This document shows, one piece after another, positions 1 to 64,000 of a DNA stretch of 64,000 nt. A program made the position numbers and the translations under genes. How positions within the stretch are numbered: position 1 is the stretch's first letter; the number at the start of each line of letters is the position of its first letter. The notes beneath the pieces were generated by a model that was not told where the DNA came from, searched no databases, and saw nothing but the letters and a program-made list of their open reading frames with translations. Origin of the DNA: an uncultured bacterium (GTDB taxonomy: Bacteria > JAGOEH01); contig CAZWDO010000001.1 of NCBI GenBank assembly GCA_964632485.1, positions 1 to 64,000 of the forward strand, given 5' to 3'.

Positions 1-7
1 CCGATGG

Positions 8-3000
8 TTGATCCGCGTGGCGGCGCGTATGCAATCGGCCGGCGGCGACCGCGCCCGTTTCATCGAGAACCGCGGCCAATGGCCGGCCGAGGTGCGCTTT
101 CTGGCCCAAGTCGGCGGTATGAACGCCTGGATCACCGATTTCGGCGCGGTCTATGATTATTACATAATTGAACGTGACTCAGCGGCCGAACAACTTTCTG
201 TCACCATGCCGGGAATGAACGCGCCAGCGGGCGCTCCGGCCGCGCCAGGCATCAACGGCGCCCCGGGCGTGACGGGCATGGGCGCGCATGGCGGTTTGCC
301 GGGGGATGCGTCGATGGGCAATAACGACCAGGATACGCGCCGTATCCGCGGACACGCGCTGCGCGCCGAACTGGAGGGATGCCGACGCGGCGCGCTGGCG
401 CGCGGCCTCGATCCGCGGCCCGGGTATCTCAACTACTTTATCGGCAATGACCGCTCGCGCTGGGCCTCGCGCGTGCGCGTCTATGACGAGGCGCGGCTCG
501 AGGGCGTGTACGACGGCATCGACGCGCGCTACTACCCGGATGGCGGCTCGATCCGCTACGATTATATCGTCAAGCCCGGCGCCGATGTAGGCCAAATCCG
601 ACTGCGCGTCAGCGGCGCGGACGATGTGTCGGTGGACGAACGCGGCGAACTGACGCTGCGCACCAGCCTGGGCGAAGTGCGCCACGCCCGCATCGTGGCC
701 TATCAGGAAGGCAGCCCCAATCCCCAATGGATGGGCCGCAAAAGCGGTGCGAGCCGCACCGGGCTCGCTGGCGCGACCGAAGCGGGCATGGCGGCGGACG
801 CCACCGCCGGTACGAGCCGTACTGGCGGTACGAGCCGTACCGGCAGTCCAACCAGTACCGGCAGTCCAACCAGTACCGACGGGGCGGCATGGGATACTCA
901 CATTGCAGTGGGCAATGCCAGCGCTGAACATGGCCGGCCGGGCGCCGCGGGCGCGGTGCGCTGGCCGCGGGACGCGGAAGGGCGCGCGCAAGTGCCCTGC
1001 CGCTTCGTGGAGAACGGCGACGGCACCGTCGGCCTGCGCGCCGAGGGCTATGACCCGGAACGCGAACTGATCATCGATCCGCTAATCTGGTCCACCTTCC
1101 TGGGAGGTTCTCAGGATGATTATATACAGAAAATGGAAGTGGACGGCGACGGCAACGTGGTGGTGGCGGGCTATACCTATTCCAGCGACTATCCCGTTAC
1201 CGCGGGCGCCTATGACGAGAGTTTCAATGGCGGCAATACCGATATTTTTATCACCAAACTCGCGGCTGACGGTTCGAGCCTGATTTATTCCACCTATCTC
1301 GGCGGGTCGAACTATGAGGAACTCCGCGCGCTGGCCTTGGACGCCTCGGGCCGGGCCGTGGTGGCGGGCTATACTTCCTCGAGCAATTTTCCCGCGACCG
1401 CGGGCGCCGCGCAGACCGTCTTCGGCGGCTATGGCTATTATGACGCCTTTGTCGCGCGCCTGACGGCCGACGGGACAGGGCTGGATTATGCCACCTATCT
1501 TGGCGGGTCGAGCGAGGACTACGCCCAGGCGCTGGCCTTGGACGCCGCGGGCCGGGTGGTGGTGGCAGGCTCTACCTACTCCAGCAATTTCCCCGCGACC
1601 GCGGGCGCCGCGCAGACCGTCTTCGGCGGCGGTAGGGACGCCTTTGTCGCGCGCCTCGCGGCTGACGGTTCGAGCCTGGAGTATGCTACCTATCTCGGCG
1701 GGTCGAACTATGAGGAACTCCGCGCGCTGGCCTTGGACGCCTCGGGCCGGGCCGTGGTGGCGGGCTATACCTACTCCAGCAATTTCCCCGCGACCGCGGG
1801 CGCCGCGCAGACCGCCTCCGGCGGCAATAGTGACGCCTTTGTCGCGCGCCTCGCGGCCGACGGCGCGAGCCTGGAGTATGCCACCTATCTCGGCGGGTCA
1901 AGCAGTGACTACCCCCAGGCGCTGGCCTTGGACGCCTCGGGCCGGGCCGTGGTGGCGGGCTATACTTCTTCCTTCGATTACGCGATCACCGATGACGCCA
2001 TCGATTGGTGCAATAATAGTGGAAATGATGGCTTTGTCACTAAACTCGATTTCAATCCTTGCCCGGACAATCATAAACCCCGCGTTTTCACGAATAGTAA
2101 TGATAATCCTACCAGCCGTTCATGTGGTCTTCGTGGCAATATTTCCACCGATAACGGCTATACGGTTACGGCAAAAGGCTTCTGCTATGCCACGGATCAT
2201 CTGCCTACTCTCGCCGATGACCACACGAATGACGGCACGGGCATCGGCGATTTTTATTCCACTATCACCGGGCTGACGCCCAACACACTCTACTATTACC
2301 GCGCCTATGCCACCAATTCCCAGGGTACGGCCTATGACGGTTGCCGCTCCTTCACCACGCTGCAGGCTTATCCGCAAATCCGCATCACCGGCAACGGCAA
2401 CGATATCAGCGACGGCGACGCCACGCCCTCGGTCTGGGACCACACGGATTTCGGCAATGTGGCGGTTTCCGGGTCCAAGGAACTCACCTATACCATCGTC
2501 AACGACAATGACGGCGACCTGCTGCTCACCGGCGATCCCATCGTGGATATCTCGGGCGCCCAGGCCGCCGACTTCTCCCTCGTCGCCGCGCCCGACGCCC
2601 TGATCCCGGGTTTCGGCTCCTCCACCTTCACCATCCGCTTCGAACCGGGCGATCTCGGCCTGCGCCAGGCGGAACTGCGCGTCTTCAACAACGATACCCG
2701 CAGCCAAATCAGTCCATATAATTTCATCATCCAGGGCGCGGGGTTCGACGGCTTCAACCTCAGCGGCCGCGTCACCCTCTCCGGCCAGGCCCTCGCCGGG
2801 GTAACCCTCGCCGTTAGCGGCGACCAGTCCCTCACGGCGGTCAGCGACGCCAATGGCGATTTCCATATCCCGGGACTCACCGCGGGCGGCAATTATACGC
2901 TCACACCTTCCAAATCCGGCCATTCCTTTTCGCCCGCTTCCTATGCCTATACTGACCTCCAGGCCAATCAGACCAATCAGAATTTCAGCGCCACCCTGCT

Positions 3001-6000
3001 CACCTATACCCTCAGCGGCGCCATCCGCAGCGGCGGTCAGCCCTTCCCCGGGGTAACGGTCGCGCTCTCCGGCGGCGCCTCAGCCACCACTACCACCGAC
3101 GTGGACGGCGAGTACAGTTTCGCCAACCTGCCCTACGGGTCCAATTACACCATCACGCCCAGCCAGACGGGCTACACTTTCTCGCCCTCCAGCCGTTCCT
3201 ATACGCCGCTCACCGGGCATCAGGCCAATCAGGATTTCACGGTGACGCAAAATGTCTATAGCATTGCGGGGCGCGTCACCACGCCCGGCGGCGCGGGCCT
3301 TTCCATGGCGAGCATCACGGTCAGCGGCGACGCTGCCACCGAGGTGTTCACGGACGGCAACGGCGCCTACATCGTCAGCGGGTTGGCGCATGGCGGGGAT
3401 TATACGCTCACGCCCGCCAAATCGGGCTATACCTTCACGCCGGCCAGCCTCGAATTCGCCGATTTGCAAGCCAATCAGACCAACCAGAATTTTAGCGGGG
3501 CTCTCGACACCTGGAGCCTCAGCGGCCATATCACCGTCGGCGGCGTGGGACTCTCCGGCGTTACGGTCTCGGTCTCGGGCAGCGCCCATACCGCGGCGAC
3601 CACCGACGCGGCCGGGCATTACCAGATCAGCGGCCTGGGTTCCGGCGGCGCGTATCTGCTCACGCCCTCCAGGACGGGCTATACCTTCAATCCCATTGAC
3701 CGCGAATACGCCAATTTGAGCGCGGATCACGCGGACGGCGATTTCACGGCCACGCTCAACACCTATACCCTCAGCGGCCGGGTTACCCACAACGGCGCGG
3801 CCTTCGCGGGCGTAACGGTGACGCTCGGCGGCGGGGCCAATGCCGCCACTACCAGCGACGCCAACGGCGACTACCAGTTCCTCAACGTGGCGCATGGCGG
3901 CAATTACACGCTGACGCCCTCCAAAACCGGCTACCACTTTACGCCGGGATCGTACTCCTACAGCGGCCTTTCCGCGTCGCACCAGCATCTCCACCGATGG
4001 CAGCGGCAACTACATGCTCAGCGGCCTGGCGCACGGCGGCAATTACACGCTGACGCCCGCCAAAACGGGCTACGGCTTCACGCCGCCAACCCGCAGTTTC
4101 GCCAATATCACCGCTAATCAGACAGGCCAGGATTTTACCGCCGCGCTGGTGACCTATACCGTGAGCGGCCATATCACCTCCGGCGGCGCGCCTTTGGCCG
4201 GGGCGACCATCACTCTCGGTGGCGGGCCTTCGGGCGCGACGGCAACCGACGCGGCGGGCGCATGGAGTTTCAGCGGCCTGGCCCATGGCGGGACTTATAG
4301 CTTCACACCGTCGAAAACGGGCTATAGCTTCACGCCCGCGACGCGCACCCTGGAGGCGCTCGCCGCCTCGCACGCGGCGGAGAATTTCACGGCAACGCTC
4401 AACAGCTACGGTATCAGCGGCCGTGTGACCCATCTTGGCGCGGGCCTCGCCGCCGCCACACTGACCGTCAGCGGGGACGCCGCCCTGAGCGCGGTCAGCG
4501 ATGCCGACGGCAATTACGCCATCAACGGCCTGCCCGCGGGCGGCGCCTATACGGTCACCCCGTCTAAAGCCGATTACGGATTCAGTCCGCTCAACCGCGC
4601 GTATGCGAATCTGAGCGCGTCGCAGACGGAGCAGAACTACAGCGCTTCGCTCAACACCTACAGCGTCAGCGGCCGCATCACCGACGGCGGCGGCGCGGGC
4701 CTGGCCGGTGTATCGATTACGGTCGGCGGCGACGTTACCGGCATCGTGGTCAGCGACGCCACCGGCGCCTATATCGTCAGCGGCCTGGCTGCGGGCGGCA
4801 ATTATACGCTTACGCCAGCCAAGGCGGGCTGGAGTTTCTCCCCGGCCCTGCTCAGCTATACGAATTTAAGCTCGGCGCAGATTGATCAGAATTTCACCGC
4901 CGCGGCCCATACCTATACCCTCAGCGGCCGTATTACCCAGTCGGGGGCGGCCCTGGCCGGGGCGACCGTGACGCTGAGCGGGGCAACTTCGGCCACCGCC
5001 ACCACGGACGCCAGCGGCGAGTACTCGTTCAGCGGCCTGGGCCGCGGCGGGGCATATACGGTTACGCCCAGTTTCGTGGGCCGGGTCTTCACGCCGACGA
5101 GCCGATCAGTCCCGTCGCTGGTCGCGGATCAACCTGGACTGGATTTCGAAGCCGCGGCCCTGACCTACAGTAGCAGCGGCCGCATCACCACCGCGGGCGG
5201 GGTTGGCATCGCCTGGACCACCATCGAGGTCAGCGGGGACGCTTCCTTCAACGTGGTCGGGGACGCCGGCGGCTATTACACGGTCGCGGGCCTGGCGCAC
5301 GACGGCAAATATACCCTTTCCCCGGTCAAAAGCGGCTATAGCTTCAATCCCGGCCAACGAGTCTATAACAAGCTGGCCGCTTCGCAGAGCAATCAGGATT
5401 TCCAGGGAACGCTCAACACCTATACCATCAGCGGNNNNNNNNNNCGCTCGGCGGCGCGGTCAATGCCGCGGCGGTTACCGACGTCAACGGCAACTACAGT
5501 TTCACCGGCCTGCCCGAAGGCGGCGCTTTCACCCTCACGCCAGCGAAAACCGGGTTCGTGTTCAATCCCTCCACGCGCAACGTGTTCAATCTGGCCGCCA
5601 ATGAGACCGGCCAGGATTTCACGGCCGTTTCCTCGGCCTTGACCATCAGCGGCACGGTGTACAGCGGCGGCGCGGGCCTCTCCGGCGCCACCCTGACCCT
5701 CACGGGCAGCAACAGCGCCACCTTGGTCACCGATGCCTCGGGAACCTATTCTTTCACCGTGGCCGAGGGCGGTTCCTATACGCTCGCGCCATCCAAGACG
5801 GGCTACAGTTTCACCCCGGCTTCGAAGAGCTGGGCGAACCTGAGCGAATCGCAGGCGCAGAATTTCGCGGCGGAAGCGGCTCTGCCCGCGGCGCCGGCCC
5901 TGGTCTCGCCCGCGTATCAGGCGGAAAACGTCAGCGCCAACCTCCACCTGATCTGGAACCCGGTGGCCAATGCCGCGAGCTATGACGCGCAGTTGGCGAC

Positions 6001-7954
6001 GGACGCGGCCTTCACGCAGATGACCCGGCAGGAGTCGGGCCTGGCCCAGACCGCGTGGCCGGCGGCAAATTTAGCACCCTATACCGTTTATTACTGGCGG
6101 GCGCGGGCGTTGAATGGCGCGGGCGCGAGCCCCTGGTCGGATGTGTGGCGCTTCACCACGGCCCTGGGCGATCTCGCGGCGCGCATCGAATCTCCGGCGG
6201 CCGATACCGCCATTTTCAAGGGCGAAAACGTCTATTTCCGCGGCAATGAATGCCCCCTAACCGCCAGCGCCGAGTATCAGTGGTTCTTCGGCGATGGACG
6301 CACGGCTGCGGGCCGCGAACCGGGCGCCATGACCTTCAACCAGACCGGGACCATCGCCGTGCAGTACCTCTACCGCATCAGCGGCACCAGCCACGCCAGC
6401 GACGTAGCCATGCGCCTGATCACCGTGCGCGACCGGCCCGCCGCGGAACGGCTCTATTTCATCGTTCAGCCCTACCATACCCTATACAGCGAAAATGCCT
6501 GGCTGAGCTGGCAGACCAATCTCAGCGCCGCCGCCATCGTGCGCTACGGGACCAGTCCCGCCAATCTCGACCGCGAACAGCGCGTGGAAACCGTGGCCGC
6601 TGAACATAACGTGATCCTTTCCGGGCTGACGGCCAACACGACCTGGTATTACCAGGCGGAAGCGATCCGCGGCGCGGATACCGCCCGCTCGCTGATCGAT
6701 TCCTTCTTCATCGAGCAGGCCACGGCCGACCATACGCCGCCTTACGTAATCGACAAGCAAATCTATATGTACAACACCTCGGGATTTCTGATTTTCACGC
6801 TCAGCGAACCCGCCCAGGCGATTCTGTTCTACGGCACGGACAAGAACAGCCTGAGCCAGTACGTCCAGTCGCTGAACCACCAGCAGGAGCATAGCTTCTT
6901 TCTGGAAAACCTGTTGCCTGAAACCGCGTATTATTATCGGCTGATGATGGTGGATCCGTCGGGCAACACCGGCTATTACCCACCGGCGAATCAGTTGGCC
7001 AGGGGCGCAGGCGGCGCTTCGGACTTTTCGGGCCAGGAGGACGATGACGACGGGTTCAGCACCACCAACCAGCCGGACACCCGGCCGCCGGCGATCGGCG
7101 CCGAGGTGTTCCTGCATGCCGACGGCAAGCTGGGCATTATCTGGAGCTATGACGAACCGGCGGTCTATCGCCTCGAGCTCTACCGCGGCACCGAAAGCGC
7201 GGGCGTGTTCGCGGATACGGCCACCTGGCGGGTGGGGCACTACCTGATCATCGAGGGACTGGAAAATAGCGCCGAATATCGGGCGCGGCTATGGGCGCGG
7301 GACGTCAACGGCAACGAGGCCATGACCGAGCTGAGCGCGCGTATCGAAGGCGCCGCGCCAGCCACGCCGCCGGTAGTCAGCGTTATCCGCCATGAGCTGG
7401 TCAATGGCGAGCTGCGTGTGCAATGGCTCACGGACGCGCCGGCCACCGCGGAACTGCGCTGGGGACGGGCCCAGGGCGCGCTGGACCATACCCTGGTCAA
7501 AAAGACCCTCAACAGTGAACATACCATGATTTTAAATAATGTGGCCACCGACCAGCCGCTTTGGTATCAGGTGCGGTCGTGCGCGGCTGACGGGGAGACC
7601 TGCGCCGAGTGGTCGGACGCGGCCAGCTATTCGCCCACCGCAGTGGAGGAAACGGACGCGGCCGCCAAAGGCGCGCCCGGACGGCTCGAGTGCCGGGTGT
7701 GGCCCAATCCCTTCAACGATTGGGTAAGCATCGGCTACCGGTTACCGGAAACGGGCGCGGCGCGCGTGGAAATCTATGACGTGATGGGCCGCCTGCTGCG
7801 CGTCTGGGAGGAGAGCTCCCAGCCCGTGGGCGAGTATGTGCGGCGCTGGGACGGCCGCGATGCCGACGGCCAGCCCGCGCCCACCGGCGTCTATTTCTGC
7901 CGCGTGGTCACTCCGCGCGAAACTGCCGCGGTGAAACTGCTGCTGATGAAGTGA
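8..7954 (+). CDS. Giant secreted/surface repeat protein: SBBP beta-propeller repeats, FN3, Ig-like domain, >=13 carboxypeptidase-regulatory-like beta-sandwich repeats, FN3/PKD, C-terminal FlgD-Ig/T9SS-type domain. One gene split into ORFs 8-4117, 4014-5642 and 5558-7954; probably 5'-partial
   Basis: N-terminal 'FIENRGQW...NYFIGNDRSRW...YDYIVKPGAD...LIIDP' and 'STYLGGS..D...' repeats are typical of SBBP proteins. ~84-aa 'Y.LSG.V...TTD..G.Y...L..GG.YTLTPSK.GY.F.P' repeats continue across the three ORFs. C-terminus 'VWPNPFN...WDGRD..G..APTGVYF'. Frame is open to the window edge. Breaks at ~3985 and at the N gap 5435-5444. Confidence 0.85.
803..874 (+). repeat. 4 x 18-bp in-frame tandem repeat (TAGTSR/TGGTSR/TGSPTS/TGSPTS)
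   Basis: accgccggtacgagccgt, actggcggtacgagccgt, then accggcagtccaaccagt twice. Confidence 0.9.
1255..1975 (+). repeat. Near-identical 195-201 bp SBBP coding repeats (~4 units)
   Basis: 'tatct(c/t)ggcgggtc' recurs at 1295, 1496, 1691 and 1886 with long identical flanks. Confidence 0.9.
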
Positions 7955-7964
7955 CACTGACGGG

Positions 7965-7991
7965 GGCGGTTCTGAACCATGCAGAACCGCC
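7965..7991 (+). terminator. Hairpin after the giant surface protein gene
   Basis: ggcggttctg-N7-cagaaccgcc; no clear U tract. Confidence 0.5.
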
Positions 7992-8061
7992 TTCCATGTA
8001 TTGAGTTATTGCCGGCAAAGTTGCCTTTTTTCGTTAATGTAATGCAGGGTAATATGGTAAT

Positions 8062-9867
8062 TTGAAATCATTCAGTAGGTACTCGATGGTTGCTTTTATT
8101 CGCATTTTTATTATCGCATTGCTTTTATTTACGAGTCTTCAAGCCGATCCGCGTGATTCACTGGTCATGGCGAAGCGGAAATTCAACCAGGCCATCAATC
8201 AATATGCTGGCAATCCTTCTTCGGCATTATCGTCTCAGGCAATTGCAAGACTGAAGACTGATCGGGAAATTCTGAAACGAACAATTAGCGCTCAAGTTCA
8301 TCGAAATCCGGTGTCCGGCATTGAGATTGTTCCTGTTTATAGTTCGTCTCGATTTGAAGTATTGTCATTTTATTCGTATGATTACACGTTAGCCAGTAAT
8401 CGTGTCATTATCAACTTGCGCAATAAAACCTCTAATTTTTACGATTTCGTGAAAGTGAATTTTTTTCTGATAAAAAACAATCAGGTTGTCAGTACCGACT
8501 ATACCTACATTGATTATGAAACGTACGGTTATGCCGGAATGGCTCCCTATTCGCAATCGTTTTTAGAGTCCTTTATTGATAATGTCGATTTTGATGAAAT
8601 ACAACTCACGTTAGAATGCTCCCTGACCACTGCCGAAGATTTACTCTTTGATCAGATGTTCGGGATTTCCAATTTTCAAATCGATTTTGACGAGCATGAA
8701 TGGTCTGGTGATTTGAATAATCTAACGGGAAACAGTGTCGAGTTCGCTTCGGTATATTTGTGTTTTTATAAAAACGGAAAGATGATGGATTTTGATTATA
8801 CCTATATGGATTACAAGAATCCGCCCAATGTAAGATTTTCATACGCAGTCGATTCACCGGACGAATCAGAGAAAATTGTTCTCTGGAACTATAAAACGAC
8901 GGCTGTCAACTTAGCGGGTTGGACCCTGGGCAATAAGGAACAACCCGATGCGTATGTGATTCCTCTTGCTACTTGGGTGGATGCCAATCGCACGATCACT
9001 TTCACCCATGATCAATTGAATTTTTCTATCGCTGATGACGATGAAATTCTGTATCTAAAAGACAATACAGGCGCCTTGGTCGATATTTATTCAGATGATA
9101 CACATTATCTGTTTGGCTCTAACGAATCCTGGCATTTTGAGGGGTATGCGGATGATGAGTGGGAATACGATTATTACAAAACGTTGGTGAGTTATTCGAC
9201 ATCTTCATTGAGTGGCGCCGACAATGTAAGCCCGAATATCCCGTTATTCGCGAATATGTCGTACGAGGGAGATAAAAACCAGACATTGACTTTTTCGGCT
9301 TTTCTCGCAGATTACAATGGGGGCGCTGTAAAGTGGATGATTGATTGGGGAAACGGCGCACAAAGCGGATGGACGAATGCATCGGGTTCAAAATCCATTA
9401 GTTCGATCAACTATGCCTATCCGGCGGCAGGAATTTATTATATCAGAGCGAAGGCTACAGATCAGGCTGGGGGGCTTTTTAGATCGCAAGCGGAGTCGGG
9501 GTGGTCGGATTCGGTGCAGGTTACCATTCACGAGTCGCACGATCCTTTGTCGATTGACACTGACTATCTGTCGCCGGGCGGCATGAGAATGATCACGGCA
9601 TTGCAGCAAAACTATCCGAATCCGTTCAATCCGTTCACCACCATAGAGTATTGCGTCGGTGAGAATAGTCTTGTGCGGCTTGATATCTTCGATATCCGGG
9701 GTAATCTGGTCCGGAATCTGGTCCATTCCGCACAGGGAACCGGAGCGTATCGCGCGATCTGGGACGGCAGGGACAACCGGAGAATGACAGCGCCGTCGGG
9801 TGTTTATCTTTATAAATTGACTGTCGGAGATCATCAACTGGCACGAAAGATGATTTATATCCATTAG
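8062..9867 (+). CDS. Secreted protein with lamin-tail-like and PKD domains and a FlgD-Ig/T9SS-type C-terminal domain
   Basis: Signal peptide (alternative start ATG 8086, ...LFTSLQA|D); 'NLAGWTL...DEILYLKD..G.LVD' (LTD-like); 'IDWGNG...Y...GIY.IRAKATD' (PKD); 'LQQNYPNPFNP...SGVYLYKL'. Confidence 0.8.
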   Translation: MKSFSRYSMVAFIRIFIIALLLFTSLQADPRDSLVMAKRKFNQAINQYAGNPSSALSSQAIARLKTDREILKRTISAQVHRNPVSGIEIVPVYSSSRFEVLSFYSYDYTLASNRVIINLRNKTSNFYDFVKVNFFLIKNNQVVSTDYTYIDYETYGYAGMAPYSQSFLESFIDNVDFDEIQLTLECSLTTAEDLLFDQMFGISNFQIDFDEHEWSGDLNNLTGNSVEFASVYLCFYKNGKMMDFDYTYMDYKNPPNVRFSYAVDSPDESEKIVLWNYKTTAVNLAGWTLGNKEQPDAYVIPLATWVDANRTITFTHDQLNFSIADDDEILYLKDNTGALVDIYSDDTHYLFGSNESWHFEGYADDEWEYDYYKTLVSYSTSSLSGADNVSPNIPLFANMSYEGDKNQTLTFSAFLADYNGGAVKWMIDWGNGAQSGWTNASGSKSISSINYAYPAAGIYYIRAKATDQAGGLFRSQAESGWSDSVQVTIHESHDPLSIDTDYLSPGGMRMITALQQNYPNPFNPFTTIEYCVGENSLVRLDIFDIRGNLVRNLVHSAQGTGAYRAIWDGRDNRRMTAPSGVYLYKLTVGDHQLARKMIYIH

Positions 9868-9943
9868 GGGATACGGTTTTGCTCTCACCCCGGGGCGTTG
9901 AGCTATACATACGCCCCGGGGAGGGTAGAGTGAATCTTTCATG

Positions 9944-9972
9944 TTGACTTTTTACTCAATGTATATTATAGT
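9944..9972 (+). promoter_or_regulatory. Sigma70-type promoter for the AAA-ATPase gene
   Basis: TTGACT-N17-TATAGT. Confidence 0.6.
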
Positions 9973-10000
9973 ATTGTATAAACACGCTTAGTTGGCGAGC

Positions 10001-10093
10001 ATGACGATGGTGGTTACCCGTGGATGCCGGGCGCGAGCCGCGCTGGCAATCGAAGTCCGGCATGACGGAGGTGGTTACCCTTCCGGCATGACG
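10001..10093. repeat. Degenerate CGTC-type REP cluster
   Basis: tggatgccgg...gtccggcatgacggaggtggttaccc resembles the unit at 11804-11916. Confidence 0.65.
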
Positions 10094-10133
10094 ATATACG
10101 ATACCTAATCAACGAGTTTTTCGGGAGAAAACG

Positions 10134-11705
10134 ATGAAAAAATTCAACGTTACCGGGCTTTGCATCCCGGAACGCCATTACATGGTCGATACCCGGCACA
10201 AACTGGCGCATATTATGGCCATGATCGAACAAGGCGAATATTTCACCATCAACCGGCCCCGGCAATACGGCAAGACGACCACGTTTTTTAGTCTTCGAAA
10301 CCTGTTGAGAAATAAAAGTGATTATTGTGTCATTTCTACCAGTTTTGAGGGAATCGGGGATGATATTTTTCTCAATGAAACCAATTTTTCAGGACGTTTT
10401 TTGGGCATTCTGGCCAATTCTCTGCGGTTTCAGGATTCCCAATTTTCTGCATATTTAGAGAATTTGAATCAAGGCGCCGCCAATCTGGATCAGTTATCGC
10501 TGAAGATTACGGAGTTGGTTCGGCATATCGGGCGCCGGTTGGTATTGATGATCGACGAGGTGGACAAGAGCTCGAACAACCAATTGTTCGTGAGTTTTCT
10601 GGGAATGCTGCGCAACAAGTATTTATCAGCCGCAGCCGGTGATGATGCGACGTTTCACAGCGTGATATTGGCGGGGGTGCATGATGTGCGGACGTTGAAA
10701 TTGAAGCTGCGGCCGGATGAGGAGCGCAAGTACAACAGTCCATGGAACATTGCGTCGGAGTTCACGGTGGATTTGGGGTTCGACGCCGACGAGATCGCGA
10801 CCATGCTGGAGCAGTACCGCTCAGAAACGGGAGTGGAGATGGATATATCAGCAGTTGCGCAGCGGCTCTATTTTTTCACGGGCGGGTATCCGTATCTGGT
10901 GAGCCGGGTATGCAAGGAGATCGATGAACGTTTGCTTCCGGACCGCGAGCTTCGCGCATGGACGGTCGGCGACGTGGACGAGGCGGTGAGTCGCATCCTC
11001 TATGAACGCAACACCAACTTCGACAGTTTGCTGAAGAATCTGGAGAATCATCGGGAATTGCTGGAATTTGTCACATGTATGATCCTGGGCAGCCGGGAAT
11101 TTAGTTTTGTGGCGCAGGTGCCCTGGATCGAACTGGGTTCTATCTACGGACTTTTCCGCAACGAAAATCGCAAGTTGAGAATTCATAACCGAATATATGA
11201 AGAGCTGATCACCAACTACATCACGGCCAAAGAGGAATATTTGGGCGAACGGGCGATTGCCGGGGATGCGATCCAGGCTTTGTACCTGAAGCCGGAAGGA
11301 CGGTTGGACATGGAGAAGCTTTTGTTGAAATTCCAGGAAGTGATCCGCGAGAAGTACAGCCAGACGGATGCGATGAAGAGCGATGAGTTTCTGGAGAAAG
11401 AATTGCGCTTGTTGTTTTTGGTGTTTCTCAAACCGATTATCAACGGGGTGGGATTCTCGTTCAAGGAGGTGGAGACGGGCGCGGAGAAGCGGCTGGATAT
11501 CGTGGTGGTGTTCCGGGATGAAAAATTTGTGGTGGAGCTGAAGCTATGGCGGGGCGAGAGCTATCACCGGGAGGGGATGGAGCGGTTGAAGGGCTACATG
11601 CAGGCCGAGGGGGTGAACAAAGGCTATATGCTGATCGTGGATAAGCGCCGTGAGAAGACTTTTACCAGCGAGACGGAGGATGGTATCTTCCAGGTCTGGG
11701 TATAA
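10134..11705 (+). CDS. AAA-like ATPase with C-terminal PD-(D/E)XK nuclease domain
   Basis: Walker A-like 'RPRQYGKTT', Walker B 'LMIDEVD'; C-terminal 'EVET..KRLDIVV....FVVELK'. Confidence 0.85.
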   Translation: MKKFNVTGLCIPERHYMVDTRHKLAHIMAMIEQGEYFTINRPRQYGKTTTFFSLRNLLRNKSDYCVISTSFEGIGDDIFLNETNFSGRFLGILANSLRFQDSQFSAYLENLNQGAANLDQLSLKITELVRHIGRRLVLMIDEVDKSSNNQLFVSFLGMLRNKYLSAAAGDDATFHSVILAGVHDVRTLKLKLRPDEERKYNSPWNIASEFTVDLGFDADEIATMLEQYRSETGVEMDISAVAQRLYFFTGGYPYLVSRVCKEIDERLLPDRELRAWTVGDVDEAVSRILYERNTNFDSLLKNLENHRELLEFVTCMILGSREFSFVAQVPWIELGSIYGLFRNENRKLRIHNRIYEELITNYITAKEEYLGERAIAGDAIQALYLKPEGRLDMEKLLLKFQEVIREKYSQTDAMKSDEFLEKELRLLFLVFLKPIINGVGFSFKEVETGAEKRLDIVVVFRDEKFVVELKLWRGESYHREGMERLKGYMQAEGVNKGYMLIVDKRREKTFTSETEDGIFQVWV

Positions 11706-11803
11706 GGGAGCGGTTATTGTAGGAGCCTTCCCGCGGCCTTTTTTTTCTTGCGGGCTTGACCCCACTCCGACTTCGGACCAGGAATCCAGTTTTTTTCCCC
11801 TTC

Positions 11804-11916
11804 GATTCCGGATCAAGTCCGGAATGACGGAGGTGGCGGTTACCCATGGATTCCGGATCAAGTCCGGAATGACAGCGGTGGTTACTCATGGATGCCGGGT
11901 CGAAGCCGGTATGGCA
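11804..11916. repeat. Tandem CGTC-type REP palindromes (2 perfect, 1 degenerate)
   Basis: gattccggatcaagtccggaatgac at 11804 and 11849, degenerate copy at ~11890; ~45-bp period. Confidence 0.85.
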
Positions 11917-12121
11917 GAGGTATGGATTTGGATAGATCCGAGAGTGAATGAATATAAAAAACAATTATTAAGCAAACTTCAACAAACCTGAACAATCTAT
12001 TAAGAAATATGTTTTTCCCCTTGATTTTTTTGGAAAATTTATTAATTTAGGATGATTCGGGATAACTGTCTTAACCGGCAGTTGAAAATAAGGATAATTA
12101 AATTAATTCGGGAGGTGACCG

Positions 12122-12613
12122 ATGCGGCTTCTTCTTGTTCTCATCATAATTTTTAGTTTGATAATTTCCTGCGCGCCCACTCTGAGGTTCGATCAGACGT
12201 GTGTCAATTGCATTAAATCGCAGCGATTGCTCTGCAAGGGAGATGAATGCCCCAGTACCTTCCTTGACGGGGCTGATTGTATTGTGTCTATTATTGAAAC
12301 CGGTGAGAATATTTATTTGAATCTTATTTTGAAGAAGGAAGGCATCGGCTTGAAAGAAAATATACCGATTTGTATAGCGAAGGCTAATGGTAAATTCTTT
12401 TTATGCGGGGAAAAGTTTAAGAATTTATGGATACTGTATCCCAAAATCAATAACAAAGCAAAATTTTTTCCTATCGAACTGACTTCCGGGGAAATTAAAA
12501 AACCAGTCTTTTCCTTCAACAAGAACTTGCTTCAATTGAAGGGCGATAATTTGAAAAAGAAAACGTATATAATAGATCCTGAATCGAACGAACTGACAGA
12601 AATCGAAAAATAA
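12122..12613 (+). CDS. Cys-rich putative lipoprotein, unknown function
   Basis: Strong RBS gggaggtg; hydrophobic leader ending in lipobox 'LIISC'; CxxC plus further Cys. Confidence 0.75.
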   Translation: MRLLLVLIIIFSLIISCAPTLRFDQTCVNCIKSQRLLCKGDECPSTFLDGADCIVSIIETGENIYLNLILKKEGIGLKENIPICIAKANGKFFLCGEKFKNLWILYPKINNKAKFFPIELTSGEIKKPVFSFNKNLLQLKGDNLKKKTYIIDPESNELTEIEK

Positions 12614-12627
12614 TCCGGGGGGTGAAC

Positions 12628-13968
12628 ATGAAGAAAAATGTTGTTGTATTTGTGTTGTTTATTCTGATGTTGAGCATCGCAGCCTGGGCTCAAACGACTG
12701 AAGATTATCAGAGTTGGCAGTTAAAAATTCAATCCATATTGGACAAGGATATGTTAAGCGATACTGATAACGCTTTCCTTGAAAATGAGTTGAAAAAATC
12801 CGAAACGAGATTCGGCGGTAATCATAAGCAGACGGTAAAAAGTAAGAATAGAGAAATTCGAAAAAAAATTGAGGAGGTGAAAAGATATAGCGATCCGGGA
12901 CTTGATAAAAAAATCGAAGTCCTTGTTCAAAAAATTGATGCTATCAGTAAAAAAGTTCAGCAGTATCAGCAAACAATAGATTCCCTTGAACGAGACAATA
13001 CTCGTAGTAAACGAAAAATATCCGAATTGGATAATTTAATTGATAAATATGAACATTCGAGGAAAAGCATCGATTCCCTGTTGGAGCAATTTATTGCCAT
13101 TATGCCGAAAGCAGATGAAGAAGCGCTTTCAAGCGGGTCTTCAGGGTTTATCGATACTCAGGCGAAAATATTTAGTAATCTTTGCAAGTATTTGCAGTTG
13201 TTATCTGAAAACATTGGCTTATCTTTAAAGGTTCTACGCAGCGATAATGAATCGTTAGCGGGATATCGGGAAACATATCAGCGGAATCGCCATTATCCTG
13301 ATTTTCTGGAAAAATACATAAAACAGCGGGACAAACTTAAAGCCGATAACAATTTGTTAACTAAAGCTCCTTGTATTCATAAGCATCTACCGCTGATTGA
13401 AAGCCGGATCGACTCTATGAAGCAATTCATCGAAGGCGATTCAGATCCAACGGCGCCAGGTCTATGGCGCATTTTTTCAGCTTATCTCAAGGGCGCTTTC
13501 AAGGTTTCCGGAATGCCATTACTGATTGTGATCGTCACTCTGGGGGCGCTCGCCATCGTATTGTTGAGCGCGCGAATATTCATGAAACCCGAATTGATCA
13601 TCTCCTACCAATTATATGAAATGAACCCAAAATCATTTGTCGCCGGCATCGACCAATTCAGAAAAACCAAATTCATGATTCCGGATGACCCCGAAAAAGG
13701 CCAGTTTTTTAGAGTCAATTATCCGGTTTTTAAAAATACTCTTAATCGGCTTCGGAAAAAGCAGCGCCTTTATGAACTGGTTCCAAATGCAGCGGTTGAA
13801 CTGGAAAACGGCAATATGGATTATCATTTAAAGCGGATTGAACTGCCGTTTCAGGATGAGGAATATTATGTTGAATTCAGATCGGTTCGCGATGACAAAA
13901 ACTATCGGTTGACGATTAAAATTGAAGAATTTAATTTAAATTTCAATGATGTGGAAGCGGAGGGATAA
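12628..13968 (+). CDS. Single-pass membrane protein: signal peptide, long extracytoplasmic coiled coil, TM helix, ~125-aa cytoplasmic tail
   Basis: MKKNVVVFVLFILMLSIAAWA|Q; heptad-rich 'IEVLVQKIDAISKKVQQYQQTIDSLERD...'; TM 'LLIVIVTLGALAIVLLSA'. Confidence 0.75.
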   Translation: MKKNVVVFVLFILMLSIAAWAQTTEDYQSWQLKIQSILDKDMLSDTDNAFLENELKKSETRFGGNHKQTVKSKNREIRKKIEEVKRYSDPGLDKKIEVLVQKIDAISKKVQQYQQTIDSLERDNTRSKRKISELDNLIDKYEHSRKSIDSLLEQFIAIMPKADEEALSSGSSGFIDTQAKIFSNLCKYLQLLSENIGLSLKVLRSDNESLAGYRETYQRNRHYPDFLEKYIKQRDKLKADNNLLTKAPCIHKHLPLIESRIDSMKQFIEGDSDPTAPGLWRIFSAYLKGAFKVSGMPLLIVIVTLGALAIVLLSARIFMKPELIISYQLYEMNPKSFVAGIDQFRKTKFMIPDDPEKGQFFRVNYPVFKNTLNRLRKKQRLYELVPNAAVELENGNMDYHLKRIELPFQDEEYYVEFRSVRDDKNYRLTIKIEEFNLNFNDVEAEG

Positions 13969-13969
13969 C

Positions 13970-16531
13970 ATGAGAAATTTCTTTGTGGTATGTATTGGCG
14001 GTACCGGTATTTCTATCGGCAATTCGATTAAAAATCGTATCTGGGCCTTTCGCAAGGCTCACGAATTGAAAAAGGCCGATTTGGGGTTTAATATTGAATT
14101 CCTCTTTTTCGATACGACATCCGATACAGCCAATGATAAGCCGGGAAAAACTTTAGAAGAGGGCATGAACAAGATTTTTCGTGTAGAAACTGATGATTTT
14201 ATCAATTTGGGCGGTGTATTTGGGGATGATCCCATTTTCAATTATGAGAATATTGTCAAGGGGGGATTGGTCAGCCTCCGTAACGCCCTCAAGGCCGGGG
14301 CCGGCGGTTTGACCCCCAGCCACGCGCGGGCGGCGTTGATCTATCGTTTCAGAAATCACAATGGTGTCAATATCCAAAAAACCATCGAGACTAAAATCGC
14401 CTCCCTGGTCTCCAACCTCAGCGCCAATGATGAACTCTACTTGTTTGTCTGCACGAGTCTTTATGGATCTTCCGGCATTGGCGCCTGTATCGATTTACCA
14501 TATTATCTCAGTCATGCCTTTGATGAATCCTTGCGTAAGAATAACAAGAACAATTCCCTGAAGCGAGTGGGCGTTTATATTATCCCTGACCAAACTCTTT
14601 TGGAATCCTTGAACAGCCCGGCGGATTTACATGAAAAGGGCGGACGCGCCCTCATCGCTATGGAAGAAATGCTGCCCAAGGCCATGCATCCGCTTTGGAT
14701 TTACGAATCGCCGATCGTCAACAAGAAAATGCTGGTTTCCGACCTGTTTGATTTTCTTTATGTGCTCGACCCGAAATATGATGCCAAGGGAAAAGCTGAA
14801 AAGCTGTATGATCCGACGAATATCGGCATCGATCCCAATCGCAAGGAATCCTCCATGGTAATCGTCCCCGCTGAGTTCGTGTATAATGCCATCATCAATA
14901 AGGGGTTTTCCGATCAGGCTTTTTCCGCCAACGCCTTTCAAAGCGCCTTGGAGGCTAAGACCAATGCCATCAAGATGAAACCGGATTCGTTTCCCTATTT
15001 TAATTCTTTTGGCATGCTGGTCAATCGCCAGGATGAGGAATTGACATATTTGAGCTATTATTATGAAACGATTCAAAAAGTGCATGACAAACTGGTCAAT
15101 ACCACCCAACCTTCGATCATCGCGCGCAACCTCGACGAATTGATCAGCCTGGTAAAAAAACGCGTGAAGGAATACTCGAAAAGTTTCGGTCTTGAGACGA
15201 TTTCCCAGAAAATTATCGAAGATGTCAAGGTGTTCTTCAGGGAAAAGGCCGGACGTGAAACAATTTGTCTGGATAAGATCATTGAAATCCTGGATAATGT
15301 TTCCATCAGCGATTATGGGTTTTCTCTGAATTCGGAAGTCAAGAAAATTTATACGATTGTAAAGAATCGCATCAAAGAGTATTCAACTGAACTGAAGAAA
15401 ATCAATCAGGATTACAAGAATTCTTTGAAAGCTTTGAAATCCGAATATGAACGTTTCATCACCATAAAAAATGAAATCACCAGCCATTCTCTAAAATACA
15501 TCAACATCGATTTGCTGGATTATCATTATGATAAAAATGATCTAAGCGCCAGTCTGAAAACAATAGTCGGCGAATTTCTCAATTGTAATCCGCGCTTCAG
15601 GATTTCCGACGGCATCCATATCCGCAGTCCGTTTAATGTTATGGAAAATAAAACCGCCACGCATTACGGGAAGTATGTTTATCCGGATATCCATCTTTCA
15701 CTGGAAACCGGTCAGCAACCCCGTTTGGCATGCAGTTACCCGGCTAATCTGATTAACCGCCCGGACGATGAACTACAATCCGAAAATGTTCTGTTGAAAA
15801 TCTATACCAGCATCAAGTTTACCGATCTTCAGTTATTCAAGTACAATACCAGCAATGGCGCGCTCAATGCCAAACTGTATGATCCGAACAATGGAATAGA
15901 ACTAACGCCGGATTGGAAGGATAAGTTTCTGATTTTAAACAGTTTCACCGAGGTGGAGCCCAGAACGATCAGCAATATTTACAATGAAATTGCGATTGTC
16001 GCGGATGGCGGAGTGAAGTACTTGATGCTGCAAGGATTGAGGACAACCATCATGCAGAATCTCGATGCATTTATCGAAACAATTTATACTGATGATTATT
16101 TGGCGGCGATTAAAAGTAAACTTCCTTATGAAAACTCACGGTTACGGGATGTTTTCAAGAATCTGATCAGCATCAGCCCTTTGCATAAGCATACGCTGGA
16201 CACTTTGTCGGGTTTGATCAATCTCAGCCGCGATGAAAGCGCGCGTTTCATCAAAGTGATGCGAAAAAATGACAGATACTTTCATCTTTGGTTCGACCCG
16301 TGGGAGAATTTTTTCGCCATTCCCACATATTCGAAATTGTTGGGAGTGGACATTAACGATCGGCTCAATCATACCATCTGTATCGGATTGATGTGCGAAG
16401 GCTGTAAAAATTGGGGTTTTTTGCCCATGTTGGGCAAGCATTGGTGCCAGTCCCAAACCGCTGTTCCGGAATGGAATAATCCGGATCAACTGGATGATTC
16501 AGCGAAAAGCGCATACAATTGTTTTTATTGA
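13970..16531 (+). CDS. Divergent FtsZ/tubulin-like GTPase (Tubulin_2/FtsZl-like) with long helical C-terminal region
   Basis: 'VVCIGGTG' (T1 loop), 'FLFFDT', 'AGAGG' (T3-like), 'CTSLYGSSGIG' at the position of the S-x-x-GGTGSG signature, 'VGVYIIPD'; ATG 1 nt after the upstream stop, RBS ggaggg. Confidence 0.75.
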   Translation: MRNFFVVCIGGTGISIGNSIKNRIWAFRKAHELKKADLGFNIEFLFFDTTSDTANDKPGKTLEEGMNKIFRVETDDFINLGGVFGDDPIFNYENIVKGGLVSLRNALKAGAGGLTPSHARAALIYRFRNHNGVNIQKTIETKIASLVSNLSANDELYLFVCTSLYGSSGIGACIDLPYYLSHAFDESLRKNNKNNSLKRVGVYIIPDQTLLESLNSPADLHEKGGRALIAMEEMLPKAMHPLWIYESPIVNKKMLVSDLFDFLYVLDPKYDAKGKAEKLYDPTNIGIDPNRKESSMVIVPAEFVYNAIINKGFSDQAFSANAFQSALEAKTNAIKMKPDSFPYFNSFGMLVNRQDEELTYLSYYYETIQKVHDKLVNTTQPSIIARNLDELISLVKKRVKEYSKSFGLETISQKIIEDVKVFFREKAGRETICLDKIIEILDNVSISDYGFSLNSEVKKIYTIVKNRIKEYSTELKKINQDYKNSLKALKSEYERFITIKNEITSHSLKYINIDLLDYHYDKNDLSASLKTIVGEFLNCNPRFRISDGIHIRSPFNVMENKTATHYGKYVYPDIHLSLETGQQPRLACSYPANLINRPDDELQSENVLLKIYTSIKFTDLQLFKYNTSNGALNAKLYDPNNGIELTPDWKDKFLILNSFTEVEPRTISNIYNEIAIVADGGVKYLMLQGLRTTIMQNLDAFIETIYTDDYLAAIKSKLPYENSRLRDVFKNLISISPLHKHTLDTLSGLINLSRDESARFIKVMRKNDRYFHLWFDPWENFFAIPTYSKLLGVDINDRLNHTICIGLMCEGCKNWGFLPMLGKHWCQSQTAVPEWNNPDQLDDSAKSAYNCFY

Positions 16532-16570
16532 ATTTACTCGACCTGATTTAATTGTAATGGAGCGCTGACA

Positions 16571-19500
16571 ATGCCTCTTCATGTTTTCCGACATAGCGAT
16601 TTTGATTACACGCATGAACGGATGGCTTTTTATCGGATGGTCGATCTGCTCGACAACCATTTTTCCCGACGGGAAACCATTTGTTTGCTGGCAAATGCTC
16701 AAGTCGTGGATGGCAAGAAAAAAGTCAGCCCCGATATGATTATTTTCAAAAAAGACGCCATCGCTGTAATAGAAATGAAGTCATGGATCGGACAGGTTAA
16801 GTTTCCGACCGAAGATGAAGATAAATATAATTGGGATAATTGGGAATTAGAGCATGAAAATAAAAAAATCCCTCTTGAAGCTTCCAGAACCCCAATTTGG
16901 CAGCTCGATAACAATACGGCATGTTTTGTTGACTTTCTTACTCAAAGCGAAGCCGCTTTCGCTGATGAAATAAGCCAGGGTTCCTTATGGGGATTAACCA
17001 GTAAGGTGCTGCTTTTTTCGGAAGATGACAGTTCCTTTTTCAATGCAGCTCCTCCATTGTACTGGGATAATACGTATGTTTGCAAATTGTGGAATAAAAC
17101 GGATCCCAGATTTGATTTTTGTAAAGTTATTGAAAGTTTAACCACAAAAGCCAGGCATCGGAAAAAAGATAGTCGAACACAAATTTGTCTAACTGAAAAT
17201 GCTATTTTGAAGATTGCCGGATTATTAGACGCCCCGGAAGTGTCGCTGGAATTGCTCAAGAGAGAGCGTTTGCGCTGTGAAGAAGACTTTTTTATCAATC
17301 CCGGATATGGTTATATCAGCATTATCGCCAACTCCAAGAAAAAAATCAATGAATTGAGCCCGGGATTAGTTCCCGTCAATTCCGCCTACAAAGGCGCGCC
17401 TTTGCCTGTTCGATTGATCGCCTATTACCGTTCATGCCTCATGGTCGAATCCATGCTTAGTTCCTTGTTGGTTTTCGATAAACACTCCACTTATTATCCG
17501 ATTGAATCCTCAAACAATCTTTTTTTCGATCGTGGCGATAAATTCCTCCTTCCCAAAAATGAAATCCCATCCGGGTTTTTTCAAAATCCCAATTCCTTGG
17601 TTTACGGTTATTTTTTCATTGTCTCCAGGAGTATTTTCAGATCGAAGCTTCAATGGGAGGGATGCCCTCTTTTTACCACTCGCGTACGTTTGGAGGAGAT
17701 CGGCGAGCATTATATTTGCAATCCATTGGTGCGTGATGAATTGACAATTAATCCATACGCTCTGAAAAGGATTGAGAAATTCAAATATTATTCGGATGAA
17801 GAAATTAAAAACTATATTACCGATAAAGAAAAAATTGTTGATATAGGTGAGCGAATAGAGAGTGTATTGAAGGATATTCAGATTGAGATGCCTGTCAATT
17901 TCAATGAAAATAGAAAATTTGAATACAAGTATCTTAGTGAAGGGCTATTGCCTGTTTCCATTATTTTTATATCGACGACAGGTTTTTATACCCATGTTAT
18001 CCGTGATCTGGAGAAAATCGAAAACGACTGGACTGATTGTCTGAAGCAAGGAAATTGGCCGGAGGATATTGCTTGGTCTTTTTTAAATGGGATCGAAGCA
18101 AGCGAATTGACATATAAATGGGCGCCGCATGAGCTAAGCATTGTGGGAGCCAATTACGAGCAATCCAAGGCTATTTCTTTGTCTCTGAACAAAAAGAACA
18201 AGCTTCAGATAATATCTGGTCCCCCGGGAACCGGAAAATCCCAAGTGATTATCAATATTGCCGCCAATTGCCATGCTGCAAAGCAAAAATTATTGTTTTC
18301 AAGCTACAATAATGTGGCTGTCAATAATGTTGTTGATCGCTTGAACTCAATTTTCGCGGATTTGCCGCCGATAATGCTTCGAACCGGCACTCAGGATGAG
18401 AATGAACGGACAATCGAAAAATTGGATCGATGTCAGGCGCCTAAGTCCCAAAATAAGGCAGAGGTGTTTTCAGCGCTTGAGAGAATTAGCGCGATCAATA
18501 CTCAATTAAGCGCAATTCAGCAAAAATATCAACAATATGAGAAATTGACTGATGAGTTCGAAAAAATCCAAAATCAAATCAGACAGTTAAAAGATCAGCA
18601 TTCTTTGATTTTTTTTCGCATTGATTGGTATAATGAGCCAATCAGCGCTCTTAAGTGGATCGATGAGTGGCAAATTCTATACGATTCGTTGCTTTCCTCT
18701 CGCAGTGAAATCGTGAAACTGACCGATGATATGAATTTTATCCTTAAAGAGCATTCCTATCTGAATTCGATAAACTGGTGGGCGCCCTTTCAGCAAAATC
18801 TTAATTTGGATGCCTGGAAGCAAGCTATTCATCGTTTTGAACTGGTTATACAGCATTCCGTCAATTTTTTACGTCGGTTTCGCATCATAAAGAAAAACAA
18901 ATTCTCGCTAAGGCATGCTTTGACAAAAAAACGATTTGTCGCTTTTTTTCATAATCTGGTAAATATACGTTTAAGCGAAGAATTGCCGGTTTTTCTTTTA
19001 CAACTGCTCGGAAAAAAAATAATTCCTGATTTGAATTGTCTATATCCAATAGTCGAACAATTGCAAGAATTGAATTCGCGCATGGCCAAAATTGTTTGTC
19101 ATTTTGGACAGAATAGATTAATGAATCAGGAATTTGAATTGATTGAATATAGGCAAAGTCTTGAATATATATACTCAAGGTTAAAAACCGGTTTATTTCC
19201 ATTTGATATCTCGTTTCTATATTCAGAAGATACCCGGGATGATTTGAGTATTCTCAATTTTTTAAAAGCTGTTAAAGCTTGTTTTGAAGATTATCGAAGG
19301 GTACAAATGGAATTGAGCTCAATTTCGGAAACCGAGTTGCTTGACAAGTGGGAAAGATTGAATCAGGAAAAACTTATTTATTCCCTTAAGATTCTCCAAG
19401 ATCAAGCTGACTATAAAAATCTGAACGATGTGATCTCTGGAATTAAAAATTCCTTGTCGGGAAATATCAAGATGACAAACGATGCCATGAAATTGTTCCC

Positions 19501-20440
19501 GGTCTATTCCACTACCAGTTTACTCACAGGAAAATATATTTCTCTGAGTGCCGGCATATATGATCTTGCTGTCATCGATGAAGCCTCACAATCTGATGTT
19601 GGATCGTTTTTGCCGGTTTTGTATCGCTCCAGGCGATGTGCCGTTATTGGAGATGAAATGCAATTAACGCCAATTATTACACTGCCGAAGGAAATCGATG
19701 CAAAGCTGGCGTTTTCATTTTCGTTGTCCGAGGATGAATTTCAACGGTTCGGATATTCAAATGTCAGCATGTTGGATCTGGCGTGCGATCGAATTATTCG
19801 GGCTAATGGGCGACGTGTTTTGTTGCGCAATCATTATCGTTGCCACCCGAATATTATTGAGTTCAGTAATCGCTTTTTTTATGGCAATCTGCTGCGGATT
19901 TGCACGTTGGATGAAAATCAACATGGAATTTTCTGGCATGAAGTTGATGGAAAATCTTATGAACGTTGGTATAATCCGGATGAAATCAAAGAAATCGGCA
20001 GAATCGTCCATCATCTGCTATTAAAGCGACAATATCGCCATGATGAAATTGGCGTTGTAACTCCGTTCCGGTTGCAAGCGGAACGAACTATCGAGGAACT
20101 TCGTTCTAACAATTTATATTCGGGTGAAAATGGCGCGATTACGGTTTCCACGGCTCACAGGTTTCAGGGAAGCGAGCGAAAGGTCATGATTTTTTCACTT
20201 GTGATTGGCGATAAAATGCCAGAATCGACTGTCAATTGGATTCACGATAGTAGAAGCAGTTCGAAAAACCTGTTGAATGTTGCCTTGACTCGCGCGCAAA
20301 GACAGTTGATAATTGTGGGAAATAGAAGCCGTTGTATCTCTGCCGGAGGTTTGCTGCGTTCTTTGGCGGAATATGTCGCTCGAATCGATAGTAAGCGAAA
20401 CAATGAATTCTCCCTTGACAAATCTTTAATAATGACTTAA
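16571..20440 (+). CDS. NERD nuclease fused to a Upf1/DNA2-like superfamily 1 helicase
   Basis: NERD 'HE...N...PDMIIF..DAIAVIEMK'; helicase motifs GPPGTGKS, DEASQ, GDEMQL, HYRCHP, VVTPFRLQ, TAHRFQGSE, NVALTRA. Confidence 0.88.
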   Translation: MPLHVFRHSDFDYTHERMAFYRMVDLLDNHFSRRETICLLANAQVVDGKKKVSPDMIIFKKDAIAVIEMKSWIGQVKFPTEDEDKYNWDNWELEHENKKIPLEASRTPIWQLDNNTACFVDFLTQSEAAFADEISQGSLWGLTSKVLLFSEDDSSFFNAAPPLYWDNTYVCKLWNKTDPRFDFCKVIESLTTKARHRKKDSRTQICLTENAILKIAGLLDAPEVSLELLKRERLRCEEDFFINPGYGYISIIANSKKKINELSPGLVPVNSAYKGAPLPVRLIAYYRSCLMVESMLSSLLVFDKHSTYYPIESSNNLFFDRGDKFLLPKNEIPSGFFQNPNSLVYGYFFIVSRSIFRSKLQWEGCPLFTTRVRLEEIGEHYICNPLVRDELTINPYALKRIEKFKYYSDEEIKNYITDKEKIVDIGERIESVLKDIQIEMPVNFNENRKFEYKYLSEGLLPVSIIFISTTGFYTHVIRDLEKIENDWTDCLKQGNWPEDIAWSFLNGIEASELTYKWAPHELSIVGANYEQSKAISLSLNKKNKLQIISGPPGTGKSQVIINIAANCHAAKQKLLFSSYNNVAVNNVVDRLNSIFADLPPIMLRTGTQDENERTIEKLDRCQAPKSQNKAEVFSALERISAINTQLSAIQQKYQQYEKLTDEFEKIQNQIRQLKDQHSLIFFRIDWYNEPISALKWIDEWQILYDSLLSSRSEIVKLTDDMNFILKEHSYLNSINWWAPFQQNLNLDAWKQAIHRFELVIQHSVNFLRRFRIIKKNKFSLRHALTKKRFVAFFHNLVNIRLSEELPVFLLQLLGKKIIPDLNCLYPIVEQLQELNSRMAKIVCHFGQNRLMNQEFELIEYRQSLEYIYSRLKTGLFPFDISFLYSEDTRDDLSILNFLKAVKACFEDYRRVQMELSSISETELLDKWERLNQEKLIYSLKILQDQADYKNLNDVISGIKNSLSGNIKMTNDAMKLFPVYSTTSLLTGKYISLSAGIYDLAVIDEASQSDVGSFLPVLYRSRRCAVIGDEMQLTPIITLPKEIDAKLAFSFSLSEDEFQRFGYSNVSMLDLACDRIIRANGRRVLLRNHYRCHPNIIEFSNRFFYGNLLRICTLDENQHGIFWHEVDGKSYERWYNPDEIKEIGRIVHHLLLKRQYRHDEIGVVTPFRLQAERTIEELRSNNLYSGENGAITVSTAHRFQGSERKVMIFSLVIGDKMPESTVNWIHDSRSSSKNLLNVALTRAQRQLIIVGNRSRCISAGGLLRSLAEYVARIDSKRNNEFSLDKSLIMT

Positions 20441-20508
20441 TTAATATATGGAAGCCCCGCCATTCTGCGCCATTCCGGGAAAGCGAGAATTTTTCATTTT
20501 TGTCCATA

Positions 20509-20534
20509 GATTCCGGATCAAGTCCGGAATGACG
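20509..20534. repeat. CGTC-type REP palindrome
   Basis: gattccggatcaagtccggaatgacg. Confidence 0.85.
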
Positions 20535-20577
20535 GGCAGGGTGAGGGGGCAGGGGGAAGGGGTATTAACGCCGGACC

Positions 20578-22107
20578 TCAGCCGATAAGCCAGTCGGCGA
20601 TATTGCGCGCTTCCCGCGAAAAGCCAATCCCTACCTTCACCAACTCCCGGACGTCCGATTGATACGGCTGCGCGTAGCCCTGCTCTTCAATCTGTTTCAA
20701 GGCCTCCTCCGACGATCCCATTTTGAACTCCATAACATAAATCCGCTCTTTCGTCTCCACCACCGCATCGATCCGCCCACGATGGGTCTGCACCTCGCAG
20801 GCCAGACGAACTCCTACCAGCTTCAGCGCAATATAGATCACCGATTGATAGTAGTATTCCAACTGATCAATAAATATCTGATAAGGGATAGAGGCAAAAA
20901 GGGAGCGCAAGGCCTGGATGAAAGATTCCATATCGCCGCTCTTCAGGGAGTCTTCCATACCGAAGATCAAGCTTCCGGTTTCGCTCTGAACCCGGTGACT
21001 ATAGGCTTCCAGCAGGTTGCTCAGCAAGGACACCCGCACCTCTTCGTTGGGATAGGAGAGATAATAACGGCCCGATTCGGCATCATATTCCTTGATGGTC
21101 AGATACCCAGTCTGGAACAGCAGGGAATAGATATCCAGCCGCCGCAACTCAAACTTATCGAAAAAGGCCTGGCTGACCGCCAGTCGGGAGAGCTTCTCCA
21201 CGTCAATCTGCTGATCCCGGATCGCTTCTGTCAGGAAGGTCGGCGTGCCGGTGGTAAACCAGAAATTCCGAAAATCCAGTTCCGCAAAAAGATTCAGGAT
21301 GGAAAAGGGATTATAAACAAACTGCCGACCATCCCAACTATAGCCGTTGTACCACCAGCGGATTTTCTCGTCGAGAGCTTTTCGGCTCAACTTGCTCTCA
21401 TCGCTCAACCTCCGCAGATATTCGTCGAAATAGCTTTCAATTTCCGATTCCGTATAACCCAACAACTGCGAATAATCCCTGGAAAGCGTCAGATCGCGCA
21501 AATTGTTCAGATCGCTGAAGATGGAAACCTTGCTGAATTTGGAGACCCCGGTCACGAATACGAAACGCAGACGCTCATCCAGTCCCTTGATCCCGGAATA
21601 GAAGTTTTTCAGGATATCGCGGTTGGCTTCGGCTTGGTCGATATCGGTCAGGTAGTCGATGATCGGCTTGTCGTACTCGTCGATCAGCAAAACTACGTTG
21701 GCCTGTTGGGAAAGCTCTTTCACCATGTCTATCAAAATATCCTTGGGGTCGCTGCAGTTCAGCTTGAGTTGATATTCATCCGCTATATGATTGAGATAGA
21801 TTTCCAGGCCTCTGGAAAGTCCATGAACTTTGTAATTGATTTGCGAATAATCGATATGGATCACCGGATGAACCGGCCAATCCATTTTATCGTAAATCCA
21901 GGTTTCGCGGAACAATTCGCGGTTCCCAGTGAAGATTTCCTTGAGGGTGGAAACCAGCAGGGATTTGCCGAAGCGCCGCGGTCGGGACAGGAAGTAATAT
22001 CCGGCGGAAGTCACCAATTGATAGATTATGGGAGTTTTATCCACATAGATAAACCCTTCAGAGATTAATTTTGAAAAGGATTGGATGCCGATGCCGAGTT
22101 TCTTCAT
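20578..22107 (-). CDS. AAA-ATPase-like protein with PD-(D/E)XK (PDDEXK_9-type) C-terminal nuclease domain
   Basis: 'GIQSF...YVDKT...FLSRPRRFGKSL', 'LLIDEYDKP', 'WYNGY', 'GRIDAVVE...MEFK'. Confidence 0.92.
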   Translation of the reverse strand: MKKLGIGIQSFSKLISEGFIYVDKTPIIYQLVTSAGYYFLSRPRRFGKSLLVSTLKEIFTGNRELFRETWIYDKMDWPVHPVIHIDYSQINYKVHGLSRGLEIYLNHIADEYQLKLNCSDPKDILIDMVKELSQQANVVLLIDEYDKPIIDYLTDIDQAEANRDILKNFYSGIKGLDERLRFVFVTGVSKFSKVSIFSDLNNLRDLTLSRDYSQLLGYTESEIESYFDEYLRRLSDESKLSRKALDEKIRWWYNGYSWDGRQFVYNPFSILNLFAELDFRNFWFTTGTPTFLTEAIRDQQIDVEKLSRLAVSQAFFDKFELRRLDIYSLLFQTGYLTIKEYDAESGRYYLSYPNEEVRVSLLSNLLEAYSHRVQSETGSLIFGMEDSLKSGDMESFIQALRSLFASIPYQIFIDQLEYYYQSVIYIALKLVGVRLACEVQTHRGRIDAVVETKERIYVMEFKMGSSEEALKQIEEQGYAQPYQSDVRELVKVGIGFSREARNIADWLIG

Positions 22108-22113
22108 ACAGGT

Positions 22114-22141
22114 AATATAGGCGATTTCGATTAAAATGCAA
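22114..22141 (-). promoter_or_regulatory. Promoter of an apparently leaderless AAA-ATPase transcript
   Basis: Minus strand TTGCAT-N16-TATATT-N6-ATG; no SD. Confidence 0.55.
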
Positions 22142-22183
22142 GAAAAAAAAGATGGAGTTCAGAATGACGCTGGCGGCGCCCAT

Positions 22184-22210
22184 GGATTCCGGATCAAGTC
22201 CGGAATGACG
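22184..22210. repeat. CGTC-type REP palindrome
   Basis: ggattccggatcaagtccggaatgacg. Confidence 0.85.
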
Positions 22211-22502
22211 CTGTCGGCGCCCGGAGTGACGTCGATTGGACTACCCATGGATGACAAATTGATTTTTTATAGTGGCCGTCGAGTTTCAGTTTTTTTTAAA
22301 AAAATAATAAAAGGATTTAAACGCGTCAATATTTGACGTCTTTCACCCCCATATTGTAAAAAAGCTAAAACAAGGAGGTGTTTTCCGGCGATTGAGTTAA
22401 GATGATCGGTGATTGATTGATTGATGAAAGGAGGTATGAAGATCATTTTAAATTTGTTGAGCGGTATATTGTGTTAACAAAAATAACGGAAAGGTGGACA
22501 AT

Positions 22503-22715
22503 ATGTCTATTTGGAATACTCTTGAAAAAGGATTTAATAAATTTCAGGAAATGGCGGAAAAAAAGTCGAATCAAATGTATGGTGATATGAATCGGTATGA
22601 GAATCAATATCTATCATTGGATGATGATGAATTGAAGGAAATTTACAAGTCTGAATCCGGTGTAAAAAAATATGCGGCTGCCAACGTTCTGAAAGAAAGA
22701 GGTTATGGTAAATAA
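22503..22715 (+). CDS. Small hypothetical protein (70 aa)
   Basis: RBS aaggtgg before ATG; protein-like helical composition. Confidence 0.6.
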   Translation: MSIWNTLEKGFNKFQEMAEKKSNQMYGDMNRYENQYLSLDDDELKEIYKSESGVKKYAAANVLKERGYGK

Positions 22716-22795
22716 ATTCAGACAATGTGCGGTTAAATTTATTACACCTGTCAATAAACATAATATCCATTTGTTAATTCATTAAAAGGGATTCA

Positions 22796-23008
22796 ATGAT
22801 GGCAAATTATTACTGTGAATATTGTGGAGCAAAAGAGTCAAGTATTTTTAAGCTCACATCGGAGTATTGCCCAAAACACCCCGACGGAAGCGGTAAGGGC
22901 AAGCACAAACTATATGAAGGAAGTGAAAAAGACAGTTATACCTGTAAATACTGTGGCCAATCATTTGATTCATTGTTTCGACTAACTTCAACAGGAGTTT
23001 CGTCATAG
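22796..23008 (+). pseudogene. Zn-ribbon repeat protein truncated by the IS end
   Basis: Repeat 1 'YYCEYCG...LTSEYCPKHP'; repeat 2 'YTCKYCG...LTS' stops exactly at the IS inverted repeat (22992). Confidence 0.7.
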
Positions 23009-23970
23009 AGAGTTGAATATACCAGTTAACTCATTAAACGCCAATGAAAAATTTAGTTTATCATTGGTGGGGGTAAATCAACTGGTATTGAACTGGCGCA
23101 AATTCAGCTCCTCAATAAAACGTTTGTGAATTTTACTGGGTTCGGTAATCATGGTTTGGGTAGATTCCATCGAATAAATAATCACCGCTTCTTCTATCTC
23201 CTCAAGTATTTCGACAATGTTTGAAATACTCATTTCGATCCCGCTGTCCTTGCTGCTCTTTTCCACCAACTTGATCAGCAGATAAGCCAACACGTTGACA
23301 AACGATTGGACGACGATTTTCGAATCAGTCCAATGATAGATCGGGGTATAATCGACAATATCCCCGCCCTTAAAATTTCTGAATAGATCTTCGATTTTGT
23401 ATTTATCATGATATAATCGGATCATTTCCTCTGCCGACATACTCAGATCGTAGCTGAACAACAAGCGTTTTCCAAATTCTTTCTTTTTTTGGATCGCTTC
23501 GGTTTTCACCTTGAAGTGAATTTCCCGTTCATCATCGTTGCATAGCAGATTATATCCCAGGTAGCGTTCGGCTTTCGAATTTTTGATATAGAGTGTCCGG
23601 ATTTTGTCGTCGCTGCTCTTCGATTTGCCGCGAATCTCTTCCTTGATCAGCCGTTGAACTTCAAGTATCCGATTTTCAAATGAGCGCAACTGATGGTTTT
23701 TTTCTATCTCGGAATAGGTCATCACAACCCTGGCTTTCCGATTAAATACAATCTCTTCACGATCCGTATAGCGCCATTTCGAGTATTCACGGTCAATTTG
23801 CTTCAGTTTGTTCAGCTTTTTTGTGATTCGTCCCATACTTACAATATAACAATCAATCAATTGTTTGTCAGTGTTTATTTATATATAAAAATACCCTCAC
23901 AGACTTCATTTTGTAACCCATTGCAAAAAAATAACTTGCCAAAGAAAATTTAATTTTTACGAAACTCCTG
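22992..23970 (-). mobile_element. Internally deleted IS1634-family element with 12-bp terminal inverted repeats
   Basis: caggagtttcgt (22992-23003) and acgaaactcctg (23959-23970); no target-site duplication seen. Confidence 0.8.
23078..23836 (-). pseudogene. IS1634-family transposase remnant (first codons fused to the C-terminal part)
   Basis: 'LYHDKYKIEDLFRNFK...PIYHWTDSKI...FVNVLAYLL' is typical of the IS1634 C-terminus; only ~250 aa; N-terminal catalytic region absent. Confidence 0.8.
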
Positions 23971-24123
23971 ATTAATAGGGTCGGTATGATGCAGTTTTGC
24001 CAAATTCTAAATAACGGTAGTTTTGCCTGTCCCGCATTTGCCAACTATCAATACAAGACGGTGGTATAGCTCTTCCGCTGCTTTGATTGATGCGATCACT
24101 TTATTTTCAATTGGCTCCGCCAT
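23971..24123 (-). pseudogene. brxF: 5' fragment of BREX type 3 P-loop protein BrxF
   Basis: Translates MAEPIENKVIASIKAAEELYHRLVLIVGKCGTGKTTVI*NLAKLHHTDPIN; internal TAG; ends at the IS inverted repeat; RBS aagga. Not in the ORF track. Confidence 0.75.
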
Positions 24124-24519
24124 TGTCTATTCCTTGCTAAAACCCTTGATTTTTATTCAGTTCTCAAATGTTTCGTTCATAATGTTTCTTGCATATATGT
24201 CCTTTTACATAACAAATGAGAGTCTCCTTTAACCTAACAATTGTAAGGATGCAGGACAATATTGGTATCTAAGCCAAATAGTATTTATTTTACGAAATAG
24301 CGGAAATATCATACTTTTAACCTCCCCTCATACTATAATCGTTAAAAGATTATTTCTAACAGTATCATAATTTAAAAATTTCTCAAATCAATATAGCGAA
24401 CTAGCAGCCATTTGTCGACTATTTTTTATTGTTGACAAATTTTTTGTGCTATCGTTATATTGCAAAAAAAGGAACAGATTATGAAAAATAATCAAACCGT
24501 GTCCATGATTGCAATTGAC

Positions 24520-24633
24520 CCCAATCCATTGCAAAACATGTTGCTTAAGTTCAACTTTGGATTCTACTCGGATATGTTTTAACACTTTTCTAGTCAATTT
24601 AATAAAAAGACTTTCTATCAAATTTAACCACTC
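24520..24633 (-). pseudogene. IS630-family transposase C-terminal fragment
   Basis: 'WLNLIESLFIKLTRKVLKHIRVESKVELKQHVLQWI' matches the IS630 WLNxIE motif region. Confidence 0.7.
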
Positions 24634-24718
24634 TCGTCAGCGGGGTGGAATTACAATTTTCAACGACGTCTCACATCGTCCAGGTGAATTTGTTTTGACT
24701 ATCCCGCCGTTGATGCTG

Positions 24719-24802
24719 GTTTCGGACTTGATCCGGTATCCAGCTTTTAATTGTGGATTCCTGCCTACGCAGGAATGACAGAGGGGAAAGGCAGGAATGA
24801 CA
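24719..24802. repeat. Inverted pair of CGTC-type REP-like palindromes
   Basis: ttcggacttgatccggtatccag followed by ggattcctgcctacgcaggaatgaca and a partial gcaggaatgaca. Confidence 0.7.
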
Positions 24803-24979
24803 GAATCGATTACATGGATGTCGCTAAGGAGAGGGTATTGGGGGGAAAATTGGAAGTGTCGGGGTTAGTGGATGCCGGAGACGCTCGCAATGACCAGGGC
24901 GCTGGCACATGATTGTGAGCGTTGAGTTATCAACATAAATTATTTGCCACACGCAATTTTTAGATATGACAAAAATCAC

Positions 24980-25008
24980 TTGACAATTTAACCAAATCAA
25001 TCTATAAT
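24980..25008 (+). promoter_or_regulatory. Consensus sigma70 promoter
   Basis: TTGACA-N17-TATAAT. Confidence 0.8.
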
Positions 25009-25079
25009 TGAATAGGAGCGATTTCCCCTGATCGCGATTGAATACCGATGGTGCATTGTCAATCTGGACGGAGGATAAC

Positions 25080-25361
25080 ATGACCCCGGATCATTACCAA
25101 AGTATGATCCAAAGCGCACTTTTTGGCTATAAATTTTATAAAGTAATTCCCAATGCTCAGGGAGCCCTGATCGATTACCGGTTTTTGGAAGCCAACCCGG
25201 CTTTTAAGCGCCTGACCGACCTGCAGGTCGCGGATATTGTCGATCGTCCCGTTATAGAAGTGGTCCCTCCCATAGAACAGGACCGTATCGACTGGATCGG
25301 ATTTTATGGGAGAATTGGGCGCGATTGTGGAATTGCATGGTTAAAACAGATCGCACCATAA
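25080..25361 (+). pseudogene. Truncated PAS-domain sensor (N-terminal fragment)
   Basis: RBS ggagg; 'DYRFLEANPAFKRLT.L....IV.R...EV.P......WI..YG' PAS signature; stops mid-domain. Confidence 0.65.
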
Positions 25362-25397
25362 AAGGTGGACTTGAACCCCCAACCCTGAGGAGAAGGT

Positions 25398-25958
25398 ATG
25401 CACCGGAATGAAAAAACTGCATTATTGATCATCGACATGCAAAACGATGTAATGAACATGGTCCCCACCGGACGATCGGTGGCGCCGGCCATTCGTCGGG
25501 TTTTAGACTTTTGTCGGGAAAAACAAATTCCAGTCATTCACAAGCTACGTGTTCATCGCCCTGACGGAGTGGATGTGGAACGCTTTCGTCTCGAGCTTTT
25601 CAAGCGAGAGCCTTTTTTAGTCGAAGGGAGTACTGGAGCGGAGATCGTCGCGGAACTGAGACCGATTGCCGGCGAATACCAGGTTCGCGGCGCCCGTTTC
25701 AGCGGATTTTTCCAAACCGATTTGCTACTGATACTTCACCGCTTAGGTGTTGAAACACTGGTCGTCTGTGGAGTGCAAACGCCCAATTGCGTACGATCTA
25801 CGGTCGTCGACGGCATTGGCTACGATTTTCACACGGTGGTCTTGAGTGACGCCACCGCAGCCAAAACGTCAGAAATTCATGCCGCTAATCTTCTGGATAT
25901 GCAAAATATGGGAGTTTCCATCCTCACCTGTCAAGAATGGCGCGAAAACCTCACATAA
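25398..25958 (+). CDS. Isochorismatase-family cysteine hydrolase
   Basis: 'ALLIIDMQND', 'RFSGFFQTDL', 'GVQTPNCVRST', 'LSDATA'. Confidence 0.92.
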   Translation: MHRNEKTALLIIDMQNDVMNMVPTGRSVAPAIRRVLDFCREKQIPVIHKLRVHRPDGVDVERFRLELFKREPFLVEGSTGAEIVAELRPIAGEYQVRGARFSGFFQTDLLLILHRLGVETLVVCGVQTPNCVRSTVVDGIGYDFHTVVLSDATAAKTSEIHAANLLDMQNMGVSILTCQEWRENLT

Positions 25959-26409
25959 AAATTAGGAAACCATCCGCAAGCATGAAATTTTGTGAAATGT
26001 GAAGAAGCGAAAGCCATGAATAGTGTAAAACAGACAGCTTTCAACATCTTTCGGAGATTTTTATGAAAAGATTTTGATATTGGTTCGTCTGGCTCGCGCT
26101 GGCGATTGCCAGTCATGCGCATAAAGAACCCCTGATTGGTGTACACAGGATATACACAATTGAGGAATTACGATTTCAGCGCGCCAGCCAATGGATACTA
26201 AACGACATGTTTTCAATGCGGGATGCAGTTTTTTTTTCGCTGAAAGCGTTGAATGCGCCGAAATCAAAAAAAAATATAGGTGAAATGTTTTCTCAACGAA
26301 AATCGGAACCAAATTACTGTCGATCAGTTATATTAAAAGATCGCAAGGTCATCCACAATGGCAAACATGACCTTGATTGAAGGTTATATTCCAAGAGGAG
26401 CTGATATCA

Positions 26410-29400
26410 ATGCAGGAAAAAAAAACAAAAAAAATATCCCGAAAAAAGAATCCACCAGTACTATTTGAAAGCAATCTGGTGGTCGTGGCAATCGGAGCTT
26501 CCGCCGGGGGGCTGGAAGCGCTCCAGGAATTCTTCAAGAATATGCCGACTGCCCCTGGTATCGCCTTTGTTGTGATTCAGCATCTTTCCCCGGACTATCG
26601 CAGTATGATGGATGAATTACTGGCGCGTCAGACTGTTATCCCTATCCAGATCGCAGAAAACAATATGGCCATAAAAGCCGACAACATTTATCTGATTCCC
26701 CCAGGCAAGAATATTACAATATTTCATGATAAGTTGTACCTGGAAGAACAAAACCATAAAAAAGGCCCCAATCTGCCCATCAATATCTTTTTTCGTTCCC
26801 TGGCCGCCGACAAGGGCAAAAATGCCATTGGTGTGATTCTTTCGGGCACCGGCAGTGACGGAACGCTGGGGACGCGGGACATCAAGGAAGCCGGCGGCAT
26901 GATCATGGTGCAGGACGAGCATTCCGCCAAATTCGACGGCATGCCCAAAAGCTCGATCGCCACTGGTTTGGTTTATTATATCCTCATTCCAGCGAAAATG
27001 CCTGAGGCACTGATCAATTTCATCAAACACCCGTTCGTCAAAAAAAGCCAGGCACTCGACAACCTGCTTTCGGATAATCTGGATAATCTCACGAAAATCA
27101 TCATCATCCTTCGCGATTTCAGCGGCACCGATTTTTCATATTATAAGGAAAATACTATTATCCGGCGACTGGAACGACGTTTAAGCATCAATCGCTTCGA
27201 TAGCCTGGAGCAATACCTACCTTTTCTTGCCGAATCCGACAAGGAAAAAGACACGCTCTATCGGGAATTATTGATCGGTGTCACTCGCTTTTTTCGCGAT
27301 CAGGAAGCTTTCGATGCCATTGCTAAACTGATCCTGCCCAATCTTTCCACTAAAAGTATTTGTCGTATATGGTCTGCAGGATGCTCTACCGGTGAGGAGG
27401 TTTACTCACTGGCCATTCTGATCAGTGAATATTTGGACAAAAACAAGTTGAATTGCGAAGTGAAAATTTTTGCAACCGATATCGATCGCCATTCCATCGA
27501 TCTGGCAGGCGCCGGTTTTTACCCCGACAGCATCGTGTTGGATGTGGACCCCGTTTTTCTGACCAAGTTTTTCCATCGCAAGGAAAACGGCTACCAGATC
27601 AACGAAACGATTCGCAAAATGATTATTTTTGCCTCGCATAATCTTTTAAGCGATCCACCTTTTTCCAAAATCGACCTTTTGGTGTGCCGCAATTTGTTCA
27701 TTTATTTCAAACCCGAGGTTCAGACTCGTATGCTTTCAATGTTTTATTACAGCATTAATCCCGATGGTTATATCTTTCTGGGAAGCAGCGAGACCATCGG
27801 AGAAATGAGCCTGGCATTCGACTGCCTGGATGCCAAATGGAAAATCTATCGCTACAAGATCGGATTTTCGCCACCGATTATCAAGGATATGCCGCTTCCC
27901 CGCATGATGACACCAGAATTCGATCGGAATTTGCTGAGAAAGACGCATGCGCTGGATAACGTACGCTTTGACGGGTTGATCAATCTGGTAATGAATTCCT
28001 TTCTGCCGCCCTCGGTCATCATCGATACCAGTGACAATATTCTTCATGTGATCAACGATACCAGCCGGTTTATTAAACCGCAGCCAGGACGGTTTTCCCA
28101 AAATCTGCTTTCCAACCTGCCCCACGATCTGTCGCTTTTTGTCAGCACGTTGCTGAGACAGTTGAAACGCAACGGCAAGGAAATGATCATGGAAAGCCTG
28201 ATAGGTATGAAAGGCTTCGAGACGCAAAAGATTGTGATCGAAGGGCGTCAGTTGAACACCGAGCGGTCAACCTACTATATGTTGAGTTTCCGATTGGAGG
28301 AGCCAGGAAAGAAAAAAGAGCACGTCAAGCCGGAACCGATAGAACTTGATGAACAGTTTCTGAACAAAGTCGCGGATTTGGAACGAGAACTGCAATCCAC
28401 CAAGGAAAGCCTGCAGGCCACGATTGAGGAACTGGAGACTTCCAACGAGGAATTGCAATCCAGTAACGAGGAATTGATTGCTTCCAACGAGGAACTGCAA
28501 AGCACCAACGAGGAACTGCAATCGGTGAACGAAGAGCTCTATACAGTAAACTCGGAGTTTCAACTCAAAATCGATGAATTGACCCGATTGAACAACGATA
28601 TCAACAATTTGATGAAAAACACCGAAGTCGGAGCGCTCTATCTGGATCGCAGCCTATGCATCCGCAAGATCACGCCGCTGGTGACCCAGATTACCAATAT
28701 TCGCCAGAGTGACATTGGCCGGCCTATCTCACATATTTCAATCCTTTCCCATGTCGATACCCTAATTGAGAAAATCATGCACGTCTCGGAGTCACTCCAG
28801 CCTATTGACGAGGAAATTGTCTTCCCTCAGGGTTCAACGTTTTTTATCCGCATTCGTCCCTATCGCACCGAATTCAACGCCGTAGAGGGCGTGCTGCTTA
28901 CATTCGTTGACGTTACCAGCCTGAAGAAGGAAACCGTGCGCGCGGATTTGGCATCGCAACGGTTGACGGAAGCGCTGAAAATCGGCGAAATGGCCTGGTG
29001 GGAGTGGGACGTGCGTTCCGGGCAGGTCATTTTCGATGAACGCAAAGCCATCATGCTGGGCTATCGGGTTGATGAATTTCCAACTGACGTCCATGAAATA
29101 TGCAAATTGATCCATCCTGACGACTTTGTGTTTACCATGCAGGCCATGCAGGATTATTTGGAAGGGTTGAGCGAGGAATGGAACTTGATGTACCGGATTC
29201 GCCGCAAGGATGGCGCCTATGGATGGTTTTACGATCGGGGATCGATCGTGGAACGGGACTCTGAGAGCAAACCGCTTAAATTGATAGGCACCGTTATCGA
29301 AATCAGCAAGTTGAAAAAATTAGAGAATGATCTGCGCTATAGCCAGGAACTGTTTGAAACGTTTCTGAATAATAGCCCAATCGCTCAGACTATAGTGGAT

Positions 29401-29724
29401 CACGACGGTTGGATAATTTATGCCAATAAACGCGCGGAAAGGATTTTCGGTTTGAACCGCCGGGATATTCTAAACCGCACCTATAACGCCGATACCTGGA
29501 TCATTCGCGATCTGAACGGGAATCCAATTCCGCCAGAACAGCTTCCTTTTTCCGTAATCCGGGAATCTGGTCGGGAAATATTCAATTTTCAGCATTATAT
29601 CGAAGTGCCAGGAAAAAAATCTCGTCTGTTGAACATTAATGGCAGCCCAATCCAGGGTGAAGATAATAGGTTTAAAGGAGCTGTTTTTACTATAGGAGTA
29701 ATGAATGAAGGACCTGAAAGTTGA
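26410..29724 (+). CDS. CheB methylesterase/CheR methyltransferase fusion with coiled coil and PAS domains
   Basis: [21 protein letters not shown] (CheB); [26 protein letters not shown] (CheR); 'EELQS.NEEL' heptads; PAS_10/PAS_3-like domains. Confidence 0.93.
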
Positions 29725-32038
29725 TCCCAGCGACTACATCAAACAACGCTTAGCGGATACCCTGCACGATCGTTATCATGGCATAGCCCCTGTGGGAAAA
29801 AACCTTGATGAACTGCTGGAAGAGCTCAGTATCTACCATCAGGAGCTGCACTTCCAGAATGATGAATTGAATCGCATTCGTCAGGATTTGGAAATTTCGC
29901 AAAAACATTTTATCGATCTGTTCGACAACGCTCCCATTGGTTATGTCATTTATAATTCCGAGTTAATCATCGAATCGGTCAACCGCCGCTTCGCCGCGAT
30001 GTCGGGTATGAACCGCCATGGCTCGCAACCCGTTTCCGTTACTGCTTTCATTCATCCAGAGACTCAGGACACGTTTCATTTTCATATCCAGTCTTTGATG
30101 AAAAGCCGCCTGCCCCAAAGTTGCCAATTGGTGATCCGAGGTACAGAAAAGGAATATCCTGTTAAGATTGAGAGCAATATCTGGCAAAGCGGGGAAAAAA
30201 AGATCATTCGCAGCGCCATTGTCGATCTGACCCGGGAAAAAGAACATGAGGCTGAGGCCGAGCGCCTGAACAATGAACTCAAGGAGACGAACCATCAATT
30301 GGCGGAGAAAATCGCGGAACTGGAGGATTATAAAAACCGATTGGAAGCGACTATGCGCTCGGGAAACATCGCCTGGTGGCAGTTGAATGCCATCACCGGT
30401 GAGGTTTGGTTCAATGAACAAAAAACGAAAATGTTGGGTTATGCAGCGGAAAATTTTACCCACTATACCCATTTTACCGAATTGGTGCATCCCGACGATT
30501 ATTCACCCATGATGAAGAGTATGCAGGATTGTCTGGATGGCCAATCCACTATTTACAAAGTGGACTACCGGATTAAAACGTCCATGGGGACTTATAAATG
30601 GTTTCAGGATATTGGAATCGTAACCTCCCTCACACAAGAGGGAACGCCCGGAATGCTGACCGGCGTCGTGGCGGATATCACAGAGCGCAAGGATTTCGAG
30701 AGCGCTCTAATTCACGCCAGGGATGAAGCGCAGAATGCAAATCGCGCTAAATCCGAGTTTTTGGCCAATATGAGTCATGAAATTCGCACCCCGCTTAATG
30801 GAATCATTGGCTTCACTGATCTGCTGCTGCATACGAAGCTAACAGATAAACAACAGGAATACTCCCGCCATGTCTACAATTCAGGAAATCTGCTACTGGA
30901 AATTATCAATGATATATTAGATTTCTCCAAAATTGAGGCCGGAAAGTTGGAGTTGGAAGAAATCGAAACCGACCTGATTGATCTGATCGAAAAAACAGGG
31001 GAAATAGTGCGATTTTCCGCAGCTAAAAAGAACCTGGAACTCCGCATTAACCTGGACCCGAATCTACCCCATTTCGCGGTTATAGATCCGGTGCGTCTGC
31101 GGCAAATTCTAACCAATCTGTTCAGCAATGCCGTGAAATTCACCGAAAAGGGCTTCATTGAACTCAATGTTTCTTTTTCCATCAACGAGACGAATCAATC
31201 GCGGGGCGAATTTAAGTTTTCGGTGCGCGATACCGGAATCGGAATCTCAGTGGAGAACCGAGAGAAACTGTTCCGGGCTTTTTCCCAGGCGGATGCGTCC
31301 ACCACTCGTAAATATGGCGGTACCGGTCTCGGCTTGGTCATATCCAACAAACTCGCACAGAAAATGGGGAAGGGAATCGAATTGATCAGCGAACCCGGCA
31401 AAGGCAGCACGTTTTCATTCATAATCGAAACGGAGTTTAAAGCTGGGACGATCTCTAACTCTCTTCCCAACCCAGAAGCGGGCAGTCTCGATGAAAAGCA
31501 AGCGCTTTGCGAGTGCGAAGCCACTGTGATGGTAGTGGAAGATATTTTTGTCAATCTTAAATTGATCAAGATTATGCTGAAAAAACTGCTTCCACGGGCC
31601 GTACAAATTGATGCCGTCAACGGCAGGGAAGCTATCGACAAGTATCGGAATTTTCGTCCAGATCTGATTTTGATGGATATTCAGATGCCCACTATAAATG
31701 GCTATTCGGCCACACAGGCGATCCGGGAATTGGAACGAGAAGATGGCAGCGGACATGTGCCGATCATCGCATTGACAGCGGGAACGGTGCTCGGCGAGAA
31801 GGAAAAATGCCTAAACGCCGGCATGGATGATTATCTCTCCAAACCGATCGATGAAAAAAAGCTGCGGAAAATGGTGCGCCAGTATCTGGCTTTAAAACCA
31901 GAATCCACTCCCGCGTCAACCCAACTGAAGTCAAAATACTCCGCTGAAGTACAGCATTTCAACCAAGCGGAATTTAAAAAACGTATTAGCGATGAGGATG
32001 ATTTTTATTTCGAAATGCTGAAAAATGAGGAGTTATGA
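29705..32038 (+). CDS. PAS hybrid sensor histidine kinase/response regulator
   Basis: H-box 'FLANMSHEIRTPLNG', N box, 'DTGIGI', 'GGTGLGL'; receiver 'LMDIQMP...KP'. Confidence 0.93.
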   Translation: MKDLKVDPSDYIKQRLADTLHDRYHGIAPVGKNLDELLEELSIYHQELHFQNDELNRIRQDLEISQKHFIDLFDNAPIGYVIYNSELIIESVNRRFAAMSGMNRHGSQPVSVTAFIHPETQDTFHFHIQSLMKSRLPQSCQLVIRGTEKEYPVKIESNIWQSGEKKIIRSAIVDLTREKEHEAEAERLNNELKETNHQLAEKIAELEDYKNRLEATMRSGNIAWWQLNAITGEVWFNEQKTKMLGYAAENFTHYTHFTELVHPDDYSPMMKSMQDCLDGQSTIYKVDYRIKTSMGTYKWFQDIGIVTSLTQEGTPGMLTGVVADITERKDFESALIHARDEAQNANRAKSEFLANMSHEIRTPLNGIIGFTDLLLHTKLTDKQQEYSRHVYNSGNLLLEIINDILDFSKIEAGKLELEEIETDLIDLIEKTGEIVRFSAAKKNLELRINLDPNLPHFAVIDPVRLRQILTNLFSNAVKFTEKGFIELNVSFSINETNQSRGEFKFSVRDTGIGISVENREKLFRAFSQADASTTRKYGGTGLGLVISNKLAQKMGKGIELISEPGKGSTFSFIIETEFKAGTISNSLPNPEAGSLDEKQALCECEATVMVVEDIFVNLKLIKIMLKKLLPRAVQIDAVNGREAIDKYRNFRPDLILMDIQMPTINGYSATQAIRELEREDGSGHVPIIALTAGTVLGEKEKCLNAGMDDYLSKPIDEKKLRKMVRQYLALKPESTPASTQLKSKYSAEVQHFNQAEFKKRISDEDDFYFEMLKNEEL

Positions 32039-32541
32039 TGGAATATAAAGTTATTAAAAAACAACAGAATAGTAAACGATGTCTGGTATGCGGTTTAAAA
32101 AATCAATTGGGGTTAAAAGCTGCATTTTATGAATTGGAGAACAATGAAGTCGTGGCGATCTTCCAACCGCTCGATGAACACCAAAGCTATCCCGGAATTC
32201 TGCATGGAGGGATAGCCGGTGCCATATTAGACGAAACCATCGGACGGGCGATCATGATTAATTATGAAAATTTATTCGGCATGACGGTGGAGTTAAATTT
32301 GAAATATAAAAAACCGGTACCATTGAACGAAGAGTTACGGGTCGTCGGACGGATCACGCGGGATTCGGGCAGAATATTTGAAGGCACAGGTGAGATATTG
32401 CTCAAAAATGGCGATGTCGCCGTTATTGGAAAAGGGAAATACATAAAAATGCAACTTGACAAAATCGCAGAATTTGACGAAGAAAAAGAGGAATGGAGGG
32501 TATCGTCATCGGAGGCGGATCCGCTTAAAATCGAAATCTGA
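32035..32541 (+). CDS. PaaI-family hotdog-fold thioesterase
   Basis: 'CLVCG..N..GL', 'HQSYPGILHGG...LDE'. Confidence 0.88.
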   Translation: MMEYKVIKKQQNSKRCLVCGLKNQLGLKAAFYELENNEVVAIFQPLDEHQSYPGILHGGIAGAILDETIGRAIMINYENLFGMTVELNLKYKKPVPLNEELRVVGRITRDSGRIFEGTGEILLKNGDVAVIGKGKYIKMQLDKIAEFDEEKEEWRVSSSEADPLKIEI

Positions 32542-32620
32542 AAAGATACTCAGACCATGCTCCCCGCCCTAAGGGCCGGGAAAAAATTGGCGATAGTCCC
32601 CGCAAACGGTACGATGTATG

Positions 32621-33079
32621 CTATTGTCCCAGTTTTTCCATCAACAGTTTAATGCGGGCGGCGTGGCCGTCTTCCTGCGCTTGGAGTTGATTGAATACGT
32701 CGATAACCGTTTCGTTGAGATCGGTAAAGCTTAGAAACATCCGGTACAAATCGCGCGTGTTGGTTTCCCGCTCATAGGCAATCTCCAGCGCGCGCGCGGG
32801 CGACGCATCGGCAAAGACTTCATGGGTATTAACCTTCCTCGCATGCAGATCGACATCCAATGACAACCGGGCATCAAACTCTTCGCGAGGGATGGCCGCT
32901 TCATTCAACAATGCCTTCAACCGGTTGTAATGTTTCACTTCCTCTTCAGCCAGGGTGCGGCACAGGGCGCTCGTCTCAGGATCAATGACCTGATTCGCCG
33001 CTGACGTATAAAAGAGGTAGCTTTCCTGTTCGATTTTTTCGGAGTATTCAATAATCTCCCGTATGGTAAAATCTTTCAT
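32621..33079 (-). CDS. Ferritin-like (rubrerythrin-domain) protein
   Basis: Di-iron pattern E...FY...EEVKH...E...Y...QEDGH. Confidence 0.85.
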   Translation of the reverse strand: MKDFTIREIIEYSEKIEQESYLFYTSAANQVIDPETSALCRTLAEEEVKHYNRLKALLNEAAIPREEFDARLSLDVDLHARKVNTHEVFADASPARALEIAYERETNTRDLYRMFLSFTDLNETVIDVFNQLQAQEDGHAARIKLLMEKLGQ

Positions 33080-34896
33080 TTTTCATTTCCCCGCAAATAG
33101 TTATCGATAGCTTTCGCGGCCTTATGGCCGTTAGCGATCGCGTGAATAACATCCGGCCCTTCAATAATATCACCCCCGGCGAATAGCCAGGGCAGCGATG
33201 TCCGGTACCCGCCATCGACCTGGATTCGTCCGCGGCTATCCATCGTGATTTGTTGTTTAAACGGCCCTTCAAGATAGCCTAAATCCATCCGCTGTCCGAT
33301 CGATTCCACGACCATATCCGCCTTGAAAAACTGTTTTTTGTTTATATCGAATTTCGGACTGAACCGGCCCTGGTCATCAAACACGGAAACGCAGCGCACA
33401 CAATTCAAGCCCATTATTTCACCGTTTTCGATCACAATATCCCGGGGACCCCAGCCGGGTTCCAGTTGGACGGCTTCTTCCCGGCTTTCGATGATTTCCT
33501 CACGATCGGCAGGCATGATCTCTTCGCTTTCCAGCGAAACGGTGATCACCCCGACTTTACCGAATTTTTGCTTCTGCAGACGCGCTAAGGTACGGCTGAT
33601 ATCCATCGCCACATTGCCACCGCCGATCACTATAACCTGTTCAGCCACCATTATTTCCCTGCCCATTGTGACCTCCCGCAGCAGATCGATGGCCTGGAAT
33701 ACGTGTTTGTGGTCCGCGCCCGGCACCGAAGTACTCCGGCCAAGGTGCAGACCTGTGGCAACAAACACCGCATCATATTCCTCATGCAGCAAGGAGAGAG
33801 AGCGCTCGCCAGGACCCCGCGTCTCCGTACCGCCGACAACGCGCGTGTTGGCAACAATCTCCACACCGAGACTGACAATATACTCTACGTCTTTGTCCAA
33901 TTGTTCATAGGGCAGCCGGTATTCGGGGATGCCGTAACGCATCATCCCGCCGGATTCGGGGAGCGCCTCAAAAATTGTTGCGCCATATCCGAGTTGGGCG
34001 AGATAATAAGCGGCAGAAAGCCCGGCCGGCCCCGCGCCCACAATGGCTACCCGCTTGCCGGTGGAGGGTTCCCCCGAACAAAGAATTTCCGGGTACCGTT
34101 CCCGGGGTATTTGGTCGGCAATATAACGTTTGAGCCAGCGTATGGAGAGCGCTTCACCCCGATGGGAGATTGCGCAAACGGTTTCGCATTTATGAGTGCA
34201 AATCCGGCCGCAGATTTCGGGCAGCGGATTGGTCTCATATAAAATCTTCAAGCCCGTTTCCAGATCATCTTCCCGAATGGCTTTAATATATTCCGGAATA
34301 CCCATGTGAGCGGGACAGGTGGCAACGCATAATCCGCAGGAAACGCAGCGGTCGGCTTCTTTCAGCGCCTCTTCCCGACTGTAGCCCCTGACGATTTCAA
34401 TAAATGAAGCGGCGCGTTCAGAGGGGCGCAGTTCCGTCATTACCACTCGATTCAGGGGATTCAGACTATAGCCCTCTTCCGGACGCGAATAGCCTTTTTC
34501 GTCAGAATCCCAGGATTTTTTATCGGCCCCGGGCACAAACCGGAACCGTTCCGGATCGGTTTCGATCCATTTAAATTCGTTGGACATATTCAGCGAACCC
34601 GTGGCGCAGATATCGACACACAAGGCGCACCAGCAGCAACGGCCATAATCAATGCGGGGCCGCAGGCCGCTATCACCATCACGGGTGGCCACTCCTTCCA
34701 CCGGAACCATATCAATGGCGGCATTCTGGCAAATCGACTCGCAGGTTCCGCAACCAATACATTTTTCAATATCATTTTTATGGAACCCACGATAACGTGG
34801 CGCCGCTATATTTTTCAGGGGTTCGCGGATCGTGACCGGTTCTTTGATGATATTTTTCCAAACCGAAAAAGGTTGCAGTAATTCCTGAATTTTCAT
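33076..34896 (-). CDS. MbxN/NuoI-like 2x[4Fe-4S] domain fused to a GltD-like FAD/NAD(P)H oxidoreductase
   Basis: 'RYRGFH...CIGCGTCESIC...CCWCALCVDIC'; 'EADRCVSCGLCVATCP', 'CGRIC', GAGPAG, GIPEYRLP, GGGNVAMD, FAGGD. Confidence 0.9.
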   Translation of the reverse strand: MKIQELLQPFSVWKNIIKEPVTIREPLKNIAAPRYRGFHKNDIEKCIGCGTCESICQNAAIDMVPVEGVATRDGDSGLRPRIDYGRCCWCALCVDICATGSLNMSNEFKWIETDPERFRFVPGADKKSWDSDEKGYSRPEEGYSLNPLNRVVMTELRPSERAASFIEIVRGYSREEALKEADRCVSCGLCVATCPAHMGIPEYIKAIREDDLETGLKILYETNPLPEICGRICTHKCETVCAISHRGEALSIRWLKRYIADQIPRERYPEILCSGEPSTGKRVAIVGAGPAGLSAAYYLAQLGYGATIFEALPESGGMMRYGIPEYRLPYEQLDKDVEYIVSLGVEIVANTRVVGGTETRGPGERSLSLLHEEYDAVFVATGLHLGRSTSVPGADHKHVFQAIDLLREVTMGREIMVAEQVIVIGGGNVAMDISRTLARLQKQKFGKVGVITVSLESEEIMPADREEIIESREEAVQLEPGWGPRDIVIENGEIMGLNCVRCVSVFDDQGRFSPKFDINKKQFFKADMVVESIGQRMDLGYLEGPFKQQITMDSRGRIQVDGGYRTSLPWLFAGGDIIEGPDVIHAIANGHKAAKAIDNYLRGNEK

Positions 34897-34899
34897 CGG

Positions 34900-36078
34900 C
34901 TACCTCTCAATTTCCGGGGGATAGGTATGCAGGGAGACCATCAACGCGGCGGTATCGGCGATATTGACTCCCACCGCCAGTTTTTCCATCAAGGCGATCG
35001 CGTGGGTATAGCTGGGACCACGCACATTGACCCGCCGGGGATATTCGGTGCCATCCGACACCATGTAATAACCATATTCGCCCCGAGTACATTCGCTACG
35101 CACGTAGGTTTCTCCCGCTGGAATCTTCCAGTTCAGTACGTTGGGCAAGGGCGCAATAAATTCACCGTCTTGCGGGATTTTGGCAAGTATCTGACGGATC
35201 AGGCCCACCGTCATCAACAGATCGCGACGGCGCACATCGGCCCGCGTATAAGCATCGCTATCGCTTGCGGTTACCGGCTCAAAATCCAGCCCGGCGTATT
35301 TTAAATAGGGCGTATTCCGCCGCACATCAAGCGCGACCCCCGCCGCGCGGGCATTGGGACCGGTAATACCGTAAGGCTCAATCCAGGCCGGATCGATATA
35401 ACCGAGTCCAATGGTCCGTTTTTTAAAAATAACATTATTGAACATCACTTTTTCAATATCACGCATCACGCGTTCGATTTCGTCCAGATTATCGAGCAGG
35501 CGTTCTTTAAATCCAGCGGGCAATCGGTTGCGCACGCCGCCCGGAATAATGTACATGTGATAAATGCGGCCGCCGGAAAGCTCCTCAAACCGTTCGAGAA
35601 TATAATCGCGCAGATAATAGGTCCATTGGCCGGGCGCGCCCATTCCCAAGGAACCCGCCGCGCCGCCGATCCACATGAGGTAACTGCTCAGACGGGCCAT
35701 TTCCAGCGTCAGAGTTCGCAGCCATAACGCCGGTTCCGGCACGTCGATACCCGCCAATTCCTCAACCGCGGCCGCGAAACAGTATTCATTGAAATCGGGT
35801 TCCGGCACACAAATTCGGCAGACCAAGGGAAAACACTGGATATATTTACGCCGTTCCATTAGTTTTTCGAAACCACGATGCAAATAGCCAACGTGTGTCG
35901 TACATTTCATCACTTCATCGCCCTGGATGATCAGTTCAAGCGACATATTGCCGGTGATGCCCGGATGTTGGGGCCCCTGCCAGATTTGGATAAATTTTTG
36001 ACTTTCCAGGTCAATTTCAAAAGCGCCGTCTGAACGGCGGGGTGGAAATTGGGAACGGTCTTCTTTCAAGGTCAGCAT
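34900..36078 (-). CDS. mbxL: MbxL/NuoD-like large subunit, non-[NiFe]
   Basis: GPQHP, GYLHRGFEKL, CRIC, RGE; C-terminus 'HTYPPEIER' lacks the DPCxxC Ni ligands. Confidence 0.88.
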   Translation of the reverse strand: MLTLKEDRSQFPPRRSDGAFEIDLESQKFIQIWQGPQHPGITGNMSLELIIQGDEVMKCTTHVGYLHRGFEKLMERRKYIQCFPLVCRICVPEPDFNEYCFAAAVEELAGIDVPEPALWLRTLTLEMARLSSYLMWIGGAAGSLGMGAPGQWTYYLRDYILERFEELSGGRIYHMYIIPGGVRNRLPAGFKERLLDNLDEIERVMRDIEKVMFNNVIFKKRTIGLGYIDPAWIEPYGITGPNARAAGVALDVRRNTPYLKYAGLDFEPVTASDSDAYTRADVRRRDLLMTVGLIRQILAKIPQDGEFIAPLPNVLNWKIPAGETYVRSECTRGEYGYYMVSDGTEYPRRVNVRGPSYTHAIALMEKLAVGVNIADTAALMVSLHTYPPEIER

Positions 36079-36611
36079 GTCTGATCTTCCTCTGCGTACA
36101 ATTGCTGTTTCATGTATTCCGCCGGATCATGGGTCTCCCGACCCGGTCGCGGAAAAAAGGTTTCTTCTGAATATTTCCGGGTATCGAAATCGCGGCGATA
36201 GGGCGGAATCTCATGCCAGCCTTCCAGGATGAACGATTCGTTCACCCGGGGACTATTGGGAAAATCGATTCCAAACATTTCCTTGAGTTCCCGCTGATAC
36301 GTAGCCGCGGTGTTCCATAGATCATGAACTGATTCCATCGATGCCCGGTCGCGGTCGATCATAACCCGGATACCAATATCGTGATGGGTTTGATAGCTAT
36401 GCAGAAGATAGGTCAATTGGAAGCGATTCGCTTCGATCCGATCAACCGCGGTGATCAACACCAAATGGCCGAAAAGTTCGATATCCCGCAGGTGCAGCAG
36501 TACGGACCTCAGGTGTCCAGCTTCCACATTGCAGAAGAATAGGTTTTCACGCGCCCGAGAAACCGCGCTGATGGCAAATCGTTCGCCGATTTTATTTAAA
36601 ATTTCTTCCAT
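36072..36611 (-). CDS. mbxK: MbxK/NuoC-like subunit
   Basis: 'YQRELKEMFGIDF', 'PPYRRDF'; operon position. Confidence 0.88.
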   Translation of the reverse strand: MEEILNKIGERFAISAVSRARENLFFCNVEAGHLRSVLLHLRDIELFGHLVLITAVDRIEANRFQLTYLLHSYQTHHDIGIRVMIDRDRASMESVHDLWNTAATYQRELKEMFGIDFPNSPRVNESFILEGWHEIPPYRRDFDTRKYSEETFFPRPGRETHDPAEYMKQQLYAEEDQTC

Positions 36612-36620
36612 ATCGCCTCC

Positions 36621-37262
36621 CTACCAGTTGTAATCCGGCATATCCCAGTCGCGGATAATTTTTTTCTGGTTGGCTTTATACCAGTCCAGACGGGTTATAT
36701 ATTCATTGGCGCCTTCGCCTTTGCCTTCTTTGATCAAACTTTTCAATTTTTCGAATCCCGCTAGCAGCGCTTCCGGCCGCGGCATACAACCGGCGACATA
36801 GACATCGACCGGCAGGTAATGATCGAGTCGGTTGATGGTGTTGTAGCTATCCCAGTACATTCCGCCATTGATGGTGCAACTGCCTAAGCCGAGGACGAAT
36901 TTAGGGTTCTGCATCTGTTCATAGCTGCGGATCACACGTTTCAGGGTTTTGACCGAAAGATACCCCGAAACCATGAGCAGATTGGACTGTCGTGGAGTGG
37001 GGCGCCACTGGATGCCGAATCGATAGGCATCGTAGCGCGGGGTCATCAGCGGACGCATTTCAATGGCGCCACAGCCCGTGCCGAAACCGAGAATCCAGAG
37101 GGATTCGGCCCGCGCCCAATTTAGGAATTTTTCCAATATAGCGGTCGCAGCCGGTTCGGGGTGGGGTTTTTCGGTACAGAAATAGTCGGCCAGAGGATCG
37201 ATCTCGAATGGTTCGCCGTCGGGACCGATCACATTGCGTTTTTTCAGATCGTCCATGCTCAT
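36621..37262 (-). CDS. mbxJ: MbxJ/NuoB-like Fe-S subunit
   Basis: 'WAR..SLW...GTGCGAIE', TPRQ, GSCTINGG, VAGCMPRPE. Confidence 0.9.
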   Translation of the reverse strand: MSMDDLKKRNVIGPDGEPFEIDPLADYFCTEKPHPEPAATAILEKFLNWARAESLWILGFGTGCGAIEMRPLMTPRYDAYRFGIQWRPTPRQSNLLMVSGYLSVKTLKRVIRSYEQMQNPKFVLGLGSCTINGGMYWDSYNTINRLDHYLPVDVYVAGCMPRPEALLAGFEKLKSLIKEGKGEGANEYITRLDWYKANQKKIIRDWDMPDYNW

Positions 37263-38191
37263 ATTTTAACCCTTTGAAGAATGACAGCCAAAATACCGAT
37301 CAGCGCCGGGACGCGCAGGAACCAGCGAACCGATTGATCGGTACGGAAACGGGGGAACGAGGCGCCGACAAATACCGGCCACATATACACCACAAATATT
37401 TTAATAATCAGGATCGGCCAACTGGTCGCCCCGCCAAAAAAAAGATTAATGAAAAGAACCATTTTCGCCATTGGAAAAATGGATCGGTTGGTTTGGAGCA
37501 GCGCCAGCAATGTCGAATGATATTCGGTCGGCGGGCCAATGGGAATTTCCTGGGGCGCCAATACCACATCGAAAGGGGGTCGGCCCATAGAACCCAGCAT
37601 CGCCAGCAATGCCGCCACGGTAGCGACCGGATTGGTAAAAAGCGTCCAATTAGCAATACTCCCCTGCTGAGCCGCGACTATTTTAGTAATTGAAATGGTA
37701 TCGTATTGAACGGCCAGGGAAATAATCGCTAAAAGCATGGGCACCTCAGCGGCCGTCATCTGCGCCAGACCGCGGCCGATCCCTATTGCCGAATAGGGGT
37801 GGCCACCCTCACCGGCACCCAACGCCATACCCAGCGTTCCAAAAAAAACAAAATAGCTGATCAAAATCAGGTCTCCGGATGCCGAAAAATTCTGAAAATA
37901 GAGCGAACCGAAAATTACCGGCATGAAGAGATACATACCAATCCCGCCGGAAAGCCGGAACACGGGTCCGAGATAAAACATCACGCCGTGGGTTACTGAC
38001 GACCGCATGGCATAGTTCTTCACAAGATCAATATAGGGCTGATACCAGCGGATACCGATCCGACGGCCGACCCTTGCCGTAATTTTCATGATCAGGCCCT
38101 GGATAATCAGGCCGATATTGAGAACCAGGGATACCGCCCAGAAGGCGTAAAAAATTTTTATCCATTCAAATTGCGCCATATCAGCCTCCAA
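37259..38191 (-). CDS. mbxM: MbxM/NuoH-like membrane subunit
   Basis: 'RIGIRWYQPYIDLVK', 'RPPFD', 'GPPTEY', 'PRFRTDQ'. Confidence 0.88.
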   Translation of the reverse strand: MEADMAQFEWIKIFYAFWAVSLVLNIGLIIQGLIMKITARVGRRIGIRWYQPYIDLVKNYAMRSSVTHGVMFYLGPVFRLSGGIGMYLFMPVIFGSLYFQNFSASGDLILISYFVFFGTLGMALGAGEGGHPYSAIGIGRGLAQMTAAEVPMLLAIISLAVQYDTISITKIVAAQQGSIANWTLFTNPVATVAALLAMLGSMGRPPFDVVLAPQEIPIGPPTEYHSTLLALLQTNRSIFPMAKMVLFINLFFGGATSWPILIIKIFVVYMWPVFVGASFPRFRTDQSVRWFLRVPALIGILAVILQRVKI

Positions 38192-41100
38192 TGGTCAACA
38201 GATAGGAAATAACAATGAAAAGCGCCAATTGTATCGCGTAGGTTTGCGCCGATCCCGCGAGCAGCCGCTGTAAAAATTCGGCGACAGCATGGAATGCTTC
38301 AGCGATACCATTCCAGAATGCGGTTGCGGCAGAAGTGATGAGAAACCCAATGGCTTTGCGGTAATGCGCGAAAAAATTATAGGCGAAATGGGTCAGTTCG
38401 GGACGAGATGGACGTTCCGCCGCATAGACAATATTAAATTGCTTTATTTTAACGGCCCGGCGGTTTAATATCAACAACCAGAGGAATACCGTGGAGAATA
38501 CAGCACCGGTAACAATCATGACCATTTTGCCGTCCCAATGACCCAGCGGACTGGTCGCCAGAGTACCCTGCCAAATCAGGGCATTTTCAGGAAAATAGCG
38601 AATCAAGAAATCACCCACAGGTTTGAGGACAAAGTTAGGGAGGACGCTGAAAGCCATAACCACGCCCAGCAGCAGCATCTGCGGCAGAAGCATCCAAAAC
38701 GGGGCTTCCTTCACCCGACGGTGATTATCCTTGAGCTGACCGAGAAAAATCGTAAAAATCAGTCGAAAACAATATAAAAACGCCACCAGGCCGGCAAAGC
38801 TGACTACGGCGCCCTGGAAATACCAGCCACTTAATATCATGGCGTTATAACTCAGCCATTTACCGGCAAATCCGGTCAAAGGCGGCACGCCCGAAAGGGC
38901 AATAATTCCGATTAACACCGAAATAAAACTCAACGGCATCCGGGTGATAAGTCCGCCCATTTCGTACATATTGCGGGTTTTAACGCGCATCACTACCCCA
39001 CCGACGGCCAGAAAGAGCAGCGCTTTAAAAATGAAGTGATTGAGAGCGAATGCTGTGGCGGTAAGCCAAGCGATGTGATTCATCATGGAAAGGGCAAAGA
39101 GTACATAGCCCAACTGCCCGACGCTGGAATATGCCAGCAGGCGTTTGGCATCTTCCTCAAAGACCGCCATCAAATTGCCCAGCAAGGCAGTGATAGCGCC
39201 CAGCCAGCCCAATACATAATAGAGGTCAACACCAGCCAGAAATTGCGGGCCCATGGCCAGCATAGTGATCATCAACCCGAACACGCCGGCTTTGAGTAAT
39301 ACCGCCGAGACAACCGGGGAGACATCGCTTTCCGCCTCGCTATGAGCGCCCGGCAGCCAGATATGCAGTGGCGCGGCCGCAGTTTTAGTGAGGAAGCCGA
39401 TCACCAGCAGGGTAAAAATAATCCCGGAAAGGGAGCCGGCCGAAGAAAGTGTGGTCAATGCCAACGAACCGCTGTTGTGCGCCGCCAGCAGCACGAAGCC
39501 GGATAACATACAATAGGCCCCACCGAGGGAAAACACCAGATATGCCAGGGCGTGCGGCATTGATTTCTTGCCCCGCAGGATCAAAAAATAACTGCCCAGG
39601 GTCATCAATTCCCACCACAGAAAAAACTCAAGGGTGGTTGAGGCGGTCAGTAAACCCGCCAAACCGGCATACATCAGCGCGGACGAGGAATAAAAGCCCA
39701 GCCGTTNNNNNNNNNNNNNNNNNNNNNNNNNNNNNNNNNNNNNNNNNNNNNCGGCAGCAACAGCAAGATTCCACCGCCCAGGAACACAACGGCAAAAACG
39801 ACCCTGAACTCGAAGATTAGGGGATAAATATGATAAAAATAAGCGCCCAACGCGCCAATCAATAGCAAGTTTTTAAATTTTGCCGGTAAAAATTCGAGCA
39901 TATAAAACGCCAGTACTGCGATAATTCCCGGGGCAATCTTTAAGAGCAAATCGGCAAACCCCGCCTGCAGTGGAATATAAAGCGAGAGTCCCAATAAAGC
40001 CGTAGCAGGCGTTACTAATGCCATATATTTCGTTACCGATAGTGTTGGCAAAACCTTCTTTTCTTCCATTTTCACCGCATATCCGAACCAGCGGGCCAGA
40101 TAGACGGCTTCCAGTAGTGAACCGAAAAGGATCAGGACGATCCACAACCAGCATCCTTTAGCGGCCAGAAGGGAAAGCAATGTCCATTTGGCAAAAAAAG
40201 TCGGAAATGGCGGCAAGGCTAACAACGCGAACACAAACAGGCCCATGGCAAAAATCAGCAGGGGTTTCCGGCGCAATCCGACCCAGTCGCGGATATGGCT
40301 AAACCCATTCATCTCGCTGAGCCAAAAGAGTCCGGCCTTGGCAAGGGCATGTACGACGGTCAAAGAACCGACGATAAAAAAGGTATTCCCGCCCAACTCA
40401 GGCCCCAGACCAATCACAGTGACCGCCAGTCCGGTCTGGGCAATCGACGAATAGCCCAGCATACGACCGGTGTTTTGCTGCGCCAGCGCCATGATGTTGG
40501 ATATTAGAAAGGTTGTAATCCCGATGACGGTCGCTGGTAAATACCAGAACAATCCGGCGATGGGAAGCAGTTTATAAAGGGCATAGATAGCGGCGGAAAG
40601 CCCAGCGCCTGAAATCAGCGCGGAGATACCGCCCGGCGCTGTTCCATATAAATCCACTGCCCAACCGTTAGCCGGAAAGGGTTTCAGTTCCAAAATCAAC
40701 GCCACGAAGAGTAAGAAGGCCCCAATACCCAGCGCGGCAACCTGAGGAACACTGCCCGATAAAATCGTATCGATATCCAGCACCCCGGTCTGCGTATAGA
40801 CCAAAAGGGCGCCGAGAATCAACATCACAGAAATTATACCGGTGGCCACCAGCCAGGAAAATCCGGATTTCTGCCTGTTAACTCCCGGAGAAAAAAGCAT
40901 GAATCCGGCCACAGCGATCGAACTAATCTCGATAAAAACGAAATAATTAAAAATATCCCGGGTCAGTATAATTCCATTCAACGCCAGCGCGTAAAGCAGA
41001 TATACCACGGCCACGTATCGTCCATGAAGTTTAATATAATCCCAGACAAAGGCCAATCCGCACAAGGCGAGGACATTAATTAACAGCGTTAAAAACGCTT

Positions 41101-41341
41101 CTTCGCGGCCCAGGCGCAGGGCAATGGAAAACGGGGCGTTCAAACCGGCAGTCGCGAAAAAAAACGGCTGAGAATAAACGCCGGTTAAAAAACCGATCGT
41201 CCAGGAGACAGAAAAAACGGTCATGGACGCCAGCGCCGCTAATAAAAACGCTCCGGCCGGCAGTGTCGATTTTTTCCCGCTCATCCCAATCAAAAATGCG
41301 CCAGCAAGAGCCACGGCAATTAGTGTTATCGGCATTATCAT
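38181..41341 (-). CDS. Fused double antiporter-like subunit (MbxH + MbxH'; MrpD/NuoL-like), frame interrupted by the N gap
   Basis: Two proton-antiporter modules ('FVFIEI...LKPFP..GW'; 'WWELMT...HIWLPGAH'). After the gap the frame 'RLGFYSSSALMYAG' runs into ORF 38181-39674. Confidence 0.8.
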
Positions 41342-41697
41342 AATTCATCCCCGATTTGAGAGACTGCCAGGGATCCGCTTTTTTCATATAAACGCAACAC
41401 ATAGACCAGCATCACCGCCGTGATGCCAAAACCGATCACAATGGCAGTCAACACCAGCGCCTGAGGTACGGGATCCACTACCGACAGGAGAGGGTCCCTT
41501 CCGGCAACCGCATGATCCAGAATAGGCGCTATCCGGTTTTTCATGTAACCATAACTGACAATAATAATATGCACACCAGTATCCGCCAGGCTGAATCCGA
41601 TCACCATCTTTATCAGGTTGCGGCGGGAGAGAAGACCGAAAAAGCCGATTAAAATCAAAAGAGAACCGATAACAATTCCAATTTGCGCCACAATCAC
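41338..41697 (-). CDS. mbxG: MbxG/MrpC subunit
   Basis: 'NLIKMVIG', 'DPVPQALVLTAIVIG'. Confidence 0.92.
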   Translation of the reverse strand: MIVAQIGIVIGSLLILIGFFGLLSRRNLIKMVIGFSLADTGVHIIIVSYGYMKNRIAPILDHAVAGRDPLLSVVDPVPQALVLTAIVIGFGITAVMLVYVLRLYEKSGSLAVSQIGDEL

Positions 41698-42380
41698 TCC
41701 TCTCTTTCGGCGTTTTTCATTTTCACCAGCATGGAAGAAAGTTCCGCGCCGACTTTCATGCCAATTAAAACGGAAACCAGGGGAATGGCGCCAGCGGAAA
41801 TTAGATTGCCTGGAACACCCAGTCCGGCGAAGGTCGTATCCAGAAATCCACCGGCTAAAATAAGGCCGGCCAATCCGACCACCACATAGGCCAGGCCGGA
41901 GAAGGATTCAATCCTGGAAAACAGCGATAGAGATCCGTCCTTTTCAGGATTGGCAAGAGTGATCAGCAACAGCCCTGATGCTAAAACGGCACCGCTCTGG
42001 AATCCGCCTCCCGGGGTCAAATGGCCGTTCATGGCGATATAAACGCCCAGCAATATAATAAATGGCAATAGAAGACTGGAAGCCGTTTTCAAAATTTCAC
42101 TGGATGGTTTACCGCTATAACACCGCCGACGTTTCAAGAAAAAACCCAAAATGGAGGCGGTCAGGAAAAGTACCGTCACCTCGCCCAGGGTATCAAGTCC
42201 CCGGTACGTAACAACAACCGCAGTGACTATGTTTTGCGCCCCGAGTTCCGACAACTCCCTCGAAGCATAGCGCTCAGCGGCGACACCCAGACCTGTCGGC
42301 TCCCGATATTCGATGTAATTGCGCGTCAGAATAAAGCTAAACCCGGCCAGCAGTATTATAATGAATATATTTCTAATCAT
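41694..42380 (-). CDS. mbxF: MbxF/MrpB subunit
   Basis: 'NIVTAVVVTYRGLDTLGE', 'GHLTPGGGFQ'. Confidence 0.9.
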   Translation of the reverse strand: MIRNIFIIILLAGFSFILTRNYIEYREPTGLGVAAERYASRELSELGAQNIVTAVVVTYRGLDTLGEVTVLFLTASILGFFLKRRRCYSGKPSSEILKTASSLLLPFIILLGVYIAMNGHLTPGGGFQSGAVLASGLLLITLANPEKDGSLSLFSRIESFSGLAYVVVGLAGLILAGGFLDTTFAGLGVPGNLISAGAIPLVSVLIGMKVGAELSSMLVKMKNAEREE

Positions 42381-42621
42381 GGTCTTTTCCTTTGATCCGG
42401 CTGAGAATATAGAAAAAAATAACGGTAGTGAGACCGCTGCCGATAGCCGCTTCGGTCATGGCGACATCCGGCGCTGCTAATATCAGATATAAAATACTGG
42501 CAAGCAGACTGACAGCGCCCGCAGCCATTACCGCCGAAGGAAGATTATTATTGAAAATAGCAAAAACGGCCGCGCCGACCATGAGTACGCCTAAAATAAC
42601 CACAGCGATAAACAGTATCAT
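42373..42621 (-). CDS. mbxD: MbxD (DUF4040/MbhD-like) subunit
   Basis: 'APDVAMTEAAIG'. Confidence 0.9.
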   Translation of the reverse strand: MILFIAVVILGVLMVGAAVFAIFNNNLPSAVMAAGAVSLLASILYLILAAPDVAMTEAAIGSGLTTVIFFYILSRIKGKDHD

Positions 42622-42956
42622 GTTTTCTCCTCTTCCCCTGTCTGATGCCGCAGATCATCCCGCTCCATTTTTTTAGTATAAAAGGACGAAGCATGCGCAG
42701 CACGCGCTAAAACATGGCTGGAAACCGGATTCGTCAACAAAATGAAACCCGCGATAACGGCGAGCTTCGCCCACCAATCGGGATGCAAACAGGCGATACC
42801 GATCAGTGAGAGCATAGTTCCCAGCGTAGTGGCTTTGGTCCCCGCCTGGATGCGGTTGAAAAAATCGGGCATACGCAGTAAACCCAACGCCCCGAGAAAC
42901 AAAAAAAAGGCGCCTCCTAACAGAAGAAAACTGCCGATCAGGGATAAAATGGCCAT
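42618..42956 (-). CDS. mbxC: MbxC/MrpG subunit
   Basis: 'RMPDFFNR.QAGTKATTLG', 'TNPVSSHVLARAA'. Confidence 0.92.
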   Translation of the reverse strand: MAILSLIGSFLLLGGAFFLFLGALGLLRMPDFFNRIQAGTKATTLGTMLSLIGIACLHPDWWAKLAVIAGFILLTNPVSSHVLARAAHASSFYTKKMERDDLRHQTGEEEKT

Positions 42957-43216
42957 TAGAGTCCCCTTTCTATAAATCGACCCACCACGACAACTCCTAA
43001 AAAGGCCAAAAAGGCATAAATCAGCGCTGTATCAAGGTAGATAACGCGTTCTGCCCAATGGGCCACTAAGCCGATAGCGGAAATAGCGATGATACCCATC
43101 ACATCAAAAGCGACGACACGGTTGACCAGGCCCGGCCCTTTGATAAAGCGGATAAACGCCATCAGCAGGGCTAACGCGATGAAAATAGCGGCTGAAATGA
43201 TCACGATATCAACCAT
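42956..43216 (-). CDS. mbxB: MbxB/MrpF subunit
   Basis: 'RFIKGP..VNRVVAFD', 'YLDTAL'. Confidence 0.9.
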   Translation of the reverse strand: MVDIVIISAAIFIALALLMAFIRFIKGPGLVNRVVAFDVMGIIAISAIGLVAHWAERVIYLDTALIYAFLAFLGVVVVGRFIERGL

Positions 43217-43703
43217 AAATCACCTCCAGATAGCGTTCAAATTTCGCCACAATAGCTTGAGTTGCGCCCTCCATATCCCCGGCCTTTACATCGATCCAAT
43301 GAATGAACAACCGGTCGCCGGTCATTTCTACCGTCAAGGTTCCCGGAGTCAGCGTGATGGAACTGCTTAGTATCAGTCTTCCCAGTGGTGAGGTGAGCTT
43401 GGTGCGAACTTCCACAATGCCGGGATTGATGGGCAAAGAGGGCGAAAGAACCCGCCAGGCCACATCCATATTCGATTTTACCAGTTCAATGATAAAAACG
43501 CTGACAAAGCCGATCAGCGCAATAAATGCGCGGGGCGTCAACCGGAGCGTCTTAAAATCGAGCGCATATCGGTTCAGCGCCACACTTAATAATAATGAAA
43601 CAAAGAGTCCGGAAATTACAATTTGCGCCTCCAGTGAATTATTGAGGATCAGCCACATCCCCCACAGCATTAGCGCAAGAAACGATACGCCTTTAATTTT
43701 CAT
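43209..43703 (-). CDS. mbxA: MbxA/MrpE subunit
   Basis: 'SNMDVA..VL.P...INPGIV', 'ITLTPGTLT', 'IHWI'. Confidence 0.92.
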   Translation of the reverse strand: MKIKGVSFLALMLWGMWLILNNSLEAQIVISGLFVSLLLSVALNRYALDFKTLRLTPRAFIALIGFVSVFIIELVKSNMDVAWRVLSPSLPINPGIVEVRTKLTSPLGRLILSSSITLTPGTLTVEMTGDRLFIHWIDVKAGDMEGATQAIVAKFERYLEVIYG

Positions 43704-43800
43704 GACACCGCCTTGGTTTTCGACATCCGTGTCCCTCGAATCCAGTGAAGAGCAGTGCGCGGATGATCGTTATAATTAACGGTTTTTTATCCATAAACTA

Positions 43801-43829
43801 ATAATAAACTATTTTTAAAACCGTGTCAA
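43801..43829 (-). promoter_or_regulatory. Promoter of the mbx operon
   Basis: Minus strand TTGACA-N17-TATTAT. Confidence 0.65.
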
Positions 43830-44003
43830 GATATTTTTTTAATTCAGGGAAAAAAATTTTACATTGTACGATTATTGATAGTGTCAATTTTTTATTTGGC
43901 GTAAAAACAGGAGTTCTTTAGAAAGAATCCCCTCACACTGCAGAAAGAACCCCTCACCCTGCCCCCTCCCCTCAAAGGGGGGAGGGTGAAGCGCAAATTA
44001 AAA

Positions 44004-45746
44004 TCATGTTCGCGTGAGATGTTCCGGATCGGCCTGGTAGATAATATCGTCCTTGCCGATGAAATCATGCTCGAAGATATCCTCATTGCTTTGTTTCTGA
44101 ACATAGTGAATATACGTCTTATACCCGCCCGAAAGGTTATAGACCTCGCAGCAGCCGGCCTGGCTCAAAATACGGGCCGCGATATAGGCGCGCAAACCGA
44201 CACCGCAGAAAACGATCACTTTGCGGTCTTTGGGGATGGATGCGAGTTTTTCCCTGATATCGTCAACGCCAATATTAATCGCGCCGTTGATCGTACCGAG
44301 ATCAAATTCTTCCGGGGTTCTCACATCGATCAGGGTGATTTCATCGCTGTTGAGTTTAAGCAGCTCTTCCACCTGGATCGCGTTGACCTTGCCGTTGATA
44401 ATATTTTCAGCTACAAAACCGGCGATATTGACGGGATCCTTGGCGGAAGAGAACGGCGGCGCATAGGCATGTTCGATATCGGTCAGGTCATGAATTGTTC
44501 CGCCGCTTTTAATCACTTGAGAAAAAAGATCGATGCGCTTATCAACCCCGTCATGGCCCACGATCTGAGCGCCATAGAGCTTGCCGGAGGTTTTGTCAAA
44601 ATTGATTTTGATCGTCATGGGGGTGGAGCCCGGGTAATACCCGGCATGGGAAGAGACGTGAACAATACTGGAGGCGTAATCGATATAATTTGATTGCAGG
44701 AGTTTATCCGATACGCCGGTCGCGGCGACCGTCAGATCGAAGACCTTGGCGATGGCGGTGCCGATGGAACCGGTATATTTTTCCGAATTGCCAAAAACCA
44801 GATTATCAGCCACGATACGGCCCTGCTTGTTGGCGGGTCCGGCCAAGTAAGTCGAGAGCGATTTTTTTAGGATCGGATGGGGAAATTCGATAGCATCGCC
44901 CAGGGCATAGATAAACGGATCCGAAGTTTGCATAAATTCATTGATGACAATCCCCCCGGCTTTACCCACTGTAAGCCCGGCTGCTTTGGCCAGTTTCGTG
45001 TCCGGCCGCACGCCAATAGAAAGGATGACCATATCTGCCCCGATTACCCGGCCGCTTTGCAGCTTGACATCAATTTTACCCGCGTTATCCGCAAACGACA
45101 TCACCGCTTCTTTAAGGTAAAATTCCACATTTTTTGTTTTCAAATGCTGGTGGACGAGGGTTGCCATTGAATAATCGAGCGGGGTCATCACCTGTTCCGC
45201 CATTTCCACGATCGAAACATTAATGCCCAGATGATGCAGGTTTTCCGCCATTTCCAGCCCGATGAAGCCGGCGCCAACCACTACGGCCCGTTTCGGCTGA
45301 TTTTTTTCGATATATTCTTTGATGCGATCGGTGTCGGGTACGTTACGCAGGGTAAAAATACCATCCAGATCGATCCCGGGAATCGGCGGACGCATGGGTT
45401 CGGCTCCCGGAGAAAGCACCAGCTTGTCATAGGATTCGGTATATGACTCACCGGTTTTCAAATTCTTGACATCCACGGTTTGTTCCACCGGATTAACAGC
45501 GATCACTTCCTGATTGACGCGGATATCTAAATTAAAGCGCCGCCCAAAACCCTGCGGAGTTTGAACGAATAGATTGTTGCGTTCCGTGATCACTCCGCCG
45601 ATATAATAGGGCAGTCCGCAATTGGCATAGGAGATATAGCTCCCTTTTTCAAACATGATAATAGAGACATTTTCATCCATGCGGCGCAAACGGGCCGCGA
45701 CGGTAGCGCCACCGGCGACTCCGCCGATAATCAAAATTTTTTTCAT
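44004..45746 (-). CDS. cdr: CoA-disulfide reductase with C-terminal rhodanese domain (Cdr/Npsr-like)
   Basis: GGVAGG, SYANCGLPY, GAGFIGLE, YAPPF; rhodanese 'DVRTPEEF...FCGVGLR...NLSGGY'. Confidence 0.92.
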   Translation of the reverse strand: MKKILIIGGVAGGATVAARLRRMDENVSIIMFEKGSYISYANCGLPYYIGGVITERNNLFVQTPQGFGRRFNLDIRVNQEVIAVNPVEQTVDVKNLKTGESYTESYDKLVLSPGAEPMRPPIPGIDLDGIFTLRNVPDTDRIKEYIEKNQPKRAVVVGAGFIGLEMAENLHHLGINVSIVEMAEQVMTPLDYSMATLVHQHLKTKNVEFYLKEAVMSFADNAGKIDVKLQSGRVIGADMVILSIGVRPDTKLAKAAGLTVGKAGGIVINEFMQTSDPFIYALGDAIEFPHPILKKSLSTYLAGPANKQGRIVADNLVFGNSEKYTGSIGTAIAKVFDLTVAATGVSDKLLQSNYIDYASSIVHVSSHAGYYPGSTPMTIKINFDKTSGKLYGAQIVGHDGVDKRIDLFSQVIKSGGTIHDLTDIEHAYAPPFSSAKDPVNIAGFVAENIINGKVNAIQVEELLKLNSDEITLIDVRTPEEFDLGTINGAINIGVDDIREKLASIPKDRKVIVFCGVGLRAYIAARILSQAGCCEVYNLSGGYKTYIHYVQKQSNEDIFEHDFIGKDDIIYQADPEHLTRT

Positions 45747-45779
45747 AACCAACTCCTTCCATTTTAATCTCTTTGCGCT

Positions 45780-45912
45780 ATTTGGATTACTGGATGAGCC
45801 TGCCAGTCGATCTGGTCGCATATCCAGGTTTCGCGGAACAGCTCATGATTGGCGCTGAGGATTTCCTTGAGGGAGGAAACCAGCAGTCAGTTGCCGAAAC
45901 CGAGTTTTTCAT
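45780..45912 (-). pseudogene. Decayed fragment of an AAA-ATPase paralogous to 20578-22107
   Basis: Allowing a frameshift it reads MK(K)LGFGN*LLVSSLKEILSANHELFRETWICDQIDWQAHPVIQ, versus MKKLGIG...LLVSTLKEIFTGNRELFRETWIYDKMDWPVHPVIH. Confidence 0.75.
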
Positions 45913-46089
45913 AGTTTCAATATAGACAATTCCCACAAAATTGCAAGATTTTTTTTTTGTATGCGATTCGACCTTTAGGGTAAAACCAACATCAACATTC
46001 TATTAACTATCAGCTACCCAAAAAATTTGATCCAGTTACCCTATAGAAAAGAGAAAAGGCGCGATGATCTGGAGAAGCTGTTGAAGGGA

Positions 46090-49000
46090 TCACACCATCA
46101 GTCGGGCCGGTTGTTTTTGATGCAGCTCCTGTAAGCTATAAACATTCCATTGTCCAAGGCGCATGGCTTCAATACCCGATAAAGCGGCCAGAGCCCCCGA
46201 CAACGTCGTAATTAACAATATTCGGTGCTTAAAGGCTTCGATGCCGATGCTGGCTTCGCTCTGGCGGGAATCTTTGCCCAGGGGAGTATTGATAATCAGA
46301 TCAAACTTTTTCTCTCGAATATAATCAATGATGTTGGGAGACGATTCGGACACTTTACGCACTTCTTCCACATCCAATCCCTGGATACGGAGAGCCTGGG
46401 CCGTCCCGCGGGTGGCGAAGAGTTTAAAACCGAGAAGCGCGAAATTACGAGCAATGGGCACGATCATTTTCTGGTCGTTGTCGTGGACGCTGAGCAACAC
46501 CGCGCCCTCAACCGGGAAGTAGTCATGCACCGCCAACTGGGCTTTTGCGAACGCATTGCCGAAAGTGGGCGATATGCCCATCACTTCGCCGGTGGAGCGC
46601 ATTTCCGGCCCTAAATGGCGAGGCGTACCCGGGAATTTATGAAACGGCAGTACACATTCTTTTACTGAAAAATAGGGGGGAATACGTTCCTGAAGATCCT
46701 CAAATCCGTTCAACCGTTTCCCCAGTATCACCTGGGTTGCAATGCGGGCCAACGGTAATCCCACCGCTTTACTGACAAAAGGCACTGTTCGGGAAGCGCG
46801 CGGGTTCACTTCAATAACGTAAAGCACGTCATCTTTGAGGGCAAATTGTAGATTAACCAGGCCTTTGACATTGAGCCGACGGGCCAATCGCCGGGTATAT
46901 TCGCGAATCAGAATTTCATGTTTAGGACTGATCATGTAAGCAGGCAATACCGCCGCGCTATCGCCGGAATGAATCCCGGCTTCCTCGATATGCTGCATCA
47001 CACCACCGATGAGAACCTGCTCCCCGTCGCTGATCGCATCCACATCAAATTCAAACGCATCTTCTAAAAAGCGGTCAATAATTACCGGATGTTCCGGCGT
47101 CACTTTTAACTCTTCCGCCGCATATTCTTTCAAGGATTCAGTATCATAAACAATACGCATAGCTCGTCCGCCCAGAACGTATGACGGACGGAGAAGTACC
47201 GGATAACCAACGCTTTCCGCCTCTCGCAAGAGTTCATCGGCCGTCATCGCAGTTCGAAAGGCCGGATAATCGATTCCCAATTCACGCAACAGCTTGCCGA
47301 AGCGTTCCCGGTTTTCCGCCAGATCGATCATGGCATAAGATGTTCCCAGGATCGGAACCCCTGCGGCATTGAGAAGTTGCGCCAGTTTTAACGGGGTCTG
47401 GCCACCGAACTGGACTACCACGCCAATGGGTTGTTCCAGCTCCACAATATGCATTACGTCTTCAAACGTCAATGGCTCGAAATAGAGTTTATCAGAAATG
47501 TCGTAGTCCGTGCTGACGGTTTCGGGATTACTATTAATCATAATCGCTTCATAGCCCATATCACGGATCGTGGCCACACAATGCACGCAGCAATAATCAA
47601 ATTCAATCCCCTGGCCGATGCGATTGGGTCCGCCACCGAGGACGATCACTTTGGGTTTTGAAGATGGGATGGATTCATTTTCTTCATCGTACGAGGAATA
47701 GTAGTAGGCAGTACGGGCGGCAAACTCCCCGGCGCAGGTATCTACCATTTTATATACGGGACGGATTTTCAACGCATACCGCCGATTGCGCATAATCGCC
47801 TCATCGCTTCCCAATAAATACGCCAATTGCTTGTCGGAAAATCCATTTTGTTTGGCTCGACGCAGTAATTCTACAGGCATCTCATCATCATGTCCATTGA
47901 ACCTTCTGATTTCCCGTTCAAGACTGATCAATTTTTCGAAATGCGATAAAAACCACGGATCAATAGCGGTTAGTTGATAGATTTCTTCCCTGCTAATTCC
48001 GGCTTCCAAGGCATATTTAACGTAAAAAATGCGATCCCAGTACGGTTTTTGAATATGCTCCCGCAGAATTTCACATAAAGCCGCTCGTTTTTTATCATCC
48101 ATCTTATCAATGGCAAACGGGTCCTTGCCGTCGGCGCCGAACCCGGCGCGACCGGTTTCCAATGAGCGTAAAGCCTTTTGGAACGCTTCATTAAAAGTTC
48201 GACCCAGGGACATGACTTCACCCACGGATTTCATCTGGGTGGTTAAGATGGGGGGAGTATCGGGAAATTTTTCAAAATTGAAACGGGGTATTTTGACCAC
48301 AACGTAATCCAGGGACGGTTCAAAGCAGGCCGGGGTCTTGCCGGTGATCTCATTGGTGATTTCATCCAGAGTATAGCCAATCGCCAGCAATGCGGCAATT
48401 TTGGCAATCGGGAACCCGGTCGCCTTTGAAGCCAGGGCCGAACTACGCGACACTCGTGGATTCATTTCTATCACGCGAACATCCCCATTGGCCGGATTTA
48501 TGGCGAACTGGATATTAGAGCCGCCGGTATCGACGCCAATGGCGCGGATGATGCTTATGGAGTAATCGCGTAACCGCTGGTATTCCATATCACTCAGGGT
48601 TTGCGCCGGCGCCACGGTGATGCTATCGCCCGTATGAATACCCATAGGATCCAAATTTTCAATAGAACAGACTATCACGACCTGGTCCCGGCGATCGCGC
48701 ATCACTTCTAACTCAAACTCTTTCCAGCCTAAAATCGATTCTTCGATGAGCAATTCCCGAGTAGGGCTTTCTGTTAATCCCCATTCGACCATGCATCGGT
48801 ACTCATCCATATTATAGGCTACATTCCCGCCGGATCCCCCGAGAGTAAACGAAGGCCTGATAATCAAGGGAAATTTTACCGTATTCAAAAATTCCATAGC
48901 TTCAACCATGGAATGAACCACGGCGCCGATGGGAATCGGCAAGCCGATGGCGCGCATCGTTTCGGCAAATGACTGGCGGTTCTCGGCTTTTTGTATCGCC

Positions 49001-49362
49001 TCAATTCCCGCTCCAATCAATTCTACCTGGTACTTTTTCAAAATCCCGGCTTGATCCAACTGCAATGTTAAATTCAAAGCAGTTTGCCCGCCCATTGTCG
49101 GTAATATTGCGTCCGGGCGTTCACGCTCAATAATTTTCTCTAAAAAAGGGACGGTCAATGGTTCGATATAGGTTCTATCGGCGAGTTCAGGATCGGTCAT
49201 GATCGTAGCGGGATTGCTATTCACCAGAATGACCTGGAATCCTTCTTTTTTTAAAACTTTCGCGGCCTGGGTGCCGGAATAATCAAATTCGCAGGCCTGG
49301 CCAATGACGATCGGTCCCGAACCGATGATTAAAATTCGTCGCAGATCACTTCGTTTAGGCAC
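46090..49362 (-). CDS. carB: Carbamoyl-phosphate synthase large subunit
   Basis: '[19 protein letters not shown]', '[18 protein letters not shown]', duplicated ATP-grasp, MGS domain. Confidence 0.98.
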
Positions 49363-49388
49363 ATTGATATCCTTTGTTTATATAATGG

Positions 49389-50477
49389 TTATGATTGATT
49401 GATCAACGACCAGAACTGATCGAACACCGGTTCGGCATCATGCGGCCCCGGAGCAGCTTCCGGATGATACTGCACGGAGAATACCGGCCAGGAGCGCAAC
49501 CTCATTCCTTCCACCGTCTGATCATTTAAATTGATATGGGTAATATCTATCGCCGCGTCATTGACTGAATCGGGATCAACGGCAAAGTTGTGATTCTGGG
49601 AAGTGATATATATTTTATCCTGAACCAAATCTTTCACCGGATGATTGAGGCCATGATGCCCGTATTTCAGTTTCAGAGTGCGCGCACCGGCGGCCAGCGA
49701 CAATAATTGATGGCCCAGGCAAATCCCCATGATCGGATAGAGGGGAATCAGTTTTTTCAGCAAATCAACGGCAACAGCAACTGCCGCCGGATCTCCGGGC
49801 CCATTGGATACTAAAATGCCATCCGGATGAACCGCAGCAATATCGTCAAGCGATGACCGCAGATTGAAACAATGAATATCAGCGCCCCGTCGGGTCAGGC
49901 AGCGAATGATATTCTCTTTGCAGCCTAAGTCTAACAAGGCGATCCGTTTTTTCTGGCTGAAGCCTTCTGCGGGATAATAATCCGGGCGTTGGACCCTGAG
50001 ATCTGAAACCAGGTCTTTACCCTCCATGGAGCCGAATTCAGCAATTTTGCTCTGCAATTCCCGGGGATCAAACGTTACGCTGGAAATAATCCCAACCAGC
50101 GATCCTTTTTCACGGATTTCGCACGTCAGTTTTCGTGTGTCGATACCAGTAATACCCATTTTCCCGGCATCCGCTAAAAACTGGCCTAAGGAACGATCCG
50201 CGCGAAAATTGCTATAGCCCTCATGATAATCCCGCGCGACAAGTCCCTCCGCCCAGATATGATCAGACTCATAATCCTGCGGATTGACCCCATAGTTTCC
50301 AATATGCGGATTTGTAAACACTATCAATTGACCGCGATAGGAGGGATCCGTCAGAACTTCCTGGTATCCTGTCATACCCGTATTAAAAACAATTTCACCG
50401 ACCCATTCGCCCTCAGATCCAAAAGTCTCACCATGGTAAAGAGTACCACATTCCGTCATCAGAATTGCTTTTTTCAT
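49389..50477 (-). CDS. carA: Carbamoyl-phosphate synthase small subunit
   Basis: 'GEIVFNTGMTGYQE.LTDPSY', SNGPGDP, GICLGHQ, QYHPEA. Confidence 0.98.
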   Translation of the reverse strand: MKKAILMTECGTLYHGETFGSEGEWVGEIVFNTGMTGYQEVLTDPSYRGQLIVFTNPHIGNYGVNPQDYESDHIWAEGLVARDYHEGYSNFRADRSLGQFLADAGKMGITGIDTRKLTCEIREKGSLVGIISSVTFDPRELQSKIAEFGSMEGKDLVSDLRVQRPDYYPAEGFSQKKRIALLDLGCKENIIRCLTRRGADIHCFNLRSSLDDIAAVHPDGILVSNGPGDPAAVAVAVDLLKKLIPLYPIMGICLGHQLLSLAAGARTLKLKYGHHGLNHPVKDLVQDKIYITSQNHNFAVDPDSVNDAAIDITHINLNDQTVEGMRLRSWPVFSVQYHPEAAPGPHDAEPVFDQFWSLINQS

Positions 50478-50481
50478 GCGT

Positions 50482-51576
50482 TTATACGCTCCGTTCCAGG
50501 GATAAAATGATTTTCGCCGCATCTAAAATCGAATCGACCACCCAATCTCCCCGATTGGAGTAATGGCCATCAAGCCCCTTACAGCCAGTGTTCACTAAAA
50601 ACTTTTTAATCCCAATCCGATCGGCGGTCGCCATATCGACCGACTGATCACCGATATAAAAGCTATGAGCCAGATCGATATTTAAATCTTTTACCGCGCG
50701 TTCGAGTAACATGATATTGGGTTTGCGGCAGGGACAGTTCTCTGTGATGCCATGAGGACAAAAATAGATACGATCAATTTTAACGCCAAATGGTTTGAGG
50801 GCTTTAAACATCGCTTGGTTCACCCGATAAAAATCTTCAACAGTAAAATATCCCAAACCGATACCGGCCTGATTAGTAATAACGACCAGACGATATCCCA
50901 TATTTTGTAATTCAGCGAGCCCCTCACCGACTCCGTTAATCAGTTTAAATTTTTCCGGCTCATGGAGATACGATATTTCTTCATTGATAGTGCCGTCGCG
51001 GTCCAAAAAAATAGCGGGAGCCGCTTTCAGCGCTGGCAATTGCCAGTGAGCATGGGTAGTGGCAGTATCCATTTGCCAGCCAGTATGCGGTTGATCCGAA
51101 GGATGGCTGTTGAGACGCTGTAATAATTCGCTGGTAGAGACCGGGTAAATAACAGGTATCAAAATAACCTTACCGCCAATCGCTTCGATCACGGATGCCG
51201 ATGTCAGTTGCTCTTTGTTATAATCGCCAGCTTTGAAATAGATATGGGGTTTTAGATATTCAATATTGGTTTGATTGCGGCGTTCAGAGAATTGGAAGAC
51301 GTAATCGACGTCCATCATTGCCGCTAAAACGCGCATCCGTTGTTCAGCGGGCACTAATGGACGATTGCTGCCTTTATAGCGGCGCACAGATTCATCGTCA
51401 TTCACACCGACTACCAGACAATCGCATTGCGCTTTCGCCTGCTGCAAATAATCGACATGACCGGCATGGATCAAATCAAACACTCCGGAAGTAAACCCAA
51501 TGGTTTTACCTTCGTCTCTTTTCAGTTGCAATAGGGAACGAAGGGCTTCTCGGGTCTTGATTTTATCCGGAACCAT
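50482..51576 (-). CDS. Bifunctional heptose-1-P adenylyltransferase-like (HldC/RfaE domain II) + GmhB/HisB-N HAD phosphatase
   Basis: 'GVFDLIHAGH', 'KG..RP', 'KAGDY'; 'FLDRDGTIN', TNQAG, 'CPH...C.CRKP', IGD. Confidence 0.88.
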   Translation of the reverse strand: MVPDKIKTREALRSLLQLKRDEGKTIGFTSGVFDLIHAGHVDYLQQAKAQCDCLVVGVNDDESVRRYKGSNRPLVPAEQRMRVLAAMMDVDYVFQFSERRNQTNIEYLKPHIYFKAGDYNKEQLTSASVIEAIGGKVILIPVIYPVSTSELLQRLNSHPSDQPHTGWQMDTATTHAHWQLPALKAAPAIFLDRDGTINEEISYLHEPEKFKLINGVGEGLAELQNMGYRLVVITNQAGIGLGYFTVEDFYRVNQAMFKALKPFGVKIDRIYFCPHGITENCPCRKPNIMLLERAVKDLNIDLAHSFYIGDQSVDMATADRIGIKKFLVNTGCKGLDGHYSNRGDWVVDSILDAAKIILSLERSV

Positions 51577-51579
51577 GGC

Positions 51580-52032
51580 CTACGTCCGATTTTCAACCAG
51601 TTCAAGGCACTCGAGAAAATCCTCAGGGCACAGCGAACTCATCAATAAATGGCGTTGGTCTGTTTTATAAAGCAATTGCGACAGATATTGCAAATAGTTC
51701 CGATGCAGTTCCGGTTTATTTTTAGGAGCCAGATTCATAAAAATCAGTTTCACCGGTTGATAATCAATCGATTGGAAATCGATTCCCGACGGCTGTATGC
51801 CAACGCAAATAACCAGTTCATCAACTGTATCAATATACGCGTGGGGAATGGCCACTTCAAATCCGATACCTGTCGTCATTTTCTGTTCGCGATCCCAAAG
51901 CTGTTCAAGGATAAACGCCTGGTCCAATTCCTGCGGCATGACCGCCACTAATTCCTTGAACGCTTCATGACGTTCCCGGCTTTTAAGGGGAATAATAATC
52001 CGCTCCAGATCAATCAGTTGATAAAGCTGCAT
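51580..52032 (-). CDS. PTS EIIA (Ntr/fructose type) domain protein
   Basis: 'RE.KMTTGIG.EVAIPH', 'GIDF.SID..PV.LIF'. Confidence 0.88.
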   Translation of the reverse strand: MQLYQLIDLERIIIPLKSRERHEAFKELVAVMPQELDQAFILEQLWDREQKMTTGIGFEVAIPHAYIDTVDELVICVGIQPSGIDFQSIDYQPVKLIFMNLAPKNKPELHRNYLQYLSQLLYKTDQRHLLMSSLCPEDFLECLELVENRT

Positions 52033-52034
52033 CG

Positions 52035-53117
52035 CTATTCCTCTTTAATGCCATAAATCTCTTTGATTTTTTCCATCATTAATTCCTGATGATACTCCTG
52101 GGCTTTCATAAAAGCCGACAGAGCGAGTGAATCTAATTTGGCTTCATCCTTGTACAATTCCCGAATAGATTCAGCCAGTGCCTCAGTATCCTTTTCCGGC
52201 ACCAGGGCAATACTTTCAAATTCAATCGCAAGATCTTCCAGATACGGTTGGCTGAAGGCGACAACCGGAACTCCAGCCGCCATTGCTTCCAACGGAATAA
52301 TTGAGTACTCGTTTGTCACATAAGGGATAATCAGCAGGTCCAAAGCCGGAATAATATCATAGATACGATCACAAAATCCGGTGAAATGGATTCGGGTTTT
52401 CAGGTGGCATTGATGGATTTTCTCCATGAGTTCACTTTTTTGGGGGCCATCGCCGATCAGCGCCAGCTTGACATCGGTATCCGCTTTTAATAAATTAAGC
52501 GCATCAATCAAATAGGTAAAGCCGTTTCTTTTTTCAAAGCGGCCCAGCGCTCCAACCAGGAATCCCCGATCGGGAAGATGAAACATCCGTCTGAATTGGC
52601 TTTTTTGGTACGGCATGTTGTTGACGTAAAAACGTTCGGAAATGCCATAAGGGATATGTTCCAGCAATTGAGCGGGAACTCCCTGTTCAATAAATTTAAG
52701 ACGCTCATTAGCGGCGATTGTGATGACATGATCCATTTTTCTCAGGGAGATTTTATCTAAGAAGCCCAGCTTGGAGCTGACTCCTCCCGAATGAAACGTA
52801 TGAACCAATCGGCTGGTTTTGGAGGCCCAACGAGCCACAATTCCCCAAAAAGGCGGAATATCGTGGGCATGAATAACATCAAAATGATTTAGTTTCAGGT
52901 ATTTATAAAAAGCGATCCAGGCTTTAAATTTTGATTTTAAAAAATCGAGGACCGTTACCTGGTAACCGGATTGAGCCATTTTTTGCGACCACCCGCCATC
53001 ATTGGGCGTCAGAATTGTCAGTTCCGTTTCATTGTTGCGAATAATTCGGGCAATGTAGTAAATATGGGTTTGTATATGGGAGTAATTGCCCTGATTGCTA
53101 ATCATTAACAGCTTCAT
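52035..53117 (-). CDS. GT4-family glycosyltransferase
   Basis: 'DVIHAH', 'HTFH', 'LGRF', 'GDGP', 'LEAMAAGVPVV'. Confidence 0.88.
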   Translation of the reverse strand: MKLLMISNQGNYSHIQTHIYYIARIIRNNETELTILTPNDGGWSQKMAQSGYQVTVLDFLKSKFKAWIAFYKYLKLNHFDVIHAHDIPPFWGIVARWASKTSRLVHTFHSGGVSSKLGFLDKISLRKMDHVITIAANERLKFIEQGVPAQLLEHIPYGISERFYVNNMPYQKSQFRRMFHLPDRGFLVGALGRFEKRNGFTYLIDALNLLKADTDVKLALIGDGPQKSELMEKIHQCHLKTRIHFTGFCDRIYDIIPALDLLIIPYVTNEYSIIPLEAMAAGVPVVAFSQPYLEDLAIEFESIALVPEKDTEALAESIRELYKDEAKLDSLALSAFMKAQEYHQELMMEKIKEIYGIKEE

Positions 53118-53168
53118 GCGCGTTTCCTTCAACCTTTCATGAGTAAGAGTGAAACCATTTAATTGTCA

Positions 53169-54230
53169 TTATCCAACAATCATTGCCGAAAAGACCAGAT
53201 CATCCTCGCGGTACCCAACTATATATTGTCCGGGAGTAACAGCATAAGCCGGTTGCAATAAGCGGACGGTTCCCTGAGAGGGTTCACGGGTCTCGATGAT
53301 TCCAGGATATAATTCTGAACGAAAACGAATTTTAAAAACAAGAGATTGTCCTTCAAGTAGTTCACGGGAAACAATCCAGTGAGCGTTTGAGAAATGGACA
53401 TCATTTTTATACAACGCCGATTTAGGTCCAATTACGACGGTATTAGATTCTTTTTGGATAGTGACGACATACATCGGCTCAGCCGCCGCCACGCACAACC
53501 CACGTCGTTGCCCCACGGTATAGCGCCAATAGCCCTGGTGAGCGCCCACTGTTGCGCCATCCAACGTTTTTATCGGTCCTTCCAAGGGTTTGAAATGATA
53601 TATTTCCTCCAGGAATTGTTTATAGTCCTTATTATGGGGGATAAAGCAAATTTCCTGGCTTTCCTTCTTTTCGTGGACCGGGAGTTTTTCCCGTTGGGCG
53701 ATTTGCCGGACATCCTCTTTTCTTAGACCTCCCAATGGCAAGATTAACCGATCCCGTTGGGTATCGCTCAAACCGGCCAAAAAATAGCTTTGATCTTTGG
53801 GATTGCCTGCGTCGCGTTGAATTAGAAATTTTTGGCTCTGTTGATTGAAAACACAGCGCGCATAATGTCCGGTCGCTATTTTTTCAACCCCCCAGGCGCG
53901 CGCGGTTTCCCACAGCCAGCCCAATTTCATCTCCGGATTGCAGCGCATACACGGGTTAGGAGTCAATCCTTTTTGGTATGCAGAAACAAAGGGTTCGACT
54001 ACCGCGGGAAGGAATATATCCCGGGCATCCAGAATATGATGCTCAATCTCTAAAGTCTCGGCGACACGCTCAGCATCCTGCAGAAAAGGGAATATGGAAA
54101 CACCGGCCCATTCCGGAGGGTAAAGCGCCATAGTCAATCCGATGAGTGAGTATCCCTGCTGTTTCAGCATCCAGGCGGCGACCGCGGAATCAACTCCGCC
54201 ACTCAGCGCCAAGGCAACTTTTTGGTTCAT
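53169..54230 (-). CDS. mnmA: tRNA 2-thiouridylase MnmA
   Basis: SGGVDS, TPNPC..CN, ATGHYA, KDQSYFL, ESQEICF, TPGQ. Confidence 0.97.
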   Translation of the reverse strand: MNQKVALALSGGVDSAVAAWMLKQQGYSLIGLTMALYPPEWAGVSIFPFLQDAERVAETLEIEHHILDARDIFLPAVVEPFVSAYQKGLTPNPCMRCNPEMKLGWLWETARAWGVEKIATGHYARCVFNQQSQKFLIQRDAGNPKDQSYFLAGLSDTQRDRLILPLGGLRKEDVRQIAQREKLPVHEKKESQEICFIPHNKDYKQFLEEIYHFKPLEGPIKTLDGATVGAHQGYWRYTVGQRRGLCVAAAEPMYVVTIQKESNTVVIGPKSALYKNDVHFSNAHWIVSRELLEGQSLVFKIRFRSELYPGIIETREPSQGTVRLLQPAYAVTPGQYIVGYREDDLVFSAMIVG

Positions 54231-54274
54231 GTTACCAATTTAATACAAAAAGAATAAAAAGACAAGCGAAAAAA

Positions 54275-55693
54275 TTAAAACATCAATGATGGTTGCGTGA
54301 ATCGTTCCTTAACGAAAGCGGGATCAATTTCCGTCGGGTATTTCCCGGTGAAACAAGCCTGACAGAAATAGTCGGCAGGTAAATGCGCGATCCCGGCGAA
54401 CATCCCCTCCACAGAAAGATAACCCAACGTATCAGCGCCCAAAAACTTACGGATCTCTTCCGTTGAATAGGTCGAAGCGATCAGTTTCTCCCGTTCAGGC
54501 GTATCAACACCATAAAAACAGGAGCTGATAATCGGGGGCGAGGCGATACGGAAATGAACTTCCCGCGCCCCGGCGTCCCGAATCATTTTAATAATTTTTT
54601 TACTGGTCGTTCCCCGGACAATCGAATCATCCACCATCACGATGCGTTTGCCTTTAAGCACCGGCGCCAGGGCATTAAACTTGACGCGAACGCCAAATTC
54701 GCGCTTAATTTGCGTGGGATGGATAAAAGTCCGGCCCACGTAATGATTGCGAATTAAACCGAACTCAAACGGAATTTTAAGGGATTGACCATAAGCCAAC
54801 GCCGCCGCATTGCTGGAATCGGGTACCGACATAACCAGATCGGCTTGGGCAGGATGTTCCCTGGCTAATTGGCGCCCCATCTCTTTACGGATAATATCGA
54901 CATATTCGCCAAAAACCAGACTGTCCGGGCGGGCAAAGTAAATATATTCGAACACACAAAACTTGGGTGTTTTTTTCTCAAAAGGAAAATAGGATTGAAT
55001 TGAATTTTTTTCGATCACGATCATTTCACCCGGTTCGACATCGCGAATATACTCGGCGCCAATAATATCAAATGCGCAACTCTCAGATGCCAGAACAACC
55101 CCGTCGTCGAGTTTCCCGATGGCCAGCGGACGGAATCCCCGGGGATCGCGCACCGCAACCAGGCATTGAGGGGCGATAAAAAGCAGCGAATAGGCGCCTT
55201 CGACCCGTTTTAAAGCGTCAATTATCATTCCTGGTAACGTCTCCGCTTTAGAGCGGGCAATTAAGTGCATAATGATTTCACTATCCATCGTTGTCTGAAA
55301 AATCGAACCAAGCTGTTCCATTTCACGGCGCAAACTATATGTATTGGTCAAATTTCCATTATGCGCGATACCCAGCTTGCCTTTTTTAAAATTGACTACC
55401 ATAGGCTGAATATTTTCCTTGAGATTGCCGCCGGTGGTGGAATAGCGATTGTGGCCGATGGCGATTGATCCGGCCAGATATTTGTCGATCACTTCCTCTT
55501 TATTAAAAACGTCATTGACATACCCTTTTTTCTTATATAGATAGATTTCCTCGCCATCCGTGGTGGCAATCCCGCAACTCTCCTGCCCCCGATGCTGCAG
55601 GGCATAAAGGCCTAGATAGGCCAAATGAGCGGCATGGGGATGACCAAACACTCCAAAGATACCGCACTCTTCGTGCCAGGTGGAAAAATCCAT
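54275..55693 (-). CDS. purF: Amidophosphoribosyltransferase (propeptide/Fe-S type)
   Basis: EECGIFG, LQHRGQE, GHNRYST, HNGN, VDDSIVRGTT, C.AC. Confidence 0.98.
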   Translation of the reverse strand: MDFSTWHEECGIFGVFGHPHAAHLAYLGLYALQHRGQESCGIATTDGEEIYLYKKKGYVNDVFNKEEVIDKYLAGSIAIGHNRYSTTGGNLKENIQPMVVNFKKGKLGIAHNGNLTNTYSLRREMEQLGSIFQTTMDSEIIMHLIARSKAETLPGMIIDALKRVEGAYSLLFIAPQCLVAVRDPRGFRPLAIGKLDDGVVLASESCAFDIIGAEYIRDVEPGEMIVIEKNSIQSYFPFEKKTPKFCVFEYIYFARPDSLVFGEYVDIIRKEMGRQLAREHPAQADLVMSVPDSSNAAALAYGQSLKIPFEFGLIRNHYVGRTFIHPTQIKREFGVRVKFNALAPVLKGKRIVMVDDSIVRGTTSKKIIKMIRDAGAREVHFRIASPPIISSCFYGVDTPEREKLIASTYSTEEIRKFLGADTLGYLSVEGMFAGIAHLPADYFCQACFTGKYPTEIDPAFVKERFTQPSLMF

Positions 55694-55694
55694 T

Positions 55695-55952
55695 CTATCC
55701 TCCGAGATAAATTCGTATCAATTGCCATTGCTGAAGCCGGGTGTCATAACTGACCTCGAAACAATCAGCGCCATTTTTTACCATAACAGAAAAAAATAAT
55801 TTTTGGAACATGCCCTCCTTGGTCATCCAATCACTCACCACTCTGGCAATATGATAGGAGCGGTTTTTCCAACGAAACCGAAGAGGGACCACTTTGCCGC
55901 CCCTGTCAAACAGGGAAATTACATCGATAGTTTCATTGATTGCTTCGATCAT
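55695..55952 (-). CDS. Small DUF6504/YqjX-like protein downstream of lexA
   Basis: 'PLRFRW..R.Y.I..V...W......FFSV.......FE..YD.....WQL' pattern; RBS gaggga. Confidence 0.65.
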   Translation of the reverse strand: MIEAINETIDVISLFDRGGKVVPLRFRWKNRSYHIARVVSDWMTKEGMFQKLFFSVMVKNGADCFEVSYDTRLQQWQLIRIYLGG

Positions 55953-55964
55953 CGGTTCCCTCGC

Positions 55965-56573
55965 TTAAGTAAATTGTTTACGAACCAGACCTACAACCTT
56001 ACCCAGAATTCTGAAATTCCCATTGGCAGCGGAAATCACAATGGGAGTAAAAGCCGAATTTTCCGGGATCAAACAGATTTCTTTTCCACGGCGCTGAAAA
56101 CGCTTAACCGTCATTTCGCCATCCACGGAAAAGACTCCGATCTCATTTTGTTGCAAGGTGTCCCGCACTTCGACAATCAAGCAGTCGCCGGAATGAATTC
56201 CGGCATTGATCATGCTGTCGCCCTGGACTTCAAGGGCATAAGTTTCCTGACGGCTGAACCAACTTTTTTCCAGGGGCAAATAGTCGATAATATTGGCTTC
56301 CGATAAAACCGGCTGCCCAGCCGCTACTCGTCCCAACAAGGGAATACCGCGCATACGAGCCGTCAGCCGAATTCCGCGCGATAATTTATCAACGCGATCA
56401 ATATATCCTTTTTCAACCAACGTTTGCAGATGTTTCCATACACCCGCCGAGGAATGGATACCCACAAGTTGGCCGATCTCCCGGATAGAAGGCGGATAAC
56501 CCCGTTCACGTACGGTCTCCTGGATGGTTTGCAGTATCTCCGCTTGACGCGGCGTCAGTTTATTCGTTTTCAT
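55965..56573 (-). CDS. lexA: SOS repressor LexA
   Basis: 'LT.RQ..IL', 'GYPPSIREI', cleavage site 'VAAG', 'GDSM', 'TVKR'. Confidence 0.97.
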   Translation of the reverse strand: MKTNKLTPRQAEILQTIQETVRERGYPPSIREIGQLVGIHSSAGVWKHLQTLVEKGYIDRVDKLSRGIRLTARMRGIPLLGRVAAGQPVLSEANIIDYLPLEKSWFSRQETYALEVQGDSMINAGIHSGDCLIVEVRDTLQQNEIGVFSVDGEMTVKRFQRRGKEICLIPENSAFTPIVISAANGNFRILGKVVGLVRKQFT

Positions 56574-56579
56574 CTCATC

Positions 56580-56608
56580 AATATAATAAACAAATGTTCA
56601 CTTGTCAA
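56580..56608 (-). promoter_or_regulatory. lexA promoter with embedded candidate SOS box
   Basis: TTGACA-N17-TATATT-N6-ATG; spacer contains TGAAC-ATTT-GTTTA (56587-56600). Confidence 0.75.
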
Positions 56609-56841
56609 GCCTTTTTTTATTATTTTTTTTCATATTGCAAATCGCTTAGACAATCCCGGGTATTTTTATAGATATTAGACTGATTTTGCGGGCCGGATGA
56701 ACAGCTCTCAAAGCGACCTGGCTGCAGAAACGTAATAGGAAAGGGATTGAGGAGTAAATCAGGAATTTAAAAACATCCCGGCGATAATTTAAGGGATGAG
56801 GTATGGTATAGTAATAGAATGATGCGCATAATTTTTGGGCA

Positions 56842-56896
56842 TAAAAAAAAAGGACAGGGTATGAGACGTTAATTAAACGTTTCATACCCTGTCCTT
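56842..56896 (-). terminator. Long-stem intrinsic terminator downstream of the tRNA
   Basis: aaggacagggtatgagacgtt / aacgtttcataccctgtcctt stem, followed on the minus strand by a T run. Confidence 0.8.
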
Positions 56897-56903
56897 AAAG
56901 TTT

Positions 56904-56977
56904 TGCACCCGGCGGGAATCGAACCCACAACCTCAGACTCCGGAGGCCTGCACTCTGTCCAATTGAGCTACGGGTGC
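56904..56977 (-). tRNA. tRNA-Arg(CCG), CCA not encoded
   Basis: GCACCCG TAGCTCAATTGGACAGAG; anticodon arm CAGGC-CTCCGGA-GTCTG; GGTTCGATTCC; CGGGTGCA. Confidence 0.95.
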
Positions 56978-56985
56978 GTTACTAT

Positions 56986-57702
56986 TCAATACTTGTAATA
57001 TCGATCGGCGACGGGAACGGCCTTATTCATAACAATTTCCCGCCGTTTAATTTCAATTTTCAACACATCGCCGGATTGCGCATTTCGAATCAGGGTTTCA
57101 ACTTGTTCAATCTGTTTAAGAGATTCTCCATTGATGGATAGCAGGGTATCACCGGGCAAGATATTGACAATAGCCGCGGGATTGTTGGGGATGACCTCGG
57201 AGACCACAATTTGATTCTGCGCGTTCTGCGTTACAGACAATCCAATCCATCCCATGTGATGAATCTGGGAGCTTTGGCTCTGATTTTTCCAAGGATTGTC
57301 GCTCACATTGAGCATTGGATTATCCCCGGAAATAACTGAAAAATTGTTCTTTTCCAGTAAAGAGCCATTCTCTGTCTGACGCCATAATGTAAAGGACCAA
57401 TAAAGGCCAAAAACAGCCACAAGGGTAGCCGCGATATTGAACCAATTATGGTAGCGAGTGTAGATATTATTTTTACCATAATGAGGGTTGCTTATCCGGT
57501 TGTGGAGGTTATCCCAGAAATCCGGAGCTGTTTCAATGCATACGGAATGCGCGAGACAATCATGAATCAGGTTGAGTTCCTGATAGACAACCCGACACCG
57601 CTGGCAGTCGTTTAAATGATTTTTTGCCTGGCAGACCAATTCACTGCTTAAGTTCCCCTCAATTAAATCTGGAATTAATCTGGCAAATTCTTCACATGTC
57701 AT
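56986..57702 (-). CDS. Anti-sigma factor: zf-HC2 zinc finger, TM helix, C-terminal PDZ domain
   Basis: 'MTC...HL..C..C'; TM helix; PDZ 'GWIGLSV...V..V....PA....ILPGD.L.SING'. Confidence 0.88.
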   Translation of the reverse strand: MTCEEFARLIPDLIEGNLSSELVCQAKNHLNDCQRCRVVYQELNLIHDCLAHSVCIETAPDFWDNLHNRISNPHYGKNNIYTRYHNWFNIAATLVAVFGLYWSFTLWRQTENGSLLEKNNFSVISGDNPMLNVSDNPWKNQSQSSQIHHMGWIGLSVTQNAQNQIVVSEVIPNNPAAIVNILPGDTLLSINGESLKQIEQVETLIRNAQSGDVLKIEIKRREIVMNKAVPVADRYYKY

Positions 57703-58303
57703 TCTTCGCTCCTACCGTTTTAATCCGGTTTAATTTGTGAAGTTTCTTTCTTAGCTGCAGCCTTCCACGGTTGATCCGCGATTTTACGGTTCCCTTGGGA
57801 ACTTTCAAAATTTCAGCGATCTCATCATACGTTAAATTTTGGATATCACGCATAATAACCGCTTGCTTGAACTGATCTCCGATCGCGGACAAAGTTTTTA
57901 ACACTTCTTCACGAGTAAAAGTTCCCGAAATTTCTTTTTCCGTATCGCTGTGCGCGAAAAAAAATTCGCGGATAAATTCTTCACCGTCATCTTTGTCCAC
58001 AGTCAGTGACACAAACCGCCATTTGCTTCTCTTTTTTAATTCCGTTTTAGCTAAATTCAAGGCAATCGTGTAGATATAGGTTGAAAAATTAGCCAATGGA
58101 ATATAGCGCTTACGGCTTTGGTAGAGCCTGACAAACGTTTCCTGGGTAATATCCTCGGATAAATGATAATCATCCATATAGCGATAAACAAAATTAATAA
58201 TACGGTTTTTATACCGGTTGACTAATTCCTCAAACGCTTTTTCATGGTCTTCCTTGACCATGAGCATCAATTCCGTATCGGAAAGTTCTGTTAATTCAGC
58301 CAA
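57692..58303 (-). CDS. ECF RNA polymerase sigma factor (SigW/RpoE-like)
   Basis: 'AFEELV.RY', 'EDITQETF', 'FSTYIY.IA.N', 'YDEIAEIL..P.GTVKSRINRGR'; TTG start after ggag (ORF track gives 58330). Confidence 0.93.
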   Translation of the reverse strand: MAELTELSDTELMLMVKEDHEKAFEELVNRYKNRIINFVYRYMDDYHLSEDITQETFVRLYQSRKRYIPLANFSTYIYTIALNLAKTELKKRSKWRFVSLTVDKDDGEEFIREFFFAHSDTEKEISGTFTREEVLKTLSAIGDQFKQAVIMRDIQNLTYDEIAEILKVPKGTVKSRINRGRLQLRKKLHKLNRIKTVGAKNDM

Positions 58304-58304
58304 T

Positions 58305-58808
58305 TCATGCTCCAGTCTTATTGGATTCAATTTCTTGACTTAGCAGGCGAACAACTTTTTCAAACTTTTTCCGATTGGGTTCATTCAATTCACTCAAGGT
58401 TCGATGGGCTTCTAAAATCTCTTCACCATTAATAGATTGTTCTTTCTGCACTAATTCGATCAGAGGTAAATCCGTCAAATCAACATCCATATCCCGATGG
58501 ATATCGCAAATTTGGGGGAATCCCAATTGCCGGAACTGATCGTGAAGCGTTTCCGAAAGATTAATGAAATCAAATTTTCGATTCGTTTCTTTTAAAAATT
58601 TTACTGCGTTCGATGCTAAAATTCCAAATGATGTAGAATCCAGATATTCAGCTTGTTTTAAATCAATGATGACATCCTTGAATTGAACAATAGCAATGCT
58701 TTTAAAAAAAAATTTTAAGGGCGCGACATTTTTCATGTTGATTTGCCCTTGCAGTCGAATCAATAAGCGATCCTGAAAATTTCCAGCATAAAATTGGGGT
58801 TCCATCAT
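58305..58808 (-). CDS. STAS-domain anti-sigma factor antagonist
   Basis: 'VIIDL....YLDSTSFG.L'; C-terminal 'ILEAH..L...N'. Confidence 0.85.
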   Translation of the reverse strand: MMEPQFYAGNFQDRLLIRLQGQINMKNVAPLKFFFKSIAIVQFKDVIIDLKQAEYLDSTSFGILASNAVKFLKETNRKFDFINLSETLHDQFRQLGFPQICDIHRDMDVDLTDLPLIELVQKEQSINGEEILEAHRTLSELNEPNRKKFEKVVRLLSQEIESNKTGA

Positions 58809-58810
58809 GT

Positions 58811-60043
58811 TTATATTCCTGTTTGGAGTTTTCGTCTTATAATAAATAACGTAAGATCATCAGAAAAGTTCTCGCCTTCAATAAAATGCCGGATATCATG
58901 GATTAATTCAGGGATAGCCAGTTCTAAGCGATTGTCCAAAACTTCCTGCAGTTTATGGCAGAATCGATTAACTCCGTAATACATTTTATTCGGATTACGG
59001 GCTTCAACAATTCCATCGGTATAAAGAACAATGGCATCCCCGGGCTGAATAATAATTGATTGATTATGATAATCCGAGCCTTCGATCAAAGAAAGTGGAT
59101 AGGAATTAATTTGCGGCAAAGCTTCAACTGTTCGCAGATTTTGATGATAATAGAGGGCCGGGTGATGGCCGGCGGCGCTATAGACCATTTCGCCGGTTTT
59201 CGGGTTGATATAACAACAACTCATTGTCATAAAGCAACTATCAGAAGTATTCCGAAAAAGAGAGCTATCGATTTTAGTCAATATGGCGGCCGGGTCATTC
59301 AAGAGCCGGGACGATTCTTCGGCCAGGATTTTGGCCATGGCCATCACGACGGCGGCATAAGCGCCATGGCCCGATACATCACCTATAAAAACGGACCATT
59401 GTCCATTATCCAATTCGATTAAATCATAATAGTCGCCGCCGGCTTCACCCGAAGGCTGATAAAAAACAGCGAATTCCCACTCAGCATTGACCGGGAACAG
59501 ATGGGTCAGTAATTGCTTTTGAATTTCGCCGACCGATCGCAATTCATCGTCCAAGCGTTCTTTTTTAATCCGAATATCATTTCCTACCTGAACGGAGTCC
59601 CGATAGGCATCCTCAATGATTTCGAAAGCTTTTGCCAGTTCAGTATTTTTTTTACCAAGGTCGCGCACCAGGTCCAGCGCTCGAACAATGGCACGAACGC
59701 GACTGATGATTTCGATCTCTTCAATGGGTTTGGCAATATAATCGTCCGCGCCGGCATGTAAACTCTGGTGCATCTTGGCGCGGGAATTTATCCCGCTCAA
59801 AACTAAAACCGGGGTATTACGAAATTCCTGACGGGCGCGCAGCCATTGTATAAACTGGATTCCGTCAATTTTAGGCATTTCTATATCGGTTATAATTATA
59901 TCGGGGTGATTATCTTTGAGAATACGGATCGCTTCCATGGCATCCCCCGCCAAAATCGTTTCCCATCCATATTTTTCGAGTATCGCTTGTAATTGGGAAC
60001 GAACCAATAAGGAATCATCAACCGCTAAAATCTTATAACTCAT
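58811..60043 (-). CDS. Response regulator-PP2C (SpoIIE/RsbU-type) phosphatase
   Basis: REC 'ILAVDD...TDIEMP...KP'; 'GGDYYD', 'GDVSGHG', 'YTDG', 'DDLT'. Confidence 0.93.
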   Translation of the reverse strand: MSYKILAVDDSLLVRSQLQAILEKYGWETILAGDAMEAIRILKDNHPDIIITDIEMPKIDGIQFIQWLRARQEFRNTPVLVLSGINSRAKMHQSLHAGADDYIAKPIEEIEIISRVRAIVRALDLVRDLGKKNTELAKAFEIIEDAYRDSVQVGNDIRIKKERLDDELRSVGEIQKQLLTHLFPVNAEWEFAVFYQPSGEAGGDYYDLIELDNGQWSVFIGDVSGHGAYAAVVMAMAKILAEESSRLLNDPAAILTKIDSSLFRNTSDSCFMTMSCCYINPKTGEMVYSAAGHHPALYYHQNLRTVEALPQINSYPLSLIEGSDYHNQSIIIQPGDAIVLYTDGIVEARNPNKMYYGVNRFCHKLQEVLDNRLELAIPELIHDIRHFIEGENFSDDLTLFIIRRKLQTGI

Positions 60044-60927
60044 TGCAATACCCTGACCATTTTTTGGAATCGGGATTTCCGCTCAGGTTCCAGTTTCCCC
60101 ATTAAACTATTCGCCGCGATTATTTTTTCTACCAGTTCCTTGCGTTTTGCAGGAGAACGATGCGCTTTATAATGCCCTTCCAAATGTTGGGGCAAGCATT
60201 CAATAAAGCTGATCATGGCCGATGGCGCATACCCGGCATCCTGCAAAATGATCAACGCCAGGGAATCAGCTTCATCCTCCTGATCGACACTGAAACCATT
60301 CAGTACTTTCTGAGAAATAGCGCCGACGAAACCGTCAAAAATATTCGTCAGTTCCTTTAAATCTTCATTAAGGTATTTTTCTCCCGCTTTTCGTCCGGCA
60401 AATTTGAGCATGGATTTAAAAAAATCGAGGCGCTTGCTTTTGGAGATTGCGGAGAGGGCATGTTGCCGGCAGATATGGCCAATTTCATGCGCCAAAACGG
60501 CGGCCAATTCATCTTCAGTGTGGCAAAGCCGGATCAATCCACTTGTGATTAAAACATGGCCCCCGGGAGATGCATAGGCATTGATGAGCGTATCGTTATC
60601 CAGCACCGCAAAGGTATATCCTTTAAAAAGGTAGGGTTTAGGAGAAAACATCACCAGAAACTGTCCCATCAAATTTAAATAGGAATTAAAAGATTCGATC
60701 CGGGTGGCGGGCGGATAGCGGGTCATAATTGTTGCGGCCACAGCGCGCCCCAAATAATATTCTTCCTTAGGAGTGAAGTCGCGCATGGCATCGGCGGCTT
60801 TACCCGCTAATTGCAGCCCTTCCTTCATATCCTGATTTGAGGTAAACTCGCTGAGCGTCTTCAATTGTTCGGAAGTGAGACAAAAGCAAAACAAACACAG
60901 TAATATTGGCACTGCCATGAATCTCAT
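60040..60927 (-). CDS. M48-family zinc metallopeptidase, likely lipoprotein/secreted
   Basis: 'INAYA.PGG.V.IT.GL', 'LAAVLAHEIGH', 'E.EAD', 'AGY.P'. Confidence 0.9.
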   Translation of the reverse strand: MRFMAVPILLCLFCFCLTSEQLKTLSEFTSNQDMKEGLQLAGKAADAMRDFTPKEEYYLGRAVAATIMTRYPPATRIESFNSYLNLMGQFLVMFSPKPYLFKGYTFAVLDNDTLINAYASPGGHVLITSGLIRLCHTEDELAAVLAHEIGHICRQHALSAISKSKRLDFFKSMLKFAGRKAGEKYLNEDLKELTNIFDGFVGAISQKVLNGFSVDQEDEADSLALIILQDAGYAPSAMISFIECLPQHLEGHYKAHRSPAKRKELVEKIIAANSLMGKLEPERKSRFQKMVRVLQ

Positions 60928-61397
60928 GGTTGACCTCCTTGAGTCTGAAATTCTCCCAACTTGCCAATTTTTCGAAAATTGGTTCCTTGACTCGAAAAAT
61001 CAGTTTTCAAGGCTTCTTTTTCAATCAGATCAACTCGGTCAAAGCGTAAATCACCGCTTTGTTGATACGATTTTTCAACCTGTTCGTCAAATCCTTTAGT
61101 AGCAGCGGCCACATCGTCGCCGGCATGCCGTTCTTTCGTATCGGCTGTAAGCTTAATCTCTTTTTTAGTTAATGCCGATTGATGGATATAGGCGGTTTTC
61201 CCCTGATATTGACACTGAAAAAAAGCGCCTTCATGGTTCTGAACGTTCACTTTATCGCCATATTTCAACTGTCCCAACTGTTTGCCAAAGAGATTAGGTT
61301 TGTCAAGCAACTTCGCTTTTTCCACAGTGATGTACATATTATCAGCCATTATCCAGGAAACAGCCATTAAAAATAAAAAAAAGGCATACTTCAACAT
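60924..61397 (-). CDS. Secreted SH3-like domain protein
   Basis: Signal peptide; 'L..KP........LKYGDKV.V......F.........AYIH'; 'AAATKGF...VE..Y'. Confidence 0.75.
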   Translation of the reverse strand: MLKYAFFLFLMAVSWIMADNMYITVEKAKLLDKPNLFGKQLGQLKYGDKVNVQNHEGAFFQCQYQGKTAYIHQSALTKKEIKLTADTKERHAGDDVAAATKGFDEQVEKSYQQSGDLRFDRVDLIEKEALKTDFSSQGTNFRKIGKLGEFQTQGGQP

Positions 61398-61414
61398 AAT
61401 TACTCCTTTCCCTT

Positions 61415-63520
61415 TTATTTAGTTGTAAAGGTAAAAACGCCATTCCATGAGTCAGGGGGGCGTGTTATCAACGTTTCACAACGACTTTTAAAAACTACCG
61501 CCGGGGGATCATCAACAGCGATTCTATCAAAGCCGAACCGCGCTCTTTCAAATTCGCCCCGATAGTAAAGAGCCAACGCTTCGCCAAACATCTCCAGCCG
61601 TTCACGGATTTCATTTGATAAATCTTCAGTTAAGCCAACCAATTGATAAATACGAGTCGGCTCACTTTTCCCCTTGACCTGGATACGATCCAACTCCCGC
61701 GCGGTGAAAGAACGGTCCAATAGCCGGATAGTTTCTTCTCCGGTTGTTATCCACGTATTATAATATTTATTGATACCTTCAAGGCGGGATGCCAGATTGA
61801 CCCGATCGCCCAGAACCGTATAGTTTAATTTTTTGCTGGAACCCATCATGCCGGCCACTACTTCACCACTGGTGATTCCAATTCGTACTTTTAGCTGAAA
61901 TGGGAAACCCTTCTCATTCAGTTTCCGGTTTATCTTCGGCATCTCTTTTTGGATAGTAATAGCGGATGAACAGGCCAGCCGGGCATGATCGGGGTTGGCG
62001 ACAGGCGCGCCCCAGAATGCCATGACAGCATCCCCAATAAATTTATCAATATAGCCCTGGTTATCTTCTACGATCACTTTGGTCACATCATCCAGATAAA
62101 TATTAAGCAACTGAATGAGTTCCGCCGGCGTAATTTTTTCCGAAAGGGTAGTAAAATCTGCGATATCCGAAAAAAAAACTGAAGCTTCCACCGATTTTCC
62201 ACCCACATTGAGCTTCTCCGGATGAATGATCAAGTCTTTCATAATTACCGGAGAGACCAATTGGGAAAAGGCCGATTGAATAAACTGTTTCTGGCGTTTC
62301 TGCCGGTAGTATGCCACCATCGTTTGGTCTATATAACCGAAGAGGATGGCGCTTACATATAATGTATAAGGAAAAATCAAATTAATATAGCGGTAGGCAA
62401 GTATAAAAAAAAGCGCAAGAAAAGCCAGACTTGCGACAAACCCGGTCATACTCCAAAGGATATGGCGTTCATTCACCAGGATGCAACCGAGCAATGCAAG
62501 GCCCAAAACAACGAGACCCGTATATAACCAGGAATCTACTTTCCGCGAGAAATCAAAATTAACCAGATTATTATAAAAAGTACCATGAATATGGACTCCA
62601 GGATCAAGGGAATGAAACGGATTGGGTCTCAAGTCTTTCAAGCCGGGAGCCGTTGAACCGATAAAAACTGATTTCCCTCTAAAAAAACCGGGCGGGATGG
62701 GTGATTCTTCGGGAAGTTGTTCCACCATCTGTTTGATATAAGCGCTCATAACGGTGCGTAGCGGATAAACGGGATAGGCATCAAAAGGACCGTAATATCT
62801 CAGATTGACACTACCATCACGATTCAGCGGCATTCGCCGATTGCCGATCCGCAGGGCATCGCTTTCACGCTCCAGCTCGGCCCGGCCACTTCCATACCAA
62901 AACCCGGCAAAAGTTAAACTCGGGCATAGTGTACCGTTTAATTCAAACAGCGGATAGGCCCGACGGTTTATGCCATCAGGATCGTTCACAAAATTTACCG
63001 CTCCGACAGATGTCAGCGATTGATCAATTATAGCGGCTAAAGGCTGGTATCCCGTATAAACGGGAAATCCGGACGCAGAATGATTTATTATGGTGATCCC
63101 ATAGCGTCGATAAAGCGTATCGTTCTTAGCGATCATTCCAGAATCCAAGACAAAACCCAACGAAACATGTTCATGAAAATGATTTAAAGCGGCCTGAAAG
63201 GCCTGGTCATCTTCCATGCCAAACGATGATGATTCGGAAAAAATAAAATCAAAATAAATATGGCGCGCGCTATCAGCTTCCAGGTATTTAACCAGGCCAG
63301 CATAAAATTCACGCGGCCAGGGCCAGCCATAGCCCAATTCGGATGCCCAGTCCAAACACCCCTGGGTGATCACGGCATATACAATCGAAGAATCAATCCG
63401 TTGCTGGTCAGAGGTGATTCGAGTAATCAGATCCCGGCCCCTGGCATCAAAGAATTCCGGCAGGGAACTCAAAGCCAACAAAAATATCATAAAAAGAGAA
63501 ACAATCCAGGTTTTCCACAT
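61415..63520 (-). CDS. CHASE2-domain class III adenylate/guanylate cyclase
   Basis: 'WPWPR', 'FDF.FSE', 'DPDG..R', 'PGV.IH'; TM helices; 'FSDIADFT..SE', 'DKFIGDAVMAFWGAP', 'GDRVNLASRLE'. Confidence 0.95.
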   Translation of the reverse strand: MWKTWIVSLFMIFLLALSSLPEFFDARGRDLITRITSDQQRIDSSIVYAVITQGCLDWASELGYGWPWPREFYAGLVKYLEADSARHIYFDFIFSESSSFGMEDDQAFQAALNHFHEHVSLGFVLDSGMIAKNDTLYRRYGITIINHSASGFPVYTGYQPLAAIIDQSLTSVGAVNFVNDPDGINRRAYPLFELNGTLCPSLTFAGFWYGSGRAELERESDALRIGNRRMPLNRDGSVNLRYYGPFDAYPVYPLRTVMSAYIKQMVEQLPEESPIPPGFFRGKSVFIGSTAPGLKDLRPNPFHSLDPGVHIHGTFYNNLVNFDFSRKVDSWLYTGLVVLGLALLGCILVNERHILWSMTGFVASLAFLALFFILAYRYINLIFPYTLYVSAILFGYIDQTMVAYYRQKRQKQFIQSAFSQLVSPVIMKDLIIHPEKLNVGGKSVEASVFFSDIADFTTLSEKITPAELIQLLNIYLDDVTKVIVEDNQGYIDKFIGDAVMAFWGAPVANPDHARLACSSAITIQKEMPKINRKLNEKGFPFQLKVRIGITSGEVVAGMMGSSKKLNYTVLGDRVNLASRLEGINKYYNTWITTGEETIRLLDRSFTARELDRIQVKGKSEPTRIYQLVGLTEDLSNEIRERLEMFGEALALYYRGEFERARFGFDRIAVDDPPAVVFKSRCETLITRPPDSWNGVFTFTTK

Positions 63521-63523
63521 GCG

Positions 63524-64000
63524 CTAATTACCTTCTTTGTCGATATAAAACAAATAGAGAACCGCTACCAGGGTGATCAATGTGATAACACCCTCCCAGA
63601 GAGGATTTTCCTGACCGGGAAGTTTTTCCTGTTTGATCAAGGCGGGATCATCCATAGCCGCTTCCGCCTGGGCATAACTCAGGGTATCAAATGCTTCACC
63701 GTAGATCACAAACTGCTGGCCAACGCGATTATCACTCAGGATCAATCGGCAGCCGACCGTAATACGCGCCCGTCTTTCAACCTTTCCGGATTGAAAGAGA
63801 TACCGCTTTTTCAGGGATTTATAGACAATATCAAAATCGCGGATACGATATTCAAAACGGCTGAAGGGAATATCAGCAGTTGAGCTGTCATAAACCATCA
63901 GCCCTCTATCCATTATTTTTTGAAACAACACCATTTCAATCAGATAATTATAGCCGTGTGGCGAAGCCGGAAATAAGACGAATCCCTGATCGGATACCAG
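63524..64000 (-). CDS. Hypothetical protein with C-terminal TM anchor, 5'-partial
   Basis: Frame stays open upstream of ATG 63934 to the window edge; C-terminal 'LWEGVITLITLVAVLYLFY'. Confidence 0.65.
   Translation of the reverse strand: MVSDQGFVLFPASPHGYNYLIEMVLFQKIMDRGLMVYDSSTADIPFSRFEYRIRDFDIVYKSLKKRYLFQSGKVERRARITVGCRLILSDNRVGQQFVIYGEAFDTLSYAQAEAAMDDPALIKQEKLPGQENPLWEGVITLITLVAVLYLFYIDKEGN

Follow-up and report, generated by a model that had tools for sequence, protein, structure and literature searches.

A conserved trio of lipoprotein, membrane rod protein and divergent FtsZl1-type protein beside a nuclease-helicase gene in an uncultured bacterium

Four genes in an AT-rich accessory block

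Four co-oriented genes, g1 to g4, form a compact block in the window, by which we mean the whole 64,000-nt stretch analysed (Table 1). Both g2 and g3 have two candidate starts; with those supported by homologues (a family alignment of g3 and the 853-aa database protein P0005), the intergenic gaps are 14, 1 and 39 nt, in agreement with the preliminary description. The block is also more AT-rich than the ATPase genes on either side, as had been noted: GC was 0.37-0.43 in g1-g4 versus 0.51 and 0.49 in the flanking genes, and GC3 was 0.40-0.53 versus 0.65-0.67, with g4 (0.40) resembling g1 and g2 and not the flanks. A scan of the 39-nt gap between g3 and g4 found no terminator-like site. REP-like dispersed repeats lie upstream of g1, and blastn of positions 11780-11900 against the genome returned 47 matches, among them 20497-20535 and 22156-22210. 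Because the first of these copies lies directly past g4, the four genes are bracketed by the REP-like repeat. Fragments of each of g1 to g4 also occur in a related strain that was sampled independently. Neither g1 nor g3 turned up in the two other genomes of the window's phylum (92% and 98% complete), and the block is therefore accessory.

Table 1. Features of the four-gene block and its flanks (positions in the window unless stated otherwise).
Feature	Location	Strand	Basis
REP-like dispersed repeat copies, upstream of g1	11792-11873	.	sequence, blastn
Flanking gene, AAA_35 only	10134-11705		Pfam
g1, lipoprotein, 163 aa	12122-12613	+	ORF call, translation, family alignment, AF2
g2, bitopic membrane protein, 446 aa	12622/12628-13968 (two candidate starts; 12628 used)	+	ORF call, hydropathy, alignment A4
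g3, divergent FtsZl1/Tubulin_2 protein, 853 aa	13946/13970-16531 (two candidate starts; 13970 used)	+	ORF call, Pfam, hhalign, alignment A1
g3 N-terminal GTPase-like domain	P0003 residues 13-282	+	profile match
g3 T1 motif GGTG	13994-14014	+	motif search
g3 T3-like motif GAGGLTP	14297-14317	+	motif search
g3 T4-like motif YGSSGIG	14459-14482	+	motif search
g3 C-terminal region, 5 invariant Cys	16373-16528	+	alignment A1
g4, NERD-like PD-(D/E)xK nuclease + Upf1-like SF1B helicase, 1289 aa	16571-20440	+	ORF call, Pfam, motifs
g4 nuclease PD motif (residues 54-55)	16727-16744	+	motif search
g4 nuclease ExK motif (residues 68-70)	16769-16783	+	motif search
g4 Walker A GPPGTGKS (residues 550-557)	18218-18241	+	motif search
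g4 DEAS motif, IDEASQ (residues 1002-1007)	19574-19591	+	motif search
Flanking gene, AAA-ATPase_like + PDDEXK_9	20578-22107		Pfam

The lipobox of g1, LIISC, has a Cys17 that is invariant in 28/28 family members, which bears out the original call of an envelope lipoprotein. A Cys-rich motif, QTCxxCIKSQRxxCxxxxCP, spans residues 25-44, and the family also conserves an ETGENIY motif. No Pfam or NCBIfam family matched g1. In the AF2 model (pLDDT 84.8) the mature protein is predicted to be all-beta and resembles a partial beta-propeller; among the listed Foldseek matches to the PDB were weak propeller-fragment matches (TM 0.33-0.43) and none with E<=1e-3.

The g2 protein begins with a signal peptide (AWA-Q), followed by a periplasmic helical/coiled-coil rod of ~270 aa, in which Cys186 and Cys249 are invariant (alignment A4). 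Hydropathy places a TM helix at ~298-320; the 127 aa beyond it form a cytoplasmic tail domain. Pfam returned only sub-threshold matches of coiled-coil type. Domain and hydropathy analysis thus upheld the proposed topology, which runs from a lipoprotein through a transmembrane coiled-coil rod with a cytoplasmic tail to a tubulin-like protein.

Family membership of g3, described earlier as tubulin/FtsZ-like, was confirmed by two profile methods. Pfam Tubulin_2 (PF13809) matched residues 14-310 (43.2 bits, cut-off 27, E 4.1e-11), the single match in a scan of the whole genome, and profile alignment by hhalign with the N-domains of six typical Tubulin_2 proteins from Bacteroidota gave a probability of 98.3% (E 1.7e-14) with T1, T3 and T4 aligned. 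The T1 and T3-like motifs were invariant in 3/3 members of the g3 family. The family T4 reads [YF]GS[ST]GIG and aligns with the GGTGSG of typical members; GTP binding by g3 is only predicted because its T4 is YGSSGIG instead. AF2 from the 3-row alignment produced a poor model (pLDDT 44.3, pTM 0.30), and the tubulin fold is for this reason assigned from sequence profiles only; the same low-confidence model (pLDDT 44) places long helices at ~361-513, strands at 582-646 and helices at 672-782. A sequence search against the PDB found no match, and Atlas feature matches of residues 520-861 to Tubulin_2 clusters (0.77-0.78) fell below lead level. The protein is extremely rare, with two true relatives (35% and 29% identity) in 1.84 billion representative proteins; a word-based protein search recovered no relatives.

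The trio at a second locus and the pair without g3

We compared the trio with the locus of one of these two relatives, represented by two metagenome contigs of one organism (L003/L004); the other, P0007, is encoded on a 25.6-kb contig. Genes of 166, 449 and 828 aa occur there in the same g1-g2-g3 order with 4-nt overlaps. Between L004 and the window, g1 is 49% identical and g2 24% along the protein, tail included; g3 identity between the two trio organisms is only 32-35%. At 2/2 loci examined g3 lies beside the g1+g2 pair. g1-g2-g3 is a conserved, tightly coupled module whose order is kept in a second, distant organism. The L004 trio is followed by a 102-aa ORF that overlaps the g3 end by 20 nt, a DUF6804 protein, ferritin, DinB and a RadA-like gene. 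The helicase gene is absent from this locus, and the L004 neighbours showed no match to vWA, Pkinase or GTPase families.

The g1+g2 pair is more widespread than the trio. The two genes were adjacent in 15/17 Ignavibacteria/Kapabacteria-type genome loci (of the remaining two, one runs into a contig end and in the other g2 was not found), in mixed, mostly housekeeping surroundings. A profile search found no g3 relative in any of these 17 genomes, while the same profile recovers g3 in G000. The cytoplasmic tail is usually missing from g2 in these loci; it was present in 3/17 g2 family members examined (window, L004 and L019), which include both g3-bearing loci. As the L019 genome yielded no g3, presence of the tail is not strictly tied to g3. 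A weak lipoprotein match occurred in 53 further Bacteroidota genomes, of 401, and the five loci inspected from these encode a ~160-aa lipoprotein and a ~407-aa protein with a signal peptide, a helical region and a C-terminal TM, in a conserved housekeeping context.

The spread of the pair without g3, the distant look-alike pair in its five housekeeping loci and the tailed g2 of L019 are all points in favour of g1 and g2 being a housekeeping pair of the envelope, such as a tether or spacer in the periplasm, with g3 inserted alongside and no functional tie between them. However, the trio order and its 1-nt gap or 4-nt overlap have been kept despite a g3 identity of 32-35%, g3 lies beside the pair at both loci examined, and the rare tailed g2 is found at both g3 loci. 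We consider a purely incidental g3 the least probable of the readings discussed here.

The nuclease-helicase and its surroundings

The preliminary description called g4 a NERD nuclease-helicase. The helicase part stands: Pfam returned AAA_12 (98.3 bits) and AAA_11 (78.2 bits), and a PDB sequence search gave matches to IGHMBP2, Sen1 and Upf1. The NERD match was below the Pfam cut-off (19.0 bits against 22.1), though the PD...ExK motifs are present. The N-terminal half was matched in 3/401 sampled Bacteroidota genomes and the full architecture only in G284, whose homologue is 31% identical to g4 over residues 3-509 and has a NERD match above the cut-off (29.8 bits) together with AAA_11/12. That homologue adjoins an AbiJ_NTD3-TIR gene and a ParE toxin gene; neither g1 nor g3 was found in the genome.

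The helicase core of g4 aligned with Mokosh (MkoC E 2.9e-55, MkoA 3.9e-45), Hhe (E 3.2e-18) and ProA (E 2.6e-27), and its N-terminus with the first 122 positions of the PADLOC candidate PDC-M16A (E 1.2e-14). PDC-S37, another PADLOC candidate, falls in the same group of proteins with Upf1-like SF1 helicases. Matches to Mokosh, Hhe, ProA and PLuB covered the helicase only, and scores were far under the NCBIfam cut-offs (Hhe 70.9 versus 2000, ProA 94.8 versus 1500, PLuB 108 versus 999). Helicase-containing antiphage proteins of this group carry PLD or Vsr modules; the head of g4, unlike these, is a putative NERD-type nuclease. For Mokosh, Hhe, ProA, PLuB and Gabija, g4 gave no whole-protein match at cut-off, and no partner models matched g1-g3 apart from weak matches of coiled-coil type. 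We know of no defence phenotype for the g4 family. No PADLOC model matched g1 or g3, and g2 had weak coiled-coil-type matches only. As anticipated, then, PADLOC returned no full system, its g4 matches being confined to the helicase core and N-terminus, and comparisons with Pfam, PADLOC and NCBIfam matched the block to no named system.

The surroundings offered less than first described. A nuclease-ATPase does flank g4 downstream, but the upstream flanking gene has AAA_35 alone. Neither a search for PglZ nor a PADLOC scan found a BREX remnant; PglZ matched twice in the genome, on contigs C4 and C19, outside the window. In the flanks and eight ORFs at 22.1-25.4 kb, PADLOC found only weak Cas4/PDC-S41 nuclease-motif matches. 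Between 26 and 64 kb the genes are housekeeping ones, and no defence island is present in the window outside 10-22 kb.

Much about the block would nevertheless suit a four-gene conflict system in which the lipoprotein and rod sense a surface event, the GTPase relays or thresholds it, and the NERD-helicase acts as effector in a swappable slot; at L004 the DUF6804 membrane protein and the 102-aa ORF would fill that slot. All four genes run in one direction at close spacing, with the short, apparently terminator-free g3-g4 gap; g4 shares the low GC3 of g1 and g2; copies of one REP-like repeat stand on either side of the block, which is lacking in the two kin genomes and occurs in pieces, all four genes included, in the related strain; and the L004 ORF overlaps g3. 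Kaur, Burroughs, Iyer and Aravind (2020; PMC7159879), in the accessible part of their paper, also place tubulin-family proteins within GTPase-centric conflict systems with variable effectors. The systems covered there resemble the block in that a tubulin-family protein, extended at its C-terminus by a coiled coil or helices, is encoded together with membrane proteins bearing extracytoplasmic domains. They are reported from firmicutes and actinobacteria and centre on GTPases of GAP1-N2 or DO type, vWA and FNIII-repeat proteins; no such component was detected in g1-g4 or the flanking genes.

Against a four-gene system, the only other trio locus examined has no helicase, and the nearest helicase homologue found lies among defence-type genes of its own, in a genome that yielded neither g1 nor g3. 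Moreover, 15 other genomes carry g1+g2 among mostly housekeeping neighbours and yielded no g3, which also leaves an antiphage or conflict role of the trio unsupported; PADLOC models match neither g1 nor g3, and g2 only weakly; and outside 10-22 kb the window lacks the character of a defence island. The sample for helicase co-occurrence is small (two independent trio loci and one clear helicase homologue), and since there are only these two loci, absence of the helicase from the trio is a single comparison. The four-gene system is in our estimate unlikely. Membership of the helicase was not borne out, and we judge g4 to be a neighbour and not a conserved partner of the module. Lack of co-occurrence of helicase homologues with the first three genes had been named in the preliminary description as a refuting outcome, and the few cases examined go against the four-gene reading.

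Relation to FtsZl1 operons and proposed role

FtsZl1 is a large tubulin/FtsZ branch with predicted membrane-associated complexes and operons (Makarova and Koonin 2010, PMC2875224); the accessible part of that paper gives no function for it, and our literature search found none. Like the FtsZl1 proteins described there, g3 is predicted to start with an FtsZ/tubulin-like GTPase domain, after which come long helices and another region at the C-terminus, and is encoded with membrane or secreted partners of no known family. It differs from typical members in its Tubulin_2 score, 43 bits versus 117-239 in seven Bacteroidota members with complete N-domain matches (in an eighth genome the gene is split across contig ends), in a T4 of YGSSGIG where the signature given in that source is GGGTG[ST]G, and in its five invariant C-terminal Cys. 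A vWA partner occurs in the majority of FtsZl1 operons, according to the part of PMC2875224 available, but is not defining. As the preliminary description had it, Pfam detected no vWA or kinase gene in g1, g2, g4 and the flanks; P-loop GTPase and OmpA partners were not detected in these genes either. The partners of g3 are instead a lipoprotein and a bitopic rod protein, which also exist as a stand-alone pair.

On balance we lean towards g1-g2-g3 being an envelope-anchored variant of the FtsZl1 membrane-associated modules, with g4 a separate defence candidate in the same accessory block. The periplasm-facing lipoprotein g1 would pair with and bind g2, a bitopic protein of the inner membrane with a periplasmic rod, and the added cytoplasmic tail of g2 would bind g3 and position or regulate it at the membrane, where g3 may bind nucleotide and polymerise. 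As has been proposed for FtsZl1 operons in general, the trio would probably serve to organise or remodel the envelope or membrane, and not to attack nucleic acids. g4 would be a self-contained NERD-nuclease/Upf1-like helicase of defence-island kind that may be co-transcribed with the trio.

More doubtful than the four-gene system is a trans-envelope signalling device, in which lipoprotein and rod would report an envelope event via the g2 tail to a polymerising GTPase that licenses a downstream effector. That effector would differ by locus, the NERD-helicase in the window and small membrane proteins in L004. If true, the device would be the tubulin-based counterpart to surface-to-nuclease relays of the STAND or ZorAB type.

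As a probable envelope-anchored FtsZl1 variant, the locus offers a minimal, partner-defined version of these modules, with three genes and a clear topology. Splitting off the probable stand-alone NERD-helicase keeps a false four-gene system out of catalogues. A natural control is also at hand, as many genomes have the same lipoprotein/rod pair but lack both the tail and the tubulin-like gene. The contrast between a tailed pair with g3 and a tailless, g3-free pair makes recruitment of g3 to the membrane by the tail a testable question, and raises that of what such recruitment would do to the envelope.

Gene content and composition of the locus

The four genes that the preliminary description had called lie on the plus strand in the places it gave. 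They encode a lipoprotein (g1), a protein with a signal peptide, periplasmic rod, transmembrane (TM) helix and cytoplasmic tail (g2), a Tubulin_2/FtsZl1 protein (g3) and a NERD-like domain joined to an Upf1-like helicase (g4). With the starts supported by homologues or database entries, the genes are separated by 14, 1 and 39 nt, in agreement with that description; for g3, the second ATG is the start used by its homologues in a three-member family alignment. The claimed AT-richness was likewise borne out, with GC of 0.37–0.43 in g1–g4 vs 0.51 and 0.49 in the ATPase genes on either side, and GC3 of 0.40–0.53 vs 0.65–0.67. A promoter and terminator scan of the locus gave the same counts as in shuffled sequence.

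Positions of the features in the window
Feature	Position	Strand	Details
g1, lipoprotein	12122-12613	+	ORF, 163 aa
g2, rod protein	12622/12628-13968	+	ORF, two candidate starts
g3, tubulin-like protein	13946/13970-16531	+	ORF, two candidate starts; database entry 853 aa
g3 cysteine cluster	16373-16528 (g3 residues 810-861)	+	spacing Cx4Cx2C...C...C
g4, nuclease-helicase	16571-20440	+	ORF, 1289 aa
REP-like repeat copies	11792-11873, 20497-20535, 22156-22210		blastn
AAA-ATPase_like + PDDEXK_9 gene	20578-22107	-	multi-copy family

A BREX remnant reported for the same region was not recovered: PADLOC gave no match in the flanks or in the eight ORFs at 22.1–25.4 kb, and both PglZ matches in the genome fall on contigs other than that of the window. 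Positions 22100-25400 are gene-poor, with 37–38% GC and short ORFs only; judging from a weak, sub-threshold DDE_Tnp_2 (transposase) match in a 260-aa ORF, this stretch may be decayed mobile DNA. Positions 1-8000 have 58–69% GC vs 36–53% elsewhere in the window; their products are very large CarboxypepD_reg/beta-propeller repeat proteins, and the third bears a type IX sorting tail. Type IX secretion in the host is indicated by Por_Secre_tail domains within the window and 106 matches genome-wide. The remaining gene content is ordinary and includes CheB/CheR and histidine-kinase genes, a NADH-dehydrogenase (complex I-type) cluster, CarAB, glycosyltransferases and an amidotransferase.

A dispersed REP-like repeat, with a unit of ~40–50 nt containing CCGGAATGAC and 47 blastn matches in the genome, has copies on either side of g1–g4 and of the neighbouring PDDEXK_9 gene too. 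That gene has five near-full-length paralogues at 72–77% DNA identity on contigs C34, C37, C56 (two) and C60, and its metagenome depth is 10–20 times that of g1–g4. Among metagenome contigs built from three DNA runs, one from run X1, the probable source sample, passes from 11856 to 20578 with 30 other letters in place of the four-gene block. A deletion variant lacking g1–g4 was not adopted, as both sides of the joint lie in multi-copy sequence. The joint is probably a paralogous locus, because its flanks are the REP-like repeat and the PDDEXK_9 family, one paralogue of which is directly preceded by the repeat.

Proteins of the trio

The Pfam Tubulin_2 match of g3 scored 43.2 bits against a cut-off of 27. 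Typical Bacteroidota members score 117–239 bits (seven with complete N-domain matches; the range omits an eighth genome whose gene is split across contig ends), which makes g3 an outlier of the family. A profile of the three g3 family members aligned with six typical Bacteroidota Tubulin_2 heads (probability 98.3%, E 1.7e-14), placing GGTG on T1, GAGGLTP on the T3-like GAGQ and YGSSGIG on GGTGSG. The AF2 model built from the 3-row alignment was poor (pLDDT 44), so it is the profiles alone that point to a tubulin fold. C-terminal cysteines C812, C817, C820, C834 and C859 are invariant in 3/3 family members and may form a metal site, going by their sequence pattern. In five genomes with typical Tubulin_2 genes, the VWA_2 match closest to the tubulin gene lay 14 kb from it, with none inside 10 kb.

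Relatives of g3 are rare. A HMMER search of 1.84 billion representatives returned two true relatives (35% and 29% identity) and one coiled-coil match, and a word-based homology search returned only the query. Pattern scans of genome_contigs and viral_contigs found none, nor did tblastn against plasmids and phages. The GTDB phylum of the host consists of three genomes in all, and the two kin genomes (92% and 98% complete) yielded neither g1 nor g3.

The lipoprotein g1 has a lipobox, with Cys17 invariant in 28/28 relatives, and four more conserved cysteines, two invariant and two present in at least 90% of the same 28. Its AF2 model is all-beta (pLDDT 84.8). Foldseek returned at least 500 matches at E ≤ 10 and none at E ≤ 1e-3, those listed being mostly beta-propeller fragments (TM 0.33–0.43); because these matches are weak, we name no fold family.

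The g2 protein consists of a cleavable signal peptide, a ~270-aa helical region, a single TM helix and a tail of 127 aa (residues 320–446), with two invariant periplasmic cysteines. Pfam matches to the helical region were to coiled coils only and all sub-threshold. Atlas comparison of the tail gave 0.77–0.81 to FHA-domain clusters and to clusters without a common family, and structural comparison gave TM 0.51–0.63, all below the threshold; as Pfam detected no FHA domain in g2, we name no family for the tail. Complex prediction of g3 (residues 9–861) with the g2 tail (127 aa) scored 0.00 in two runs whose controls were not folded, and so bears on binding in neither direction. Neither g1, g2 nor the trio is covered by any family in Pfam, NCBIfam or PADLOC.

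Occurrence of the trio and of the nuclease-helicase

The locus of one g3 relative was recovered, on a pair of metagenome contigs from a single organism (L003/L004); the other relative, P0007, is encoded on a 25.6-kb contig. At L003/L004, genes for proteins of 166 aa, 449 aa and 828 aa, the last being the g3 relative, follow one another with 4-nt overlaps. The first protein has 49% identity to g1, and the second has 24% identity to g2 over its length, including the tail. As in the window, this trio is AT-richer than its flanks (GC 0.26 vs 0.35–0.37). On its 3' side, L004 carries a 102-aa ORF, a DUF6804 protein, ferritin, DinB and a RadA-like gene, and no helicase. A BLAST search with g4 across every ORF of the fetched loci returned only g4 itself.

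The core of g4 is AAA_11/AAA_12, like IGHMBP2, Sen1 and Upf1, with Walker A and DEAS motifs. Its NERD match falls just below the cut-off (19.0 vs 22.1 bits) and contains an N-terminal PD...ExK motif. With the N-terminal half, a word-based search returned only the query and tblastn gave no match to plasmids and phages; the N-terminal 520 residues were matched in 3/401 sampled Bacteroidota genomes. The sole match with the full architecture was in genome G284 (1151 aa; NERD 29.8 bits, AAA_11, AAA_12). Neither g1 nor g3 was found in that genome; the g3 profile used does recover g3 in the window's genome. Positions 4393-9354 of its contig (L025, G284:C120) encode this NERD-helicase, the nearest homologue found, followed by an AbiJ_NTD3-TIR protein, with a ParE toxin gene nearby, a small defence/toxin-antitoxin group at a contig end.

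Of the four-gene unit envisaged in the preliminary description, the order of the first three genes therefore stands, being kept in L003/L004, and the inclusion of g4 is not supported. The trio exists without the helicase and the helicase family without the trio, each from one case. In our reading, g4 is an independent nuclease-helicase of defence-island type that shares the accessory block. A single system in which the trio and g4 are joined, with the effector swappable, is possible but unlikely. It keeps some weight because the g3–g4 gap is missing a terminator-like site, low GC3 is common to g4 and g1/g2, one repeat brackets the whole block, and pieces of all four genes occur in a related strain from an independent sample (no bridging contig among those listed). 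The two separate occurrences, at L003/L004 and in G284, argue against it.

The lipoprotein and rod pair and a proposed assembly

The protein collection held 11 more relatives of g1, and genome assemblies, most of them with an Ignavibacteria or Kapabacteria label, gave 17 loci. A g2 relative lies directly 3' of g1 in 15/17 loci; another locus is cut by a contig edge, and no g2 was found at one. Fourteen g2 relatives are short (323–346 aa) and end in a TM helix and a few basic residues. The cytoplasmic tail is confined to the window, L004 and L019 in the family alignment, which omits L016 (end masked). The 17 genomes with g1 loci yielded no g3 relative, and L019 thus carries a g2 tail without g3. 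The longest branches in the g1 tree belong to the three lipoproteins of the tailed type; a window + L004 clade (p-AU 0.47) and a clade of all three (p-AU 0.36) were not rejected, and no clade is shown.

The pair has a mixed set of neighbours: RidA, TerB, a dihydrolipoyl-dehydrogenase-like protein, an ABC ATPase, a cytidylyltransferase and a DNA methylase. The last is an N6_N4 DNA methylase that, with an overlapping 381-aa gene, directly follows the pair in L017 (11621-13607); no other defence-like gene turned up in the neighbourhoods scanned around the 17 pair loci. Large type IX cargo genes adjoin the pair in 6/19 distinct loci (L004, L009, L013, L015, L018 and L019) and lie within two genes of it in three more (L006, L007 and the window, 8062-9867). 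The cargo kinds are VIT, C25 peptidase, sortilin-like, FG-GAP and LTD/PKD. Such genes make up ~3–5% of the gene complement here, a figure that divides match counts by gene numbers roughly estimated from genome size; some loci are close kin, and an association with the pair is suggestive only.

The g1 profile also weakly matches (E 1e-7 to 1e-3) ~160-aa lipoproteins in 53 further genomes of the 401 sampled Bacteroidota. In 5/5 fetched loci (L041–L045; G175, G099, G071, G187 and G047), the lipoprotein gene is followed by an overlapping gene for a ~407-aa protein in which a signal peptide and a helical region precede a C-terminal TM helix. Their context is conserved and housekeeping (phosphoribosyltransferase, a cytidine/adenosine-deaminase-family gene, histidine phosphatase), and no Pfam or NCBIfam family covers this pair. 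We do not claim homology of the g2 family to the 407-aa partners, as hhalign aligned the N-terminal coiled coil only (probability 55%, E 1.2e-4).

Literature searches, which returned PMC2875224 and PMC7159879 among others, turned up no publication on a lipoprotein/rod/FtsZl1 module. In 2010, FtsZl1 proteins were proposed as centres of membrane-associated complexes (PMC2875224). The arrangement suggested here resembles that proposal in placing a membrane-associated complex around g3 and differs in the partners, which gave no match to a vWA, kinase, GTPase or OmpA domain. Since g1 and g2 are adjacent in most pair loci and translationally coupled, we infer that the lipoprotein and the rod would form an envelope pair in the periplasm. 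Both loci with g3 have a tailed g2, and g2 and g3 are separated by 1 nt or overlap by 4 nt; in this rare form, the tail of g2 would thus bring the tubulin-like protein to the inner face of the membrane.
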